Positions 1 through 64,000 of a DNA stretch of 64,000 nucleotides are shown piece after piece (position 1 is the first letter of the stretch; every line of letters starts with the position of its first letter). Position numbers and translations under genes: made by a program. The notes under the pieces are model-generated. The model saw only the letters and a program-made list of their open reading frames with translations. It was not told the DNA's origin and made no database searches. Source of the stretch: Takakia lepidozioides (taxonomy: Eukaryota > Plantae > Bryophyta); the NCBI GenBank assembly GCA_030704615.1, contig CM060733.1, positions 53,010,001 through 53,074,000 on the forward strand. Reading direction: 5' to 3'.

Positions 1-1435
1 ACTGATTCTAGACCACAGCGCGCATACGAGACAAGGTCAGATGACATTGCACTAAAACGGTCGTAACAGACAGGCGATGCTTCTGACAGGGACCTGAGGC
101 TGCGGCATTACAACACCGCATGGCAGGGGAAAAAAAACGCATCGGCACGGGACCGCAAGTTCATCATGTGCGAGAAAAACTCGGAACCTAAACCAACCCG
201 GAGCACAATGTAACAGTGACAATGGATCCGCATCAACTTAATCTGTAGAGACTCGAGACTGAGCTCAGCACACGAGAAGGACAAAAACACACAGACAGAG
301 GGAGGGACACAGAGAGGAAGAAGGGAGAGCGGAAAAGGCTATGGCTCGCTGCAACCGGCGCATCGGAAATCCCACGTGGATATCTGACTGCGATAGTTAC
401 ATCGCGTTAATCGAAATTTCTCACGATTCTGTTATCCCATACCGTTTGCACCTTTCTCCTCATTCCAGCAGGCTATATAATCTCCAAAAATCCTACAAGT
501 TTGGTACAATGTGAGGGGCCCGATGGACAGATGAAGGGTTGAACACAGGATCGCTCTGGTTACACACAGGCTCAAGTGCTCGGAGGGCGCGCCAGCGAGG
601 CACAGCAGTTCGAAAACCAGGGTGACCGGCGCAGGTGACTGGCGCAGCCCGTGCGCCGGTTCAAACGCGCTCGCGGGCGGTAAGGGCGGGCAGCCCCGGG
701 CAGACCCGTTGCGTGCGCGTCGCTTTGGCGGGGCTAGGTTTGCTCACACTCCGTTTGGAATCTTTGGTCATACCTGCTGCCTTCTCGAAGCTCTCTCGAA
801 GATTTACTCGGCAGTGTTTTGAGTGGTGGTGGACGGGAGAGGTGTGCGATGGTGGTGATTGCTGAGAATTTGGAGGGTTTGCTGAATGAGGTGTACGCAT
901 CCATGGGCTTTGTGAAGCTGGTTAGAACTGGTTACGTATAATACTGCATACTGCTGTGCCTTGTGGCGTTCGATCCCCTCCTCGTGTGATATTGAAGGAT
1001 GCACAGTTAGAACGTATGGAGGACTGTTCCCCAGCGCTGTTCAGTGTGATCAGGAGCAGTGGATCAGTCTGTTGCTTGAAGCTGAGCTGCACAGAATTAA
1101 CAGGGTGATGTGGTAGTGTGAGCAGCAGTGGGATATACAAAGGCTAGATAATAAGCAAGACGCTTAGAATATATACTAGTCTCGGCTCGTCTCAGTTTAA
1201 CTCACTCCGATCAGATCTAGATGAGGAACGTGAATAAACTTAGCAATTGAAAGGGAATAATGAATTATTGAGCAATGCGCCAAGGGCAAAGAGGTCCATG
1301 CTGAGATCATGAAAGCTGGAGTGATCTTCTCCGGAGAACCCTCATGGACATTTAGGGGGTTCATCTTGCGCCATGGGTTTCCCTCTTTACAAAACTCACA
1401 AACATGAAGGACCTAACTTGGTGGTAATTATTGAA

Positions 1436-1634
1436 CGTAAAGGATTTTGGGGGCAGATTCTGCCGTTTTTTAGGCAAATTAGGATGCAGAAGATCGACGC
1501 TCCACGGCGCTGGCGCTTTCTGCGTTCCTAATCGGCTGTTTGACTCTCCTAATCGGCAGTTTGACTTTAATTGGCTCATTATGGCCTGCAGCCAATCAGG
1601 GCCTCGCAGAATCTGCCCCCAAAATTCCTTTACG
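1436..1634. mobile_element. MITE-like element with ~28-bp terminal inverted repeats
   Basis: CGTAAAGGATTTTGGGGGCAGATTCTGC (1436-1463) is the reverse complement of GCAGAATCTGCCCCCAAAATTCCTTTACG (1606-1634) with one indel. TA at 1438-39 and 1631-32 is a possible TSD. No coding capacity. Confidence 0.7.
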
Positions 1635-1969
1635 CCAAGGGCAAAAAGGAATGAATGTGGCTACTACCGGGCCTCGCCCTAGTGACTGACTAGGGGCCAT
1701 AATGCGCCCTAGGGGGCGCGTTCTCTAGTACAAAAAGGAATGAATGTGGCTAGTAGGCGCCCGCCTGTTAAGGACTGTGCTTTTTCTGTTGTTATTTTCC
1801 CTTTACGCCAATAAAACTCTCCATAAATCCATATATAACTTATCTGATATATAGGAGTGATCCTCATTAGCAGATCATTTATCCTATATATCAGTTAAAT
1901 TATTATTTAATTAATAAACATTTAGTTTCTATGATATGTCTTTTGGATCTGCGGATTTTATTATGTAGA

Positions 1970-2235
1970 GAGAGACTTTGCATCAAGTTGAAGTCAACGG
2001 AGAACATGTGGTCAAAGGACCTTACACCGTGTCAATGCACCGATTGGTGTGTTGTGCTGAGTCATGCCCCTCTCTCACCTTCCTCTTATGTTCTGCCAAA
2101 GCAAGAGAGCCAATCGCAGTTTTAGGCTTGTTTTATTGGCTCTATCCCTTCAGGGCAGAGACTTTGCATCATGTTGAAGTCAATGGAGAAAATGTGGTCA
2201 ACGGACCTTACACCGTGTCACGAATATGATTGGTC
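1970..2235 (+). repeat. Two copies of an unidentified dispersed repeat (third copy inverted at 29079-29226)
   Basis: GAGACTTTGCATCA..GTGGTCAA(A/C)GGACCTTACACCGTGTCA occurs at ~1972 and ~2158; a reverse-complement copy lies at ~29079-29226. Confidence 0.85.
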
Positions 2236-3179
2236 TAAAAAATTGTCAAAACTGTCCCAAAAAAAAAAATCGTTGCTTCAATGGATAGAGCATCTTGCAG
2301 TTTGCAGCAAATTGTCGAAAAACAAAAAAAAATGTTGCTTCATTGGACAGAGCCTCTTGCGGTTTGCGGTTTTTAATTTCAATAATTTCAAGTAAAATCT
2401 TGTATCTGTTTAAAATATATTCCTACACCATCTATTAACATAGGACCCCTACAGCCATGGGTTGTGCTAAAGTCGTTTTTCTTTTATTTTTTCTCGTAGG
2501 GTACCAACAGGCTTCTAGCTATAGTCCACTTTGTTTGTCTTTCTTGATTGTTTGGCTCCTTGAGTTGATCACTCATGTGTTCATGTTTTATGGCCACATC
2601 ATGAGGGTTAGAATTTTTTTCTCTCGAACTATTTGTCAGCTTAGTCTTTCAGATGGGTTTTTTCTTTTTTTTCCATTAAAAAATGACGTTATTTTGTTAC
2701 TATGCTTTATATTGATTATGTAAATAGAGAAGCCAAAGCAAGCGTAACAAGTTACGATCCCTTCATCCCAACAATGGCTATTGTTTTATATTTGTACAAC
2801 GTGAACACCTTTACGAAGCCTGTTGTTACCAAGGCAATGTTGTTGCCAACCCTCCCCTTGACTAAAAAGTTCTTAGCTACTCAGATAATATTCGTACGTA
2901 TCCGATTGATTCCATTTTATAGGTGGGTGGGTTACAATGGGTGCCACATATGTGGCTTGGAATAGGCTTGGAAACCATGTACATTAACCCCTAAACCCCT
3001 AAATGCCCATCGAGCCAATGGTTAGTTTATCCAAAATGAGGCGATTTTTCACAACAGTTCGTTAAGGATGGAGGAGGACTGGAAGAAGAGGTTGAAGACG
3101 CATGGCTAATGCCTTAGTAATGATCTTGTCTCTCCGACGGTTTGTTTTTTGAAGAAGCTTGAATGAATTTGTTCAGAAG

Positions 3180-4288
3180 TGGAGTAAGGCAGTAGCAAGA
3201 TCACATGCCCAGGGCAGAAATTTGAGAGAGAAGGCCCTCCTCAAATGCCTGGCCCAATGCCAGAAGGTTTCGGAATGAGAATGGGCTTACTCCCAGATGT
3301 GGGACTCCTATCAGCTGGCAAAAAGAAAACTTGCTGAAGTTATGCATGCAAAAGAGGAAAATATGAGGAGAAAAGTTGGAATCAATTAGTCTCTACGTGG
3401 GGAGAAAATGTCCCGCTACTTTTTTCTAAAAGCAAAGCAGCGAAGGGCTGCTACAACTATTGCTTTATTTTCTGATGAGCATGGTTCGCCAGTCTCCAAT
3501 CCCAAGCAAATGGCTTCTCTGGCAGCCTCACACTTCGCTGGATTATTCAGCTCTAGGGCTTCATCCCCCTTGATTTTGAGGCACGCTCTAGAATTCTTGA
3601 CACCTTCCAGACGGTAGTTACTAAAGCTGAGATTGAGAAACTTTCAGCTCCATTTTCCTCCAACGAACTGTCAGAAGCCTTGTCAAGCCTTGCATCCTTT
3701 AAATCCCCAGGCCTCGATGGCTTACCGGTGGAGCTGTTCAAAGCTATATGGGCTGGGTGTGATATAGATTTTGTGGCTTTCATTGACGATATTTTGATGA
3801 AAGGTATAATGCCTTCTCAAATATCCCAAGGCGTCATTACCCTCATTCACAAGAAAGGTGATAGGGAGTCTCTAAACAATTATAGGCCGATAATGCTTCT
3901 GAATTTTGTCTACAAAATCATTGCTAAATGCTTGGCTCTGAGCCTTCAACATCTCCTCCACAAGTTGATTAGGCCGGAGCAAACAGGGTTCCCTAAAGAT
4001 CGAATGATACTAGACAATATCTTGCTGGTGAGTGAAGCCCTCAACTTTGCCTCTGAGGAAAACCAGCCTGTGGCTCTCCTCATGTTGGATTTCGAGAAAG
4101 CATTTGATAACATTGAATAGTGTTACCTTCTGGGGGCAATTGAGAGATGTGGTATTCAAGGAAGCTTCCTTAAATGGATTAGTATCCTTTTGCAGTCAAC
4201 TTCCAGTAAGGTTGAGATGAACGGCCATGTCTCCTTTTCCTTCCATCTCTTCCGTTTAGTGCGGCAGGGGTGCCCTCTCTCTCCTTTC
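3180..4288 (+). mobile_element. Degenerate L1-clade LINE ORF2 (reverse transcriptase N-half), truncated by copia insertion
   Basis: ORF 3680-4120 has KSPGLDG, NYRPIMLLN, KIIAK, EQTGF and LDFEKAFD. Downstream it reads VRQGCPLSPF up to 4288. Stops and frameshifts present; 5' limit approximate. Confidence 0.9.
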
Positions 4289-4516
4289 TGTTGGAATTAA
4301 CACACCCATGTTGTGATGCCGCTAGATCAGGCCTTTGTTAATGCACCGCTCCTTAAATCTAGATAGTAGTTGGGCACCGTTTGTATCAGTAATTATAGCT
4401 TCATTATAGTTAGCGATAAGGCCCATGTGGTCCTGCTCTCCTTATCCTTGTGACAAACGTTGTATATGTATTCACACCTCTGGTGTTCTAGTCAGTTGAT
4501 CAACTCATTCTTTTCA
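4289..4516 (+). repeat. Copia 5' LTR (228 bp, TG...CA)
   Basis: Begins TGTTGGAATTAACACACCC, ends TTTTCA directly before the PBS. First 31 bp are repeated at 9061-9091. Confidence 0.9.
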
Positions 4517-4528
4517 TGGTATTAGAGC
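4517..4528 (+). promoter_or_regulatory. Primer-binding site (tRNA-iMet type) of copia element
   Basis: TGGTATTAGAGC, one mismatch to canonical TGGTATCAGAGC. Confidence 0.85.
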
Positions 4529-4831
4529 GAGGATAGTAGACTACACGGGTAGTCATGAATCTTTGAGGGTACCTTCAAGACCTATACGGTTAGAGTCTGA
4601 GGAGGATATCTGAGAGCATTTTTTTTGTTTCGTAGAGAAACAAGGAAGAAGATGGTCAAGGGACTGGGACGTCGTGGAGAGGCTACACGAAAGTAGTTTG
4701 CTTTCTTTCTCTTAGTTCTTCATAGCATTTCTTTATGCTGAAAGTAGATTAGTGTAAGCTATTGATTTGTAAACACTTACTATTTTTTTTTAATTTCTTT
4801 TGTTGTAGTGTATATCGCATCGTAGAACAGT

Positions 4832-7800
4832 ATGTCAGGAACAAAGCACTCCATAGGTGAGAACAGAAGCTTGAAGGAGCTTCAAACTATGCCATGTGGA
4901 AGTTCAGGATACAAAGTATCCTTGAACGCGAGGATCTTTGGGAAATAGTACAACCGGAGGAAGACACTAGCTCCGCCAACACTAGCTCCGTCTCTGAGCT
5001 CTTGCCCGATCCTAGAGATGTTGATCATGTTCTTAGAAAGCAAAGGATGAAGGCTTTCTCTATCATCAAGCTATCGGTGAAAGACCATATTGTACCTTTC
5101 ATACTACATGCCAAAGGACCAAGGGAGTGCTGGGATATTTTGAAGTGGCAGTTTGAAGTCAAGAACAACGCCAAGAGGTTGGCAATCCGAAATCGTTTCT
5201 CAAACCTATGAAAGGAGAAAGGCATGACTGTCGCTGACTTCATGAGGCAAGTACAAGACACACTCAACCAACTCAGTGAGTTTGGTGAACTGCCATCTGA
5301 GAGCATCATCGTGGAGCAGATAATCAATGCCTTGCCAGCTAGTTTCAACAGCTTCATCAGGGCTATCTCGAGCAAAAAAAGAACTCCCAACCATCCAAGA
5401 AATAGCTGGAAGGCTCCAACTTGAAGAGAGCCGCAATGCAAATCGAACTCGAGCCCAAGACGAGGAGGCCCTAGTTCTCAAGTTTCGAAGGATCCTCAAG
5501 CAATGGAGAAACGATCGAGTTGAAAACAGGAGGTTCAACTCTGATGTCGGACAATTTGGCTCACAAACTAAACCTGGCTACTGCAACAAATGCGGAAAGA
5601 AAGGACATTGGGCAAGGGAATGTCCAGGTATTGGGAGTTCCTTCTCCGATAAAACTTCTTCCTTTGAGAGGAACAAAGGAAAACAAATTAATGTCATTTG
5701 TGATGACAGTGAAGGTGAGCCCGAGATTGACGATTCAGAGACTGCCAATGAAGTGTTGGAGGCGGCACTTGCAGCAGTGGCTTTAGAAACAGATGATACA
5801 TCATGGATCTTAGATTCAGGGGCCTCAAGGCACGTGACTGGAAACTCACAACTTCTAGATCACATAAAACAGCCAACAGAGCCATCTAATGTTAAAACTG
5901 CCGGTGGGCAATCGCACGCTGTGCGCGGCAAGGGTGATGTAAAAATTTGTTTCCCGAGTGGAGAAATAAAAAAGATCAGCGATGTTCTTTACGTGCCAGG
6001 CCTCACAAAGAACCTGTTATCAATAGGTACTTTGACATATGCTAATCTCGTAGCAATATTTGACTCTGAGAAGTGTTTGCTGGTGACTAAGAATACGCCT
6101 CCTGAAATTGTGGCTAGAGGTATAAGAGATAATGCAACGGGACTATACCGTCTTCACATTCAGCCTGCCAATGTTGAGTTGCATGTGGTCGAAAATCTCG
6201 ATGAGGTTTTCCTATGGCACAAGAAGATTGGGCACCTTAATCTTCAAAGTCTTTTTCACTTGAGCAACAAGGACGTTGCAACAGGGTTGCCAAAACTCCC
6301 GCTGATATCTAGTGTATGTGAAGGCTGCCAGTATGGAAACACCAGAGGGAGAGCTTCCCCAAGAAAAGTCTCAACCGAGCAACACAGGTACTTGAACTCA
6401 TACATACAGATCTTTGTGGCCCCTTGTCACCTTCGTTGAGAGGGGCTCGATACTTTATCACATTCACAAATGACTATTCGAGAAAAACGCGGATTTATTT
6501 CTTGAGACTGAAAAGTGAGGCATTACAGAAATTCAAGTTTTTCAAAGCTCAAGTTGAAAATCAGACAGGGCATAGAATCAAAATTCTACGATCTGATCGA
6601 GGGGGTGAGTATCTTTCAAATGACTTCATCAAATTTTGCAATGAAGAAGGCATACGGAGACAGCTCACTCAAGCTCACACGCCGCAACAAAACGGTGTTG
6701 CTGAACGTAAGAACTGTACTTTGCTTGATAGAGCACGCAGCATGGCTCTTACTTGCAACTTACCCAAGTTCTTGTGGAGTGAGGCAATTAACACGGCAAA
6801 TTACCTGGTGAATCGATCACAAGGCCAACGGTATCAATCCGGAGGAAAAATATTCAGGTATCAAACCAGATCTTTCACTCCTCCGTATTTTTGGTTGCAA
6901 GGTTTTTGTTCACATAGCCAAGGAAGACGTGGCATCTAAGTTATCTCCAAGGTCATTGAAATGTCTGTTTGTGGGATATAATGAGGAGACCAAGGGTTTC
7001 AGATGCTTTAGTCCTCAAGGCAGAAAGGTGGTCATCACAAGGGATGTTCACTTTGATGAATCGAGCATGTCTAGCCTTCCGACATCCTCATCTCCACCTC
7101 CCTTAAGTGCTTTCAGATCCAAGTCCAATCATAAATGACAATTTGCAACCATGTCATCTACCCACTGTACTTGTTCCTGACCAAGCTTGCATTTCTCCCA
7201 TCAAAGCTACACCTATTGATCCTTCAACTCAAAGTGTCTTGGAGTCATGTCATTCATCACCTTTAGGTATTGAGGTGCCCACGACTTCGACAGAACCACT
7301 CACACCAGAGTGGAGTCCAGACCAAAGGGTTGAAAATTCAGACGATGATAGAGATCTTGCAGGTGCACATGAGCAGCCGAGAGCAGGTATAAATTCCCCA
7401 CTGGCTATTCGTAAGTCTGGAAGAACGATCATCTGGCCCATTCAATTCGATGACTACGTAGCAATTGCAGAAGCTGGTGAGCCATAAAAATATTCTGAGG
7501 CAATTGGAAATCCGAAATGGCAAGCTACGATGGATCAAGAAATGGCCTCAATCAAAAGAAACTCCACGTGGGACTTAGTGGATTTACCGCCACAAAAACA
7601 TCCAATCACGGCAAAGTGGGTTTATAAAATCAAGGAAGGAGTTGACGGCAAAGGTGATACATTCAAGGCTCGTCTTGTGGCTCGAGGGTTCAAACAAAGA
7701 GAAGGCATAGATTACGATGAGACCTTTGCACCCGTTGTCAAGTGGGGCACCTTACGAACACTTGTAGCCCTAGCAGCTCAACATGATTGGAAGATGTACC

Positions 7801-9025
7801 AACTAGATATCAAGACGGCATTTCTTAATGGGGATCTTAAAGAAGAAGTCTTCATGACTCAACCTGAGGGGTTCATTGCCACTGGGAAGGAGAATAAGGT
7901 GTGCAGGTTGAACAAAGCCCTCTATGGGCTGAAGCAAGCTCCACGGGCCTGGTAAAAATCGACAACTACCTCCAAGAACAAGGTATGCACAGAAGCAATG
8001 CTGACTACAATATGTACTATGTCAATGAAAGTGAGAAACTTGTCATTCTTGTGCTATATGTTGACGACCTGTTGATAACAGGAAATGATAGTGTCCAAAT
8101 TGAGTGGATCAAAGATCAATTACAGCAGAGATTCGAAATGACAAACTTGGGGGAAATGTCTCATTACTTGAGAATAGAATTTTTGTATCTCAGGGAGGGC
8201 ATCTTCATGACACAGCGTGGGTACATCACCAAAATGCTCGAACAATTTGGGCTTTCAGATTGCAACCCAAAACCGACTCCAATGCTCGAAGGGACAAAAC
8301 TTATCATTAACATGGGTGATGAGCTTGCAGATGCTACTATATATCGGCAAATGGTTGGTAAGCTCATATATCTTACCAACACGAGACCTGACATCTCCTA
8401 CTCTGTGGGTGTCGTTAGCCGCTTCATGAATAACCCGCAAGCACCTCATATGGAAGCAGTTAAGCACATTTTCAGATACTTGAAGGGGACAATTGAACTT
8501 GGGGTTCTCTTCAAGAAACAAGGAACCAGCGAGATCACAGGATTCACCGACGCGGACTGGGCAGGTGACCAGGAAAATAGAAGATCCACTACGGGGTAAG
8601 TATTTCAACTGGGAGGTAGTCCTGTAACGTGGTGCTCTAAACGTCAACCCACAGTGGCTCTCAACTCTACAGAGGCCGAGTACCGAGCCCTAGCCGAAGG
8701 GACAAAGGAATCGATTTGGTTGCAGCACCTATCCAACGAGTTAGGTATCTTCGGAGAAGAACCCATACAAATCTGGTGTGATAATATGAGTAGCATAAAA
8801 ATTGCAAAGAATCAAATTCTTCATGCACGCACAAAACACATCGAGGTACACTATCATTTTGTGCGAGAGCAAGTACAACAAGGAATGGTGGATCTTGCAC
8901 ATGTATCGACCGGGGACCAAATAGCAGATATACTGACTAAACCTTTGGGGAGAGTGAAATTTGAAGGACTTAGAGAGAAGCTAGGTGTTGTCTCTCTTAG
9001 CAGGCTGAGCACCTCAAGAGAGTAG
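4832..9025 (+). pseudogene. Copia gag-pol polyprotein, multiple frameshifts and stops
   Basis: ORF pieces 4894-5211, 5327-6439, 6424-6939, 7530-7955, 7901-8599 and 8654-9025 in gag-PR-INT-RT-RH order. Confidence 0.93.
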
Positions 9026-9034
9026 TTCAGTATT

Positions 9035-9091
9035 GAGAGGAGGATGGGTGTGAGAGGAGGTGTTGGAATTAACACACCCATGTTGTGATGC
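9035..9091 (+). repeat. Copia polypurine tract and truncated 3' LTR
   Basis: GAGAGGAGG immediately precedes TGTTGGAATT... at 9061. LTR identity stops at GATGC (9087-9091), where a new TG-starting element begins. Confidence 0.85.
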
Positions 9092-9210
9092 TGTTAGAGG
9101 GCTGCTTGGGACTTTAACGCTTTTACGGGTTCTGTGGGGTACCCTTAATTTTTACACAGACTGAGACCAACAGGAGCCTTAGGGGTGACAGCAGTAGGCT
9201 TTAGGGGGGG

Positions 9211-9470
9211 TGACACAGCCCGTCACAGCCAGTCACAGCCAACACAGCCCGACACAGCCGCCACAGCTTCGCACAGTCCGTCACAGCCAACACAGCCCGA
9301 CACAGCCCGACACAGCCGACACAGCCAGTCATAGCCGCCACAGCTTCGCACAGCTCGACACAGTCCGTCACAGTCCGTCACAGCCAATCACAGCCGACAC
9401 AGCCTGACAAAGCCAGTCACAGCCCGTCACAGCTTCACACAGCCCAACGCAGTTTTGCAGAGTTGTCACA
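9211..9470 (+). repeat. Degenerate ~10-bp CACAGCC-core minisatellite in putative gypsy 5' LTR
   Basis: About 25 units such as ACACAGCCCG / TCACAGCCAG. Confidence 0.9.
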
Positions 9471-9999
9471 GTACAGGGGGAACGGTTAACATGGACAGGG
9501 AACGACTGTGTGGGAACGACATCGGCAGAGGGAATATGTTACTTCAGGGGTGACGGTTAGTTAGCAAGGCGGTTAGAACAGCTTGTAGGTAGATAAAGCC
9601 AAGAGCGGGGACTTTTTGGGGATCGCGTCTTGGATCACTTCTTAGACCAGGGGAGAAGGTCAGACGGAGGGCACGATCTTGGAGCTCAGGGATGATGATT
9701 ACACAGAAGATGAGATGATGACTTGATGGAGGGTTATTTCATGCAGAGCTGTAGTAGGGCGGATTAGAGTCACATTGACATTGGCCTAGTACCTAATAAA
9801 TCGTAATCTGATACTTATTCGATATAAGCACACTGTGTAGAGAGACATAAGTGAAGCTGTGAAATGAATGCATGATTAACTGGAACTAAGAAAATACTGA
9901 AGCAATCTGATGCTTCAGTATCAGATAAGGTAAATTGATAACATGAAGGCAAGAAGGAATACAAAGGGAAGCACAACCATGATTCACTAGCTGCAGGTC

Positions 10000-12083
10000 A
10001 TGACTGATTATACTGAGCGGGCTGAATGCTTAGAGATATCCAACTCTTCTATCTTGGAGTTTCCACCTCGAATAACGAAGGGATGGGTGAGTAAAAGCCG
10101 TTCGACATTTGGCGACCATACTGGGGAACTAAGTCTTGAACAACCAGATGTGACAGGCATCTGCTGGGATCATGGTGGTTGGAGAATTAAAGAATTTGAT
10201 GTGAATCAAATTCCCTGTGAAACTGAGAAGGAAAGATTGTCCAAACAATTTTTTCAGAGGTTCTTGTAATTGCCAGACGGTTGTAAAGAAAACATTCTTA
10301 AGAGAGTGCATGATGTTGACCCTGAGTGGGGTCTGGAGAAAGGGGTGATAAAGATTTATCAGGTGGCCTGTAGAGGAAGAGCACGTTGGTTACCAACACT
10401 GGTTTATGTGATAGCATTACTATCCATTAAGCGAGTAGAGTTTGAAGGCTGGGAGGAAAAGAAGGTGAATGTTTATACTCATATGCATGAAGAGCTTGTA
10501 CTGGTAAAGAATTGGATTCCAAAGGATATTCTGTGGATCAAACTCACACCAAGAACAGCTTTCCAGACTTGTTTGCTATATGGTTATATGGTAATGGAGA
10601 CTTCTAGTATAGCCAAGGGTGCATTGAAGCTTGAAAGAAACCCAGGCATATACGAGAGATACTACAGAAGAGAGTTCTGGTTATTGCCACATTAAAGAAA
10701 TGAAAGACATGGGACATGGGTGATGAAAGAGAAGCTAGACTCCAGAGATATTCAGCAAAAAGAGAAAGTTATCTGAAAGCTAATTATCCATATCTTTGGG
10801 AAAGAGGAATAGACATAGGGGAATCATCTGGACCTCTCACACCATTAAGATCAGAGAGTACATCACCCATACCGGAAGAACTAGAGTTGGATGTCACTCC
10901 TTCTTTTTCTTTGCAAGAAAGATTAAGGGAATTGGTACGGGAAGAAGATCAACCGTGAGGTGAAAGATCTGAGGTACATCCCTGGATAAAAGATTTGACA
11001 GAAATCTTTGATAAGAGTTGGCATGGAACACCAAAAGTAGGAACTCCAGTTTTTGAAACGGAAGGTGAAGAAAGAGGGGAGGATGTGGCAGAGCCAACGG
11101 AGAGTTCAGACTCTCCAACACCATTGCAGTTGAGTTACATGAGTGAAGGAGAAACCCAAGGGCAGAACTTGGAGGATGAAAACAGAGAGAAGAAATTGGA
11201 AGAGGAAGAGTATGAAGAAGTAGACCCAATAGCTGAGGTTGAGACTACAACCAGAACATCCCAACCCGTTGGACTTGGATCAAGTGGAGCACTTGGATCA
11301 CAAGCCAATGAAGGTGTCGGCTCACGGGGATCAGGCGGGCAGCCTGGATCTGGCTCTGGGGGGACAGGGAGTGTGGGAAGTAGTGCAACTGGAGCTGGGA
11401 ATACTGTGAATATCGTGGGGCCAGTAGCAGGGAGTGTTCAGGGGCCACCACTTGGTGGAAGATCCACCACAACTACAACAGGTCCTCAAGGACCAGCACC
11501 AGCAAGGGGGCCAGCATCTGTCAGTGGGCAGAGGGTAGGGCCACAGATGGCGTTACAACCAACACGGGCAAAACCACATTTTCCAATATATTCAGGAAAA
11601 GGGGATCCCGATGTACACATTAGCCAATTTGAGTACATGTGTATTGTGAACAATGAGAATGACGAGGATGCCAAGATGAGATTGTTTCCTTGTTCACTTA
11701 TTAAGAAAGCAAGTGAATGGTATGCAAGATTCCCTGATAATCATTTCATAACCTGGAATGGCTTGAATACAGCATTCCGAAATAGGTTCAGGACAAGTAA
11801 AACTGAGGATGAAGTGTATGGAAGTTTACAACAGTTAAAGCAAAAGAAGCATGAAACTGTTGAGGAGTATATGGAAAAAATGGAATTGATGATGAACCAG
11901 CTGGCTGCTGTACCAACACCAGGTTTACAGAAGACTTGGTTTGTGAGTGGACTAAGACCAGAGTTGCAAAAGAAAGTGGATATGTTACCCCATAATACAG
12001 TGGAAGAGGCATTTGAAACAATGAACAGAATTGAGCAATTGGGAATGCTCAGGAGAGAGAAAAGGGATGATGAGGACTCTGAG
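10000..12083 (+). pseudogene. Gypsy gag N-terminal part with long uncharacterised N-terminal extension
   Basis: ORFs 10000-10269/10270-10695 and 10716-10958/10995-12107 are separated by single stops and one frameshift. Retrotransposon-gag motifs FPIYSGKGDP, LFPCSL..ASEWY, TWNGL..AF. Confidence 0.75.
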
Positions 12084-13395
12084 GATGAGTTGACACAGTT
12101 GACCTGACCCATGTTTGAGCTTCATACTTGGGTAGGGAAGCCCTTCAAGGATGACATGCTGTTGATGTTTCATACTCGACTTGATGACATCCTCAAAATA
12201 CGAGAGGTTAGTACTGTGTTACACTAGCATCTAGGAGTAAACCGAAGTCGGGGTTGACTCTCTGTTCAGTCAGATATCATTATGCACACAATAGGTGAGA
12301 ACTCGTTCATGCAGACCTGTTCTTGCTGACCAGAGCTAGGTTTTGCATCAGAAGAGTACATGGTGATATCTGACATGCCCTCATCTTAGTTAGATTGCAG
12401 CGGCTTACGTAGCATGTCCTTTCTTCAGTGCTTGAGCCTTGTTGCTACAAAGGGTGGAAAATCAAAATGAACAATCTGTTACAAACAATGTTAGCGCAGG
12501 TACATGAAAGGCTGCTGATGCTGGTCTCTGCAAATGAGATGCGCTCACTGGCGTAGCGTGTGTTCCAACCTTTCTCTACTGTGAGACCTTTTGAATGCAC
12601 GTCGACTGCTGAGAGTCTGTGGAAGGTTGCTTTCTCCCACCTGTTCACTCTAAGGGCTCATAGTCTTGTTTCAATGGTAACAAGTGGTATTGACTGAAAA
12701 GACTTTCTCATTCTAGTCGATTTAACAAAATATGTAGATCTTTATCTGCTTTCTCAACGAGGTATAGGTGAAACCCTAAAAGCAGATACATGTGCTGAAA
12801 GATGCATGCAAAGGGTTCGATAATTTTGGTTTGGCATTAGAGCAGCATTCTAGGACGCCCAATATTTACAGATAGATTCATGTTGTATGTCTGATGTAGG
12901 CTGCTTTGGTGGAGTATGAGGAAAAGATGCTTCCAATAGAGGGGAAGATAGCCTTAAAACTGCGGGAACTCTTTTGCTCTTCTCTCCTACCTTCCTTTGC
13001 AGCATCTGTCAGAGAAAATGCAAACAACTCTGTTTCAGCTATGGCTCGGCCTCATCAGGTGGCAAACTTCTTTTCTTCTGGTTATAATGCGTTCCTTAGA
13101 CCATCTGGTGTTTGCAAATTTCTCTTTAGCTTTCAGGAATGTCCCAATTGCACTGACTTTATATGCAAAGTTTCCCTCTGTTGGGGAACCTTGGTAAATG
13201 AAGGCTAGTAAGAAGATAAAGAGGTCGGTGTACCCTTGCACAACCACATCTTTTTAAATGGTATGTGTTTTGTTGTGCTGACAGCTGTGTGCAAGTGATG
13301 GGAGAACTGCGCAGGTTTAAAGAGCTCTTTGGAAAACCTCTTGTGGTGCAATGTCTGGCAAGTGAAGGACATAGGCTCCTCTCACTAATTCAAAG
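12084..13395 (+). pseudogene. Captured fragment of cytoplasmic dynein-2 (IFT dynein, DHC1b/DYNC2H1-like) heavy-chain tail; 4 exons with introns
   Basis: Exons ~12084-12206, 12500-12625, 12900-13058 and 13295-13395 join in phase 0 (GT..AG; last acceptor reads AA). They give HTWVGKPF..HTRLDDILKIRE/VHERLL..RVFQPF..ESLWK/AALVEYEEKMLPIEGKIALKLRE..ARPHQ/VMGELRRFKEL, colinear with the DHC1b N-terminal tail as I recall it. Two in-frame stops. Confidence 0.8.
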
Positions 13396-14036
13396 GTGAT
13401 TGGCAGAGAGTCACAATTTTTTGTTGTTGTTTGATGCCCTTTGTTGTTCTTTGTCCGTCTCCTGTAGAGGAAATCAAAGTCGCAAGCTCCTCAATCAGAA
13501 GCATTCCTACTTTGTGTTGTGTGAAGGAGGAACCATGGAATCATTGATATGCACCAGTGTCAGCATGCAGGCATGTTGAGGCTCTGAGGAGTACATTTGA
13601 AGAGAAGTGTGTTGTGTTCAGCACCCATAATAGAAAGAATGAATTTGATGTGGCCTTGCCCCATTTCCATGCGGGGATAGTTGTTGGAAGTAGTAGAGTC
13701 GTCCCTATTTTTTCATGTTGAATTCTGCAAGTTAGCTCGTTGGTGGATCTATGGTGGTTTTGGAGTGATTTTGTGCTCCCTGTACCTTCTTCTTCAACCT
13801 ATTTCAGTCTGTTTTGCCCTCTCATCATTAGGGTTTAGGGTGTTTGCTGGAAGAACTTCATGCCATCAGTGTCAGCTGCTAGTAGCAAGGCTGAGGATGT
13901 ATTCATGATTTGTCCACAGGCAGGGATAGCTGAGGACCAGGGATAGAGGTCCAGATTCATCCAAGAGGGCCGGATCCAAACTACAAACAGGAAAGGCAGA
14001 CCAGGGAAAAGCTGCAGAGGAGCAACCAAAGGCACT

Positions 14037-14625
14037 TGGTATTTGGGTAGGGTTCAAAGAATGCGGAAGAAAATCAATAAGCGGTTTGTAGAATGTAGGG
14101 ATTCTGTTGATTTATTGGAGCGTCATTCTCATATGGAGATTGGGTTAGCATGGTACCAAAAAATTCGAGGAGGGGTCTATACGTACGATTTGACGGATAA
14201 CATGATGGTTGATTTGGATTCCATTATCGCGTTAGCATGTTTAAAGTACAATGTCAAGTCAAACACATATGTACTTGATGCAAATGACCGAAAAGTCTTT
14301 GACAACTTTATCAAAGGCAAATAATTTTTTAATTAATTTGTTAGATTTTATTATGTTTAAATGAATAAATTCGATATAATATAAAAACATACATATACAT
14401 ATTGGAGGGTTATTTTTAATGATGGAAAATGAGAATATACATACATAAGGGGGTACTTTTTAAAAATTATAAATTTTTGTATATTTACAGGAGGGGGTTT
14501 TATAATCTTCAAAAAGTATGTACATAGGGGGTATAAATTATCCAAGGACCCGTATACAGGGGGTTTTTTTATTAGGCGATGAACGCACGTGATACGCACA
14601 GTTTATAAAGAGTGCCCCCCCCAGG
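14037..14625 (+). mobile_element. Right end of a putative DNA transposon: ORF C-terminus, AT-rich subterminal region, terminal GAGTGCCCCCCCCAGG
   Basis: ORF (WYL)GRVQRMRKK...DNFIKGK* ends at 14324, followed by repeated AGGGGG(T) motifs in AT-rich DNA. Gypsy gag resumes right after 14625. Superfamily not assigned. Confidence 0.55.
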
Positions 14626-14763
14626 TTAGGACCACTATGGTAGGCCTGGTGGTTATAACAATGGCATGGAAGGGAGAGGTAATCCAAGAGGAAATTACCA
14701 AGGAAATTCTAGGGGCAACTATCAGGGTAATCCAAGGGGGAATTACCAGCCAGGGAATCAGGA

Positions 14764-15490
14764 TGTCGCGCACCTCACTTCGGTAAGCTCCCCCTCAAGT
14801 CATAGTTACTCGCTTTGATGCGCGCGCCTGACTCCCAACCTGGCCGCCGGGCCAACTTGGAGCTTCGGCTGCTCACCGGGGCATAACGGTCCCCCTTTGT
14901 TCTCCCAAAGAACCCTCCACCGATTTGGAACCAGCGGGAATTCCCTTTGGTAGTTGGCAGTCCGGAACAGCTCCCCACTCTTTGGTCGCTTTCCGGCTCG
15001 CTCGCTTACTCACTAGTTTTTGGTCACCAACGGGCTTGCACCGTTCTCGAGGTTACTACTCCCTATATATACTTTTGTAGCTGTCCGCGGGGGTTTCACA
15101 ACCAGCCATGCCATTTTATGGCGAACCACCACGAAAACCCTCGACTCCCGGTGATGAGACGCGGTGAGTCTTGGCCCACTCACCACGGCCCCTATGGACC
15201 GTGATGAGTCCCAAGACTCCCCACGACTCCCACCACGAGGTCTCCGCCCCCATGGTGAGTCCTATGCCACCCCCACTAAGTCCCGCTAAGCTACCACTAC
15301 CCCTTGTGGAGCCACCCCCACCGCAACCCGGTGTGCGGGGCTCCACCTAGTGAGCGCCTCCGCTTCCCTGAGTGCCTTGGGCACTCAAAGGTGCTTCAGC
15401 CCCCCATACCTATCGCTGCCGCTGCCCCCACCACAGGGGCAGCCCCTCATGTGTCCCGACCCCCTGCCCTCAATGCAAAGGGCCGCGACA
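14764..15490 (-). repeat. Chromovirus 3' LTR (727 bp)
   Basis: About 8 substitutions and 2 single-base indels relative to 21021-21747 by manual comparison. Confidence 0.95.
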
Positions 15491-16411
15491 CACACCCCTA
15501 CCAACAGGAAGTCGATGTCCTCATCGACTTGTCTATGTTGTAGAAACGAACATCCAAGTTGTGGCGTCCCACATCAAGGAGTTTGTTTCCGTACCATGGC
15601 GTCCCATGGCAAAGAACCAAACCCCACATTTGACTCTACTCTCCACTAGCTAGTTCGGCCGACTTCCTCCAAGTCCCGGCCAAGGGTGGAGCCTCTCAAG
15701 CTCCTCCCAGTGCACTCTTCTTGGCCTTCTTCAAGGTCAAGGAACGATCCTCCCCGAGGATCGAATCGCCTTACTGCAACAACATTGCTTGCGACCGCTC
15801 ATGATGCCGCTTTTGGCATCACCTTGGGCAAGGGTTCACCTGGAACCCTCTTTGACTAGGAAGATAACCTTAAACCAACCGTGCGCCCAATCACTACAAT
15901 TGGGTCCGCCTTGGAATGCTGGCCTGAGGTACGGGAACACGTCGAAGCCGCACTACGACTTCGTCCCGAGGCTACACGATTATAGTACGTGAACGGAAGC
16001 ACGTAGCTTCCGCGTTAGCCCGCACTACAAGGCAACCCCCTCGGTAGCGCAGTTATAGTATGCGCACGCGCCAGGTGCGCACTAGCACGTGAACTCCCAA
16101 AGAAGGCGCAAGTTTCTTGCCCCTTGGATGGGGGTCACCCGATTTCGGCACTACGCAAACACACGATTAACCCAATTTACCTCTCCCACTTTTATAAGCT
16201 AGCATGCATTCTACACACTAGCCAACCATACCATGCATCACCATTCCAAACAAAATAGGACGCACAACATTTGGAAGCCATTTCATTTATAGCACGTTTT
16301 GTACAATACAAGTTTTTGCAATCGGATTCCTAAGCTAGCTAAGCCGGGCTAAGCATGCATTTCTGCTAAGCATGCATTTCTTCCCCCACGCTCCAAGGGT
16401 TGATGTCCCCA

Positions 16412-19400
16412 TCAACGCTTCTTTCGCTTTTGAGGTCGCCCTTCGAAAGCTGCAACCGCTTCGGATGCGTTTCCCATTTCTGAGGCACGCACCCAAGATG
16501 CCTCCACATGATGATAGCCCTTCCATTTGACGAGATACTCCGTTTCTCGGTTCTTGAACCACCTCGACTTAAGTATTGCCTCCACCTCGTACTCAGGTTC
16601 ATTTTCATGATCCAACAGCATAGGTGGCGGACGCAACATTTGATGCCGATTCGGACGCGCTTCATCTTTGAAGTAAGGCTTCAAAAGGGAGACATGGAAT
16701 ACCGGGTGCACCTTGCTGTTTGTCGGCAGCTCCAATTCGTACACATCCTCATTCATAACCTTCCGAATGCGAAAGGGTCCCGCATACGGAGGTACGAACT
16801 TCGGACTCACTTTCGGAGGTAGTCAAAAATTCTTGATGTTCAACCAGACCTTCGTGCCTGCCTCAAACTTCACTTCCCTCCGCTTCCGATTCGCCTGCCT
16901 TTCATACCATTTCCTAGCTTTGGCAATGTTGTATTTTGCGAGCTTCAACAAACGCTCACGTTCTTCTAGTACCGCCGTTACTCCCGGTTCCTCAACGTCC
17001 TGGGCGGCCCAACTTGTCGGCACCAGAGGTGCTTTTCCATAGACCAATACGAAATGGGAAACTCCCGTTGCGGAGTGTTCTGTGTTATTATAACAGAACC
17101 GTATCTAAGTGTTCCACCCAGTCTGTTTGGTCTGCCGACACGTAATTCCGCAAGATCTGCTTCACTACGGAATTCACTATTTCTGTTTGGCCGTCGGTCG
17201 TAGGTCGGAAGGCGGTGCTCATCTTCAGCCTCGTCCCCATCTTCTTCCAAAGTGCCCTCCAAAATTTACTCGTAAACTTTGGATCGCGGTCCGAGACAAT
17301 ATCCCTCGGGACTCCATGATGTTTTAAGACATGGGCGAAGTAAAGTCGCCCTGTTTCCTGCGCCATAGCCGTCTCCTTGGTGGGGATGAAATGACCCATT
17401 TTACTGAACCTATCCACCACCACCATGATTGCATCGAATCCTTTTGACAGCGGCATAGCAATCATGAAATCCATCGAGACGCTTTCCCAAGTCCCCTCTG
17501 GAATCGGCAAGGGTTGTAACAGCCCCGCTTGCTTTTTGTACTCGCTCCGGTTTTGTTGGCATGTGGTGCATGTCTTGACATACTCCTCTGCCTCCTCCCT
17601 CAGTTTGGGCCAGAAATACTCTTTCTTCAAGAGTGCCGCATTGCGCTTGGCTCCGTCGTGGCCCGCAAGCGGGCTATCATGACATTCTCTCAAGAGGCTA
17701 TCTCTGATCCCTCCCTTCGGCATGTAGAGACATTTTTGCTTATACCGGAGCAGTCCATTTTGCAAGTGGAACTGCGATTTAACCCCCATCCTCAAGTCCT
17801 GCATCACGGACTTCGCCAGCTCATCCTTCCGGCACCTTTCGGATCTTCCTTTGGAGCGCCGTCTCGCATTTGTACACCAACAAGAGCTGCTGCTTTCTAT
17901 TTAAAGCATCGGCTACCACGTTGTCTCGTCCCGGTTTGTACTGGATATCCACGTCGAACACCGCCAAAGTATCTTGCCACCTAAGCTGTTTTGGGGACAA
18001 CTTGGGCTGTATGGCAAAATACTTCACCGTGACATTGTCCGTGAACACCTTCACTGGGTTGGAACCAACATAGTGGCGCCAAAGCTCAAGACAGTGCACC
18101 ACCGCCTTCATCTCTTTCTCGTGCGTCGGCCACCATCGCTCGACTTCATTCAGTTTCTTACTTTCGTAAGCCACTGGACGTCCATCTTGCATCAGTACAC
18201 CCCCAATTGCGAAGTCCGACGCATCTGTATGTATCTCGAACGGACGATCGAACTCTGGGATTTTCAAGACTGGAGCTTCCGCCATCCGCTGCTTCAATTC
18301 AGCAAAAGCTTGGCCACAAAAGGTGTTCCATGCCCAGACTTTAGATTTACACAGAAGGTCTGACAGCGGACCCGCGATTTTGGCGAAATTTCTCACATAC
18401 TTCCGGTAATAGGAGGCGAGTCTTAGGAAGGATCGCACTCCCGGGACCGAAGTCGGAGGCTCCCAGTCCAAAATTGCCCTCACCTTTCTGTCATCCATTT
18501 TGATCCCATCCTGTGTAATCACATGCCCCAAGAACTCCACTTTCGTGACCCCGAATTTGCACTTTGAAGCTTTGGCGTACAGCTTCCCTTCCTGCAACTT
18601 TTGGAACACCCTTTTGAGGTGCTCCAGGTGCTCCTCCTTTGTTTTCGAGTACACCAAGATGTCGTCGATGTACACGATCACAAAGTCATCCAACCACTCC
18701 TGAAAAAGGCTGTTCATCAGCGTGCTAAAGGTCGCAGGTGCATTGGTGAGCCCAAAAGGCATCACCAAGAACTCATATGAACCATACCTTGTCCTGCACG
18801 CGGTCTTCTCCTCATCTCCTTCCGCCACCCGAATTTGATGATAGCCGGAGCGCAAGTCGATCCGGCTGAAATACTTCGCTCCTGCCAACTGGTCGAAAAG
18901 GTCGTCGATCCTTGGCAAAGGGTACCGGTTTTTAATAGTCACCTTATTCAAAGCCCTGTAATCGACACACATCCGCAGCGTTCCATCCTTCTTGTCTGCG
19001 AATAGCACCGGGGCTCCGTAAGGTGACTTACTCGGCCGGATGTACCCCTTTGACATTAGATCCTTGAGCTGAGTCTTCAGCTCGACCAACTCCCTGTGGC
19101 TCAACCAGTAGGGTGCCTTGGCAGGCGGTTCCGATCCCGGTATCACCTCAATCTTGTGGTCAACTCCTCTTCGCGGTGGCAAGCCGCTTGGTAAATCCTC
19201 CAGCATCACATCCTGGTATTTCTCCAAAATCCTCTTGATCCAATCTGGGCTCGGCTCCCCATCGCCTTCTCCTTTCACTTCTCTAATGTAAAGCAAAAAC
19301 TGGGGCTCGTGTGCCTCCTCCACGGCCCACTCCCTTGCTGACAGAAGGTTTATTCGCCCTCCCACGGATTTGGGCGTTTCCGACACTCGTAAGCCTCGCC

Positions 19401-20966
19401 ACCATTCCCACATGGCAGCGTGACTACTCTCTTGCGGCCATCTATGACCACCCCGGATTTGCTCAAAAAGGTCATCCCCAAAATGAGATCCACTCCATCG
19501 ATCTCGCAGATGGTGAAGTTCTCACGTCCCTCCCAACTCCCCAGTTGAAGAGGAACATCAAACGCCAACCTTGTCGCCATCTGTGCTTCTCCTTTGGCAG
19601 AACGCACCTCAATAGAGGCCCCCACGTCACTTGTCGGGAGTCCCAACTTTCGCGCCGCCGCCGGCGTCATGAAGGAGTGCGACGCTCCTATGTCCACCAA
19701 CAACGACACGTTAGTTCCGGATATTATCCCATCCACGAACAATAACTGACTCCCTTTACGCAGGGCGCCAGTTTCCTGATACAACTCACAAGAATAGTTG
19801 CCTACCTTGCAAGTCCTGGCGACCACCGCTTCCACCAAGCGACTGATGGTATCTTCCGACAGCTCCGTGGTTGCCCGAGTCATGTTCAATTGTCAAGGTT
19901 TCGTGCACTTCTTGGCCATGTGCCCGGGCTCCCCGCAATTGAAACACACTCCATCAAAGGTCGCCTTCTGTCCGCCATAAGCCGCTCCACCCGCTTTTCC
20001 TTTTGAAGCACCGGGTGCCGCCTTGACGTGTGAAGGCCCTCCCTTCGATTTCCACGTGCCATTGTCGCCGCGTGGCCTATCCCACTTCTTTTCTGGTCGG
20101 AAGGAATCACCTTCCCGCCGGGTCTTCTTGTGGTTCAGCTCCGTACGGCCTTGTCTCTCACCCCTAGGGACATCCGAGAAACATTCAGCCCTCTCAATTG
20201 CCTCGTTCAAAGTCTTGGGTGGCTTCTCCTCCAACTTCCGCCTGGCCCATGGGGCCAGTCCCGCCACAAAGTTGAAGACCATTTTGGTTCTGCCATGTCC
20301 GCGACTTTGAGCAACAGCACATTGAAAGCCTGGACATACCCCCGAATGTCATCTGTTTGCTTCAAATTCCTCATCTTGTCTCGGGCAAGCCAGGACGCGT
20401 TGAGAGGCACAAATTGTCTCTTCATCAATTCCTTGAACCCACTCCAGTTCAAGGTTTCCGGGCTTGGACCTCGGTCGTGAAGGCGTTTCTGCCACCATTG
20501 TTGAGCATAGCCCCTCAAATAGGTGGGAGCCACTTCCACCCGATCCTCGTCACTCAACTTGGCCGCCCGGAAGTACTGCTCTAGCTCCAAGAGCCAGGTG
20601 TTGAGTGCCTTCCGATTTCGGACGCCCTCGAAGGTGCCGGGTTCCTTAGGCTTCACCTTAAACTTTGCCTTAGCGGAAGTGGCATTAGCCGCCTTCAACA
20701 CGTCTTTCAACGTCCCGCCAAACTGCGCCAACAACCCTTCCCAAAAAGCTACCGGCATGGAAGGCATCTGTTGGTCTGTCAGAGCTCTCAGGGATTCCTC
20801 GGGCTCCGACTCCTCGGATTCCTCCCGCTCTTGAGCGGCCTCGTTTTCAGAAACCTGCGTCGCTTCCTCAAATGGCCGCTTCGGTGACACGTCGCCCTCA
20901 TCGGGCTCACCAGGATCATCATGTTTTGGGCCGTTCCGCTTTTGCTTTGGCTTGCCCAACCCCATG
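16412..20966 (-). pseudogene. Chromovirus gag-pol with chromodomain, several frameshifts
   Basis: Gag 20207-21019 and 19893-20282 (CFNCGEPGHMAKKC), PR (VDIGASH), RT/RH 17821-19413, INT 17088-17807, GPF motif and chromodomain YEVEAIL..YLVKWKGY..SW in 16412-16810. Confidence 0.93.
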
Positions 20967-21006
20967 ATGAGGCCAATCCCAAGGATGATCGCGTACTGAA
21001 CTCTAA

Positions 21007-21018
21007 GCTCTGATATCA
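21007..21018 (-). promoter_or_regulatory. Primer-binding site (tRNA-iMet type) of chromovirus
   Basis: Minus strand TGATATCAGAGC, 2 bp from the 5' LTR, one mismatch to TGGTATCAGAGC. Confidence 0.85.
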
Positions 21019-21020
21019 AG

Positions 21021-21747
21021 TGTCGCGCACCTCACTTCGGTAAGCTCCCCTCAAGTCATAGTTACTCGCTTTTGATGCGCGCGCCTGACTCCCAACCTGG
21101 CCGCCGGGCCAACTTGGAGCTTTGGCTGCTCACCGGGGCATAACGGTCCCCCTTTGTTCTCCCAAAGAACCCTCCACCGATTTGGAACCAGCGGGAATTC
21201 CCTTTGGTAGTTGGCAGTCCGGAACAGCTCCCCACTCTTTGGTCGCTTTCCGGCTCGCTCGCTTACTCACTAGTTTTTGGTCACCAACGGGTTTGCACCG
21301 TTCTCGGGGTTACTACTCCCTATATATACTTTTGTAGCTGTCCGCGGGGGTTTCACAACCAGCCATGCCATTTTATGGCGAACCACCACGAAAACCCTCG
21401 ACTCCCGGTGATGAGTCGCGGTGAGTCTTGGCCCACTCACCACGGCCCCTATGGACCGTGATGAGTCCCAAGACTCCCCACGACTCCCACCACGAGGTCT
21501 CCGCCCCCATGGTGAGTCCTATGCCACCCCCACTAAGTCCCGCTAAGCTACCACCACCCCTTGTGGAGCCACCCCCACCGCAACCCGGTGTGCGGGGCTC
21601 CACCTAGTGAGCGCCTCCGCTTCCTTGAGTGCCTTGGGCACTCAAGGGTGCTTCAGCCCCCCATACCTATCGCTGCCGCTGCCCCCACCACAGGGGCAGC
21701 CCCTCATGTGTCCCGACCCCCTGCCCTCAAGGCAAAGGGCCGCGACA
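21021..21747 (-). repeat. Chromovirus 5' LTR (727 bp)
   Basis: Near-identical to 14764-15490 and adjacent to the PBS. Confidence 0.95.
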
Positions 21748-21752
21748 CAGGA

Positions 21753-24700
21753 TTACAGAAATAATCCTAGAGCAGACCAAGGGCGAGGACCCAATGGTGA
21801 AGAATTGTGTTACTATTGTAATCAAGCAGGACATCGCAAGGCAGCCTGTCCATTCTGGATCAGACACCAGAATGAGATGAGAGCTCCTGTGAATGAGGGG
21901 CCAGTGGTGGCAGCTCACATGGTTAGGCCATGTGTTGTACCAGAAGTAAGTACAATGATAGTAACGAGAAGCAAAGCCAAACTAATACCTCCAGTAGTTG
22001 AGGAAGATGATGATAATGAAGATGGCAGTGATGTGCCTGAAGATGATGAGGCTTGGAGAGATGAGAAGGAACTGCACAAGGAAGTGGCAGATACCATAAG
22101 GGAAATGCAGAAGAGTACTGATATTCCTATGGCCGATTCCTCTGATTCTGATGGAGAAGAAGAAGTGAGTGAGGATGAAAGGAAGAAAGAAGCTGCAGAC
22201 ATGCAGAGTAATGAAGGGACTTTGGCTGAAGTAATATGCCAGACCAAAGCGGAGATTACCATTGGACAGCTATTGGCTGTGGCACCTTATTGTAGACACA
22301 GGCTGTATCAAGCAATCAATCGAATTGCCCATGTGACAGGGAACACAGACCTGAACAGCAAGGTGACTAGTTATAATGTGAAGCCGGAAGGGCGAGAAAC
22401 AGTCATGGACTTTGATGATTCTATGCCAGTAATCCAATTGAGAATTGGAAGCACAGAACTAACTGATGTACTGATAGATGGAGGCTATGGAGTGAATATA
22501 ATTACAGACCAATTAAGGCAGAAGTTGGGTCTAAGTAACATGAAACCAGCCCCATTTACAGTAACAATGGCAGATCAAAGAAGTGTACAGCCATTGGGAT
22601 TGATAAGAGGAGTTAAGATACAGATTCAAAACATGATCTTTATGATCACGATAACTGTGTTGAAAATGGATGAAGTCATGGAGGCTTACTCCTTATTATT
22701 GGGACGTCCGTGGCTGAAACAGGCCAGGGTATTCCATGACTGGAATTCCTAGTTACTAACTGTGCATAATGGGATGCACAAGATACAAATTACCACTAAG
22801 AAATCTAGTAGATTACCTGCTACGAGAAGACCTCGAGGGGTCAAGGAGTATGACTGGAGGGGAGGACTGGATGAGGAGCAGGAAACTACCCTGTTCGCTG
22901 CACACCCAGAGTGGGAGCAGGTTGCAGAGATGCAGCTGGAAGGCCTAAGTTGTTTAAAAGGTATCTGCTGTGGTGTAGTGGCAGCAACACCAATTGAAGG
23001 TGAAATAAGCAGTTACCCACCACATTTTTATGAAGAAAAAGAAGGAGAAATGGAAATCCTAGAGGAACCAGCCACTGTGAGTTTACAGGATGAAGTGGTA
23101 ACTGATTGGACAATCACAGCTGATGAGCAGGTGAGAGAAGTGAATGTGGGAACTGAAGAGGAACCGAGGATGGTGAAGGTAGGGGCTGATTTGGAGCTAG
23201 AATTCTTTGAGGAAGCTAAGAGTTTGTTCATCAAATACAGAGATGTATTTGCTTGGAGCTACGAGGATCTAAAAGGGATACCACCTGAGATCTGTCAGCA
23301 TAAGATTGAACTGGAACCAGGGTCAGTACCAATCAAACAGACAAGGTACAAAATGAATCCCAACTATGCACAGAAGGTTGGAGAAGAGATCAAGAAGTTG
23401 GCTGAGGCTAAGTTTATATATCCGATAGAGTATACAACTTGGTTGTCACCCATTGTGATAGTTCCCAAGAAGAATGGTAAACTGAGAGTTTGTGTGAACT
23501 ATAAGAAGTTGAATGCTTGCACGAAGAAAGATCATTTTCCTTTGTCATTCACAGAAGCAGTATTGGACACTGTGGCAGGCCATGAGATGTACTCATTCAT
23601 GGATGGCTTCAGTGGTTATAATCAAGTGCAAGTGGTAGAAGAAGATCAGGGGAAGACAGCTTTCATCACAGACTGGGGTGCTTATGCATACAAAGTCATG
23701 CCTTTTGGACTTTGTAATGCACCAGCAACCTTTCAGAGAGTGATAAGTGAATCTTTTCATGAGTATCTGGATGATTTCATGCAGGTGTTCTTGGATGATT
23801 TCAGTATGTACAGCTCTAAGAATGAGCACTTGCATAAATTAGAGTTATGTTTGGCCAGATGCAGGATGAGAGGTCTGGGCATGAATCCAGAAAAATGTAC
23901 TTTCTGTGTGAACTCAGGGGTGCTTTTGGGACACATTGTGTGTAAGAGGGGACTTCTTGTGGATCCCAGGAAGACAGAGGCCATTAAAGCCTTTCCACCA
24001 CCAGTAAATGTTAAGAGTCTAAGGAGATTCCTTGGACAAACCAGTTATTACAGAAGATTTGTCAAAATGTATGCACAGATAGCAGCACCATTTAGCAAGC
24101 TTCTGAAGAATGATGCAGTGTTTGCATGGACAGCTGAATGTCAACAAGCTTTTGAGAAACTTACATTGTTAGTAACAACTACACCTGCGCTGATTAACCC
24201 TCACTAGCATGTAGTATTTCATGTTCATTGTGATGCCTCAGGAGAAGCATTGGGAGCGGTGTTAGCCCAAAATGTTACATGAAATATAGATTCACCGGTG
24301 TACTATGCTAGCAGGTTGATGAACAGTGCTGAAAGGAACTATAGCACAACTGAAAGATAAGCACTGGTAATGATTTATGCAGTCAAGAAATTCAGGCATT
24401 ACCTATTGGAAAGAAAGTTTATGTTTTATGTGGATCACCAGGCTCTGATATATCTGGTGAACAAACCTTTGATAAGTGGAAGGATAGCAAGGTGGTTAAT
24501 AATCTTGCACGAGTTTGAGTTCGAAGTTGTTTACAAGCCTGGCCGTTTGCAGATCATTTGTCACGCCTAACAACGGGAGAGTCCGCCACAGGAGTAGACG
24601 ACCAATTGCCTGATGTGAGTTTATTTGCAATGGAGGTGCAAGGAAGTGCAGATGAATGGTTAGATTGGCAGTGGCCAATCAGATACTACCTTACTCATGG

Positions 24701-26583
24701 TCAGTGCCCACCTAGTTATGGTAAGGAGCAGAGGAAGAGAATTGCTATCAAGGCTTTACCTTATACTATGGTAGGGAGCAGAATGTATAAGCTAGGACCT
24801 GATGGAGTACTTAAACAATGTTTGTACCACCATGAAGTAAAGAAAGTTTTGGAGGAAGTTCATAAAGGAGTGGCTGGAGGACATTTTGGAGAAGAGACTA
24901 TCAGTAGGAAGATACTACTTGCAGGTTACTGGTGGCCTACTTTGTTCAAGGATGTACACAAGTATTGTCAAAGTTGTGATGAATATCAGAGGCTAGGACC
25001 TTTGCAGAGATCTGGGAAGATGGCTTTGCATCCTACGATGCCTACTGAACCATTTCAGAAATGGGGACTAGACTTTGTTGGACCAATTAACCCACCGGCC
25101 AAGAATACACAGAACAAGTATATAATTACAGCCACTGATTATACTACGAAGTGGGTGGAAGCTAAAGCTCTGAGGGACAACACAGCCAAGTCCACATCAA
25201 GGTTCCTGTATGAGAACACGATTTGGCTGTCATTTGGAATTTATCAGTGACCAGGGAAGTCACTTCATTAATGAGACCATTAAACTATTGACTAAAGAAT
25301 TCATGATTGTGCATATGAAGAGTACAACGTATTACCCACAGGGTAATGGGCAGGCAGAGGCTACCAACAAGATACTATGTACTATCTTGGCTAAGATAGT
25401 CCATGCAAACAGAACGGATTGGGATACAAAGCTGTTGACAGCTTTGTGGTCATACATGACTTCATATAAAGTCATCACTAAGTATACACCATTCCAATTA
25501 GTTTATGGTATGGAAGCTTTACTTCCAGTGGAATTCTTGTTACCTACCATGAGAATGGAATGGGGAAAGAGAATGGAATTGGAAGATTCAATTAAGGTCA
25601 GGAAACATGAATTATACCATGTGGAAGAAGTACGTGTTGATGCAGCTGATAACATGACCAGAATTCAGATGAAGAGGAAGGAACAGTTTGATGAAGGCAA
25701 ATTAAAGACTTCTAAGACGGGAGATTTGGTTCTCTGGTTGCAAAAGAAGGGGAAGATTAAAGCTTCTAAGCTTAAATCACCATGGAAGGGACCTTATGTC
25801 ATACAGAAGATGTATGATAACAACACAACCATGTTACAAACCATTAACAAAGAGATGCTTGGAAGAGTCAATGCCAATAAGTTGAAGGGATACAGTGGTA
25901 TCCATGACAAACCATTGCAGCACGATTTGCATGTTGAAACACAAAAGCAGTCACGGGCTGCGCCAGTGATACCAACGGAGTATGAAGCACTTGTCGCTAA
26001 GCCGAGCATATATGACCAGGGCGGGAACTACAGGTGTTTGCATACCTATCACAGCCCATCACAACGTAACACAGCCTATCACAGCCCATCACAACGTGAC
26101 ACAGCCTATCACAGCCCATCACAGCGTGACACAGCCTATCACAGCCCATCACAGTGTCACACAACCTATCATAGCCCATCACAGTGCCACACAGCCTATC
26201 ACAGCTCAACACAGCCTACCGGGGTTACACAGTTCATAGGATCAGTGACAGATGGACGTGGGTTAACATCCGGAGAGTGGCCGGCGGAAAAGTGGACGGA
26301 GGCAGGTTTAGAAATGGACACGTGGACGCCAGGGCGAGACACACAGCCGGACATGAATTGCAAGAACGGGTGTCATCATGAAGGAAGACAAAATTGGCCG
26401 TCAAAGTACCTACCCGGCACGTTAACCGAAATTTATTGTGGGCCCATTAATGCATACAGGGAAAGGGTAACGGAACCCTTTACAAGTACCGAAAAGCGAA
26501 ATCCTTGTCACATGTGCTATCCTAGTGGACAATCCAGGGGGGGAAATCCACGGAAGGGAATTAAATTACAAAACCAATCATAG
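21753..26583 (+). pseudogene. Gypsy gag zinc knuckle-PR-RT-RH-INT remainder, with stops and frameshifts
   Basis: ORFs ending at 22752, 22762-24207, 24370-24570, 24558-25250 and 25210-26583. Confidence 0.92.
26041..26220 (+). repeat. 30-bp tandem repeat x~6 (three 10-bp ACAGCC subunits), in frame with the integrase C-terminus
   Basis: ACAGCCTATC-ACAGCCCATC-ACA(A/G)(C/T)GT.AC units; translate as TAYHSPSQRD-like repeats. Confidence 0.95.
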
Positions 26584-26702
26584 AGCCAACAGCCAATCAT
26601 GAGCCAAAATTACCTGTAGAGGGTATTTTCCAAGAAGCAAGACGTAGTTCCGAGTAACGGGCGTCTCGACAGGGGAGACAATCAAGCTATAGCTTTGAAG
26701 CT

Positions 26703-27173
26703 ATGGCGGAAATAACAGACTACACGCTCGCCTTACTACTTACGCAGTGGCACAAGGACAGACGAACGGAGAGTACATTTTCTCTAAATCGATATTTGCA
26801 AGCCCCACAGGCTTACAAGCACTTACCCATTGCATTATGTGCCAACCATACCTTCATGCTCTGTGCCCTGCAAGCTTTCCTTCAGCTGTTTCAAACAAGG
26901 CCTTTCTGTTTGTCTAGAATGAAGAGAGTGAGGGGAATGGAAGATATCAGGGTGAAGAGCACGACGATACTGCAGAAGCAAACAATTGCAGCACCGCAGG
27001 CAGTACAGCTGCTAATGGAGTTGCAATTGGAAGGGCTGCTTCAGGAAGAAAATCTGGTGGGGCAATGGCCTGAATGGTTGGTGAGGCATCACACTATGGA
27101 GGATCAGGGAGAACAGCAGCAAGCTCCCCATGAAGACCAAGGTAAGGGTTCTGAAACCCTATATTTAAACTAG
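26703..27173 (+). CDS. Extra 156-aa ORF downstream of gypsy integrase, unknown function
   Basis: ATG-initiated open frame in the position of additional (env-like) ORFs of some gypsy elements; no recognised motif. Confidence 0.35.
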   Translation: MAEITDYTLALLLTQWHKDRRTESTFSLNRYLQAPQAYKHLPIALCANHTFMLCALQAFLQLFQTRPFCLSRMKRVRGMEDIRVKSTTILQKQTIAAPQAVQLLMELQLEGLLQEENLVGQWPEWLVRHHTMEDQGEQQQAPHEDQGKGSETLYLN

Positions 27174-27295
27174 CACATTCAATAAATCCCACAAGGCCCT
27201 GGCCAGGGGAAAGAGTTTTGCAGCAAGTGTCTACTTATCATTTTCAGGACATCTATACGAAAAAAATCACATTATTCCACCTGAAATATTTTACC

Positions 27296-27306
27296 AGAGA
27301 GAGAGA

Positions 27307-27339
<33 letters not shown>

Positions 27340-27358
27340 TGAGAGAGTGAGAGAGAGA
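27296..27358 (+). repeat. (GA)n/(GT) microsatellite
   Basis: Directly visible. Confidence 0.95.
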
Positions 27359-28141
27359 ATGTGGCACCTGATAGTCTTCCATCATCCATAGACTGTTTCC
27401 AGACAAAAATCACTCGAATTGTTTCTGTTGCATCTGGAAATTTGCATTCCACTGATTTGGAGTGAGGCAACCTCCTGAACGATTGTTTTTTTGAACTGAA
27501 AAAGAGGTGGGAACTTCCGCGAGGGTGACTTCAGAACATACTCGCAGAGAGCCGAGCTGTATGTACTTTGGAGTCTCTCTCGAACTCTCACTCACGATTG
27601 TAATGGATAGAGATTGGACGAAAAATTTGTTTGGGTTAGAAGACATCCATCTACTGTGACGGTCAATGGCAACGGAATGTTGTGCGGGGCTCTCACCTGT
27701 TACCAGATCGTGACATATTCCATGGTCATTTAATAGGCTTTACCGGGCCTGTGAGGGGGTCTCGGCGTTAAGAGGTCCCGTTCCATCAACTTTATCCTGT
27801 TAATTTTGGGACTTTAATAGGCTGTGGGGGGGGAGCCTATCATCATTTGAAATTATTTGGGGAAATATCGTCAAATTAAATTTGGTCATGGACTTCATGG
27901 AAGGGAGAATCTGCCCTTTTTCGTCCACCTTACCTTGCAACTACCCTGGGGGCCAAGCTCATCAGAGTCAATGCACTAGATCCCAGGCTCAAATTCACAG
28001 GTTGCAAGACGACGACTATTGCACCCAACCTCTTGATCTATCGAGTTTGAGTGTAGTAGGGACTGTGGTGGATGACTTAGTGAGGCTGCGGCCACTATGA
28101 CATCTTGTGGCTACTTGGACTTACAGGGACCTAAGCGCCAG

Positions 28142-28873
28142 CTAGGGGGGCGATTGTGATGGACTAGCGGCTGCACTAGTGGTGACTAGTGGCAGCCTAA
28201 TGGTTGGACTAGTGGCTGGACTCAGATCACTCTTTATCGTAAAATGTTTCAACCAATCTAATCCAAATGTCTATCCCCGCGTTACTTCACTTCACAGCTT
28301 ATTTTGTCATGATTCACGCTTTACAAACTAATTCTCTCTCTCTGCGATGACAACCTACATCATCAGACAGCCTGAATAAGTTGCACCGTGTCGGTGCTTT
28401 GCAGTGTCTTTCGGCAGACCCACCCATGACTCCACACGACAAATCTCAAGCAGCCCCCGACAAAAATCAAGGCTCTGCCCTCCACTTCTGCATATGATAG
28501 AGGGAGCCAGAGCAAGGCCGGTAAGTGCCATGGGTGATGTGTAGGCAGCTTGGGTGGGAGAATCTGTGGCATCACGTGGTGCGTAGAGGGGAGATGTATC
28601 ACGTGCCAAGTAAAAGGGAAAAGTGACGGGTGTGGGGTGGGGAGCTAACTAGGGCTGCCCTATAAACAATGCCACAAACCTTGCACAACGACCACCATAT
28701 TTAGCGTGCAGGACTTTAACCGTGTCGTGCGCATACATATCGCTACACAACTACATCGCTGTCCAAAACCACACAACACATGTGCACACCAAACACTAGT
28801 CTATCACTAGTCCGCCACTAGTGCACCACTAGGTTGCCGCTAGTGCAGCCACTAGCCACCATTGTATAGGCCC
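28142..28873. mobile_element. Degenerate non-autonomous DNA element with inverted subterminal ACTAGTGG arrays
   Basis: GACTAG(C/T)GG repeats at 28160-28220 are mirrored by CC(A/G)CTAGT repeats at 28795-28860. Confidence 0.5.
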
Positions 28874-29078
28874 AGTTCATAGGCATGCCCTGAATAGACA
28901 GATGAATCCGAAGTTGATTGCAATGTGAAGAGAGATTGCTTGAGTCTATATAACAGAAGACAACATGTTAAGGGATGATGAGATTACATATGATTGGGCA
29001 CTGAATGATCCTTCTGTGTCTGAGTCACATTGGTAAGCCAATACCTTGCACCCAATAAGCAACAAGCCTCAAACATCA

Positions 29079-29226
29079 ATGGGCTCTCTTGTTTTAGCAA
29101 AACATAAGAGGAAGGTAAGAACACTGAGCATGACTCAGCACAACACACCAATTGGTGCCTTGACACGGTGTAAGGTCCTTTGACCACATTTTCTCCGTCG
29201 ACTCGAACATGATGCGTAGTCTCTCT
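29079..29226 (-). repeat. Inverted copy of the 1970-2120 repeat
   Basis: Roughly 80-85% identical by eye over ~145 bp. Confidence 0.85.
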
Positions 29227-30669
29227 CCACAAGAGAGCCAACAAATACTCCTGTAACTCCCCCACCATCCTAGGCCCAACCAACAATCTGCAGGCCCAGA
29301 GAGCAAAGAGCCTCGATGAGGTGATGGAAACCTTTGACAGTGTAGCCTCATCACTGCATATGCCTCTCCTCTACACAACATACCTACCCAATTCAAGGCG
29401 ACACTGGAGTCACTAGGATAGGTTTATGCTCATTCACGCTTCCAAAGAAGCTCGTGTTGGGTTATATGTTAGAGCCTCCATTACATACTTCCTTATTTTT
29501 AGTTTTATTTTCTAAAAGGAAACCTGGGAGCGACTGCTCACAATTCAGGCTTTCTCTTTGCGAAAGGCATAAGCATCTTGGTTCCACATTCTTAACAGTT
29601 TCCAATATATTACGAGTAAAGTTTCCGACCCCACATTCTTCCTGTAGTAGTTAAAGGGGCATGCCACATTCATAAATTGTCCAATGCTGGCAAGCTCTCC
29701 CTCAATTGAATTGCATGAGGAGAGAGGGTGGTCTACTAATTAGATGAGGCGAGTATTAAAGTATGAGATGAATGGGAAGATGCTCAGCACAATGTTGGCA
29801 AACCCAGTCCTACCGAGAACTCTACCAAACTCCACACACTGCAAGGCAGCTGTTGGGCCGTTACAAACTTGGAATTGATGACTGACAAGCTCTCATTCAA
29901 AAGAGGACAACTCCCGTTGGAAGGACAACCCAACTCACGGAAGGGTAAGTAGTACTTGGTGAAATCAAACAAAAACAAAACAGCAACCCAGGTAGATCTT
30001 GCAGAAAATGGGTCAGGAAATGGATTTGGTGGGGTTTATCATCATCCTTTCAGAAAAGGTTGATGGAGTTGTGTACCCACATAAGCACATGATCATAAAG
30101 TATAATAAAAATTCAAAGCTGAGAAAGTGGGGAGGCATGAGCAATGAAGGGGGGGAGACGCGGGCAAGTGATGCTCCCGAGGCCAGCCACCCTTCAAGGT
30201 CGGAGGGACATGTCAGCCGCAGCCGAGATTTGTGGCCTCGGCGCGCATGGATTCCAGCGCTTACATAGGTGTCAACCCACATTCACAAAATGAGAACTTG
30301 CTGTGAAAGCTCAGATCCTATACTGTACAGAATAGTTGGCAGATTTGGAGGAGCGGGGGAAGCTCAGATCTTGGCCGCTTGCCCAGAATAGTTATGAGTT
30401 TGAAGCAGTCTCTGCTTATATTAGTCAGAGTATGCTGGATCCACCCTGTAGGCTCTCACTGTCCCGTGCAGACTGGCAGAAACACACATCTCCAATCCGC
30501 GTAGTCAAGTTGCTTAGGCTGGAGGTCACCTTGGAGTGTAGTAGTGCACCAGCTCCTCCCTGCACGCCCGGCCTGCAGCTCTTCACTTGTTAAAACTCGC
30601 TAGTTCATTTTTGTGCATGGAGTGTTTTTGAATGTCACGCTGTTGGGTTTCTCTCTCGTGTGGTTTGCG

Positions 30670-31842
30670 ATGTCTTGTTTTGGATCGTGTCTGCCAAGGC
30701 GAAGGAGCAAGAGATGTGCCCAGCAACCTGCGAACGATGCTACTCAGTTCTATGGACCGCGAGTTTTTACGTACAAAGAGCTGACCGCTGCGACGAAAGA
30801 CTTTAGTGCCGAGGAGATCCTAGGGCGAGGTGCGTTCGGGAATGTGTACAAGGGCACTTTGGGTGACTCGGGCTCGCTGGTGGCGGTGAAACAAATCTCA
30901 AAAGATTCTCATCAAGGAGAACGCGAGTTCCTGGCAGAAGTCTCCATAATCAGCAGAATTCGGCACCGTAACTTGGTGCAGTTGCAGGGTTGGTGCCATG
31001 AGAAAGGAAAGCTGCTGCTTGTGTACGACTATATGCCCAAAGGGAGCCTCGATAATCTGTTGGTTAAAGAGGGTAGCGGAAAGGATTCACAAGTCCTGGC
31101 CTGGCATATTCGGCACAACATTTTGAGTGGAGTAGCAGCTGCCTTGGCATGCCTGCATGAGGAATGGGCGCAGTGTATTCTTCATCGAGATGTTAAGCCC
31201 AGCAATGTGCTTCTGGACGAGAACTTCAATCCACATCTTGCTGACTTTGGTCTTGCCCGGTTGATAGACCACAGCATTGAGATGGTGCAGACCTCAATCA
31301 TCGCAGGAACCAGGGGCTACCTGTCACCGGAGCTACTACAAACAGGGAAGGCGTCAACCAAGTCAGATGTGTTCAGCTTTGGGGTTTTAGCACTGGAGGT
31401 AGCGTGCGGACGGCGGCCTGTAATTAGGAGCTTACCTGAAAATCAAGTGCTACTAACTGATTGTGTATGGCGAGCCCATGAAAAAAACAATCTGCTGAGC
31501 GCAGTGGATCCCAAGCTGGGGAGTTCCTTCGATGCGAAGCAGATGATGTCTGTGCTGCAAATCGCCCTTTTCTGCTGCCATCCCGATCCCGAGGCTAGGC
31601 CACCCATGAGCTTTGTGCGGAACTTACTGACAGGGGATAGTATCTCACTCCCGCCTCTTCCTCCTACAAAACCAGTGGTCACCTACTCTTTACAGCCAGC
31701 GGTTCCGACCCCAGATTCTGTCAACTCCGAGGGGGCAGTCAAGCCATCATCTGACATTCAAACTAACACACAGAGCCAAAGTAAATTAGAGAACTTGACT
31801 ACTAAGTCATCATCAGAGGATCTAACGCAGAGTTTACCGTAA
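30670..31842 (+). CDS. Intronless Ser/Thr kinase of the L-type lectin receptor kinase clade, lacking lectin and TM domains (390 aa)
   Basis: GPRVFTYKEL, GRGAFG, VAVK, RHRNLVQLQGWC, LHEEW.QCILHRDVKPSN, DFG, GTRGYLSPE, SDVFSFG. ATG at 30670 (MSCFGSC). Confidence 0.9.
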   Translation: MSCFGSCLPRRRSKRCAQQPANDATQFYGPRVFTYKELTAATKDFSAEEILGRGAFGNVYKGTLGDSGSLVAVKQISKDSHQGEREFLAEVSIISRIRHRNLVQLQGWCHEKGKLLLVYDYMPKGSLDNLLVKEGSGKDSQVLAWHIRHNILSGVAAALACLHEEWAQCILHRDVKPSNVLLDENFNPHLADFGLARLIDHSIEMVQTSIIAGTRGYLSPELLQTGKASTKSDVFSFGVLALEVACGRRPVIRSLPENQVLLTDCVWRAHEKNNLLSAVDPKLGSSFDAKQMMSVLQIALFCCHPDPEARPPMSFVRNLLTGDSISLPPLPPTKPVVTYSLQPAVPTPDSVNSEGAVKPSSDIQTNTQSQSKLENLTTKSSSEDLTQSLP

Positions 31843-32904
31843 CTATTTCAGCTCGTAAGCAAGCAAGGTGGATTAGCTGCCTCATTATTACAGCTACAGT
31901 CATGTGTATATCGCAGAGGTCAATATTATACGTCAGAGGTTATCTTAGAGCTTGGATCTTCACATCAAGCTCCCCAAGATGTGAAGATCCAATCAGCCCA
32001 TGCAATGTGGTGCTGCATTTTTGTAATTCATGAAGTTGTTTACTCTTCTGGTATGTGGATCACCGAGACCCCTTTCGAGTCATGCATAGAAGGGGGTTAA
32101 CAAGTCCAAGTATCAGATTGACGTTATTGTTCTACGACACTACCGTCCTCAACTTTCTCCAACACCCAATTTGGCAAGGACGGGTGGGCTGAGAATGAAA
32201 CGAAGTACCCCATGTATTGCATCTTGAATCCTGCTATAGCCAGACTCCCGTCCTCCTCCCCCATTTGCTCGCAAGGTGCCCCATCCTACGACACAGCAAA
32301 GTAACCTTCCTCACGAATCCACCGCCACTAGGGTTTGGGGGTTGGGTTTAGGAGAAAGATGTCCTTCATCTCAGTGATTGCAGATTCGGGGATGCAATCC
32401 TTCCTCAGTGCAGGATCACACAATCCATGGTTCCTTGACTGGCAAGAGCAGTGTGATGTATTGGTTGGAGATTATGAGAGAACTCAATAAGTCAGAAACC
32501 TCCAAGTGTACTACAAAGATGTGGAGTATGGTCTACGGACCCCCTTTGAAGTTGGCATTCGGCTACATACTACAACATTTTTGGGGGTGGTATTTTTGCT
32601 CTTCCCTTTGCCATTGATTCTTCAGTCTAACCCCCCTATTGGTTAGCGCAAGGGAGTAGATAATAAAGAGGGTTAACATTTGGCCCAAAAGAAATTAACA
32701 TAACTTACCATTGGCAGAGATGGAATTATGCATGCATATTAACAATCATGAAGGTTGTTTATAGAAGAAAAAGAAGAAGACTCCGGCCAAAGCTGGCGTA
32801 ACGAAGAGCCACTTTGCCTTGTAGCTACTCACCCCTCTCCAGTGTGGGCCCTATAAGAGTGGAAGGTGCTGGGGGGCTTACACTACAAGTAGAATTCTAG
32901 AAGT

Positions 32905-33131
32905 AATCTATTCTCAGCTCAGCATGTGTTTCCTTAATTCTGGGATGCAACTTGTCATCTACAACGAAGGTGTGCACCCTGTTGCCAACCTCAATACAGC
33001 AGCGACCTGGCTCCTTTCTAACCCCTCTGACCTTCATCATTCTTCTCACCTTTGCAGTATCATCCCACCTGCCAGCTGCAGCATAGCACATTGCCATGGA
33101 TTCTGCAGGCACAAAGCAAGGCCTTCCACAC
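32905..33131 (-). pseudogene. Second PPR E/E+ domain fragment (different paralog)
   Basis: VWKALLCACRIHGN, an internal deletion, then YAAAGRWDD..KEPGRCCIEV..HTF..HP. Confidence 0.85.
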
Positions 33132-35380
33132 CACATACCCGAAGGTTCTTGACTATGTGGATAGATGTCCCAGGGGTGGTGCTAATAAGCCCAAAACCAA
33201 TGGCCAGCCTTTCACTGTGGTGGTAGAGTGCATGTTCCTTCATTTGCTGATCCACATAACGCAAAACAAAGGCGTGTGTCAGGCAGATATCCTGTCTCCT
33301 TCATCTGCCGAGTCAATTTCGCCAACTCAGCAGAGATCTCTTCCATTTGTGGGTGTGATCTATCTTCTACAATGAATGTATGTATCCAACTTTTTACCTC
33401 AATCCAGCTGCACGCTGTCTCCTTTTTCACACCCCTCCTCCATCGTTTTTCTTACTTTTGTTACATCATCCCACCTGCCAGCTAAAGCATAGACATTTGA
33501 AAGGAGCACATGCACTGCAGCATTTTTTTTTTCCAACTTCCAGACACATTCTGCCAAATGTTCTGCTAGCTCCACATTACCATGGATTCTGCAGGCACCA
33601 AGCAAGGCCCCAACACTGAAGCCCCTGGTTCAAATGGAATTGTGTTCATAAAGTCCTTTGCCTGATCCAAGAGCCCAGCTCGGCCAAGAAGGTCTACCAT
33701 GCAACCATAGTGCTCTTCTGTTGGTATGATGCAGTGATCTCTAGTCATAGAAAGGAAGTAATGATGGCCTTCATCCACTAGACCCACATGGCTGCATGCA
33801 GAGAGAACACCAATGAAGGTGATGCTGTCTGGCTTCACCCCTTCCCGTTGCATCTGTTCAAAAAGTTGGAGTGCATCCTTGCCATGCCCATTCTGAGCAC
33901 AACCCGTGATCATCGCAGTCCATGAGACTGTGCTATGCTCAAGAATTTTGTCAAACACCTCCCTTGCATCTCGCAGACTCCCACACTTGGCATACATGTC
34001 AATCAGAGCAGTCCCCACACAGACATCTGATTCAGATCCAGATTTGAGGATATTGTCATGAACCTTCTTGCCCTCCTCCAGAGCTGCCAGGCGGCCGCAT
34101 GCATTGAGGATGAGAATAAAAGTGACCTTGTTAGGCTTCACGCCTTCTAGTCGCATTTGACCAAACAATTCAAATGACTCCGCACCAAGCCCATGCTCAT
34201 CAGATCCTGCAATCATCGAGTTCCAAGAGATGACATCACGTTCAGGCATTTTCAAGAACACTTGGCGTGCATCCAGTAGGGTCCCGCACTTGCAATACAT
34301 GCTGACAAGGGCGTTCCCCACTCGAACATCTGCCTCAAATCCAGCTTTGATGATGGCTTCATGGACCCACTTGCCCTGTTCGAGAGCTACTTGAGTGGCA
34401 CATGCATTGAGGATGCTCATGAAAGTGACCTTGTTGGGCTTTGTGCCTTCCTGTTGCATTTGCTGAAAATGGTCGAATGCCTCTTCAACATGCCCGGTAT
34501 GAGCAAGTCCTGCAATCATTGCGTTCCATGAGACCACATTTCGTTGAGGCATTTTGAAGACCACTTGGCAATCATCGCATTCCATGAGACAACATTTCGA
34601 TTACTCATTTTGAAGAACACTTCGCGCGCATTCACCACACTTCCGCACTTGCAGTACATGCTGATGAGGGCAGTCCCTACTCGGACATCTGCCTCAAATC
34701 GCGCTTTGATGATCCCCCCATGGAGCCGCCTTCCATGTTCTAGCTCTGCTGGGGTCCCACATGCCTTCAGAATGCTTATGAACATGATCTTCTTTGCCTT
34801 CACCCCTTCTCGTTGCATTTGTTCAAAGAGTGCAAATGCTCCTTCCCCACCGCCTTGTTGGGCTAATCCTGCAATCATCGCGTTCCAGGAGATCACATTC
34901 CGTTGAGGCATTTTGTCGAACACTTGGCGCGCATCCACAACATTCCCACACTTCGTGTACATGCCGACAAGGGTATTTCCCAAGAAGATATCAGGCTTGA
35001 ATCCACTTTTGATGATATGAGCATGGATTTCCTTGCCATCTGCAAGGGATTTAGTCCCAGCACACTCTTGCAACACACAAGCACAGGTATCAGAATATGC
35101 TGGAAAGCCTTGTTCCTCCAGCAAAATTCAAGATGTCCACAACCTTCTTGTATCGTCCGTCCTTGCACAATCTGCTTATATACCCAAGAGCTCCACAATT
35201 TTGGGCTACTTCCCCCTCTCGTCTGTGCCTTCGCTCAGAAGTCGTGATGATGGTGGCCGTGGCAACAGTGATGACCGTACCCCGACACCGACGCCCAACA
35301 AGCAACTCGGTCTGACTGCTGCAGAATTGGAACTCCACAACCTTGCTTGGTAACAAAATGTGTCTGGAGACCATTGTCAT
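33132..35380 (-). pseudogene. PLS-class PPR-E-DYW RNA-editing factor pseudogene
   Basis: P-L-S repeats (GNALVSMYCKCG, VVSWNAMIAG), E motif (HYGCMVDLLGRAG) and DYW start (HSERLAI..KNLRVC). At least 5 frameshifts/deletions; DYW cut at the first Cys of CxxC. Start codon tentative. Confidence 0.92.
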
Positions 35381-37225
35381 GGGCTCCAAGGAATCTGTGT
35401 CGGGAGGTAGTAGCTTCTCTTGTGGACATTGCAGTCAGATGCAATGTGTAGCGACCGTGTCCATGTGATCACTTCAGAGAGCTCCGTGTCTGTGGGAGCG
35501 ACTCAGACTGTGAGGCCCATTACCAACATATCTCCATCTCCACCTCTCCTGCTTTGGTGGGATTTTGTCTACTACTGTAGTGGGACCTCTTCCAGAAGCC
35601 GTGGTCATGGTTGAGGTGCCTGATTTTATCAACTGTGCCGCTGCAGCTGTTGCCTTTAGTTGACCATCTACCCATGCAGGCTTCTTGTAGCCATCCTTCC
35701 ACAGGGAATCATAGCTAATCTTGTGCTTGAAATCTGGCCCTCTTGGATGAATCTGGACCCACACTCTATCCCTGCTCCTTCAGCTATCCAAGCCCCTGCA
35801 CAAATCATGCATACATCCTTGCCTTGATGCTAGCAGCTGACAATGACAGCCTAGATTTGTGCTAGGAAACACCCAACTCAGCTTATCACACTAGTTCCTT
35901 TGCTGAATTGCGTCTGTTACTCTCTGTAATCTAACAGGCATTCACCTTTTTGCCTCGGTTGTCCCACCATTGACTGGGGTCAGAAAAGTATTCATTCCAC
36001 AGCTTCTCCTCATCTCGGTTATCTGTTTTTGGATCTTTTCCTGCTGCCACATCGGCAGTAACTTGTCAAAGTCACTCCAAACCACCAGAGATCCACCCAA
36101 CGAGCTAACTTACAGAATTCGATATGCAAATTCAGGGCCGAGTCTGATGAGAGGGCAAAACAGGCTGAAATAGGTTGAAGAAGAAGGTGCCCTCACCACA
36201 TTGTCCTTGACCTTGTGTCATGAACCATGGAGGATTTGACCGACCATCAACCCAAAAGGACCTCTTGGTGCTGCTTGTGTCTGTAGTCAGGTAATGTCGG
36301 ATTGGGCTGTGAGAACGACCACGGTGCAGCTGAGCAGGCACAGATTGTAACACGGCCTGCTAAGACCAAGCTGACTCTCCCAAGAACCTTGTAAACATCA
36401 GGAAGAATACCAAATCATGGTACTAACAGGAGCCAAGAGCCCCCATTTGCAGGATGGACAAACTCCTTCACGTACATTAAGAAAAAGCCACACTTTGCGA
36501 TTGCGGTTGTCCCACCATCGTGAAGGATCTTTAAAAAACTCATGCCAGCTCTGCTCCGTCCTCCAAGGTAGAGGTTTCTGCTCGAAAATCCGACAGCATC
36601 AAAATTTTGACACGGTCCTTTACTGAGGGGTGCTAGTGAGCTTTCAGCAACATTCATGCAAGTTGTTTTGGGCTCCATTGGGCTCTACACGATGAGGAAC
36701 AACGACCACGCCTAGAGCAAGGAAGGGAGCTGTATGGCGTAAGCTCGTGAGCTCTGACTCTCTTGGCCTCGACGACAAACAAAACTCGGCACCAAACTCC
36801 TTTCACCCCCATTTTCATGGTCCTGGCAGTTTGGTCCCGTGTTTTTTTCTAGTCGTACCGCTTGATCCCGTGTTTTGAGTTTCATGCCGAGTTTTGGCCA
36901 AACTCGGGGTTCCCATGCCGAGGTTGGGACCCTTTACGGATAACTCTAATATATCTGGAGCAAATCCAGCACATGGATTAGAAAAATCATTTAGTGCTGA
37001 TATTAGATTGCAGGAGAAGAATGGTCAGTTCTGAGATTATGTATTAGGAAAAGTCTGGGAACGAGTATTTGATGTTGGAAACCACTGTATTAAATGCCCC
37101 CCAGATATACACGAGGGAGGTCAATCGTGCAGGGCGGGTTCTCTATCTAGGCAGGGACTGCTACTTCTAAAGAGTAGAGGTGCATTTTTCTTTGCATTTT
37201 CGGGGAGAGAGAGGAGGAGAGAGTG

Positions 37226-39511
37226 ATGGGTTGTGGTAAGGGCAAGTACATTGCGCCCCTTGCGGTCCTCCTGCTATGCTTTGTGCTCATGCCAGGTTCG
37301 CATCCCCGCTCCGCTTTCCTGTTCATTGTGCTTTCTCGGATTTTGTCTTGAATTGAATTGGTAATGTCATCCATGCTCTCCTTTTACTCCCTTCCCTCTT
37401 TTCTGCTCCCACTCCACCACGTCCCTCGTTTTGTGAAGTGTTGGATGATGGGATTGTCGTACTGCAGTGGATGCAAAGGTGGAGAAGGACGTGACCGAAC
37501 TCCAGATCGGGGTGAAGGTAGGCTACACCATGACCGTGTTTTCTGTTGAAGATTCATGTCTCTCTGGTGGTCTTGCGATTCATGATTGGGGCTAGAAAGT
37601 GGGCAGATTTCTGCATTCTGTGCTATACGTACTTCGGAGCACCGTTTTGCGCTTTTGCACCTTTCGTGAGGATGTAGAATAAGGACTTTTCGAGTTTCGA
37701 AAGATTGAGGGAATGTCAGAGCAATCGTAGATTGCTTCTGGATCTCATAATCGTTTGTTTTTTAAGCTTTTGAACGCAAAATGGATTATAGACTTAGATT
37801 TCATATGTTTTTGGCTGATTGAGTTCATATCTAGATGCCCCTCGTGCCCGACATGCACTTGCAACTATGTCTGCTCCGTGCTTTTGGGTGCAGCACTTCC
37901 AGATTCGTCCTTAGGGGTTCTCAGTATTGTCAAGGCTGGTGGCAGGTTGACTCTTCAAATGGGCAATGTGTACATCGATTTTCACCCTGTTGATCCCTGC
38001 CCCAGGTCTTCATGTAGAAACCTATCTAGGGTACACAAAATGTTAGGGGTGATTTGCCTGAAGGGCCGGGCCTTCATGCATGTGAGTTGTAATGTCAAAA
38101 TGGATCTGTAACAATACCCTGACGGTAATGATGAGATGGGTGAGTATGGAGTCTTCTGAGGATAAAGAATTTTAAATCTATTCATTCAATTGTGGACTAT
38201 GTGCAGTACAAGCCCAAAACATGTGAGCTACAAGCACATAAGGGAGACAAAGTGAAGGTGCACTATCGGGTAAGTTTTGTGCACACTATGTTAGTGCCAT
38301 TCTTGATTTCGCTGATACACCTATCTGCTAATGTTTTGTTCGGGAGTCTCTTGGGCCTCGTCTAGCAAGTGGTCACTGCATTCTACAATGAGTCAGCTAT
38401 TGTTCTGTTGGACTTTGTCTTCAGCATCCCTCTAGGCAGTTGGGATGCATATTCTCTGGCTGTTTCAAACACATCTACTAAAGCCTCCTGTTAGTTGACT
38501 CTTTTCAGTCTCCCACTTGCATTCTTCCTCTCTACTGCTGTTTCTCTCCTGTTCTTGCTTCATACTCAAGCACATCCTTGTCATGCATTGGGTTTCCTGA
38601 AAAATGCTCAAGTGATCTTTGTCATCAGTTGCACTGCACGTTGGTTTCTCAGCTGACTTGCCTCCTATCAGTGTGTGCTGACTGTATTGCTTATTTCTGC
38701 AATAGTTGCTCAGCTTGTGCTCGATTTTGTCGGTGTGTTTTGACTCTGAAGGCTGAGCCCAACACATGGGCCTACGTAGTCTGGACCCAGCTTTTGAAAA
38801 ACGAGATGGGTGTTCGCAGGGATCACTCATAGATGGGACTGTGTTTGACGCTAGCTACGATAGGGGTGAGCCTATTGATTTCCAGCTGGGATCCGGCCAA
38901 GTCATAAAAGGTTGGTAATTTCATCCTTGGTATTCTGTGGGGACTGATGGCACAAGAAGGAGACCAGTCAAAAGGGGCATTAGACAACATCAATCTCCTT
39001 CATGTCAAACATGTACCTGATGCTTTTTGCTAGTTCAGATTACCAAGGACTTCACGTTTTAGTGTGCCAAGTCATCTTGTTTGCAACTCGAAACCATCCA
39101 AAGGGATCTTAGTCCCTGATTATGGTGCTAAGAAATGTTGCGGTTGTTTAGGTTGGGACATGGGTATATTAGGGATGTGTGTTGGTGAAAAACGCAAGTT
39201 GAAAATCCCTTCAAAACTTGGTTATGGCACACAAGGATCTCCTCCTAAAATTCCAGGTACGGTCTCATTCTGGACTCTTTCTCCTCTTCTAATTACTGAA
39301 ACTAACCTCAATTTGTAAGCAAGCATACTGTTCTAGCAATTTTAGAATGATGCGAGGTAAGTATAATTTCTCTCAAGGTATCTTCCACCGAAAAGTGTTT
39401 TAAGAATACGGGATATATTGTGTTGCAGGTGGGGCAACTCTCATCTTTGACACGGAGCTTGTAGCTGTCAATGGGAAGACAGGCGGCAGTGATGGCAATG
39501 GTGAACTCTAG
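37226..39511 (+). CDS. FKBP15: ER-lumenal FKBP-type peptidyl-prolyl isomerase, 6 exons
   Basis: Exons 37226-37295, 37468-37517, 38207-38269, 38820-38910, 39152-39256 and 39429-39511, all GT-AG and phase-compatible. Signal peptide, [31 protein letters not shown]-terminal NGEL. Confidence 0.93.
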
Positions 39512-40686
39512 AGTGACATTCACTCTCTTCAATTGTTTTTGCTCCTGGGCCAGTGGTTATTGCAAGGCAGAATCATAGGCCAATCTTCCAGGATTTCTGA
39601 GTACATCAGACTTTTTCACAAGTTGAACTACTATTTGTGATGCACTGCATTTCATCCCCACAATATGTCTCGTCTTGCATACTCTGAGTGTGCAAAGTTT
39701 TCAGGCGTATTCCCTTAGAAATCTGGTATCATGGCTGAAGGGTGCCTGTTGTGTGAAGAGAATTGAGGAGGGGTCTCTGAGATCTGGCAGAGACAAGAGA
39801 GTAAGGAAAAGATGAAACTTTAAAAAGTTATCCTTGTAGACTCTAGGGATGGGGAAGAAGAGAATCCGAGGAAAATCCTCAAAAAGATAGGGGACTAAGA
39901 ACCTACGTGTAGATGAGTCACCATAATTAATGCCTCATGCAGATAGCCTCCCACACACATTCTTATTCTATATAGCAGACCAGCAGTCCCAGTCTATTTT
40001 CTCACAATTTTAACTCCCTAAGTCGAGATTGCTGACCCTTGAAGGACCCAAAACCCTAGTAAGGGAAAGAGAGATGCACTGAGAAGTAAGAGAGAATGGG
40101 TTTGGCTCGATAATCCTAAAGGGCCACTTTCCCTGTACATAAGCTGTATAGTGACACTTTGTACATAACCCCACTTTTCATAAAGCCTTCTGCAGTATAA
40201 AAAGTACTTGCTGTGTCATCACTGGAAGTCTTCATGTATGACAGGAGGTTGTGTAACCTCAGGGAGGATTTGTTTGTGTGACCTCAGGGAGGATTGGTCT
40301 TCAAGGGCAAAAGCTGAAAAGCAAAAACAAGGCACATCAAAAACCCAGGTGCTGTCGGTGCTGGAAGGCATTCCCAGCTGCGCATGTAGACGACAACGTC
40401 ACGCCTGACTCATTCTAAAAAACTATTCACATTCCAAACCGCTAAGCTCCCAGTGAACTTATAATCCTCATATCAGGGATCAGGCAGGAGCGGTGGGCTC
40501 GCCCAACAAGCTCTGCCAGGACCTTACCCGAAAAGGACAGGGTTCGGCCATTCCATGGTGCTCTGAAGATTTTCTCATTGCAGCCCTGCATCGCTCCAGT
40601 AGACTCTGGTTTCATGGTTTTGTTTCAATTTGCAAGGCTTACATTACCGTTAGCGAGGTGTGCTTCTGCGTTAGACGGCTGCAGTC

Positions 40687-40823
40687 AGACGTCAAGCGCT
40701 CTCTCTCAGATGCTGCGGCCAACCGGATCCGGGAACTTCTAGATGCGAGGCAGAAAGAATTTCTGCGCTTGGGCGTCAAAGTTCGTGGTTGCAATGGCCT
40801 CACCTACACTCTGAACTACGCTG
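40687..40823 (+). pseudogene. Isolated exon of IscA/ISA1-type Fe-S cluster assembly protein
   Basis: LSDAAANRIRELL..LRLGVKVRGCNGLTYTLNYA followed by a GT donor. Frameshift near its 5' end; downstream exons (CGCG motif) not found. Confidence 0.85.
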
Positions 40824-41104
40824 GTATCACCCTATATTGCCCTTTCTCTATAACTATACTCCTCTCGTGCAAGATCCTTGACGTAGAGCTTAAACAGTGA
40901 TGTCACTCGGTACACGGCCAACTAATCTGGTGAAAGGAGTGAGAGGGAGTTCAATTTCTCTAGGTAGTCTGCCATGAGAACAAAGAGAGAGGAAATTGGG
41001 AGGGAGCTAACTCACAATTTACCAGATCCATGTCGTATCATTGCACCATAATACAACATGCTGTCATGACATGAATGATGAATCGGGGATGCCCGATGAA
41101 TCCC

Positions 41105-43280
41105 CGCTCCACTTCCCTGTTCCTTGTGCGTACTTGGACTTTTTGTCTTGGATTGATTTTAGTAATGTCATCCAAGCTCTCCTATTTACTCCCTTTCCTC
41201 TTTTCTGCTCCCACTCCACCATTTCAGATGTGGGTTCCTCGTTTTGTGGAGTGGTGGATGATGGGATTGTCGCACTGCAGTGGAATGGAAAGGTGGAGAA
41301 GGACGTGACCGAACTACAGATCGGGGTGAAGGTAGGCTGCACCATGACTATGTTTTGAATCCGATTCCTTTCTCTTATTCTCTGGGTTGGTCTTGTGATT
41401 CATGGTTAGGGCTATGAAGTGGGCAGATCCTTGTCATACGTACTTAGAAGCACCGTTCTTGTGCACAAGAAATTTCACAAGAGATTCTTTCATACTCACC
41501 CATCTCTTCATTAAAGTCATAGTATTGTCGCAAAACTTGAAGTTTGACGTTTCTTGTGCACAAGAATAATGCTTGTAATGCACATAGCCCACAATAAGAA
41601 CAGAAGAATTTTATGTTCTTGCGCTGTTCTTGTTCTTTGAATTGTGAGCTATGTGCAGTACAAGTCCAAACCATGTGAGCTACAAGCACGTAAGGGACAC
41701 AAAGTGAAGGTGCGCTATCGGTTAAGTTTTGTGCACACTGTGTTACTTTCATTCTTGGTTTTGCTTGGTAATATTTGTTGATGTTTTGTTCGGGGTTCCT
41801 CATTGGTAGTTCTATCAGACTTTGTCTTCAGTTTCTCTCTGCAGGTGGGATGCAAATTCTCTGGCTATTTCAAACACCTCTCCTGTTTTTGTTTCGTACT
41901 CAAGCACATCCTTGTCACACTTCTGGGCTCCCTGGAAAATGCTCAAGTGATCTTTGTCATCAGTTGCACTGCACAGCCCAGCAAGACTTGCCTCTTAGCA
42001 GTACTGAATCGCTTATTTCTGCAATTATTGCTCAGGTTTGGCCTTGACTTTGCTTGTGTTTTGACTCTGAAGGCTGAACTCACCACATGGACCTACATAC
42101 TTGGACCCAGCTTTTGAAAATAAGATGAGTGTTGGCAGGTGTCACTCTAGATGGGACTGTGTTTGACATTATCTATGATAGGGGTGAACCTATTGATTTC
42201 CAGCTGAGATCCAGCCAAGTCAGAAAAGGTTTGTAAGCATATCCTTGGTATTCTGTGGGGGCAAGGTTTACCAACTCATGGCACAAGAGGGAGACCAGTC
42301 AAAAGGGCATTAGACAACATCAATCTCCTTCATGTCAAACATGCACCTGATGCTTTTTGCAGTCTCTGATTGTGGTGCGCAATTGAAAATCCTGTCCAAA
42401 CGTGGCTATGGCACACAAGGATCTCCTCTTAAACGTCCAGGTATGGTCTTCTGGACTTTTTCTCCTCTTCTAATTACCAGAGACTAACCTGAATTTGTAT
42501 TGCAAGCATGGTTTTGTAGCAATTTTAGAATGATGCGAGGTAAGTATATTTTCTCATGTCTACCACTGAAAAATGTTTCGAGTATACATGATATACTGCA
42601 TTGCAGGTGGGCAAGTCTCATCTTTGACACGGAGCTTATAGCTGTCAAGGGCGGCAGTAATGGCAATAGCGAACTCGAGAGTGACATTCACTGTCTTCAT
42701 TGTTGTTTTTACTCCTGGGCCAGTAGTTATTACAAGCTTTTGAGATTTCTGAGTACATCAGACTTTTTGTGCAAGTTCAACTAGTTGTGATGCACTGCAT
42801 CTCATCCCTCCACAATGTCTCTTGCATACTCTATTGAGTGTGCAAACTTTTCTGCCCTATTGCCTTAGAAATCAGAATTGTGAGGTGTGTTGAAGACTAG
42901 TTGAGTTGCCTAAGAGAGCTCTGTTGGAATGTAAGTTTATCTGGGTAGCATGGCTGAGGAGTGCCTTTTGCGCAAGAGAATTGAGGAGGGCTCTCTAAGA
43001 TCTGGCAGGCAAGAGGTCCTTGTGGAACTTCCCCAATGCACAGGCTTCTTAACTCCCAGTATCCAGCGACTCCATATTGCTCTTCATCCCAACGTCGACC
43101 ATGAATAGAACTATTAATGCAAGGAAAAGATGAAGTTACAAAGAATTATCGCTGTACACTAAACGGGATGGGAAAGAGAGAGACATAGAGAAGAAGAGGT
43201 ACTGGGCTGCAAGAAACTAAGGAGTGGACTAATCACCAAAATTGAGTGCCTCACGCAGACAGCCTGCTACACATTCTTTG
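41105..43280 (+). pseudogene. Tandem duplicate of FKBP15 (intron 1 to 3' flank), decayed
   Basis: Exon copies at ~41281, 41659, 42140, 42380 and 42609 with introns and 3' flank similar to 37310-39960. Exon 1 absent, exon 5 partly deleted, stop codon lost. Confidence 0.92.
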
Positions 43281-43607
43281 TATATACCACAAACGAGTGT
43301 CGTCCTTTTTAAGTCCATCGATTTCAGCCCCTCTTTCTCGCTCTGAAGGCTACGGCAAACCACGTCTTACGAGTACATCCTGGATACTACCCGCGGACCC
43401 TGGATACTACCCGACCCTGGATAGGTGTTAGTCAGTCACCTCTATAAAGTGGTAACCCTCTCTGTTTGTTAGATTTTACCTAGGGCTCACTAAACCTCTA
43501 GCTTGCAGGTGCTGTGCCGATGAGTGATACTCTTCGATTCCGCCTTTCCTCTGTCTCTTGATGCTTGCGCCTGGTTTCCTCCTTTCGATTTGATAACGGG
43601 GAAAATT

Positions 43608-44417
43608 ATGCGTTCCCTATCTGCCTCCACGATGTCTTTTAGAATGGAGGGGATAATGCCTGTGAGAAGCAGCTTTGAGGCCTATCGACGTCCCCAATTG
43701 TGCTGTTTGCAATCCAGCGCGTGCATTTCTTGTATCTCAAAGGGAATCCTACCAGCTTCTCTTATGGCTTCTTCTCCACAATTTTTGTCTCTGGGACTAT
43801 TGACCAGTAAGCTTCCCAGTAGAAGGCATACGACTACTTGCAGGGTTAGTCCCCTGCAGGCCATGGTGGAGGCCCCACATCCGAACCCTAGAGTGGCTTC
43901 GACTGGTGATGGATTCATTACTGCCGCTGCAGCAGTTCTCTCGAGAACCATGGTGACGGTAGCCATCGTCTGTGAAGCACTGGTGCGAGCTGCAGGGATC
44001 TTGGGAGAAACCCTAACTACCACAAGACTCCCAGGAAATTCGAAAACGAAAGAAGAGATGGAACTTGTTGCCGTCTTAAAGGGGAGACTCATGTGTGCAG
44101 CGGCCCCTCTCTTTTTTGCAGCTGTAAGTCAAACAGGGGCTGTGAATACACCTCTTACTGTGGTGGCCAGTGGCATGGCCAAGTGGTTGGAGCTTTACAG
44201 TGGAGTTCTCATGGTGCGCGTGCTTCTAAGTTGGTTTCCAAACATACCATGGGAGCGGCAGCCACTTCAAGCCATTCGTGATATGTGTGACCCATACTTG
44301 AACCTCTTTAGGAACATTGTCCCCCCCCTTTTCAACGCCCTTGATCTTAGTCCGATGCTAGCCTTCATGGTTCTGGGGGTGTTGACTTCAATTTTGAATA
44401 CCACTGTGCAAGGATAA
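43608..44417 (+). CDS. YLMG1: YGGT/YlmG-family chloroplast protein, intronless
   Basis: NTPLTVVASGMAKWLELYSGVLMVRVLLSWFPNIPWERQPL.AIRD.CDPYLNLFR; Ser/Arg-rich transit-like N-terminus. First ATG at 43608; start tentative. Confidence 0.9.
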   Translation: MRSLSASTMSFRMEGIMPVRSSFEAYRRPQLCCLQSSACISCISKGILPASLMASSPQFLSLGLLTSKLPSRRHTTTCRVSPLQAMVEAPHPNPRVASTGDGFITAAAAVLSRTMVTVAIVCEALVRAAGILGETLTTTRLPGNSKTKEEMELVAVLKGRLMCAAAPLFFAAVSQTGAVNTPLTVVASGMAKWLELYSGVLMVRVLLSWFPNIPWERQPLQAIRDMCDPYLNLFRNIVPPLFNALDLSPMLAFMVLGVLTSILNTTVQG

Positions 44418-46387
44418 GCGAGTCTCTGATACTCAAGGGCTTACAAGGAATTCGGGTTTGCCTTCTGCGGTGGTCAGTGACCAGTCTCAGCATGATGAAA
44501 GTTGTCATCGAATTTTCATAGAGTCCTATTTGGCGTTTTAGGTGTAATGTGACATGTGTAGGAAATTCAGTCATAGAACAGATTTGATAGAATAGGTAGA
44601 CAATGGAAGCAAACATCCATTGACTGAACATACCATACTGGTATGATATGGAATTCTTTGGAAGATTATGTTTTTCATGCGTACTCGGTGAATGGATCGT
44701 TAACCAGTGCTGTCTGTAATGCGTAGGTCGGAAATAGTTTATTTTCTGTGGCTCAGAATTGTTTAGAGTGCATCTGACTGCTGACTTAACAGTTACCCTG
44801 TCAGCAGTCTGTAGGACAAATGGAAGGAATATGAAAAAAAAACTGCCTTTGCTGTCTTTTTCCTTTTTAGCTGATGTGCAAGCTTTCTAGCTAGAAGAAT
44901 GCACTTTGTTCAGGTACTGGATGTGTGTGCAGAATGAAGCACTTTGTTTGAGTGGCGGTACTCGAAGATCATGTTGTCTGGGAGGTAGGATTTCTATTTG
45001 AGCTCTTTGAGTCTCTTTGGTTTTGCCGCCAGAATGTCCAGGAGACTGCTCCAGAAGTGGACAATGTAGGATATGGTTTTAGGAGCAGCAGGGTGTTTTC
45101 CTTGTAAGGAACAGACTGATCCAGTGTAGACTACCATTACAAATATTTTTTTTAAACTTTTGCAAGATTTAAAAGTGAAGACATGCAAGCCATCAGCTCA
45201 CATCATTTGCAGTGTGGGAGGTAAATTTGATGCATTCTCTGTATTGAGGTTTTCTGCCTACAACTTCAATGCAAAGCATGGAAATGAAGTAAGGGAGAAC
45301 ATGCATAGTCAGCAGCAGGTAATAGTGAGATAATAGTGTGACTTGATCACCCCTTCACCATTTTTGCACCAAGATTAAGTCTTCAGCCATATAGTTCCCT
45401 TCTTCAGAGTTATAACCATTCATAGTTTCTTGCTTAGGTGGTTGGTTTGCTTAATACCAAAGGAATTCAGTTGTGGTGAGGCTACAACTCACCTTCATTA
45501 TCTCGTCTTTTTACCTTACCAAATCCCATTCATGTTTGGATCTTTGAATATTTGTATCAATGTCTTTTGGTTGGGTGTGAGTGGGGTAGCCTGGTTTGGG
45601 TGCATGGACTTGTTCATTTTTCTCAAATTTACTGCATCAGTCGTTCATCAATCACTCCTACCGTTGAGTGTGACCACATGGCTTTGAGCTTGGGCACTCT
45701 CAAGAGTTATTTCCCAAGCCTCCATCACTGACATTGAGTTCCAATACAACGAGTAATGAGGCCAATTGGGGGGGGGGGATGCGTGTCAAAGGGAGCAAGC
45801 TAAAGAGAGAGGGTGACAGATAGACCTCCCCATTCTGCCTGATAGATGTATGTTTAAGTTTCACAGGCTTTGTGCTCACAATTCGTGGTGGGATTGGTGG
45901 AAGCAGAAAGCCGGGTCGGTTCTTTAATACCCAGGTTGATAACCGGGCCAGACCCTATGTACCAGTCCACCTGTTGCAGAGGGAGAACTTGCCTAGTAAG
46001 CCACATGCCTCTTTATGTCATTCTTCATCATTCAAGTACTCATTTAGCTCCAGGATTTTTTATGACAGGATGTTGTCTAATATCCATGTCCCCTTTGCAA
46101 TGGCAATGTCGGTACACAGGTGGATCATAATGCTCATGACTACACTACCTCAGGCAGGATTTCACATTCAAGGGAAGGCTATTGCAAAGAATTGCAAAGG
46201 TTCATCTGCAAAAACACGTCACAACCAAAATCCGGCTGCTGTACTTCAAGACTGCCTTATTTGACTCATTGCCAGATTCACAAGCTCACTGTAAAAATAC
46301 TCAGCTTCCACATGATACAATACACACCGTGATTCCAGCATTTTAGTGCATGTGAATGCTAGAACCAAACTTCAGCACCAACTCATA

Positions 46388-49300
46388 TCACCAGTCATCA
46401 TTGCCAACATCAAAACCCCCAAAGTCGTCACCTAAAGCTTCAGTAGGTGGCTCCAAGTCATTTTGTTCTGACCTCTCTTCCTCATCCGACCAACCAAAGA
46501 AGGAGCCCATATCAAGAGGAGGGCCATTGTTTCCAGAAGGGGGTTCTGCTGCCTCTCCATTTACACTTGCACCCTCCCCAGCTCTCTCAACATCACCTTC
46601 ACCACCTGGAAATAGGAAAAGATCCATGTCAAATACATGTATACAGCTAAGTGAGCCAAATCAATGCAACTGCACAAATCTTCACGTCAACTCATGTCAG
46701 GACAACAATTCAGGCAAGGACAGAATCACAAGGCAGTGACTTTCATATTCAACTATTGTTGACACCAACACCAACCTCTTCATCTAAAAACAGGCAAAAC
46801 ATTGGCATACATGCTTGAAAGTTCTGGACTGCAGCAGATTATTGTAGAGATAACCAAGGACTGATGACAAGATGCAGATTCCATCTTCAAAATTTCTAAG
46901 GTGGACTCTATCAACATCCCAGGTTTAACAACCCAGTATGGACTAAAGACAATAGAAAGACAATCACTTGACAGCCAAGTGGTGAATCTCCCCAAAGGAC
47001 TTGATTACCTGGACTTGCAGTGTATACCGGTGGAGCTTCGCTAGTGACAGTGTCAGCATGGTCATGGCCAGATGCCATCATATCAGACCCAAAGAAAGGA
47101 AGTGGCATGCCCCATCTGCAAAACCTCCAGACCCTTTGTGATCGATACTAAGCTCAAGGTCGGACTTCGATAGCATCAATAGGTAGTGCATTTGTTTGCC
47201 TTAGAGAATGTACTCATAGTTTTACGTTGTTAGCCGTAGCCTTGTCGCCATTGACCCCGTGCCCAGTTTGAGCGGAACACAAAGGGACAGAAACTACATT
47301 TTTCAGGGGCTGACGCCAATAGTATGACATACCTTGGAACAGACAATATATCCGAGTTTTCCAGATATCCTCTAGAAATCCCTTCACACAAGCATCAATC
47401 TGCTGTGTGTGATTTGCCCAATAACTAGACCCCAAAAGGGCCTGGGCTTTTGGCTCAGCCTCGAGGTTTTCAAAGTTGGCAAACAGAGGTACACGAACAA
47501 ACCCCTTGATGAAATTGAAGAGGGTGCCTCTCTGGTGAGAGTACCCAGGACAATGAATCAGAAAGTGCTGTGTGTGATTTGCCCAATAACTAGACCCCAA
47601 AAGGGCCTGGGCTTGTGGCTCAGCCTCGAGGTTTTCAAAGTTGGCAAACAGGGGTACACGAACAAACCCCTTGATGAAATTGAAGAGGGTGCCTCTCTGG
47701 TGAGAGTACCCAGGACAATGAATCAGAAAGTGGATATTGTCTTCAGGTTGCCCCCATGACGGGAATTTGCAATCCCCTTTCCCTGCGTCTGTTTGCTATT
47801 CAATGGTAGGCTTCCCGCCCTGAATTTAAGTTTCAGTCTAGTGCCGAGAGTGGGTAAACCCTTGAGGACATCCATGATGGCCTCACCCACGTCAGAGACT
47901 GGAAGAGACTGGAGAGATAATGTATAAGACGTTGTTTGCCATAGCCTTGTTGCCCTTGACCCCACGCGCAGTTTCAGCAGAACACAAAGGGACAAAAACT
48001 ACCTTTGTCGGGGGATGACGCCGGTAGTATGACTTACCTTGAAACCAACAATTGATCCTAGTTTTCCAGATATCCTCTAGAAATCCCTTCACACAAACAT
48101 CAATCTGCTGTGTGTGATTTTCCAAATAACTAGAACCCAAAAGGGCCCAGGCTTTTGGCTCAGCCTCGAGATTATGGAAGTTGGTAAACAGAGGTACAGG
48201 AACAATTCCCTTGATGGATTTGAATAGGGTGTCTCTCTGGTGATAGTACCTAGCACAATGAATCAGATAGTGAATATTGTCTTCAGGTTGCCCACACAAC
48301 GGGCATTTGCAATCCCCTTCCTCTCTGCGTATGTTTGCTGTTCAAGGTAGGCTTCCCGCCCAGAGTTTAAATTTCAGTCTAATGCCGAGAGTGGGTAGAC
48401 CCTTGAGGTCATCCATGATGGCCTCACTCATGTCACCGACTGTAAACAAGTTTTTCGGGGAAGTTTTCTGCCTAATTTCATTTTTGTCAGACAATTTCCT
48501 GGCAACAGACATGGCTTTGGACCCCACAGCCTCTAGGTCAGATTTATCCAGCAGGGTCAAGACTTGCGGACTCAGAATCAGATCACCCTCTTCTGCCAGG
48601 ACAGACCCTTTTGGGGCCTAGTTATTGGGCAAACCACACACAGCAGGTTGATGCTTGTGTAGTGGCTCAGCCTCGAGACTTTCAAAGTTGGTAAACAGAG
48701 GTACAGGCGCAATTCCCTTGATAGATTTGAAGAGAGAGAGAGAGAGAGAAATGATATGAAAATAAATTGGTACTTTATATCGTAGGTGAAACCTCAAAGA
48801 GCTTATGGCACAAAAGGGAAAAGCAAGAAAGAAGAGACAAAACCACAGACGAGAGAGAGAGAGGAAAAGGGGAACTTACCCGGGGTGGCTATGTCTAGAG
48901 AAATAGTCATTGTCAAGTGACACAGCCAAGGCTAAGACAACAGCTCTCTCTGTCAATGTCAAAGGTCGAGTCACTTGCAACTCTTCTGCCTGGCCACCAG
49001 TTAAACCACAATATGTCAAACCAACTGCCAAATAGAATGGGTGCATGACTCGCCCATTGAAAACCAATGAGGTAAAAATAATTTTCAAACTCTAGTGACA
49101 GGAAAATCCAGCACTGGTTCATCCATGCAGATTAGAAATTTGTCTGAGTACTTGCAAGCAGGGCTCAGCATGGTCGCAAGGCAATTTTTGAAAACACCTC
49201 TTTAGCAGCCATCTGCAACTGCTGCATCTCCTGCATGCCCGAGTGCCCTTGAGTTGTGGACAGCAGGGGCTTGCGGTTGGGCATTGCCCCCTCTGCAAAC

Positions 49301-52300
49301 ACAGGGGCTGAATAGTGACTGCTTCTTGCAGGCAATACATCCCCAAATCGAATCGCATATTGTCCAGCATCTGTCAAAAACTGTACCCCAATTTCCATAC
49401 CCATAACCAGTCATTTTCCTGGAGCAGCACTATGGGTTGTCAGTTTGAACCCACTTGCTGTCACTCAACTAGAGATCTATAAGAGTGGACAGGAGAGAAG
49501 CTTGCTAGTTCCACAATGCTTGACTTTCCTTATATGATTGCTGAGAATCCTGCAATACGTGTACTGTAACAGACTGCAAAGTGTAAACTTGGAGTGACGT
49601 GAAAGCACAGTGAGGAATTTCTGCCGAAGTTACCTCATAGCCAAACCCTCGCCAATTACGGTCAATTTCTGCCAGCGTTCCTTGGTCCTGATCCTTGAGG
49701 GTAAAAGTCCAGTGCCAGAGCCCCGGATTTTCAACTGCTGCAAACTGCTTATTGCTGCCAACCAGCATCATAACAGTAATGCAAATTACAGTGGATCTTC
49801 AACCCAACTATTCAAGTTTCCAAGCTAATTCAACTAGGCATGAGTATGCTTGCTTCATTGTCAAAAACTCCTAAGAGAGCATAACATATTTCAGCTATAA
49901 AGCATCTTTTATAGAGGGGTGTAGGTGTGTGACGGTTTGATCGGCAGAAAAGCACTGCTGCCAAACCTTTTGGCGCTCCAGCTAAGACATAAAATGCGAT
50001 CAGATCTGATTTTCCATCTCAGACGTTAAAGGTAAGTCTTTCATTCTTTACCTCACCAATGGACATCAACATAAAGTCGTCCGATGGCTGTACCACTTCT
50101 CACCTAGAAATTGGGCAAATTCTGAAGTGACAAGAGGCAGCACATTTGGAAAAAGAATGAGGATGATACCCCAAGTAAATGTCATACAGGCGTCGCCAGA
50201 GATGCCATCTCCTGTGGCATTCACCTACCACCTACAGACAGACCAGGTCACCCAAACTTGAGCCCCTTCCAAATCTGTCGCATTTGTTGTGCAGAAAGTG
50301 AACAAGTGAGTACAAATATGCCTAACATTCACCATTGACATCGAAACAGCACCTTCAACTTTAAAGCGTACAGGAGTAGGATATTAGATCCCTTACTTTG
50401 CCATCAATTTCGACATAGATCGCACTGTTTATGAACCAGATTGGTCTTCGTACCTGAAAGACCCATCTCAACAGGAGAATAAGTTATACACCTCACAACT
50501 TCCACAAAGGTACATGAGCAGAAAAGAAAGAGGGACAGAACATGCAACAAGTACCACAACACTTTCTCATTCAATGTTGACTGAAATTTTAAGGGAATGT
50601 TGATAGGCAAGGACCCCACCACAAAGGACCGCAGGGATGGCTGTCCTGTTGACTTTACACTGGGGAGGGCAGCTCGCTGCAGAATACGCTCACTGCTGAA
50701 CCCTCCCATATTCCAAGACAACTTGTATTGAGTTGAAGAGATAATGAAGGGAGAAAAGTAATACCCGACACACTTCATTGCCATTAGCATCCAACACAGA
50801 TGCCACAAATGGCCGCCTTGTTCGCAAGAACTGCAACACCCATTTTATGGCCTCAGTGATATAGACATTTTGAGTTTCATGCTATTGAGATCTTTCCTTT
50901 CATTCCGGAAAAGAATATTATCTCTTCGTTATCAAAAATGCTAGGGAAATACACTCCATCGTAGAACCCCAAACTTCTGACAGGCCCTCATGCAGACCCA
51001 ACACTTCTTCAATGAATTGGAGAAAAAGGTTAGCATAATCACATCATAACAGGTAGTCCATCACACCAGGTTAGTCCTAAGAGAATTTCCCTTAAAAGTC
51101 TTGGCAATAGCCTGATATAATACCCTAAAAGCAGAGGGCATACAAGATTCAAACAAAGATCCCTTAGCCTTTGTACAGATAGTTTTCATGTAAGACAGAG
51201 AGTGCAGAAGGCCACTACTATCACTGCTGAGAACCGAGTTTGAGAATTGCATAGTACCTACATATGCCAACACAAAGGATCTGAATTAAAACTGGAGCAC
51301 GGACCTGCCGCAGTAGGACGTTGCTGTCTTCAAGAATGTAGCCCACCGGCTGAGATCACAAAGCGTATATGTGCCAGGTCAGCTGTTGCCCAACATCCAG
51401 CACGATATAAGAGCTTACTGTGCAGAAACAGATCCCAGCAAACTGCACAAGTGTGCTGTGCACGTTGCAATCCTATTTACCCTCTCCAGCCAATGTGGAT
51501 GTCCAACGTACTGGGTTACTCCACGGATTCAAGATCACATAACTATCTCATTCCATTTCTGATCACATACTTCATTAGCCACAATATCAGGGAGCCCTAG
51601 GGTTCAACCCTCCTGTACCAGTTTGCGGGTTTTAATCCAACACTGTGTGAACCTCAACCCTAATTTGCGACAGAGTGTGCACACAGTGCTCCATAGAGAT
51701 AGAGGTAATGCTGATGGATAAACTCATGGGCAGAGTTGGGGGAGGGGAGTCCCGGATGTTACAAACCCGACCCAAAAAATGTCTTTGACACATAGCACCT
51801 AGCCCTTGAAAAGACCAGCAAGATCTTACTCACAGCATGAGGCTGGCGTGGATCCATTATGACGTATCGGTTTTGCTGCCAGGCGCAAACACAAATCACA
51901 TTAAAAGGTCAACTATTTTGTTTCCTCACTGCCCTAACAACGTTGTAATGACGTATAGAGAAGATGTACAGGTAACACCATCATCCCTGCAGTGGAAGAC
52001 TACTACCTCTAGGAGTCAAACCACGGTCACGCTGAGAAATAAGCCTGCTGTAATTGACGTACCCCAACTTTGAAGTAATTTGCTAGTTTAATTGATTAGG
52101 GGCGAACACATCCCGTGTGAGTGTCTATATCTTTACAGTGAAGACACGAGTAAATCACCCAGAAGTAGCGTTGCCACGATGCGTGTGGAAAAGCATCTGG
52201 GAAACCGAGTCACAGGAGACCCGTATCTCCAAGGACAGCTCGGGAGATACCGTAGAGTTATAGTAAGTATGAGGTGCCTTCATTGTATGTTTACTCTAGC

Positions 52301-53809
52301 TTTGTGTCTTGCCACAAACACATGAATAGACAGAAAGGTGACAGCCCCAAGAGATCTGTGTCTGGAGGCTTGCCAGAGTAAAACATGTCAGGTATCAATT
52401 GCATGTAGCAAACTAAAGCACTGGTTGACTTGGTGTATTCACCTGCTCGAAGCCAATCGCAAGATTGGCCCACTCTACATTACGAGTAATCAGCAAATCT
52501 GGCCTTGCCAATACTGGTGCAACTTTCTCCTGCCAACCAAAGTTCACAACAATCTCAGGCTCCTGTTTCTCAAAATGAAAAGAAGGGATTCTTGAATCTA
52601 CATCAGTGAGGCATCACTGTAGGTCTTTCCACAAGAGCCAAAAAGTTTTCAGCGAGACTGTCCTAATTTTAAAACTGACAATCCAGACAGCAGTCTCTGC
52701 AGGTCCTTCTCCTCTGCCATCATCATCCACATACAACGTAAACATAAACATAAAATTCTAATTGTGTCTTTTAGCTGCGAGTGCACCTCTTCTGGAGAGG
52801 TTGGCAACAACGATCCTTTGAGAGGTTGGCTCAGGGGTGGCTGGCCCTGTGAAGGGTCCCTGTCTTCATTATTTGAGTACAAGGACGGCTGAACTTGGTG
52901 TGTTGAACTACTAGCTAGCTCAGAGCGTCCTAACAATCGTTTCTGTCTGGCTTGGCGTCGCTTCTTGTCAGCCAACCAGCGCTGAACTAGCCACTGGCTG
53001 CTTGGTGATTGCTGATGGCGAATTCCCCCTACCGCAACTGCCAGCTGCAGAGTCCTCCACCCTCTTTTTCGCGAAGAAGGACTGATGTAAGGCTGGACAG
53101 AACCATAATTTGCCAAACTACATATTGATGACAAAAGGCGGCAGTCTCTCCATCTACTGGGAAGAGATGGTGCACTGCCAACACTTTTGCAACCATAGCC
53201 AGTTACCCCTGTGAAAGTAAGCAGCCCTCTTATGCCCCGTGATATGCCGTGTACTTCTTGCTGTGTCTCGTGCCCAAACCCAAATGCACCTAAACCAGTT
53301 GTATGAAACCCTATATCACTTGCGTAACAAGCCCTTGAGCCAGTTCCACTCGCCGGTTGCAGTGACCTGCCATAGCCCCATTGTGTCTGTTCCCACGCCC
53401 CACCACACCCTCTCAATTCTCAATTTGAAGTTGATGGTGGATCATGTACCAAACAGTTCTGACTACGAGGACTCCCACCCACACTCCATTACTATCAACC
53501 TGGATTCCCTGTTTGATTCCTACACGCAGACTTGTCCTTAATATTTATTGAAAACGAATCATCGGAATTCAAATCTTGAACTGCTAAAGCTATACAAAAC
53601 GCACAAACAAACACAGCAGATACAGCTCTTGAAAAGGAAGCTAAACAAGCCCATTCCCGATCTCTAGAAAACATTCAAACTGAAAGAAGAAGCGCTAGCA
53701 ATCCACGAGCGAGAAACACCGGGCCCCAAAATGCTGCAAATACAAGTATAGACATAAGTACCGCAATGGAGGCACGCAGACGAAGACGTGAGCGCATCGC
53801 GGCTGCCAT
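46388..53809 (-). CDS. Phospholipid scramblase family / AIM25-like protein, ~13 exons
   Basis: Exons read LARPDLLITRNVEWANL..GFEQ (52443-52529), NRYVIMD, VGYILE, RRPF, RRPIWFINS, HRRWHLWRRLYD, QFAAVENPG..IDRNWRGFG, FLTDAGQYAIRF, ERAVVLALAVSLDNDYFSRHS, and an acidic last exon to 46388. Putative first exon 53762-53809; 5' structure uncertain. Confidence 0.88.
47216..48732 (-). mobile_element. Tandemly rearranged 3' ends of a non-LTR retrotransposon ORF2 (C-terminal CxxC..H....C finger) in scramblase intron
   Basis: LKFKLWAGSLP..CPLCGQPEDNIHYLIHC..GFLEDIWKTR..GVKGNKAMANN in two tandem copies plus fragments. Confidence 0.75.
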
Positions 53810-53904
53810 TACATTGCAAAACCTTTCAGTGCTCCTCAAAACAACCGGCCCGATCGCCAGCAACTACACAACAACACCACCGAGACAGGAAACCACGGAT
53901 GGCC

Positions 53905-54080
53905 TTTCCTTCCTCTTCATATACCATAACGTATATTCCTTAGACAATATAAAGTATATTCCTTCCATTTTCCATCCTCCTCATATACCATAACGTATAT
54001 TCCTTCGACAATATAACGTATATTTTTTCCCTTTCCCTCCCTTTCCTTCCTCTTCATATACCATATACCATAACGTATCC
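53905..54080. repeat. Degenerate tandem repeat (CCTCTTCATATACCATAACGTATATTCC core x3) upstream of scramblase gene
   Basis: Core recurs at ~53912, ~53979 and ~54049. Confidence 0.75.
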
Positions 54081-56261
54081 CAGGTATTGCCCAGGCGTAA
54101 CCTACTCTTCCCCTTCCTTCCGGTACTGCCCTTCCTGTCAGGGGTGGGTTGTATTAAAGTGGAAGTAGATGTATGCAGGAGGAAGGTATTAACATGCTAT
54201 GACTCAATTTGAACAACAACCAATGAGCTGTTGTAGATAGCATGACACTGTTCTGAGCTGCAACAACAAGCAATATCAGTTGTAGGCAGAAAACAAGAGG
54301 GGTTGTTGCTCTAATGTGTTGTGTGGGGACGCGAACCTCCCATCATATAGACTTTGGAGATACTGAAGCTGTTGACAAATTCGCAAGTTTTTTATTCTCT
54401 GTCCGGGTGTCAGTTACAAGATTTAGTGATATAACTAAATTATGCTTTCAGGTAAAATTGTTCCAGAATAGGAATCTTGGAGCTGCAGGAGCCGTTGCAG
54501 GAGGCACCTAAAGGTGAGCCACAGAGTGTTTTTCAACTTGTTATCAAAACAATACTTGCTTTGTCAGCTTGTTGGTGCACAAGTTTAATTTCATGCAGCA
54601 ACCCAGAGTTTCATGATCGGCATAACATGTCAGGCACCCAAGAGGTGGGCTTGTCAGCCTGCAAAGGAACATTGTGTGCATTAGTTCACAGCACTGAATC
54701 ATCAGATTGGAGGACCGCCGGGTGGGGATATCATAAACAGATCTCGCCTTGCAGCTTCAAGCATATGTAGCTGGGGACAACCACTTGATGGCAATAGTAC
54801 CAAAAGTTCATTTAATTGTGGGACATTTACAAATCTACCGATAGTAGCATGCATACATGACCAGCAGTTGGGTCTAATTCACACTTGACAAAATTGTTGG
54901 GCTACGCACATTTGCTCCTTTCAAAACAACTTCCAAAAGTACCCATTGTGCTGCAAGCACACTTTCAAACTTGAAATAATGCGCTGGCACCTTTGCCCCT
55001 CATGGAATATATCATGAATTGATCGTGCATCAAAGTTTTGATACATCCCTTCATCAATATCTAGTGCCAGTTCTCAATGCATCTTTCACACCACTTGATA
55101 TTGGGACAAATGGGTGAATCACATTCCTTTCAAGAACACTAACTTCAACATCCACATATACCTGTGCAACGATTAAAGGCCAGGTGTCTACACTGCAAGT
55201 AAAATAAAAACAGCAAAAAAGTCAAGCAGGAAATGCAGGTGACACAATTGGCACATCCAACACCCTCAATAGCTTGGGTCCTGAACTGTTTTCAGTTATA
55301 TTCAGTCCTTTACGTATCCCTTTCCCCTCTTATACTTCAAAAGGAACTGAGGCGCTCAAGACTCGAGTCAGAAAGTAAGCAGAGGAGTCCCCTGTCAAAC
55401 ACATCCAAAGAAAACATTACTGTTGCATATGCAACAGTAATGTAAGGATCGCTTCACCCACATGCCCATTGAAGACTGCCAAAACCAAGAAGATATGTAG
55501 GCATACTACTGAAATGTTCTCTGAGAGGAATCACAGAAATGACCTTTCGAGCTCACTTGCAGTCATCTCAGATGCCACGTCCCTTGTCCACAATGGAAAG
55601 GGGAGACAAACTTGGCTAAGAAAGCAGGCAAGGCAATCCACCAGTGAAGATTCCTTCCTCTTTCATGCCATTGATATCAGGGAGTGGCAGGAAAACTGGG
55701 TACAATTTATAATCCTAACAAACACGTACTGAACAAGGCTCAAACGCAACTTTGGAAAGAACTCTGGCCATTGAATGTCTGTCTGCATGAAGAGCAGTCA
55801 TAAAATACTCCGTTTGACATTTTCCACACCACATCATTGAAATTTAGTCATCACAAATAGTCTAACAGCTTTGCAACCAGCTAGCCAGTGAGTTGAAGTC
55901 ACAAATTGATATTTGACATTCAGGAGATTGGCATGAGAACATAGAGCCTATTTTCAACATGTTAGCAAGCAATTCAAAGTCCATACAATGACGTCACAAT
56001 CATCATTAGCCTGAATTGGATTTGAATAAGCCTACAACTAAATATACAACTGGTGCACATATGCAAGGCCAGTAAACCTACATAAAACTCCCTACCTTCA
56101 TGCATTAGGGGAGGCAAGCAAAGAACACACACCGCAACCCTGCTTTTTCATACAACTCTAACAGCCTGCTCTATGCCACAGGAAAATCCAGACATGGACA
56201 TTTCAAGTGCATGGACCCAGGTTGAGGTTATACCCACACTACTACTCGAGGTTTCTGGATG

Positions 56262-57410
56262 TCATAGTGCACACTCCAACGACTTGCGCACGCATTGCCG
56301 CACCCTCCTGTCCATGCAGTCAGACAAGTCAATTGATACCCCACCTCATAGGCATACTCAGGCCAACTTCAGTTTACATCCATCCCAACCTTCAATTATG
56401 AGTACCAGACAAAAGCTCACACGACCTCACCTGTTGTATGCTTGGATGTCACTCTGACACAACTGTGCAGCCTCAGGGTTGGCTGGACTTGCGGGATTCG
56501 GATCAGTCAACAGAGACTGATAGCACAGCATCACATACAAACAAGGTGTCAGACTACCACATGACTGGAATCTACTACAAATCTATGCTGAGTCGGAGCT
56601 CATACTCTATAGCACCCAACGAGGACTGGTACACCCACTGCGGCAAATGCGTGCGAGACAGCATAACTCACCTGAATCGAGGTCAAAATCGTCGACACGT
56701 TTTGGCAAGGGGACCAGTTATCCTGAAGGACGTCCATGCACAGCGTCCCATCACTGTAAACTGATTGTTGCCACAAATTCCACATCTCCAACGTAAGGTT
56801 TTTGCACTCTTGCCATCTGTTTCATGATTGCTTCGGAAGGAAAGTTTGAAATCTTACCATTTGGATGGAAAACATCAGAGGTGAACCGCACGCGAGGTGG
56901 CTTTTCTGGATAGTGCTCCCCAAAAATCAGACGTAGACAGAATATACCACCTGTTGACAACGAAGTAGCATTAGCCTCTGCAAATTTCCTCAAACAACCG
57001 CCAGCGTACAAGCAAACAAAGATTTCACAACACAACCTTCTTCTCGTCACAGGAACACTTCACAAAACAGTACCTTCCCAAGGAGTTTCGTCCGGACCAA
57101 AGATAGTTGCTCCCCAGACAAAAAGATTCTCCTCACCATGAGGACTTGCGCTGCAACCCTGAGGCACCAGTCAGTATCAGTCCACCGGTATCATCAGGTC
57201 TCCACTCACAACCCGCCAGCACCCTATATCCACGGTGCTTACTCACACCATCCAGACACCAGCATCTGCAGCAAACCCAGACACACAAAACCACATGGAT
57301 CACACGAGACTGCCCAAACGATCAATCAATCACAGGTTCCAAACCTCAGGGGGCTCCTGTCGAATGGCCTTTAAATCTGACATAAGACGGAGCTGTGCCG
57401 ACGACATCAT
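56262..57410 (-). CDS. Ubiquitin-conjugating enzyme E2, RAD6/UBC2-like, 6 exons
   Basis: Exons 57345-57410, 57074-57158, 56858-56950, 56672-56760, 56431-56516 and 56262-56307. RLMSDLK, FGPDETPWEGG, YPEKPP, HPNVYSDGTLC (catalytic Cys), DPNPASPANPEAA. Confidence 0.93.
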
Positions 57411-59027
57411 AATTTCCCTTCTATCTAGATTCCTGCTTCCACAGACAGCTAAGAATTGCAGCTTCTCTTACACAGATGGATTCTCCCCCTGCAAAATTCC
57501 AAGTCCAATCCTCCTCTGCCGTCCTGCAGGCTGTTACTTAAATGCCGGACACTCAAGGAACCTGCCCTGCCCTGTTTGTCATGCACTCTTCCCATGCCCA
57601 TCCATGCCCATCACATCACACCCTCTTCATGCCCATCCAAACCATTCCTTCCTTCATTCATTCCTACAGCGATGCGCAGATTCCCGAGTCTTTAGAGGGA
57701 CCCATGTGTCTCAAGTTTGTCTTGTGCGACTTTCCAGCCTTTTTCTTCTCTCCTGTGGGTGAACTGGTAACTTCTGCAGCAGGGGATGGATCAGTGTCAC
57801 TCGCCCTGTGCATCTTATTAGTAGCATGCAATTGGCGTGCGATTAGCGATTGCTCCCCTCCTTTTGATGGAGCGGTAAAGACTAAAGACCATCTCAAGTT
57901 GTTATGTTTCTTTGTACTGTTCAGGCTACCTTCACAGTCACAGTCAAGTAGTAGGTGAATAAGTCTATGGCTGTGGAGGGGAGTGGCACAGGTGGGGCAT
58001 ACCCTGTCTGGTGATGAGTGTGGCAAACCAACCTCCTGTAATGAATTCACCATTTTCAGTAGGGTATTAGTGCATGCGGTCCGCCTTTAGAGACTAGTGC
58101 ATGCGTGGGACATCCATCATTCTAGATTCGTCCACCAGATTGCACGGCACTTGCTCCTAGCCTACATGATACAAGACTAAGTCCAACCCAAAACATGAGA
58201 TGGAGAGGTACAACGCCGACCAAGGATGTTGAACATTCTATTCCCCGAGCCCGGGATTGAACTAGCATTTGCCAGCGAAAACTTACACTGATGCGCGTTT
58301 CAAGATTTGTACTAGCTGCTGTTGTGAACTACTCACCGCCCACCACATCTCTTGGCCGAGACCAGTCGCAGGGGGGGAACTCTGCAGGAGCGAATCTTTT
58401 GTACTTTTTCTGACTTATGGAGGATTGAAGAGGCAATACATCATCTCTCATATTTAGGTGAGATCTCATATTTATTTTAGTGGTCTCAAGATTTGTTTCT
58501 TAGTTGTTAGATTCGAGACCAGGTTTAGCTGTAGCTTGAAGGTGTTCTGCATATAGCTGCAGATGGAGCTATTTGATGACTGCTCTGGCAGGTAGCCTGG
58601 CGCAGTACAGTCATCAGGTGTCTTGGTCCCGCTCCCTTCGTTGTTTCATCGTTTCTCTTTTCCTTCCATCTGTGTGGTAACTTGGGAACTACCTGCGACG
58701 ACGGAGACGCTGTTTCCTCACCTTGGGGGAAAGTGCTCATTGGAAAAGTTATTCTGTATTGAAAGAGGACGCTTCTCAGCATCCCACAGCATACCGAGTG
58801 GGGATTTTGAAGGAGAGCAATTTGGGTTTCCCACATCCAGAATTCCTTATGTAGAAACACAGCTAACAGTGACTCAAGTGGAAAACCCATTAGAGCAGTA
58901 TAGACAGACCCCAAGTGAGTTGCTAGCCATGTTCATGACCTCCTCTTGCTATGCAGTCAACAAGCTCGAAGTAAATATAGAACAGGCTCCTACTGACAAA
59001 AACTTCGTGGCCAATGCAGGGGGGAAG

Positions 59028-61455
59028 GTGACCTCCCGAACAGCTTTTCCCTCCAAGTCTAGAATCTCACTGTGACCTCGAGCCGGCGCTCCAGTGGAGA
59101 TGAGGCCCACCCGGAGTCTTGTGGGGGGTGTTTCAATTGCTGCAAAATTGTATCAGCACCCAGAAAGCCCCCTTCTGCTCGTCGCCGCTTTCCCACTGTC
59201 CATGCCAATCCTGCCTCAATTGGAGTGATGTGTTGTTCCAATTCGTTGCCATAGAGGCACAAACCTGCCTCCAGGCGAAGACTGTCTCGAGCACCCAAAC
59301 CTGTCAGATGAATTTTCCCCTCGCTCTTATCCAGGATGGTTTTTGCCAAAGCACCTTCATTTGGCACTGAGATCTCAAAACCGTCCTCACCGGTGTACCT
59401 GTATTTGTCATGACACCCATTCACACAGTCGTTGAGTTCTTACTTTTCTTCAAGACTCCACATGGTCTTCTTTTCTACAACTGTGAAAAACTTAAGTCCC
59501 GTGCCTGCAAGAAAAATCTCAGGTAATTTCTAATCAAAATGCACCTGCAGACACACAAATAGGTTCTATCTTCAAATTGCAAAGGGACCAACTCTGGCCA
59601 AATGACCACTGAGTTCAAAGGATAAGGATGAAGCATGAGTTCAGCACAACATGCACTACACAGAAATATGTGTGCATATATACAAATTTCATTGTAACTA
59701 TGCAGAGTTGCGTCTGTTATTTCAACACTGAATTGTTTTCCTGGGGAATCCTTACCCTGAGAGAGAGAAGGTTTTGTTTGATAGATTACTTCACGCATTG
59801 TCTCTCTGTACTCCCCAGGGGAATACAGGACTGGACCAACTTGATGGCACACTACAGACGACTGCTGCATGATGCTCGGCAACGCCGTGCTTGAAAGAGA
59901 CACCAATATAGGCCAAGAAAGAAGCTTTCCAGGACCAATCGGACAAACTTAAGAGAGACACCCAGCCTTGCACTGTAGAGATCTACATCCCATACCTCTG
60001 TCACTCCACAAAGATGTGCAAAGAGAAGAAGCCAAGCCAAAAGGCCAGGTGTGTCATATTGCTTGGGTGTCGTTCATCAATTGAGTAGTAGCCAGCAAAG
60101 TAATAGTTTACACATGGATGCAATAAAATTGATAGTATCTGCTAGAAGGATTCCAGAACAGAATGTACCATTATCAGAACAAACACCCATGAAAAGAGAA
60201 TGTGCTGTATAACCAGTACTCTCTTCGAAGTGCGCACACAGAACCTCATATTTTCCAGGCAAAAGGCAAGGCAGAGGATCTGAGCCAGAATGTACCCAGT
60301 GCGGGTTAGAAAACATTCGGAGCCATTGATATCCAGAATTTTGAAGTCACTGAAGGAAAGCTTGGTCAGATCATCAGATGTAAGCTTCTGCAGCACCTCC
60401 ACTGCCAGGGGCCCCTGCAGAGCGAGCAATGACTGTTCATCATGCACGTGCCACCCTACAGCCTTACCCCCATCCTGGACGGGCTTCAAATGCTTTGCAA
60501 GGTGCGCCAAATCCTTGTCCCGACAGCCAGCATTCACCACCAGGTAGAGATGCTCATCCGTCACCTGCAGTTTGTTTCATGGGGTATACATCAGGGTGGT
60601 CTTCCATGGTACCAAACCAACCCCCAGGACTTAAATTGATAGAACGGACTTCATACATAAGAAATACTTGTCAGGACACACTCTGAAGCCTCAACAACCA
60701 GGAAATCAGTCTCCTTTGTCTCTGTACATTCCAGCTGAAAGCAAACCCACCAGAACCTTAATAAGAACTACCAAGTTCTATCTGCGGCTTGAGCTCATCA
60801 ACTAGGTAGACTTGCCAAAGTCACATCAGAACTCGAAAAAAGAGATGTCCACGAATTTGACCTACACTGCTTTTTCGTGGTAGACCTAGCAAAGTTCAAG
60901 TTCCAATGCCGCTCTTCCAGTCACTTATGTCCTACAGGCTTCACATTGTCGTAGAAAATAACATTGCAGAAAATGGGATCATCTCAAATCGCAATCAACC
61001 AACGATAAGCTTCCTGAAACAAGAAAGTAGAAAGATACCTTGGTAACGATGGCGTCATCAATTACACCCCCCTTCTCGTTTGTGAGCACCGATAGAGTTC
61101 ATGTTCCAGGCGTTAGGCCCACAATGTCAGCCACCACCAACGTTTCCAAGAAGGGAATGGCGTCAGGGCCCCGCAAGCTCAACCCGCACATATGGAACAC
61201 ACCGAAAAGACTGCCGTTGGCGCGGCAATTCAAAGTCGAGTCCATAATGCTGTCCTTGTACTGGATGGGCATGCTCCACCCTGCAAAGGGCACCATCTTA
61301 CCCCCATTTTCCACATGAAGATCATACAGGACAGTCTTTTTCAGGCTGCTCTCCTCGGCATAAGATCGGCGTGCAGTCTGGCCAAACGCATTGCTGTCCT
61401 GCTGTGCCACGCTACGCCGCAGGGCGGCACCCAGCTGCCAACCTGCCCGCCTCAT
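59028..61455 (-). pseudogene. Mitochondrial aminomethyltransferase (glycine cleavage T protein), disrupted
   Basis: [64 protein letters not shown]. In-frame TGA at 61099-61101, FDVSHM changed to FGVFHM, frameshift at ~59125, C-terminus after EVT missing. Confidence 0.9.
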
Positions 61456-61496
61456 GGCTGCCAGCTGATGCCGGTGTGAGGCCCATGCAATCCAAC

Positions 61497-61585
61497 CCAC
61501 TTCTCAATCTCTCAAACCCAAACCGCACACCACTTCTCAATCTTTCAAAACTAGTGCAACCCACTTCCCAATCTCTCAAACCCAA
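61497..61585. repeat. Three ~31-33 bp direct repeats (CCACTTC.CAATCT.TCAAA) upstream of the T-protein ATG
   Basis: Copies at ~61497, 61530 and 61561. Confidence 0.8.
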
Positions 61586-62667
61586 TGCGGTGTCTGCTCC
61601 GTGCTCCAGAATCCGTCTACCATCCTCTTCCGTGTCTAATTCACGCAATGACCAGGAGCAACCTAGTCCGCAGCAGAAAAAGAGCAGGAGCAGAGTCCGT
61701 TGCAGGGTGAGGATACTAACTTAACCGGCATGGCTCGCGGATAAAGGGCACCAGCTTTATCCAGGCTCTTGTATGGCGTTGATTTTGAGCCTTTGAATGC
61801 TCCCTCTCCCCCTCCCTCTCCCCCTCCCTCTCCTTCCTCCAACACCAATCACAAAAAGCTTATGCAGCAAACTTTATTTGAAGCCACATTGGTGTATGTT
61901 GGATGTCGCCCACTATGGCAAACCCAACTACAGAAGTGGGTACCTTGGGACATCGAGTCCTTGGAGGAGGGCTGGACAACAGCATTGCTCAGGTTACAAG
62001 CTAGAAAAATGTCCACCTTCCAAATTTACAGCAATTGCCCTGAGGGGGTGAAGTGACATGCTTGCTTCAGCAAGAGTTTGCCTCTCCTCTCTTGGCCAAG
62101 TGCTTCGGCTTTTCGTATGCATTCAGCTTTCTGGACATTCTCTCAAGACAAAAACAAGATCAGGCAAGATTTACTAGGATTTAGACACGTACATCCAAAG
62201 AGGGATGAGGGAGGTTGAGTTTTCTCTCCATCTGTAGATAATAGGAAATTGGAGCCAAAATGGTATTGGTAGGTCAATGCAAAATGTTGGAATTTGTTTT
62301 CCGTCAGACCTTTGAAAACAACAAGCCATAAGATTCAATGGTCTGCTTAATGAGTAATTGAAACCTGTTTCGTCCTGTAATGCTGCATTTGGTCAATATA
62401 TTCTGTTGTGAGTCATCCCTTCGCCTTTGCTGCTCAAGGTACTTCAAAGGTAGAAGATGCACCAGTCTGAGAATTACACAGAAATCTATAAGATGGCTTG
62501 TCTCTCACCAGATATTTTCTTAAGCTTCCTAAGACCTCACCTACCACATTTACACAACTCAGCGGGTATAATATGGAGTTGCTTCACACGAGGGACCTTT
62601 CAGACCTCTTCATTTGTAGGTGTTATCCCAAATTGTGCAGCTTCGTCTTATGCAGACTTGCATGTTT

Positions 62668-63562
62668 CTAAGGAATTGAAGTTTGTGAGACACCAGTTCT
62701 CAGAGTGCTGCCGTTGAGCAACAATAAATACTCAGATATAGCCTCCCCTTCCTTGTCCACCTCGATGTCATACTCTGCGAGAGGATCCCCTGTCAGATTC
62801 TGGGCGATCTCCACCTCCATCTCCTCATCACGATCATCAAGGTCATTTAACGTAGGACTTTCAGGCGCGGAGTCGTCTGTGCCCTGCTCTGCCGCTGAGG
62901 CATTGCTGGGAGCAGTTGGGTCAGAAGTGCTAGCTAACTGGTTCTGCAGCAGCTTCTCGATTGCCTCCGTGGGGTCCAGAGTCCCTTGCAGTGCCTTCAA
63001 CACTGATACAACAGTGTTAGTAATGTTTGAATCGGTTTAAGTCTTTCGAGTATGGACATGGACTCATCATCCTTACTTTCCAGTAGCTTTGTGCCCATTC
63101 ACAACGACCCCCCAGCCTGCGCTCGAGAAGGAGAAGGGGGACAGGTGGGCAATCAGAATGGGACTACGTTCCAGAAGGTTTGCTCCTAGGGCATTACCAG
63201 AGCAACATTAAAAGTAACATGAGAACCTAAAGCCAGAGGCAAGTGTTCACAAAACATTTTTGGTTGCCCAAGGCTGGGTGATCCATAATGCCCACCCAAT
63301 GACTAAACTCCACTGTGCCTGCTGCGCAGCACTGTTGGCTTTTGAAGATTTCAATTATCTTCATGTGAACTCTTAGACTCAAGTCACCGAAGCAGAAAGC
63401 CAGCCTCTAGTCACAAGGGCAGCGCTGGCCCTTCAATACGAGGACCAACTGTCTGGATGTAAGGGCACATGTACCTCTCTTTCTGTCAAATCCCATTGAC
63501 ATGAGCTCTGCCAGTGCTGTCTCATCTACAGGCCCATATCGTCGCTGCCCCCCCAACAATGT
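62668..63562 (-). CDS. Last two exons of NUB1-like UBA-domain protein (gene continues beyond window)
   Basis: Exon 63475-63562 (VDETALAELMSMGFDRKR) splices in phase 1 to 62668-63002 (VLKALQ..AIEKLL), completing a UBA fold. C-terminal DPLAEYDIEVDKEGEAISEYL resembles the NUB1 tail. Confidence 0.75.
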
Positions 63563-64000
63563 CTGTAGACAAACAGCCACCACTCAATATAGATTGCCAG
63601 AGCTTCACCTTGTGTATCACACAAAAAGGCAGGTGGTTTTGTATCCTGGAAAACCATTCTTTACTTACTAACAGCCGCAGTATCCTTCAGGCTTGTGGGA
63701 TACTATTTTAGGATCTCTTACTGAAATGGCTAAAGATGAGTTACTTAAATCAAGAAGCTGAACGAGTTAAGATAAAGTAAGCCAATAGTAGTACCCAATC
63801 TACTGGTTTACAGCCGATGATATGTTTATTGACAACACAACAAACAAACCAATCACAGCCATTCATCAAGACAATTCCAAGCCTACTGCCACACTCATGC
63901 ACAATGAAACAGCAGGGGAGCCACTTGAAACTGCACATCCTTTAAAAAAAAAAAAAAAAAAAAACTTTCTGCCATAATGACTAACAACAGTGCAAACAAA

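What the first reader, a model, noticed from the sequence alone, without database searches (positions are those of the whole stretch)
12084..14625. Gene-capturing (Pack-type) insert carrying intron-containing IFT dynein exons, hidden inside a gypsy gag
Seen: gypsy gag stops at ~12083 and resumes at ~14626. Between them lie four spliceable exons, a second host-like segment, and a short ORF remnant with an AT-rich subterminal region ending GAGTGCCCCCCCCAGG. Knowledge: the exon translation follows the dynein-2 (DHC1b) tail, and retained introns imply DNA-level capture rather than retroposition. Inference: this is the right part of a mosaic non-autonomous DNA transposon that shuffles host gene pieces. 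Its terminus does not look like a typical MULE, CACTA or Helitron end, so it may be an undescribed Pack-element family.
Basis: partly seen in the sequence, partly recalled or inferred. Interest (0 to 1): 0.85.

Follow-up and report, generated by a model that had tools for sequence, protein, structure and literature searches.

The report
One-ended transposon remnant carrying dynein exons
A 2.5-kb patchwork of DNA sits inside a retrotransposon's gag gene in a land-plant genome: a broken piece of the flagellar transport dynein gene with its introns, a scrap of a second gene, and one end of a cut-and-paste transposon; it is an ordinary, probably immobile by-product of transposon activity, not a proven new gene-shuffling family.

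Summary
A Ty3/gypsy gag (10995-12086) is interrupted, and its frame resumes at 14630.

The insert (12087 to about 14629) has three pieces:
- **A, 12087-13684:** a dynein-2 heavy-chain fragment. It has five exons, not four, and four retained introns. Both ends are cut mid-exon. It carries two in-frame stops and a lost splice acceptor.
- **B, about 13690-13978:** related to a stretch upstream of a PPR gene 22 kb away in the same window.
- **C, 13983-14629:** the last ~113 codons of a multicopy protein family with no Pfam match, then an AT-rich tail with a significant cluster of GGGGGT motifs, ending ...GAGTGCCCCCCCCAGGTTAG.

DNA-level capture is supported. The Pack-type reading is only partly supported:
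- Dynein homology starts directly at the gag junction, so there is no left terminus.
- No target-site duplication is visible.

My best reading, at about 0.55, is a one-ended, immobile remnant of a cargo-carrying DNA transposon, or an excised copy captured by end joining. The transposon superfamily is unresolved.

Earlier notes of this scan describe Pack-CACTA and Pack-Sola elements elsewhere in this genome. This particular stretch was noted only as itself.

The parts
10995..12086 (+). 5' part of the outer Ty3/gypsy gag, up to the insert
   Evidence: Pfam Retrotrans_gag 2.9e-14 and Ty3_capsid 5.7e-07. The open frame runs 7 codons into the dynein piece and stops at TGA 12105-12107.
12087..13684 (+). 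Piece A: dynein-2 (IFT dynein) heavy-chain gene fragment with five exons and four introns, cut mid-exon at both ends and pseudogenised
   Evidence: Collinear exon-only homology to L002. Exon 3 leads to P0005/P0006, which hit DYNC2H1 6rla_A. A downstream ORF of L002 hits DYNC2H1 at 1e-9.
12087..12206 (+). Dynein exon 1' (partial; its 5' part is missing); in-frame TGA at 12105 where L002 has TGG; GT donor at 12207
12500..12625 (+). Dynein exon 2, with in-frame TAG at 12554-12556 and a one-codon deletion relative to L002
12900..13058 (+). Dynein exon 3 (53 codons, intact)
   Evidence: phmmer hits P0003 6e-13, P0005 3e-06, P0006 2e-04; tblastn 1e-21 to L002
13295..13395 (+). Dynein exon 4; the acceptor reads CAA (13292-13294) where L002 has CAG
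13571..13684 (+). Dynein exon 5' (partial; homology stops mid-exon, whereas L002 continues for 12 more codons)
13690..13978 (+). Piece B: fragment related to window 36145-35732 (minus strand), a stretch upstream of PPR ORFs that encodes a PDF-motif-like peptide; the middle part of that copy is missing here
   Evidence: blastn E 7e-28 and 8e-15, 80-84% identity; alignment A1; PPR Pfam hits for the neighbouring ORF
13983..14324 (+). Piece C, coding part: last ~113 codons plus stop of a protein family with no Pfam match (relatives P0001, P0007-P0010); starts mid-ORF
   Evidence: tblastn 1.5e-30 to L001; profile search E 9e-48 to 3e-22; alignments A2 and A3
14325..14629 (+). Piece C, non-coding part: AT-rich tail (GC 27-28%) with five direct copies of a YAnAGGGGGT-type motif (14400-14572) and the end GAGTGCCCCCCCCAGG (14610-14625) plus TTAG
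   Evidence: cluster P about 5e-8 locally, about 3e-5 window-wide; unique in the window
14630..14763 (+). gag resumes (Gly/Asn/Arg-rich linker), then is cut again by the nested LTR element
   Evidence: it continues at 21755 into a CCHC knuckle

Best explanation
The 2.54-kb insert is a DNA-level mosaic lodged in the gag of a Ty3/gypsy element. It consists of the right-hand terminal ~640 bp of an unclassified cut-and-paste DNA transposon, joined to two fragments of host-type genes. The transposon part has a truncated last exon, an AT-rich tail with a G-rich subterminal motif array, and a terminus. The gene fragments are 1.6 kb of the dynein-2 heavy-chain gene with its introns, and about 290 bp of a PDF/PPR-locus-type sequence.

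It most likely descends from a cargo-carrying (Pack-like) non-autonomous transposon, or a precursor of one. It lost its left end either by aberrant excision or because an excised, partly resected copy was captured into a break by end joining. With only one end it cannot move by itself and has no function; the dynein piece is dead.

Shown: the three pieces and their identities, the mid-exon and mid-ORF breakpoints, the absence of a left terminus, and the motif array. Inferred: that the right end is a true transposon terminus, that the pieces were joined inside a transposon before arrival, and how the left end was lost.
For: - Dynein fragment with four retained introns and arbitrary mid-exon ends, which indicates DNA-level origin.
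- Piece C belongs to a sparse protein family that is multicopy within one sample: three paralogues in assembly ERZ28573529, and decayed copies in L001 and L005. That pattern is typical of transposon genes.
- Piece C starts mid-ORF, as in internally deleted elements.
- A significant cluster of direct G-rich motifs lies within the last 230 bp, 55-65 bp from the boundary, like transposase-binding subterminal repeats.
- The insert ends abruptly where the gag frame resumes.
- One-ended, immobilised derivatives after aberrant excision are documented for Pack-CACTA, and 2151 partial Pack-MULEs are listed in rice (PMC6379663).
- Earlier notes of this scan report Pack-type elements with PPR and PDF cargo across this genome. 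These are leads only.
Against: - No other copy of piece C or its terminus was found in the window. The genome could not be searched, so the terminus is not proven to be a natural, shared end.
- No left terminus and no convincing TSD. The best candidates are a 5-nt AGGAC match 9 nt off the junction and a 4-of-6 match in codon register, both compatible with chance in an acidic GAG/GAT/GAC run.
- The protein family has no recognisable transposase domain, and its fold prediction failed (pLDDT 39), so 'transposon gene' is an inference.
- All three pieces lie in sense orientation relative to gag, which a random DNA patchwork would give only 1 time in 8.
Confidence: 0.55

Rival explanations
1. Pure break-repair filler. 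A double-strand break in gag was repaired by end joining or synthesis-dependent copying, which stitched in three unrelated genomic snippets. The third snippet merely happens to come from a transposon or from a gene's 3' end. No transposon ever inserted here, and the right boundary is an arbitrary breakpoint.
For: - No TSD and no left terminus.
- All internal junctions are tight, with 4-10 unassigned nucleotides (13685-13689, 13979-13982), as in patchwork filler.
- Possible microhomologies at both outer junctions: GAG at 12087-12089 and AG at 14628-14629, if the gag read GAG-GAC there. This follows from reading.
- The gag frame is kept across the insert without visible loss or duplication.
Against: A random breakpoint would not be expected to fall 55-65 bp beyond a subterminal motif array at the end of an AT-rich tail. 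A 2.5-kb filler is large for plant end joining (general knowledge). The four nucleotides TTAG after CCAGG could equally be donor flank.
Confidence: 0.25
2. This is a complete or near-complete member of an undescribed, mobile Pack-type family whose ends are unconventional, so the left junction at 12084-12087 is a real element end.
For: Cargo of host fragments next to a transposon-like end. The terminus is unlike boundary CACTA or Helitron ends. Pack-type elements are common in this genome according to earlier notes.
Against: The first base after gag is already dynein sequence, collinear with the orthologous exon. Nothing at the left resembles the inverse of the right end. No TSD. The CTG(6-8)C motifs at 32869 and 37104 show no similarity beyond the G run.
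Confidence: 0.07
3. Capture by the retrotransposon itself. Reverse transcriptase switched templates from gypsy RNA to co-packaged cellular RNAs, building the mosaic into this gypsy copy before integration.
For: All three pieces are in sense orientation and collinear with gag. The dynein exon is in the same reading frame as gag. Abnormal template switching is a known capture route for LTR elements (PMC13317346).
Against: Four dynein introns, and what appears to be intron sequence (inferred from a GTAAGT donor-like site in the related copy), in piece B are retained. That would require wholly unspliced RNAs from two genes. Piece C ends without a poly(A) trace.
Confidence: 0.06

Closest known systems
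Terminal-deletion (one-ended) derivatives of Pack-TYPE transposons, such as Pack-CACTA1a aberrant-excision products and partial Pack-MULEs (Catoni et al. 2019, PMC6379663)
   Same: Host gene fragments lie next to a single surviving transposon end. The derivative is immobile. It sits inside another sequence, and it arose at DNA level.
   Different: In the documented cases the surviving end keeps its TSD and belongs to a family with known TIRs. Here the family, the TIR and the TSD are all undetermined, and no sibling copy has been seen.
Pack-TYPE transposons proper: Pack-MULE, Pack-CACTA, Pack-hAT, Pack-PIF (Gisby & Catoni 2022, PMC8903248)
   Same: Intron-bearing fragments of several genes are merged in one block beside transposon terminal sequence.
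   Different: Two TIRs and a TSD define the class. Only one candidate end is present here, and no TSD.
Fractured Ac (fAc)-type one-ended elements, and filler DNA at plant double-strand-break repair sites (recalled from general knowledge, not checked here)
   Same: A single transposon end is joined to unrelated DNA, and the junctions are patchwork with short unassigned stretches.
   Different: Those cases were defined experimentally at known donor loci. Here the donor loci are unknown.
Dynein-2 heavy chain (DYNC2H1 / DHC1b), N-terminal tail
   Same: Piece A aligns collinearly with a dynein-2 gene (L002). Through P0005 and P0006 it maps to residues 563-650 of the SNAP-tagged 6rla_A DYNC2H1 construct (construct numbering).
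   Different: It covers only about 206 codons of a roughly 4300-residue protein. It has two stops, a lost acceptor and truncated end exons, so it is a dead fragment and not the gene.

Membership tests
Pack-TYPE transposon | Fragments of host genes inside the element | tested here: met
   Dynein-2 fragment and the piece B relative of the PPR/PDF locus.
Pack-TYPE transposon | Terminal inverted repeats at both ends (PMC8903248) | tested here: not met
   Dynein homology begins at 12087, directly after gag. No inverse of the right end occurs near the left junction or elsewhere in the window.
Pack-TYPE transposon | Target-site duplication flanking the element | tested here: inconclusive
   No exact duplication abuts the junctions. 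The only near matches (AGGAC 9 nt off the junction; GAGGAT versus TAGGAC) are within chance for this low-complexity acidic run (reading).
Pack-TYPE transposon | Belongs to a cluster of related copies, with singletons excluded (packFinder criterion, PMC8903248) | not testable with these tools
CACTA (En/Spm) superfamily | Outermost bases 5'-CACTA/CACTG, with a 3-bp TSD | tested here: not met
   The inverse strand has CACTC at 14614-14610, which is 11-15 nt inside the boundary. The bases between it and the gag frame include an in-frame TAG, so they are unlikely to be gag. No 3-bp TSD.
CACTA (En/Spm) superfamily | Subterminal arrays of short repeated motifs | tested here: met
   Five direct G-rich motifs in 14400-14572. 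This feature is shared with hAT, Mutator and other superfamilies, so it is not diagnostic.
Helitron | 3' end CTRR preceded by a stable hairpin; insertion between A and T; no TSD | tested here: not met
   The end reads ...CCAGGTTAG followed by G. The last 91 nt fold no better than shuffles (z -0.10).
Mutator-like element (MULE) | Long TIRs and a 9-10-bp TSD | tested here: inconclusive
   Only one end is present, so TIR length cannot be measured. No 9-bp duplication was seen.
PIF/Harbinger | TTA/TAA TSD and GG-starting TIRs | tested here: inconclusive
   TTA follows ...CCAGG (14626-14628), but there is no left copy. Read as gag it would create the in-frame TAG. No DDE_Tnp_4 or Myb-like hit.
Dynein-2 heavy chain | Sequence homology to DYNC2H1/DHC1b rather than other dyneins, collinear over several exons | tested here: met
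   P0005 and P0006 match DYNC2H1 at 1e-7 and 4e-5, against 0.1-1 for dynein-1. L003 has a DHC_N1 ORF downstream. The L002 ORF matches DYNC2H1 at 1e-9. Five window exons are collinear with L002. Single exons alone were below detection.
Ty3/gypsy LTR retrotransposon (the host of the insert) | gag, then protease, RT and integrase, in that order on one strand | tested here: met
   Retrotrans_gag and Ty3_capsid; gag-asp_proteas (weak), RVT_1 5e-26 and Integrase_H2C2 6e-13 in order. Its own LTRs were not found.

The most novel reading that the evidence does not exclude
Piece C is the end of an undescribed DNA-transposon family. Its terminus reads CTGGGGGGGGCACTC on the inverse strand, it has G-rich subterminal repeats, and it encodes a conserved C-terminal protein domain with no Pfam family, seen so far in only a handful of plant-like contigs. 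In a bryophyte-type genome where flagellar genes appear to be decaying, this family picks up and shuffles intron-bearing host gene pieces such as dynein-2.
Probability: 0.2. Interest if true: 0.5.

Novelty: new member of a known kind. Interest (0 to 1): 0.3.

Why it matters
If the reading holds, this is one more example of a DNA transposon carrying host gene pieces and leaving a dead, one-ended remnant, this time from a non-seed land plant. That fits the picture from Arabidopsis and rice that aberrant excision leaves many partial Pack elements.

It has no likely effect on the host. The dynein piece is dead and lies inside a retrotransposon.

Two points have modest wider value. First, the protein family of piece C has no annotation anywhere and may mark an unclassified transposon lineage. 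Second, the fragment could serve as a dated snapshot of the genome's IFT-dynein gene, which earlier notes suspect of decaying.

Tried and rejected
- **Single dynein exons against Pfam and PDB:** nothing, even at E 10. Identity had to be shown through intermediates.
- **Representative-library search with exon 3:** the two top hits, P0002 and P0004, are low-complexity repeat proteins and were discarded.
- **gag homologue search to define the empty site:** 92 candidates, none significant. No paralogous gag in the window. The exact junction and the TSD stay open.
- **The look-up of sequencing runs:** I did not resend it, so read laying could not be used.
- **Metagenome scans:** protein pattern and 21-nt terminus both empty.
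- **Findings index by sequence:** empty.
- **Family of the piece C protein:** Pfam gave nothing for L001 ORFs or P0007-P0010. Atlas gave no usable named hit; DUF7869 scored only 0.84. The AlphaFold model had pLDDT 39, so no fold search was made.
- **A second copy of the terminus in the window:** CTG(6-8)C occurs at 32869(+) and 37104(-), bracketing the PPR/PDF locus. CACTCTTTAT occurs at 28228. Neither shows similarity beyond the short motif, so I treat both as chance.
- **Inverted repeat 31683/37154:** it lies inside a coding ORF, so it is chance.
- **Outer gypsy LTRs:** not found; only similar minisatellites.
- **Joined step:** the spliced dynein model was never joined.
- **Human DNA:** no contig was taken for human.
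Full report
**Setting**

The window is repeat-rich plant-type DNA. On the plus strand an open frame 10995-12107 matches Retrotrans_gag (2.9e-14) and Ty3_capsid (5.7e-07).

A gag-like frame, a Gly/Asn/Arg-rich linker, reappears at 14630-14763. It is then cut by a young nested LTR retrotransposon at 14764-21749. That element has 729-bp LTRs at 98.6% identity, a CAGGA target duplication, and a primer-binding site at 21018-21007. After it the frame continues at 21755 into a CCHC knuckle, followed by protease (weak hit), RVT_1 (5e-26) and Integrase_H2C2 (6e-13).

The host of the insert is therefore a Ty3/gypsy element with two later interruptions. Its own LTRs were not found.

**Piece A: the dynein fragment**

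Single exon translations gave nothing in Pfam or among PDB sequences, even at E 10. An exhaustive phmmer search with the 53-codon exon 12900-13058 found three short genomic predictions:
- P0003, 6e-13
- P0005, 3e-06
- P0006, 2e-04

It also found two repeat proteins, which I discarded.

P0005 and P0006 match human dynein-2 heavy chain (6rla_A, positions 563-650 of the tagged construct) at 1e-7 and 4e-5. They match dynein-1 only at 0.1-1. The contig of P0006 carries a DHC_N1 ORF downstream.

P0003 lies on a 7.1-kb Logan contig, L002. A downstream ORF of L002 matches DYNC2H1 positions 801-878 at 1e-9. L002 is therefore a dynein-2 gene from another organism.

The window aligns with L002 in five collinear blocks, exons only, at 73-80% nucleotide and 54-76% amino-acid identity. 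The introns differ in length and do not align.

Refined against L002, the exons are as follows:

| Exon | Coordinates | Notes |
|---|---|---|
| 1' | 12087-12206 | Partial; the orthologous exon extends about 118 nt further upstream |
| 2 | 12500-12625 | In-frame TAG at 12554; one-codon deletion |
| 3 | 12900-13058 | Intact |
| 4 | 13295-13395 | Acceptor reads CAA where L002 has CAG |
| 5' | 13571-13684 | Partial; the orthologous exon continues for 12 more codons |

Splice sites are GT-AG and conserved with L002, apart from the exon 4 acceptor. A further in-frame stop, TGA at 12105, lies where L002 has TGG.

- There are five exons, not four.
- The fragment is cut mid-exon at both ends.
- It is a pseudogene piece.
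- The first part of the 'second host-like segment' is simply the fifth dynein exon.

Four retained introns and arbitrary breakpoints show a DNA-level origin.

The dynein piece happens to be in the gag reading frame, which is why the gag ORF runs seven codons into it.

They were searched one by one by reference, and the joined search was left out.

**Piece B**

Region 13690-13978 matches the minus strand of the same window at 36145-36067 and 35874-35732, at 80-84% identity (E 8e-15 and 7e-28; alignment). About 190 bp of that copy are absent from the insert.

The other copy lies just upstream of PPR-repeat ORFs (PPR_2 at 2e-53). It encodes peptides of the WWDNRGKK and PRGPDFKHK type. From memory these resemble the PDF motif of plant OSB single-strand-DNA-binding proteins; I did not test that.

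Earlier notes of this scan list many Pack-CACTA elements in this genome with PPR and PDF cargo. That is a lead only. A CACTACAAGTAG lies at 32881, next to the 3' end of the PPR ORFs, but I could not find a partner end.

**Piece C**

From about 13983 to the stop at 14322-14324 the frame encodes the last ~113 residues of a protein.
- It is 53% identical over 100 residues to a Logan contig, L001 (tblastn 1.5e-30).
- A profile search found four more relatives, P0007-P0010, at E 1e-44 to 3e-22.
- Three of these come from separate contigs of one ENA assembly.
- L001 appears to carry a frameshift just upstream of this domain.
- L005 carries an in-frame stop.

A family that is sparse overall, multicopy within a sample and partly decayed is what a transposon gene looks like. 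However, no Pfam family, transposase domain or confident fold was obtained, so 'transposon gene' is an inference.

In the relatives the open frame extends far upstream of the point where similarity starts in the window. Piece C is therefore also cut mid-ORF.

After the stop comes a 300-bp tail of 27-28% GC. It holds five direct copies of a motif ending AGGGGGT (one reads GGAGGGT). Four of the 18 plus-strand GGGGGT in the whole window fall within 115 bp here (Poisson about 5e-8 for the spot, about 3e-5 window-wide).

The tail ends GAGTGCCCCCCCCAGG (14610-14625), which is unique in the window, followed by TTAG.

**Boundaries**

*Left.* The last gag codon is GAT (12084-12086), and nucleotide homology to the dynein orthologue starts at 12087. 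There is no room for a transposon terminus, and nothing there resembles the inverse of the right end.

*Right.* The gag frame is a clean codon series from 14630. The codon before it (14627-14629) is TAG, in a gag that otherwise has no stop in more than 400 codons.

This also argues against reading the CACTC at 14614-14610 as a CACTA-type outermost terminus with poly-C as gag.

No exact target duplication abuts the junctions. The near matches are a 5-nt AGGAC lying 9 nt off the left junction, and GAGGAT against TAGGAC in the same codon register. Both are within chance for this acidic GAG/GAT/GAC run.

The end is not Helitron-like. It has no CTRR, and the last 91 nt fold no better than shuffles (z -0.10).

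The superfamily stays open.

**Search for a second copy**

- Two metagenome scans found nothing.
- The findings index by sequence was blank.

Within the window, CTG(6-8)C also occurs at 32869(+) and 37104(-), in inverted orientation around the PPR/PDF locus. Beyond the G run the three sequences are no more alike than shuffles. The subterminal region has no significant match there either. I treat this as chance and record it only as a lead.

**Interpretation**

All internal and outer breakpoints are arbitrary: mid-exon, mid-exon and mid-ORF. Short unassigned stretches lie between the pieces. One side ends in what looks like a natural transposon end.

This is the anatomy expected of an internally rearranged, cargo-bearing DNA transposon that has lost one end. 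Aberrant excisions that delete one terminus and immobilise the rest were seen in real time for Pack-CACTA in Arabidopsis, and 2151 partial Pack-MULEs were listed in rice (PMC6379663). An excised copy resected on one side and ligated into a break would look the same.

My estimates:

| Reading | Confidence |
|---|---|
| One-ended remnant of a cargo-carrying DNA transposon | 0.55 |
| Plain patchwork filler at a repaired break, with piece C just another snippet | 0.25 |
| A complete, mobile Pack element with unconventional ends | 0.07 |
| Capture by reverse-transcriptase template switching | 0.06 |

The filler reading is favoured by the missing TSD and by possible 2-3-nt microhomologies at both outer junctions. 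It is disfavoured by the breakpoint falling just beyond a terminal motif array.

The complete-element reading fails because the left junction is plain dynein exon.

Template switching (PMC13317346) fits the uniform sense orientation of all three pieces. It is contradicted by the four retained introns and the absence of a poly(A) trace.

**Comparison and novelty**

By the published definition, cargo between two TIRs plus a TSD and related copies (PMC8903248), this is not demonstrably a Pack-TYPE element. One feature is met, one is not met, one is inconclusive and one is untestable here.

It works like, and probably derives from, such an element. One-ended remnants of that kind are known. I therefore rate it a new member of a known kind, of modest interest.

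The residual novelty lies in the unannotated protein family and the unclassified terminus.

The scan has described Pack-CACTA and Pack-Sola elements elsewhere in this genome. This stretch itself was noted only as the present finding.

Noticed in passing
window 14764-21749 (minus strand): Young nested Ty3/gypsy chromovirus. It has 729-bp LTRs (14764-15492 and 21021-21749) at 98.6% identity, a CAGGA target duplication, a tRNA-Met-type primer-binding site at 21018-21007, long RT and integrase ORFs, and a chromodomain-like C-terminus in ORF 16412-16810.
   Followed up: partly
window 32881-36150 (minus strand): PLS-type PPR ORFs (33566-35124 plus C-terminal pieces down to 32897), with an upstream PDF-motif-like module (35700-36100). 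The classic CACTA end CACTACAAGTAG lies at 32881, 16 bp from the last ORF. This may be one end of a Pack-CACTA of the kind noted elsewhere in this genome. No partner end was found.
   Followed up: partly
window 12087-13684, and earlier notes s1-474586, s1-481832, s1-488835: The dynein-2 fragment carries two stops and a lost acceptor in about 206 codons. Earlier notes suspect that the genome's own IFT-dynein and other flagellar genes are decaying, so the defects may have been inherited from an already dying parent gene.
   Followed up: no
window 9213-9463 and 26015-26245: Similar 10-bp CACAGCC-type minisatellites lie on both sides of the outer gypsy's coding region. They may be what is left of its LTRs. 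No longer LTR pair aligns.
   Followed up: partly
window 1964-2220 and 29052-29247: An inverted repeat pair of about 180-260 nt at 80-90% identity, 27 kb apart, enclosing the whole copia/gypsy nest.
   Followed up: no
window 37302-39863 and 41100-43181: Two copies, about 80% identical, of a roughly 2.5-kb unit in direct orientation, 3.3-3.8 kb apart.
   Followed up: no
window 5327-9025 (plus strand): Copia-type remnant. It has a 370-codon ORF and an RNase H/integrase-like C-terminal ORF ending at 9025. A CACTACAACAAAA end lies on the minus strand at 4810.
   Followed up: no
window 30613-31842 (plus strand): A 409-codon ORF whose C-terminus reads like a receptor-type protein kinase. It is probably a host gene between the repeat nests.
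   Followed up: no
L001 1410-1480: The relative of piece C on contig L001 has its own pair of 28-nt direct repeats about 200 bp after the stop codon. This suggests that relatives also carry subterminal repeats, of different sequence.
   Followed up: no
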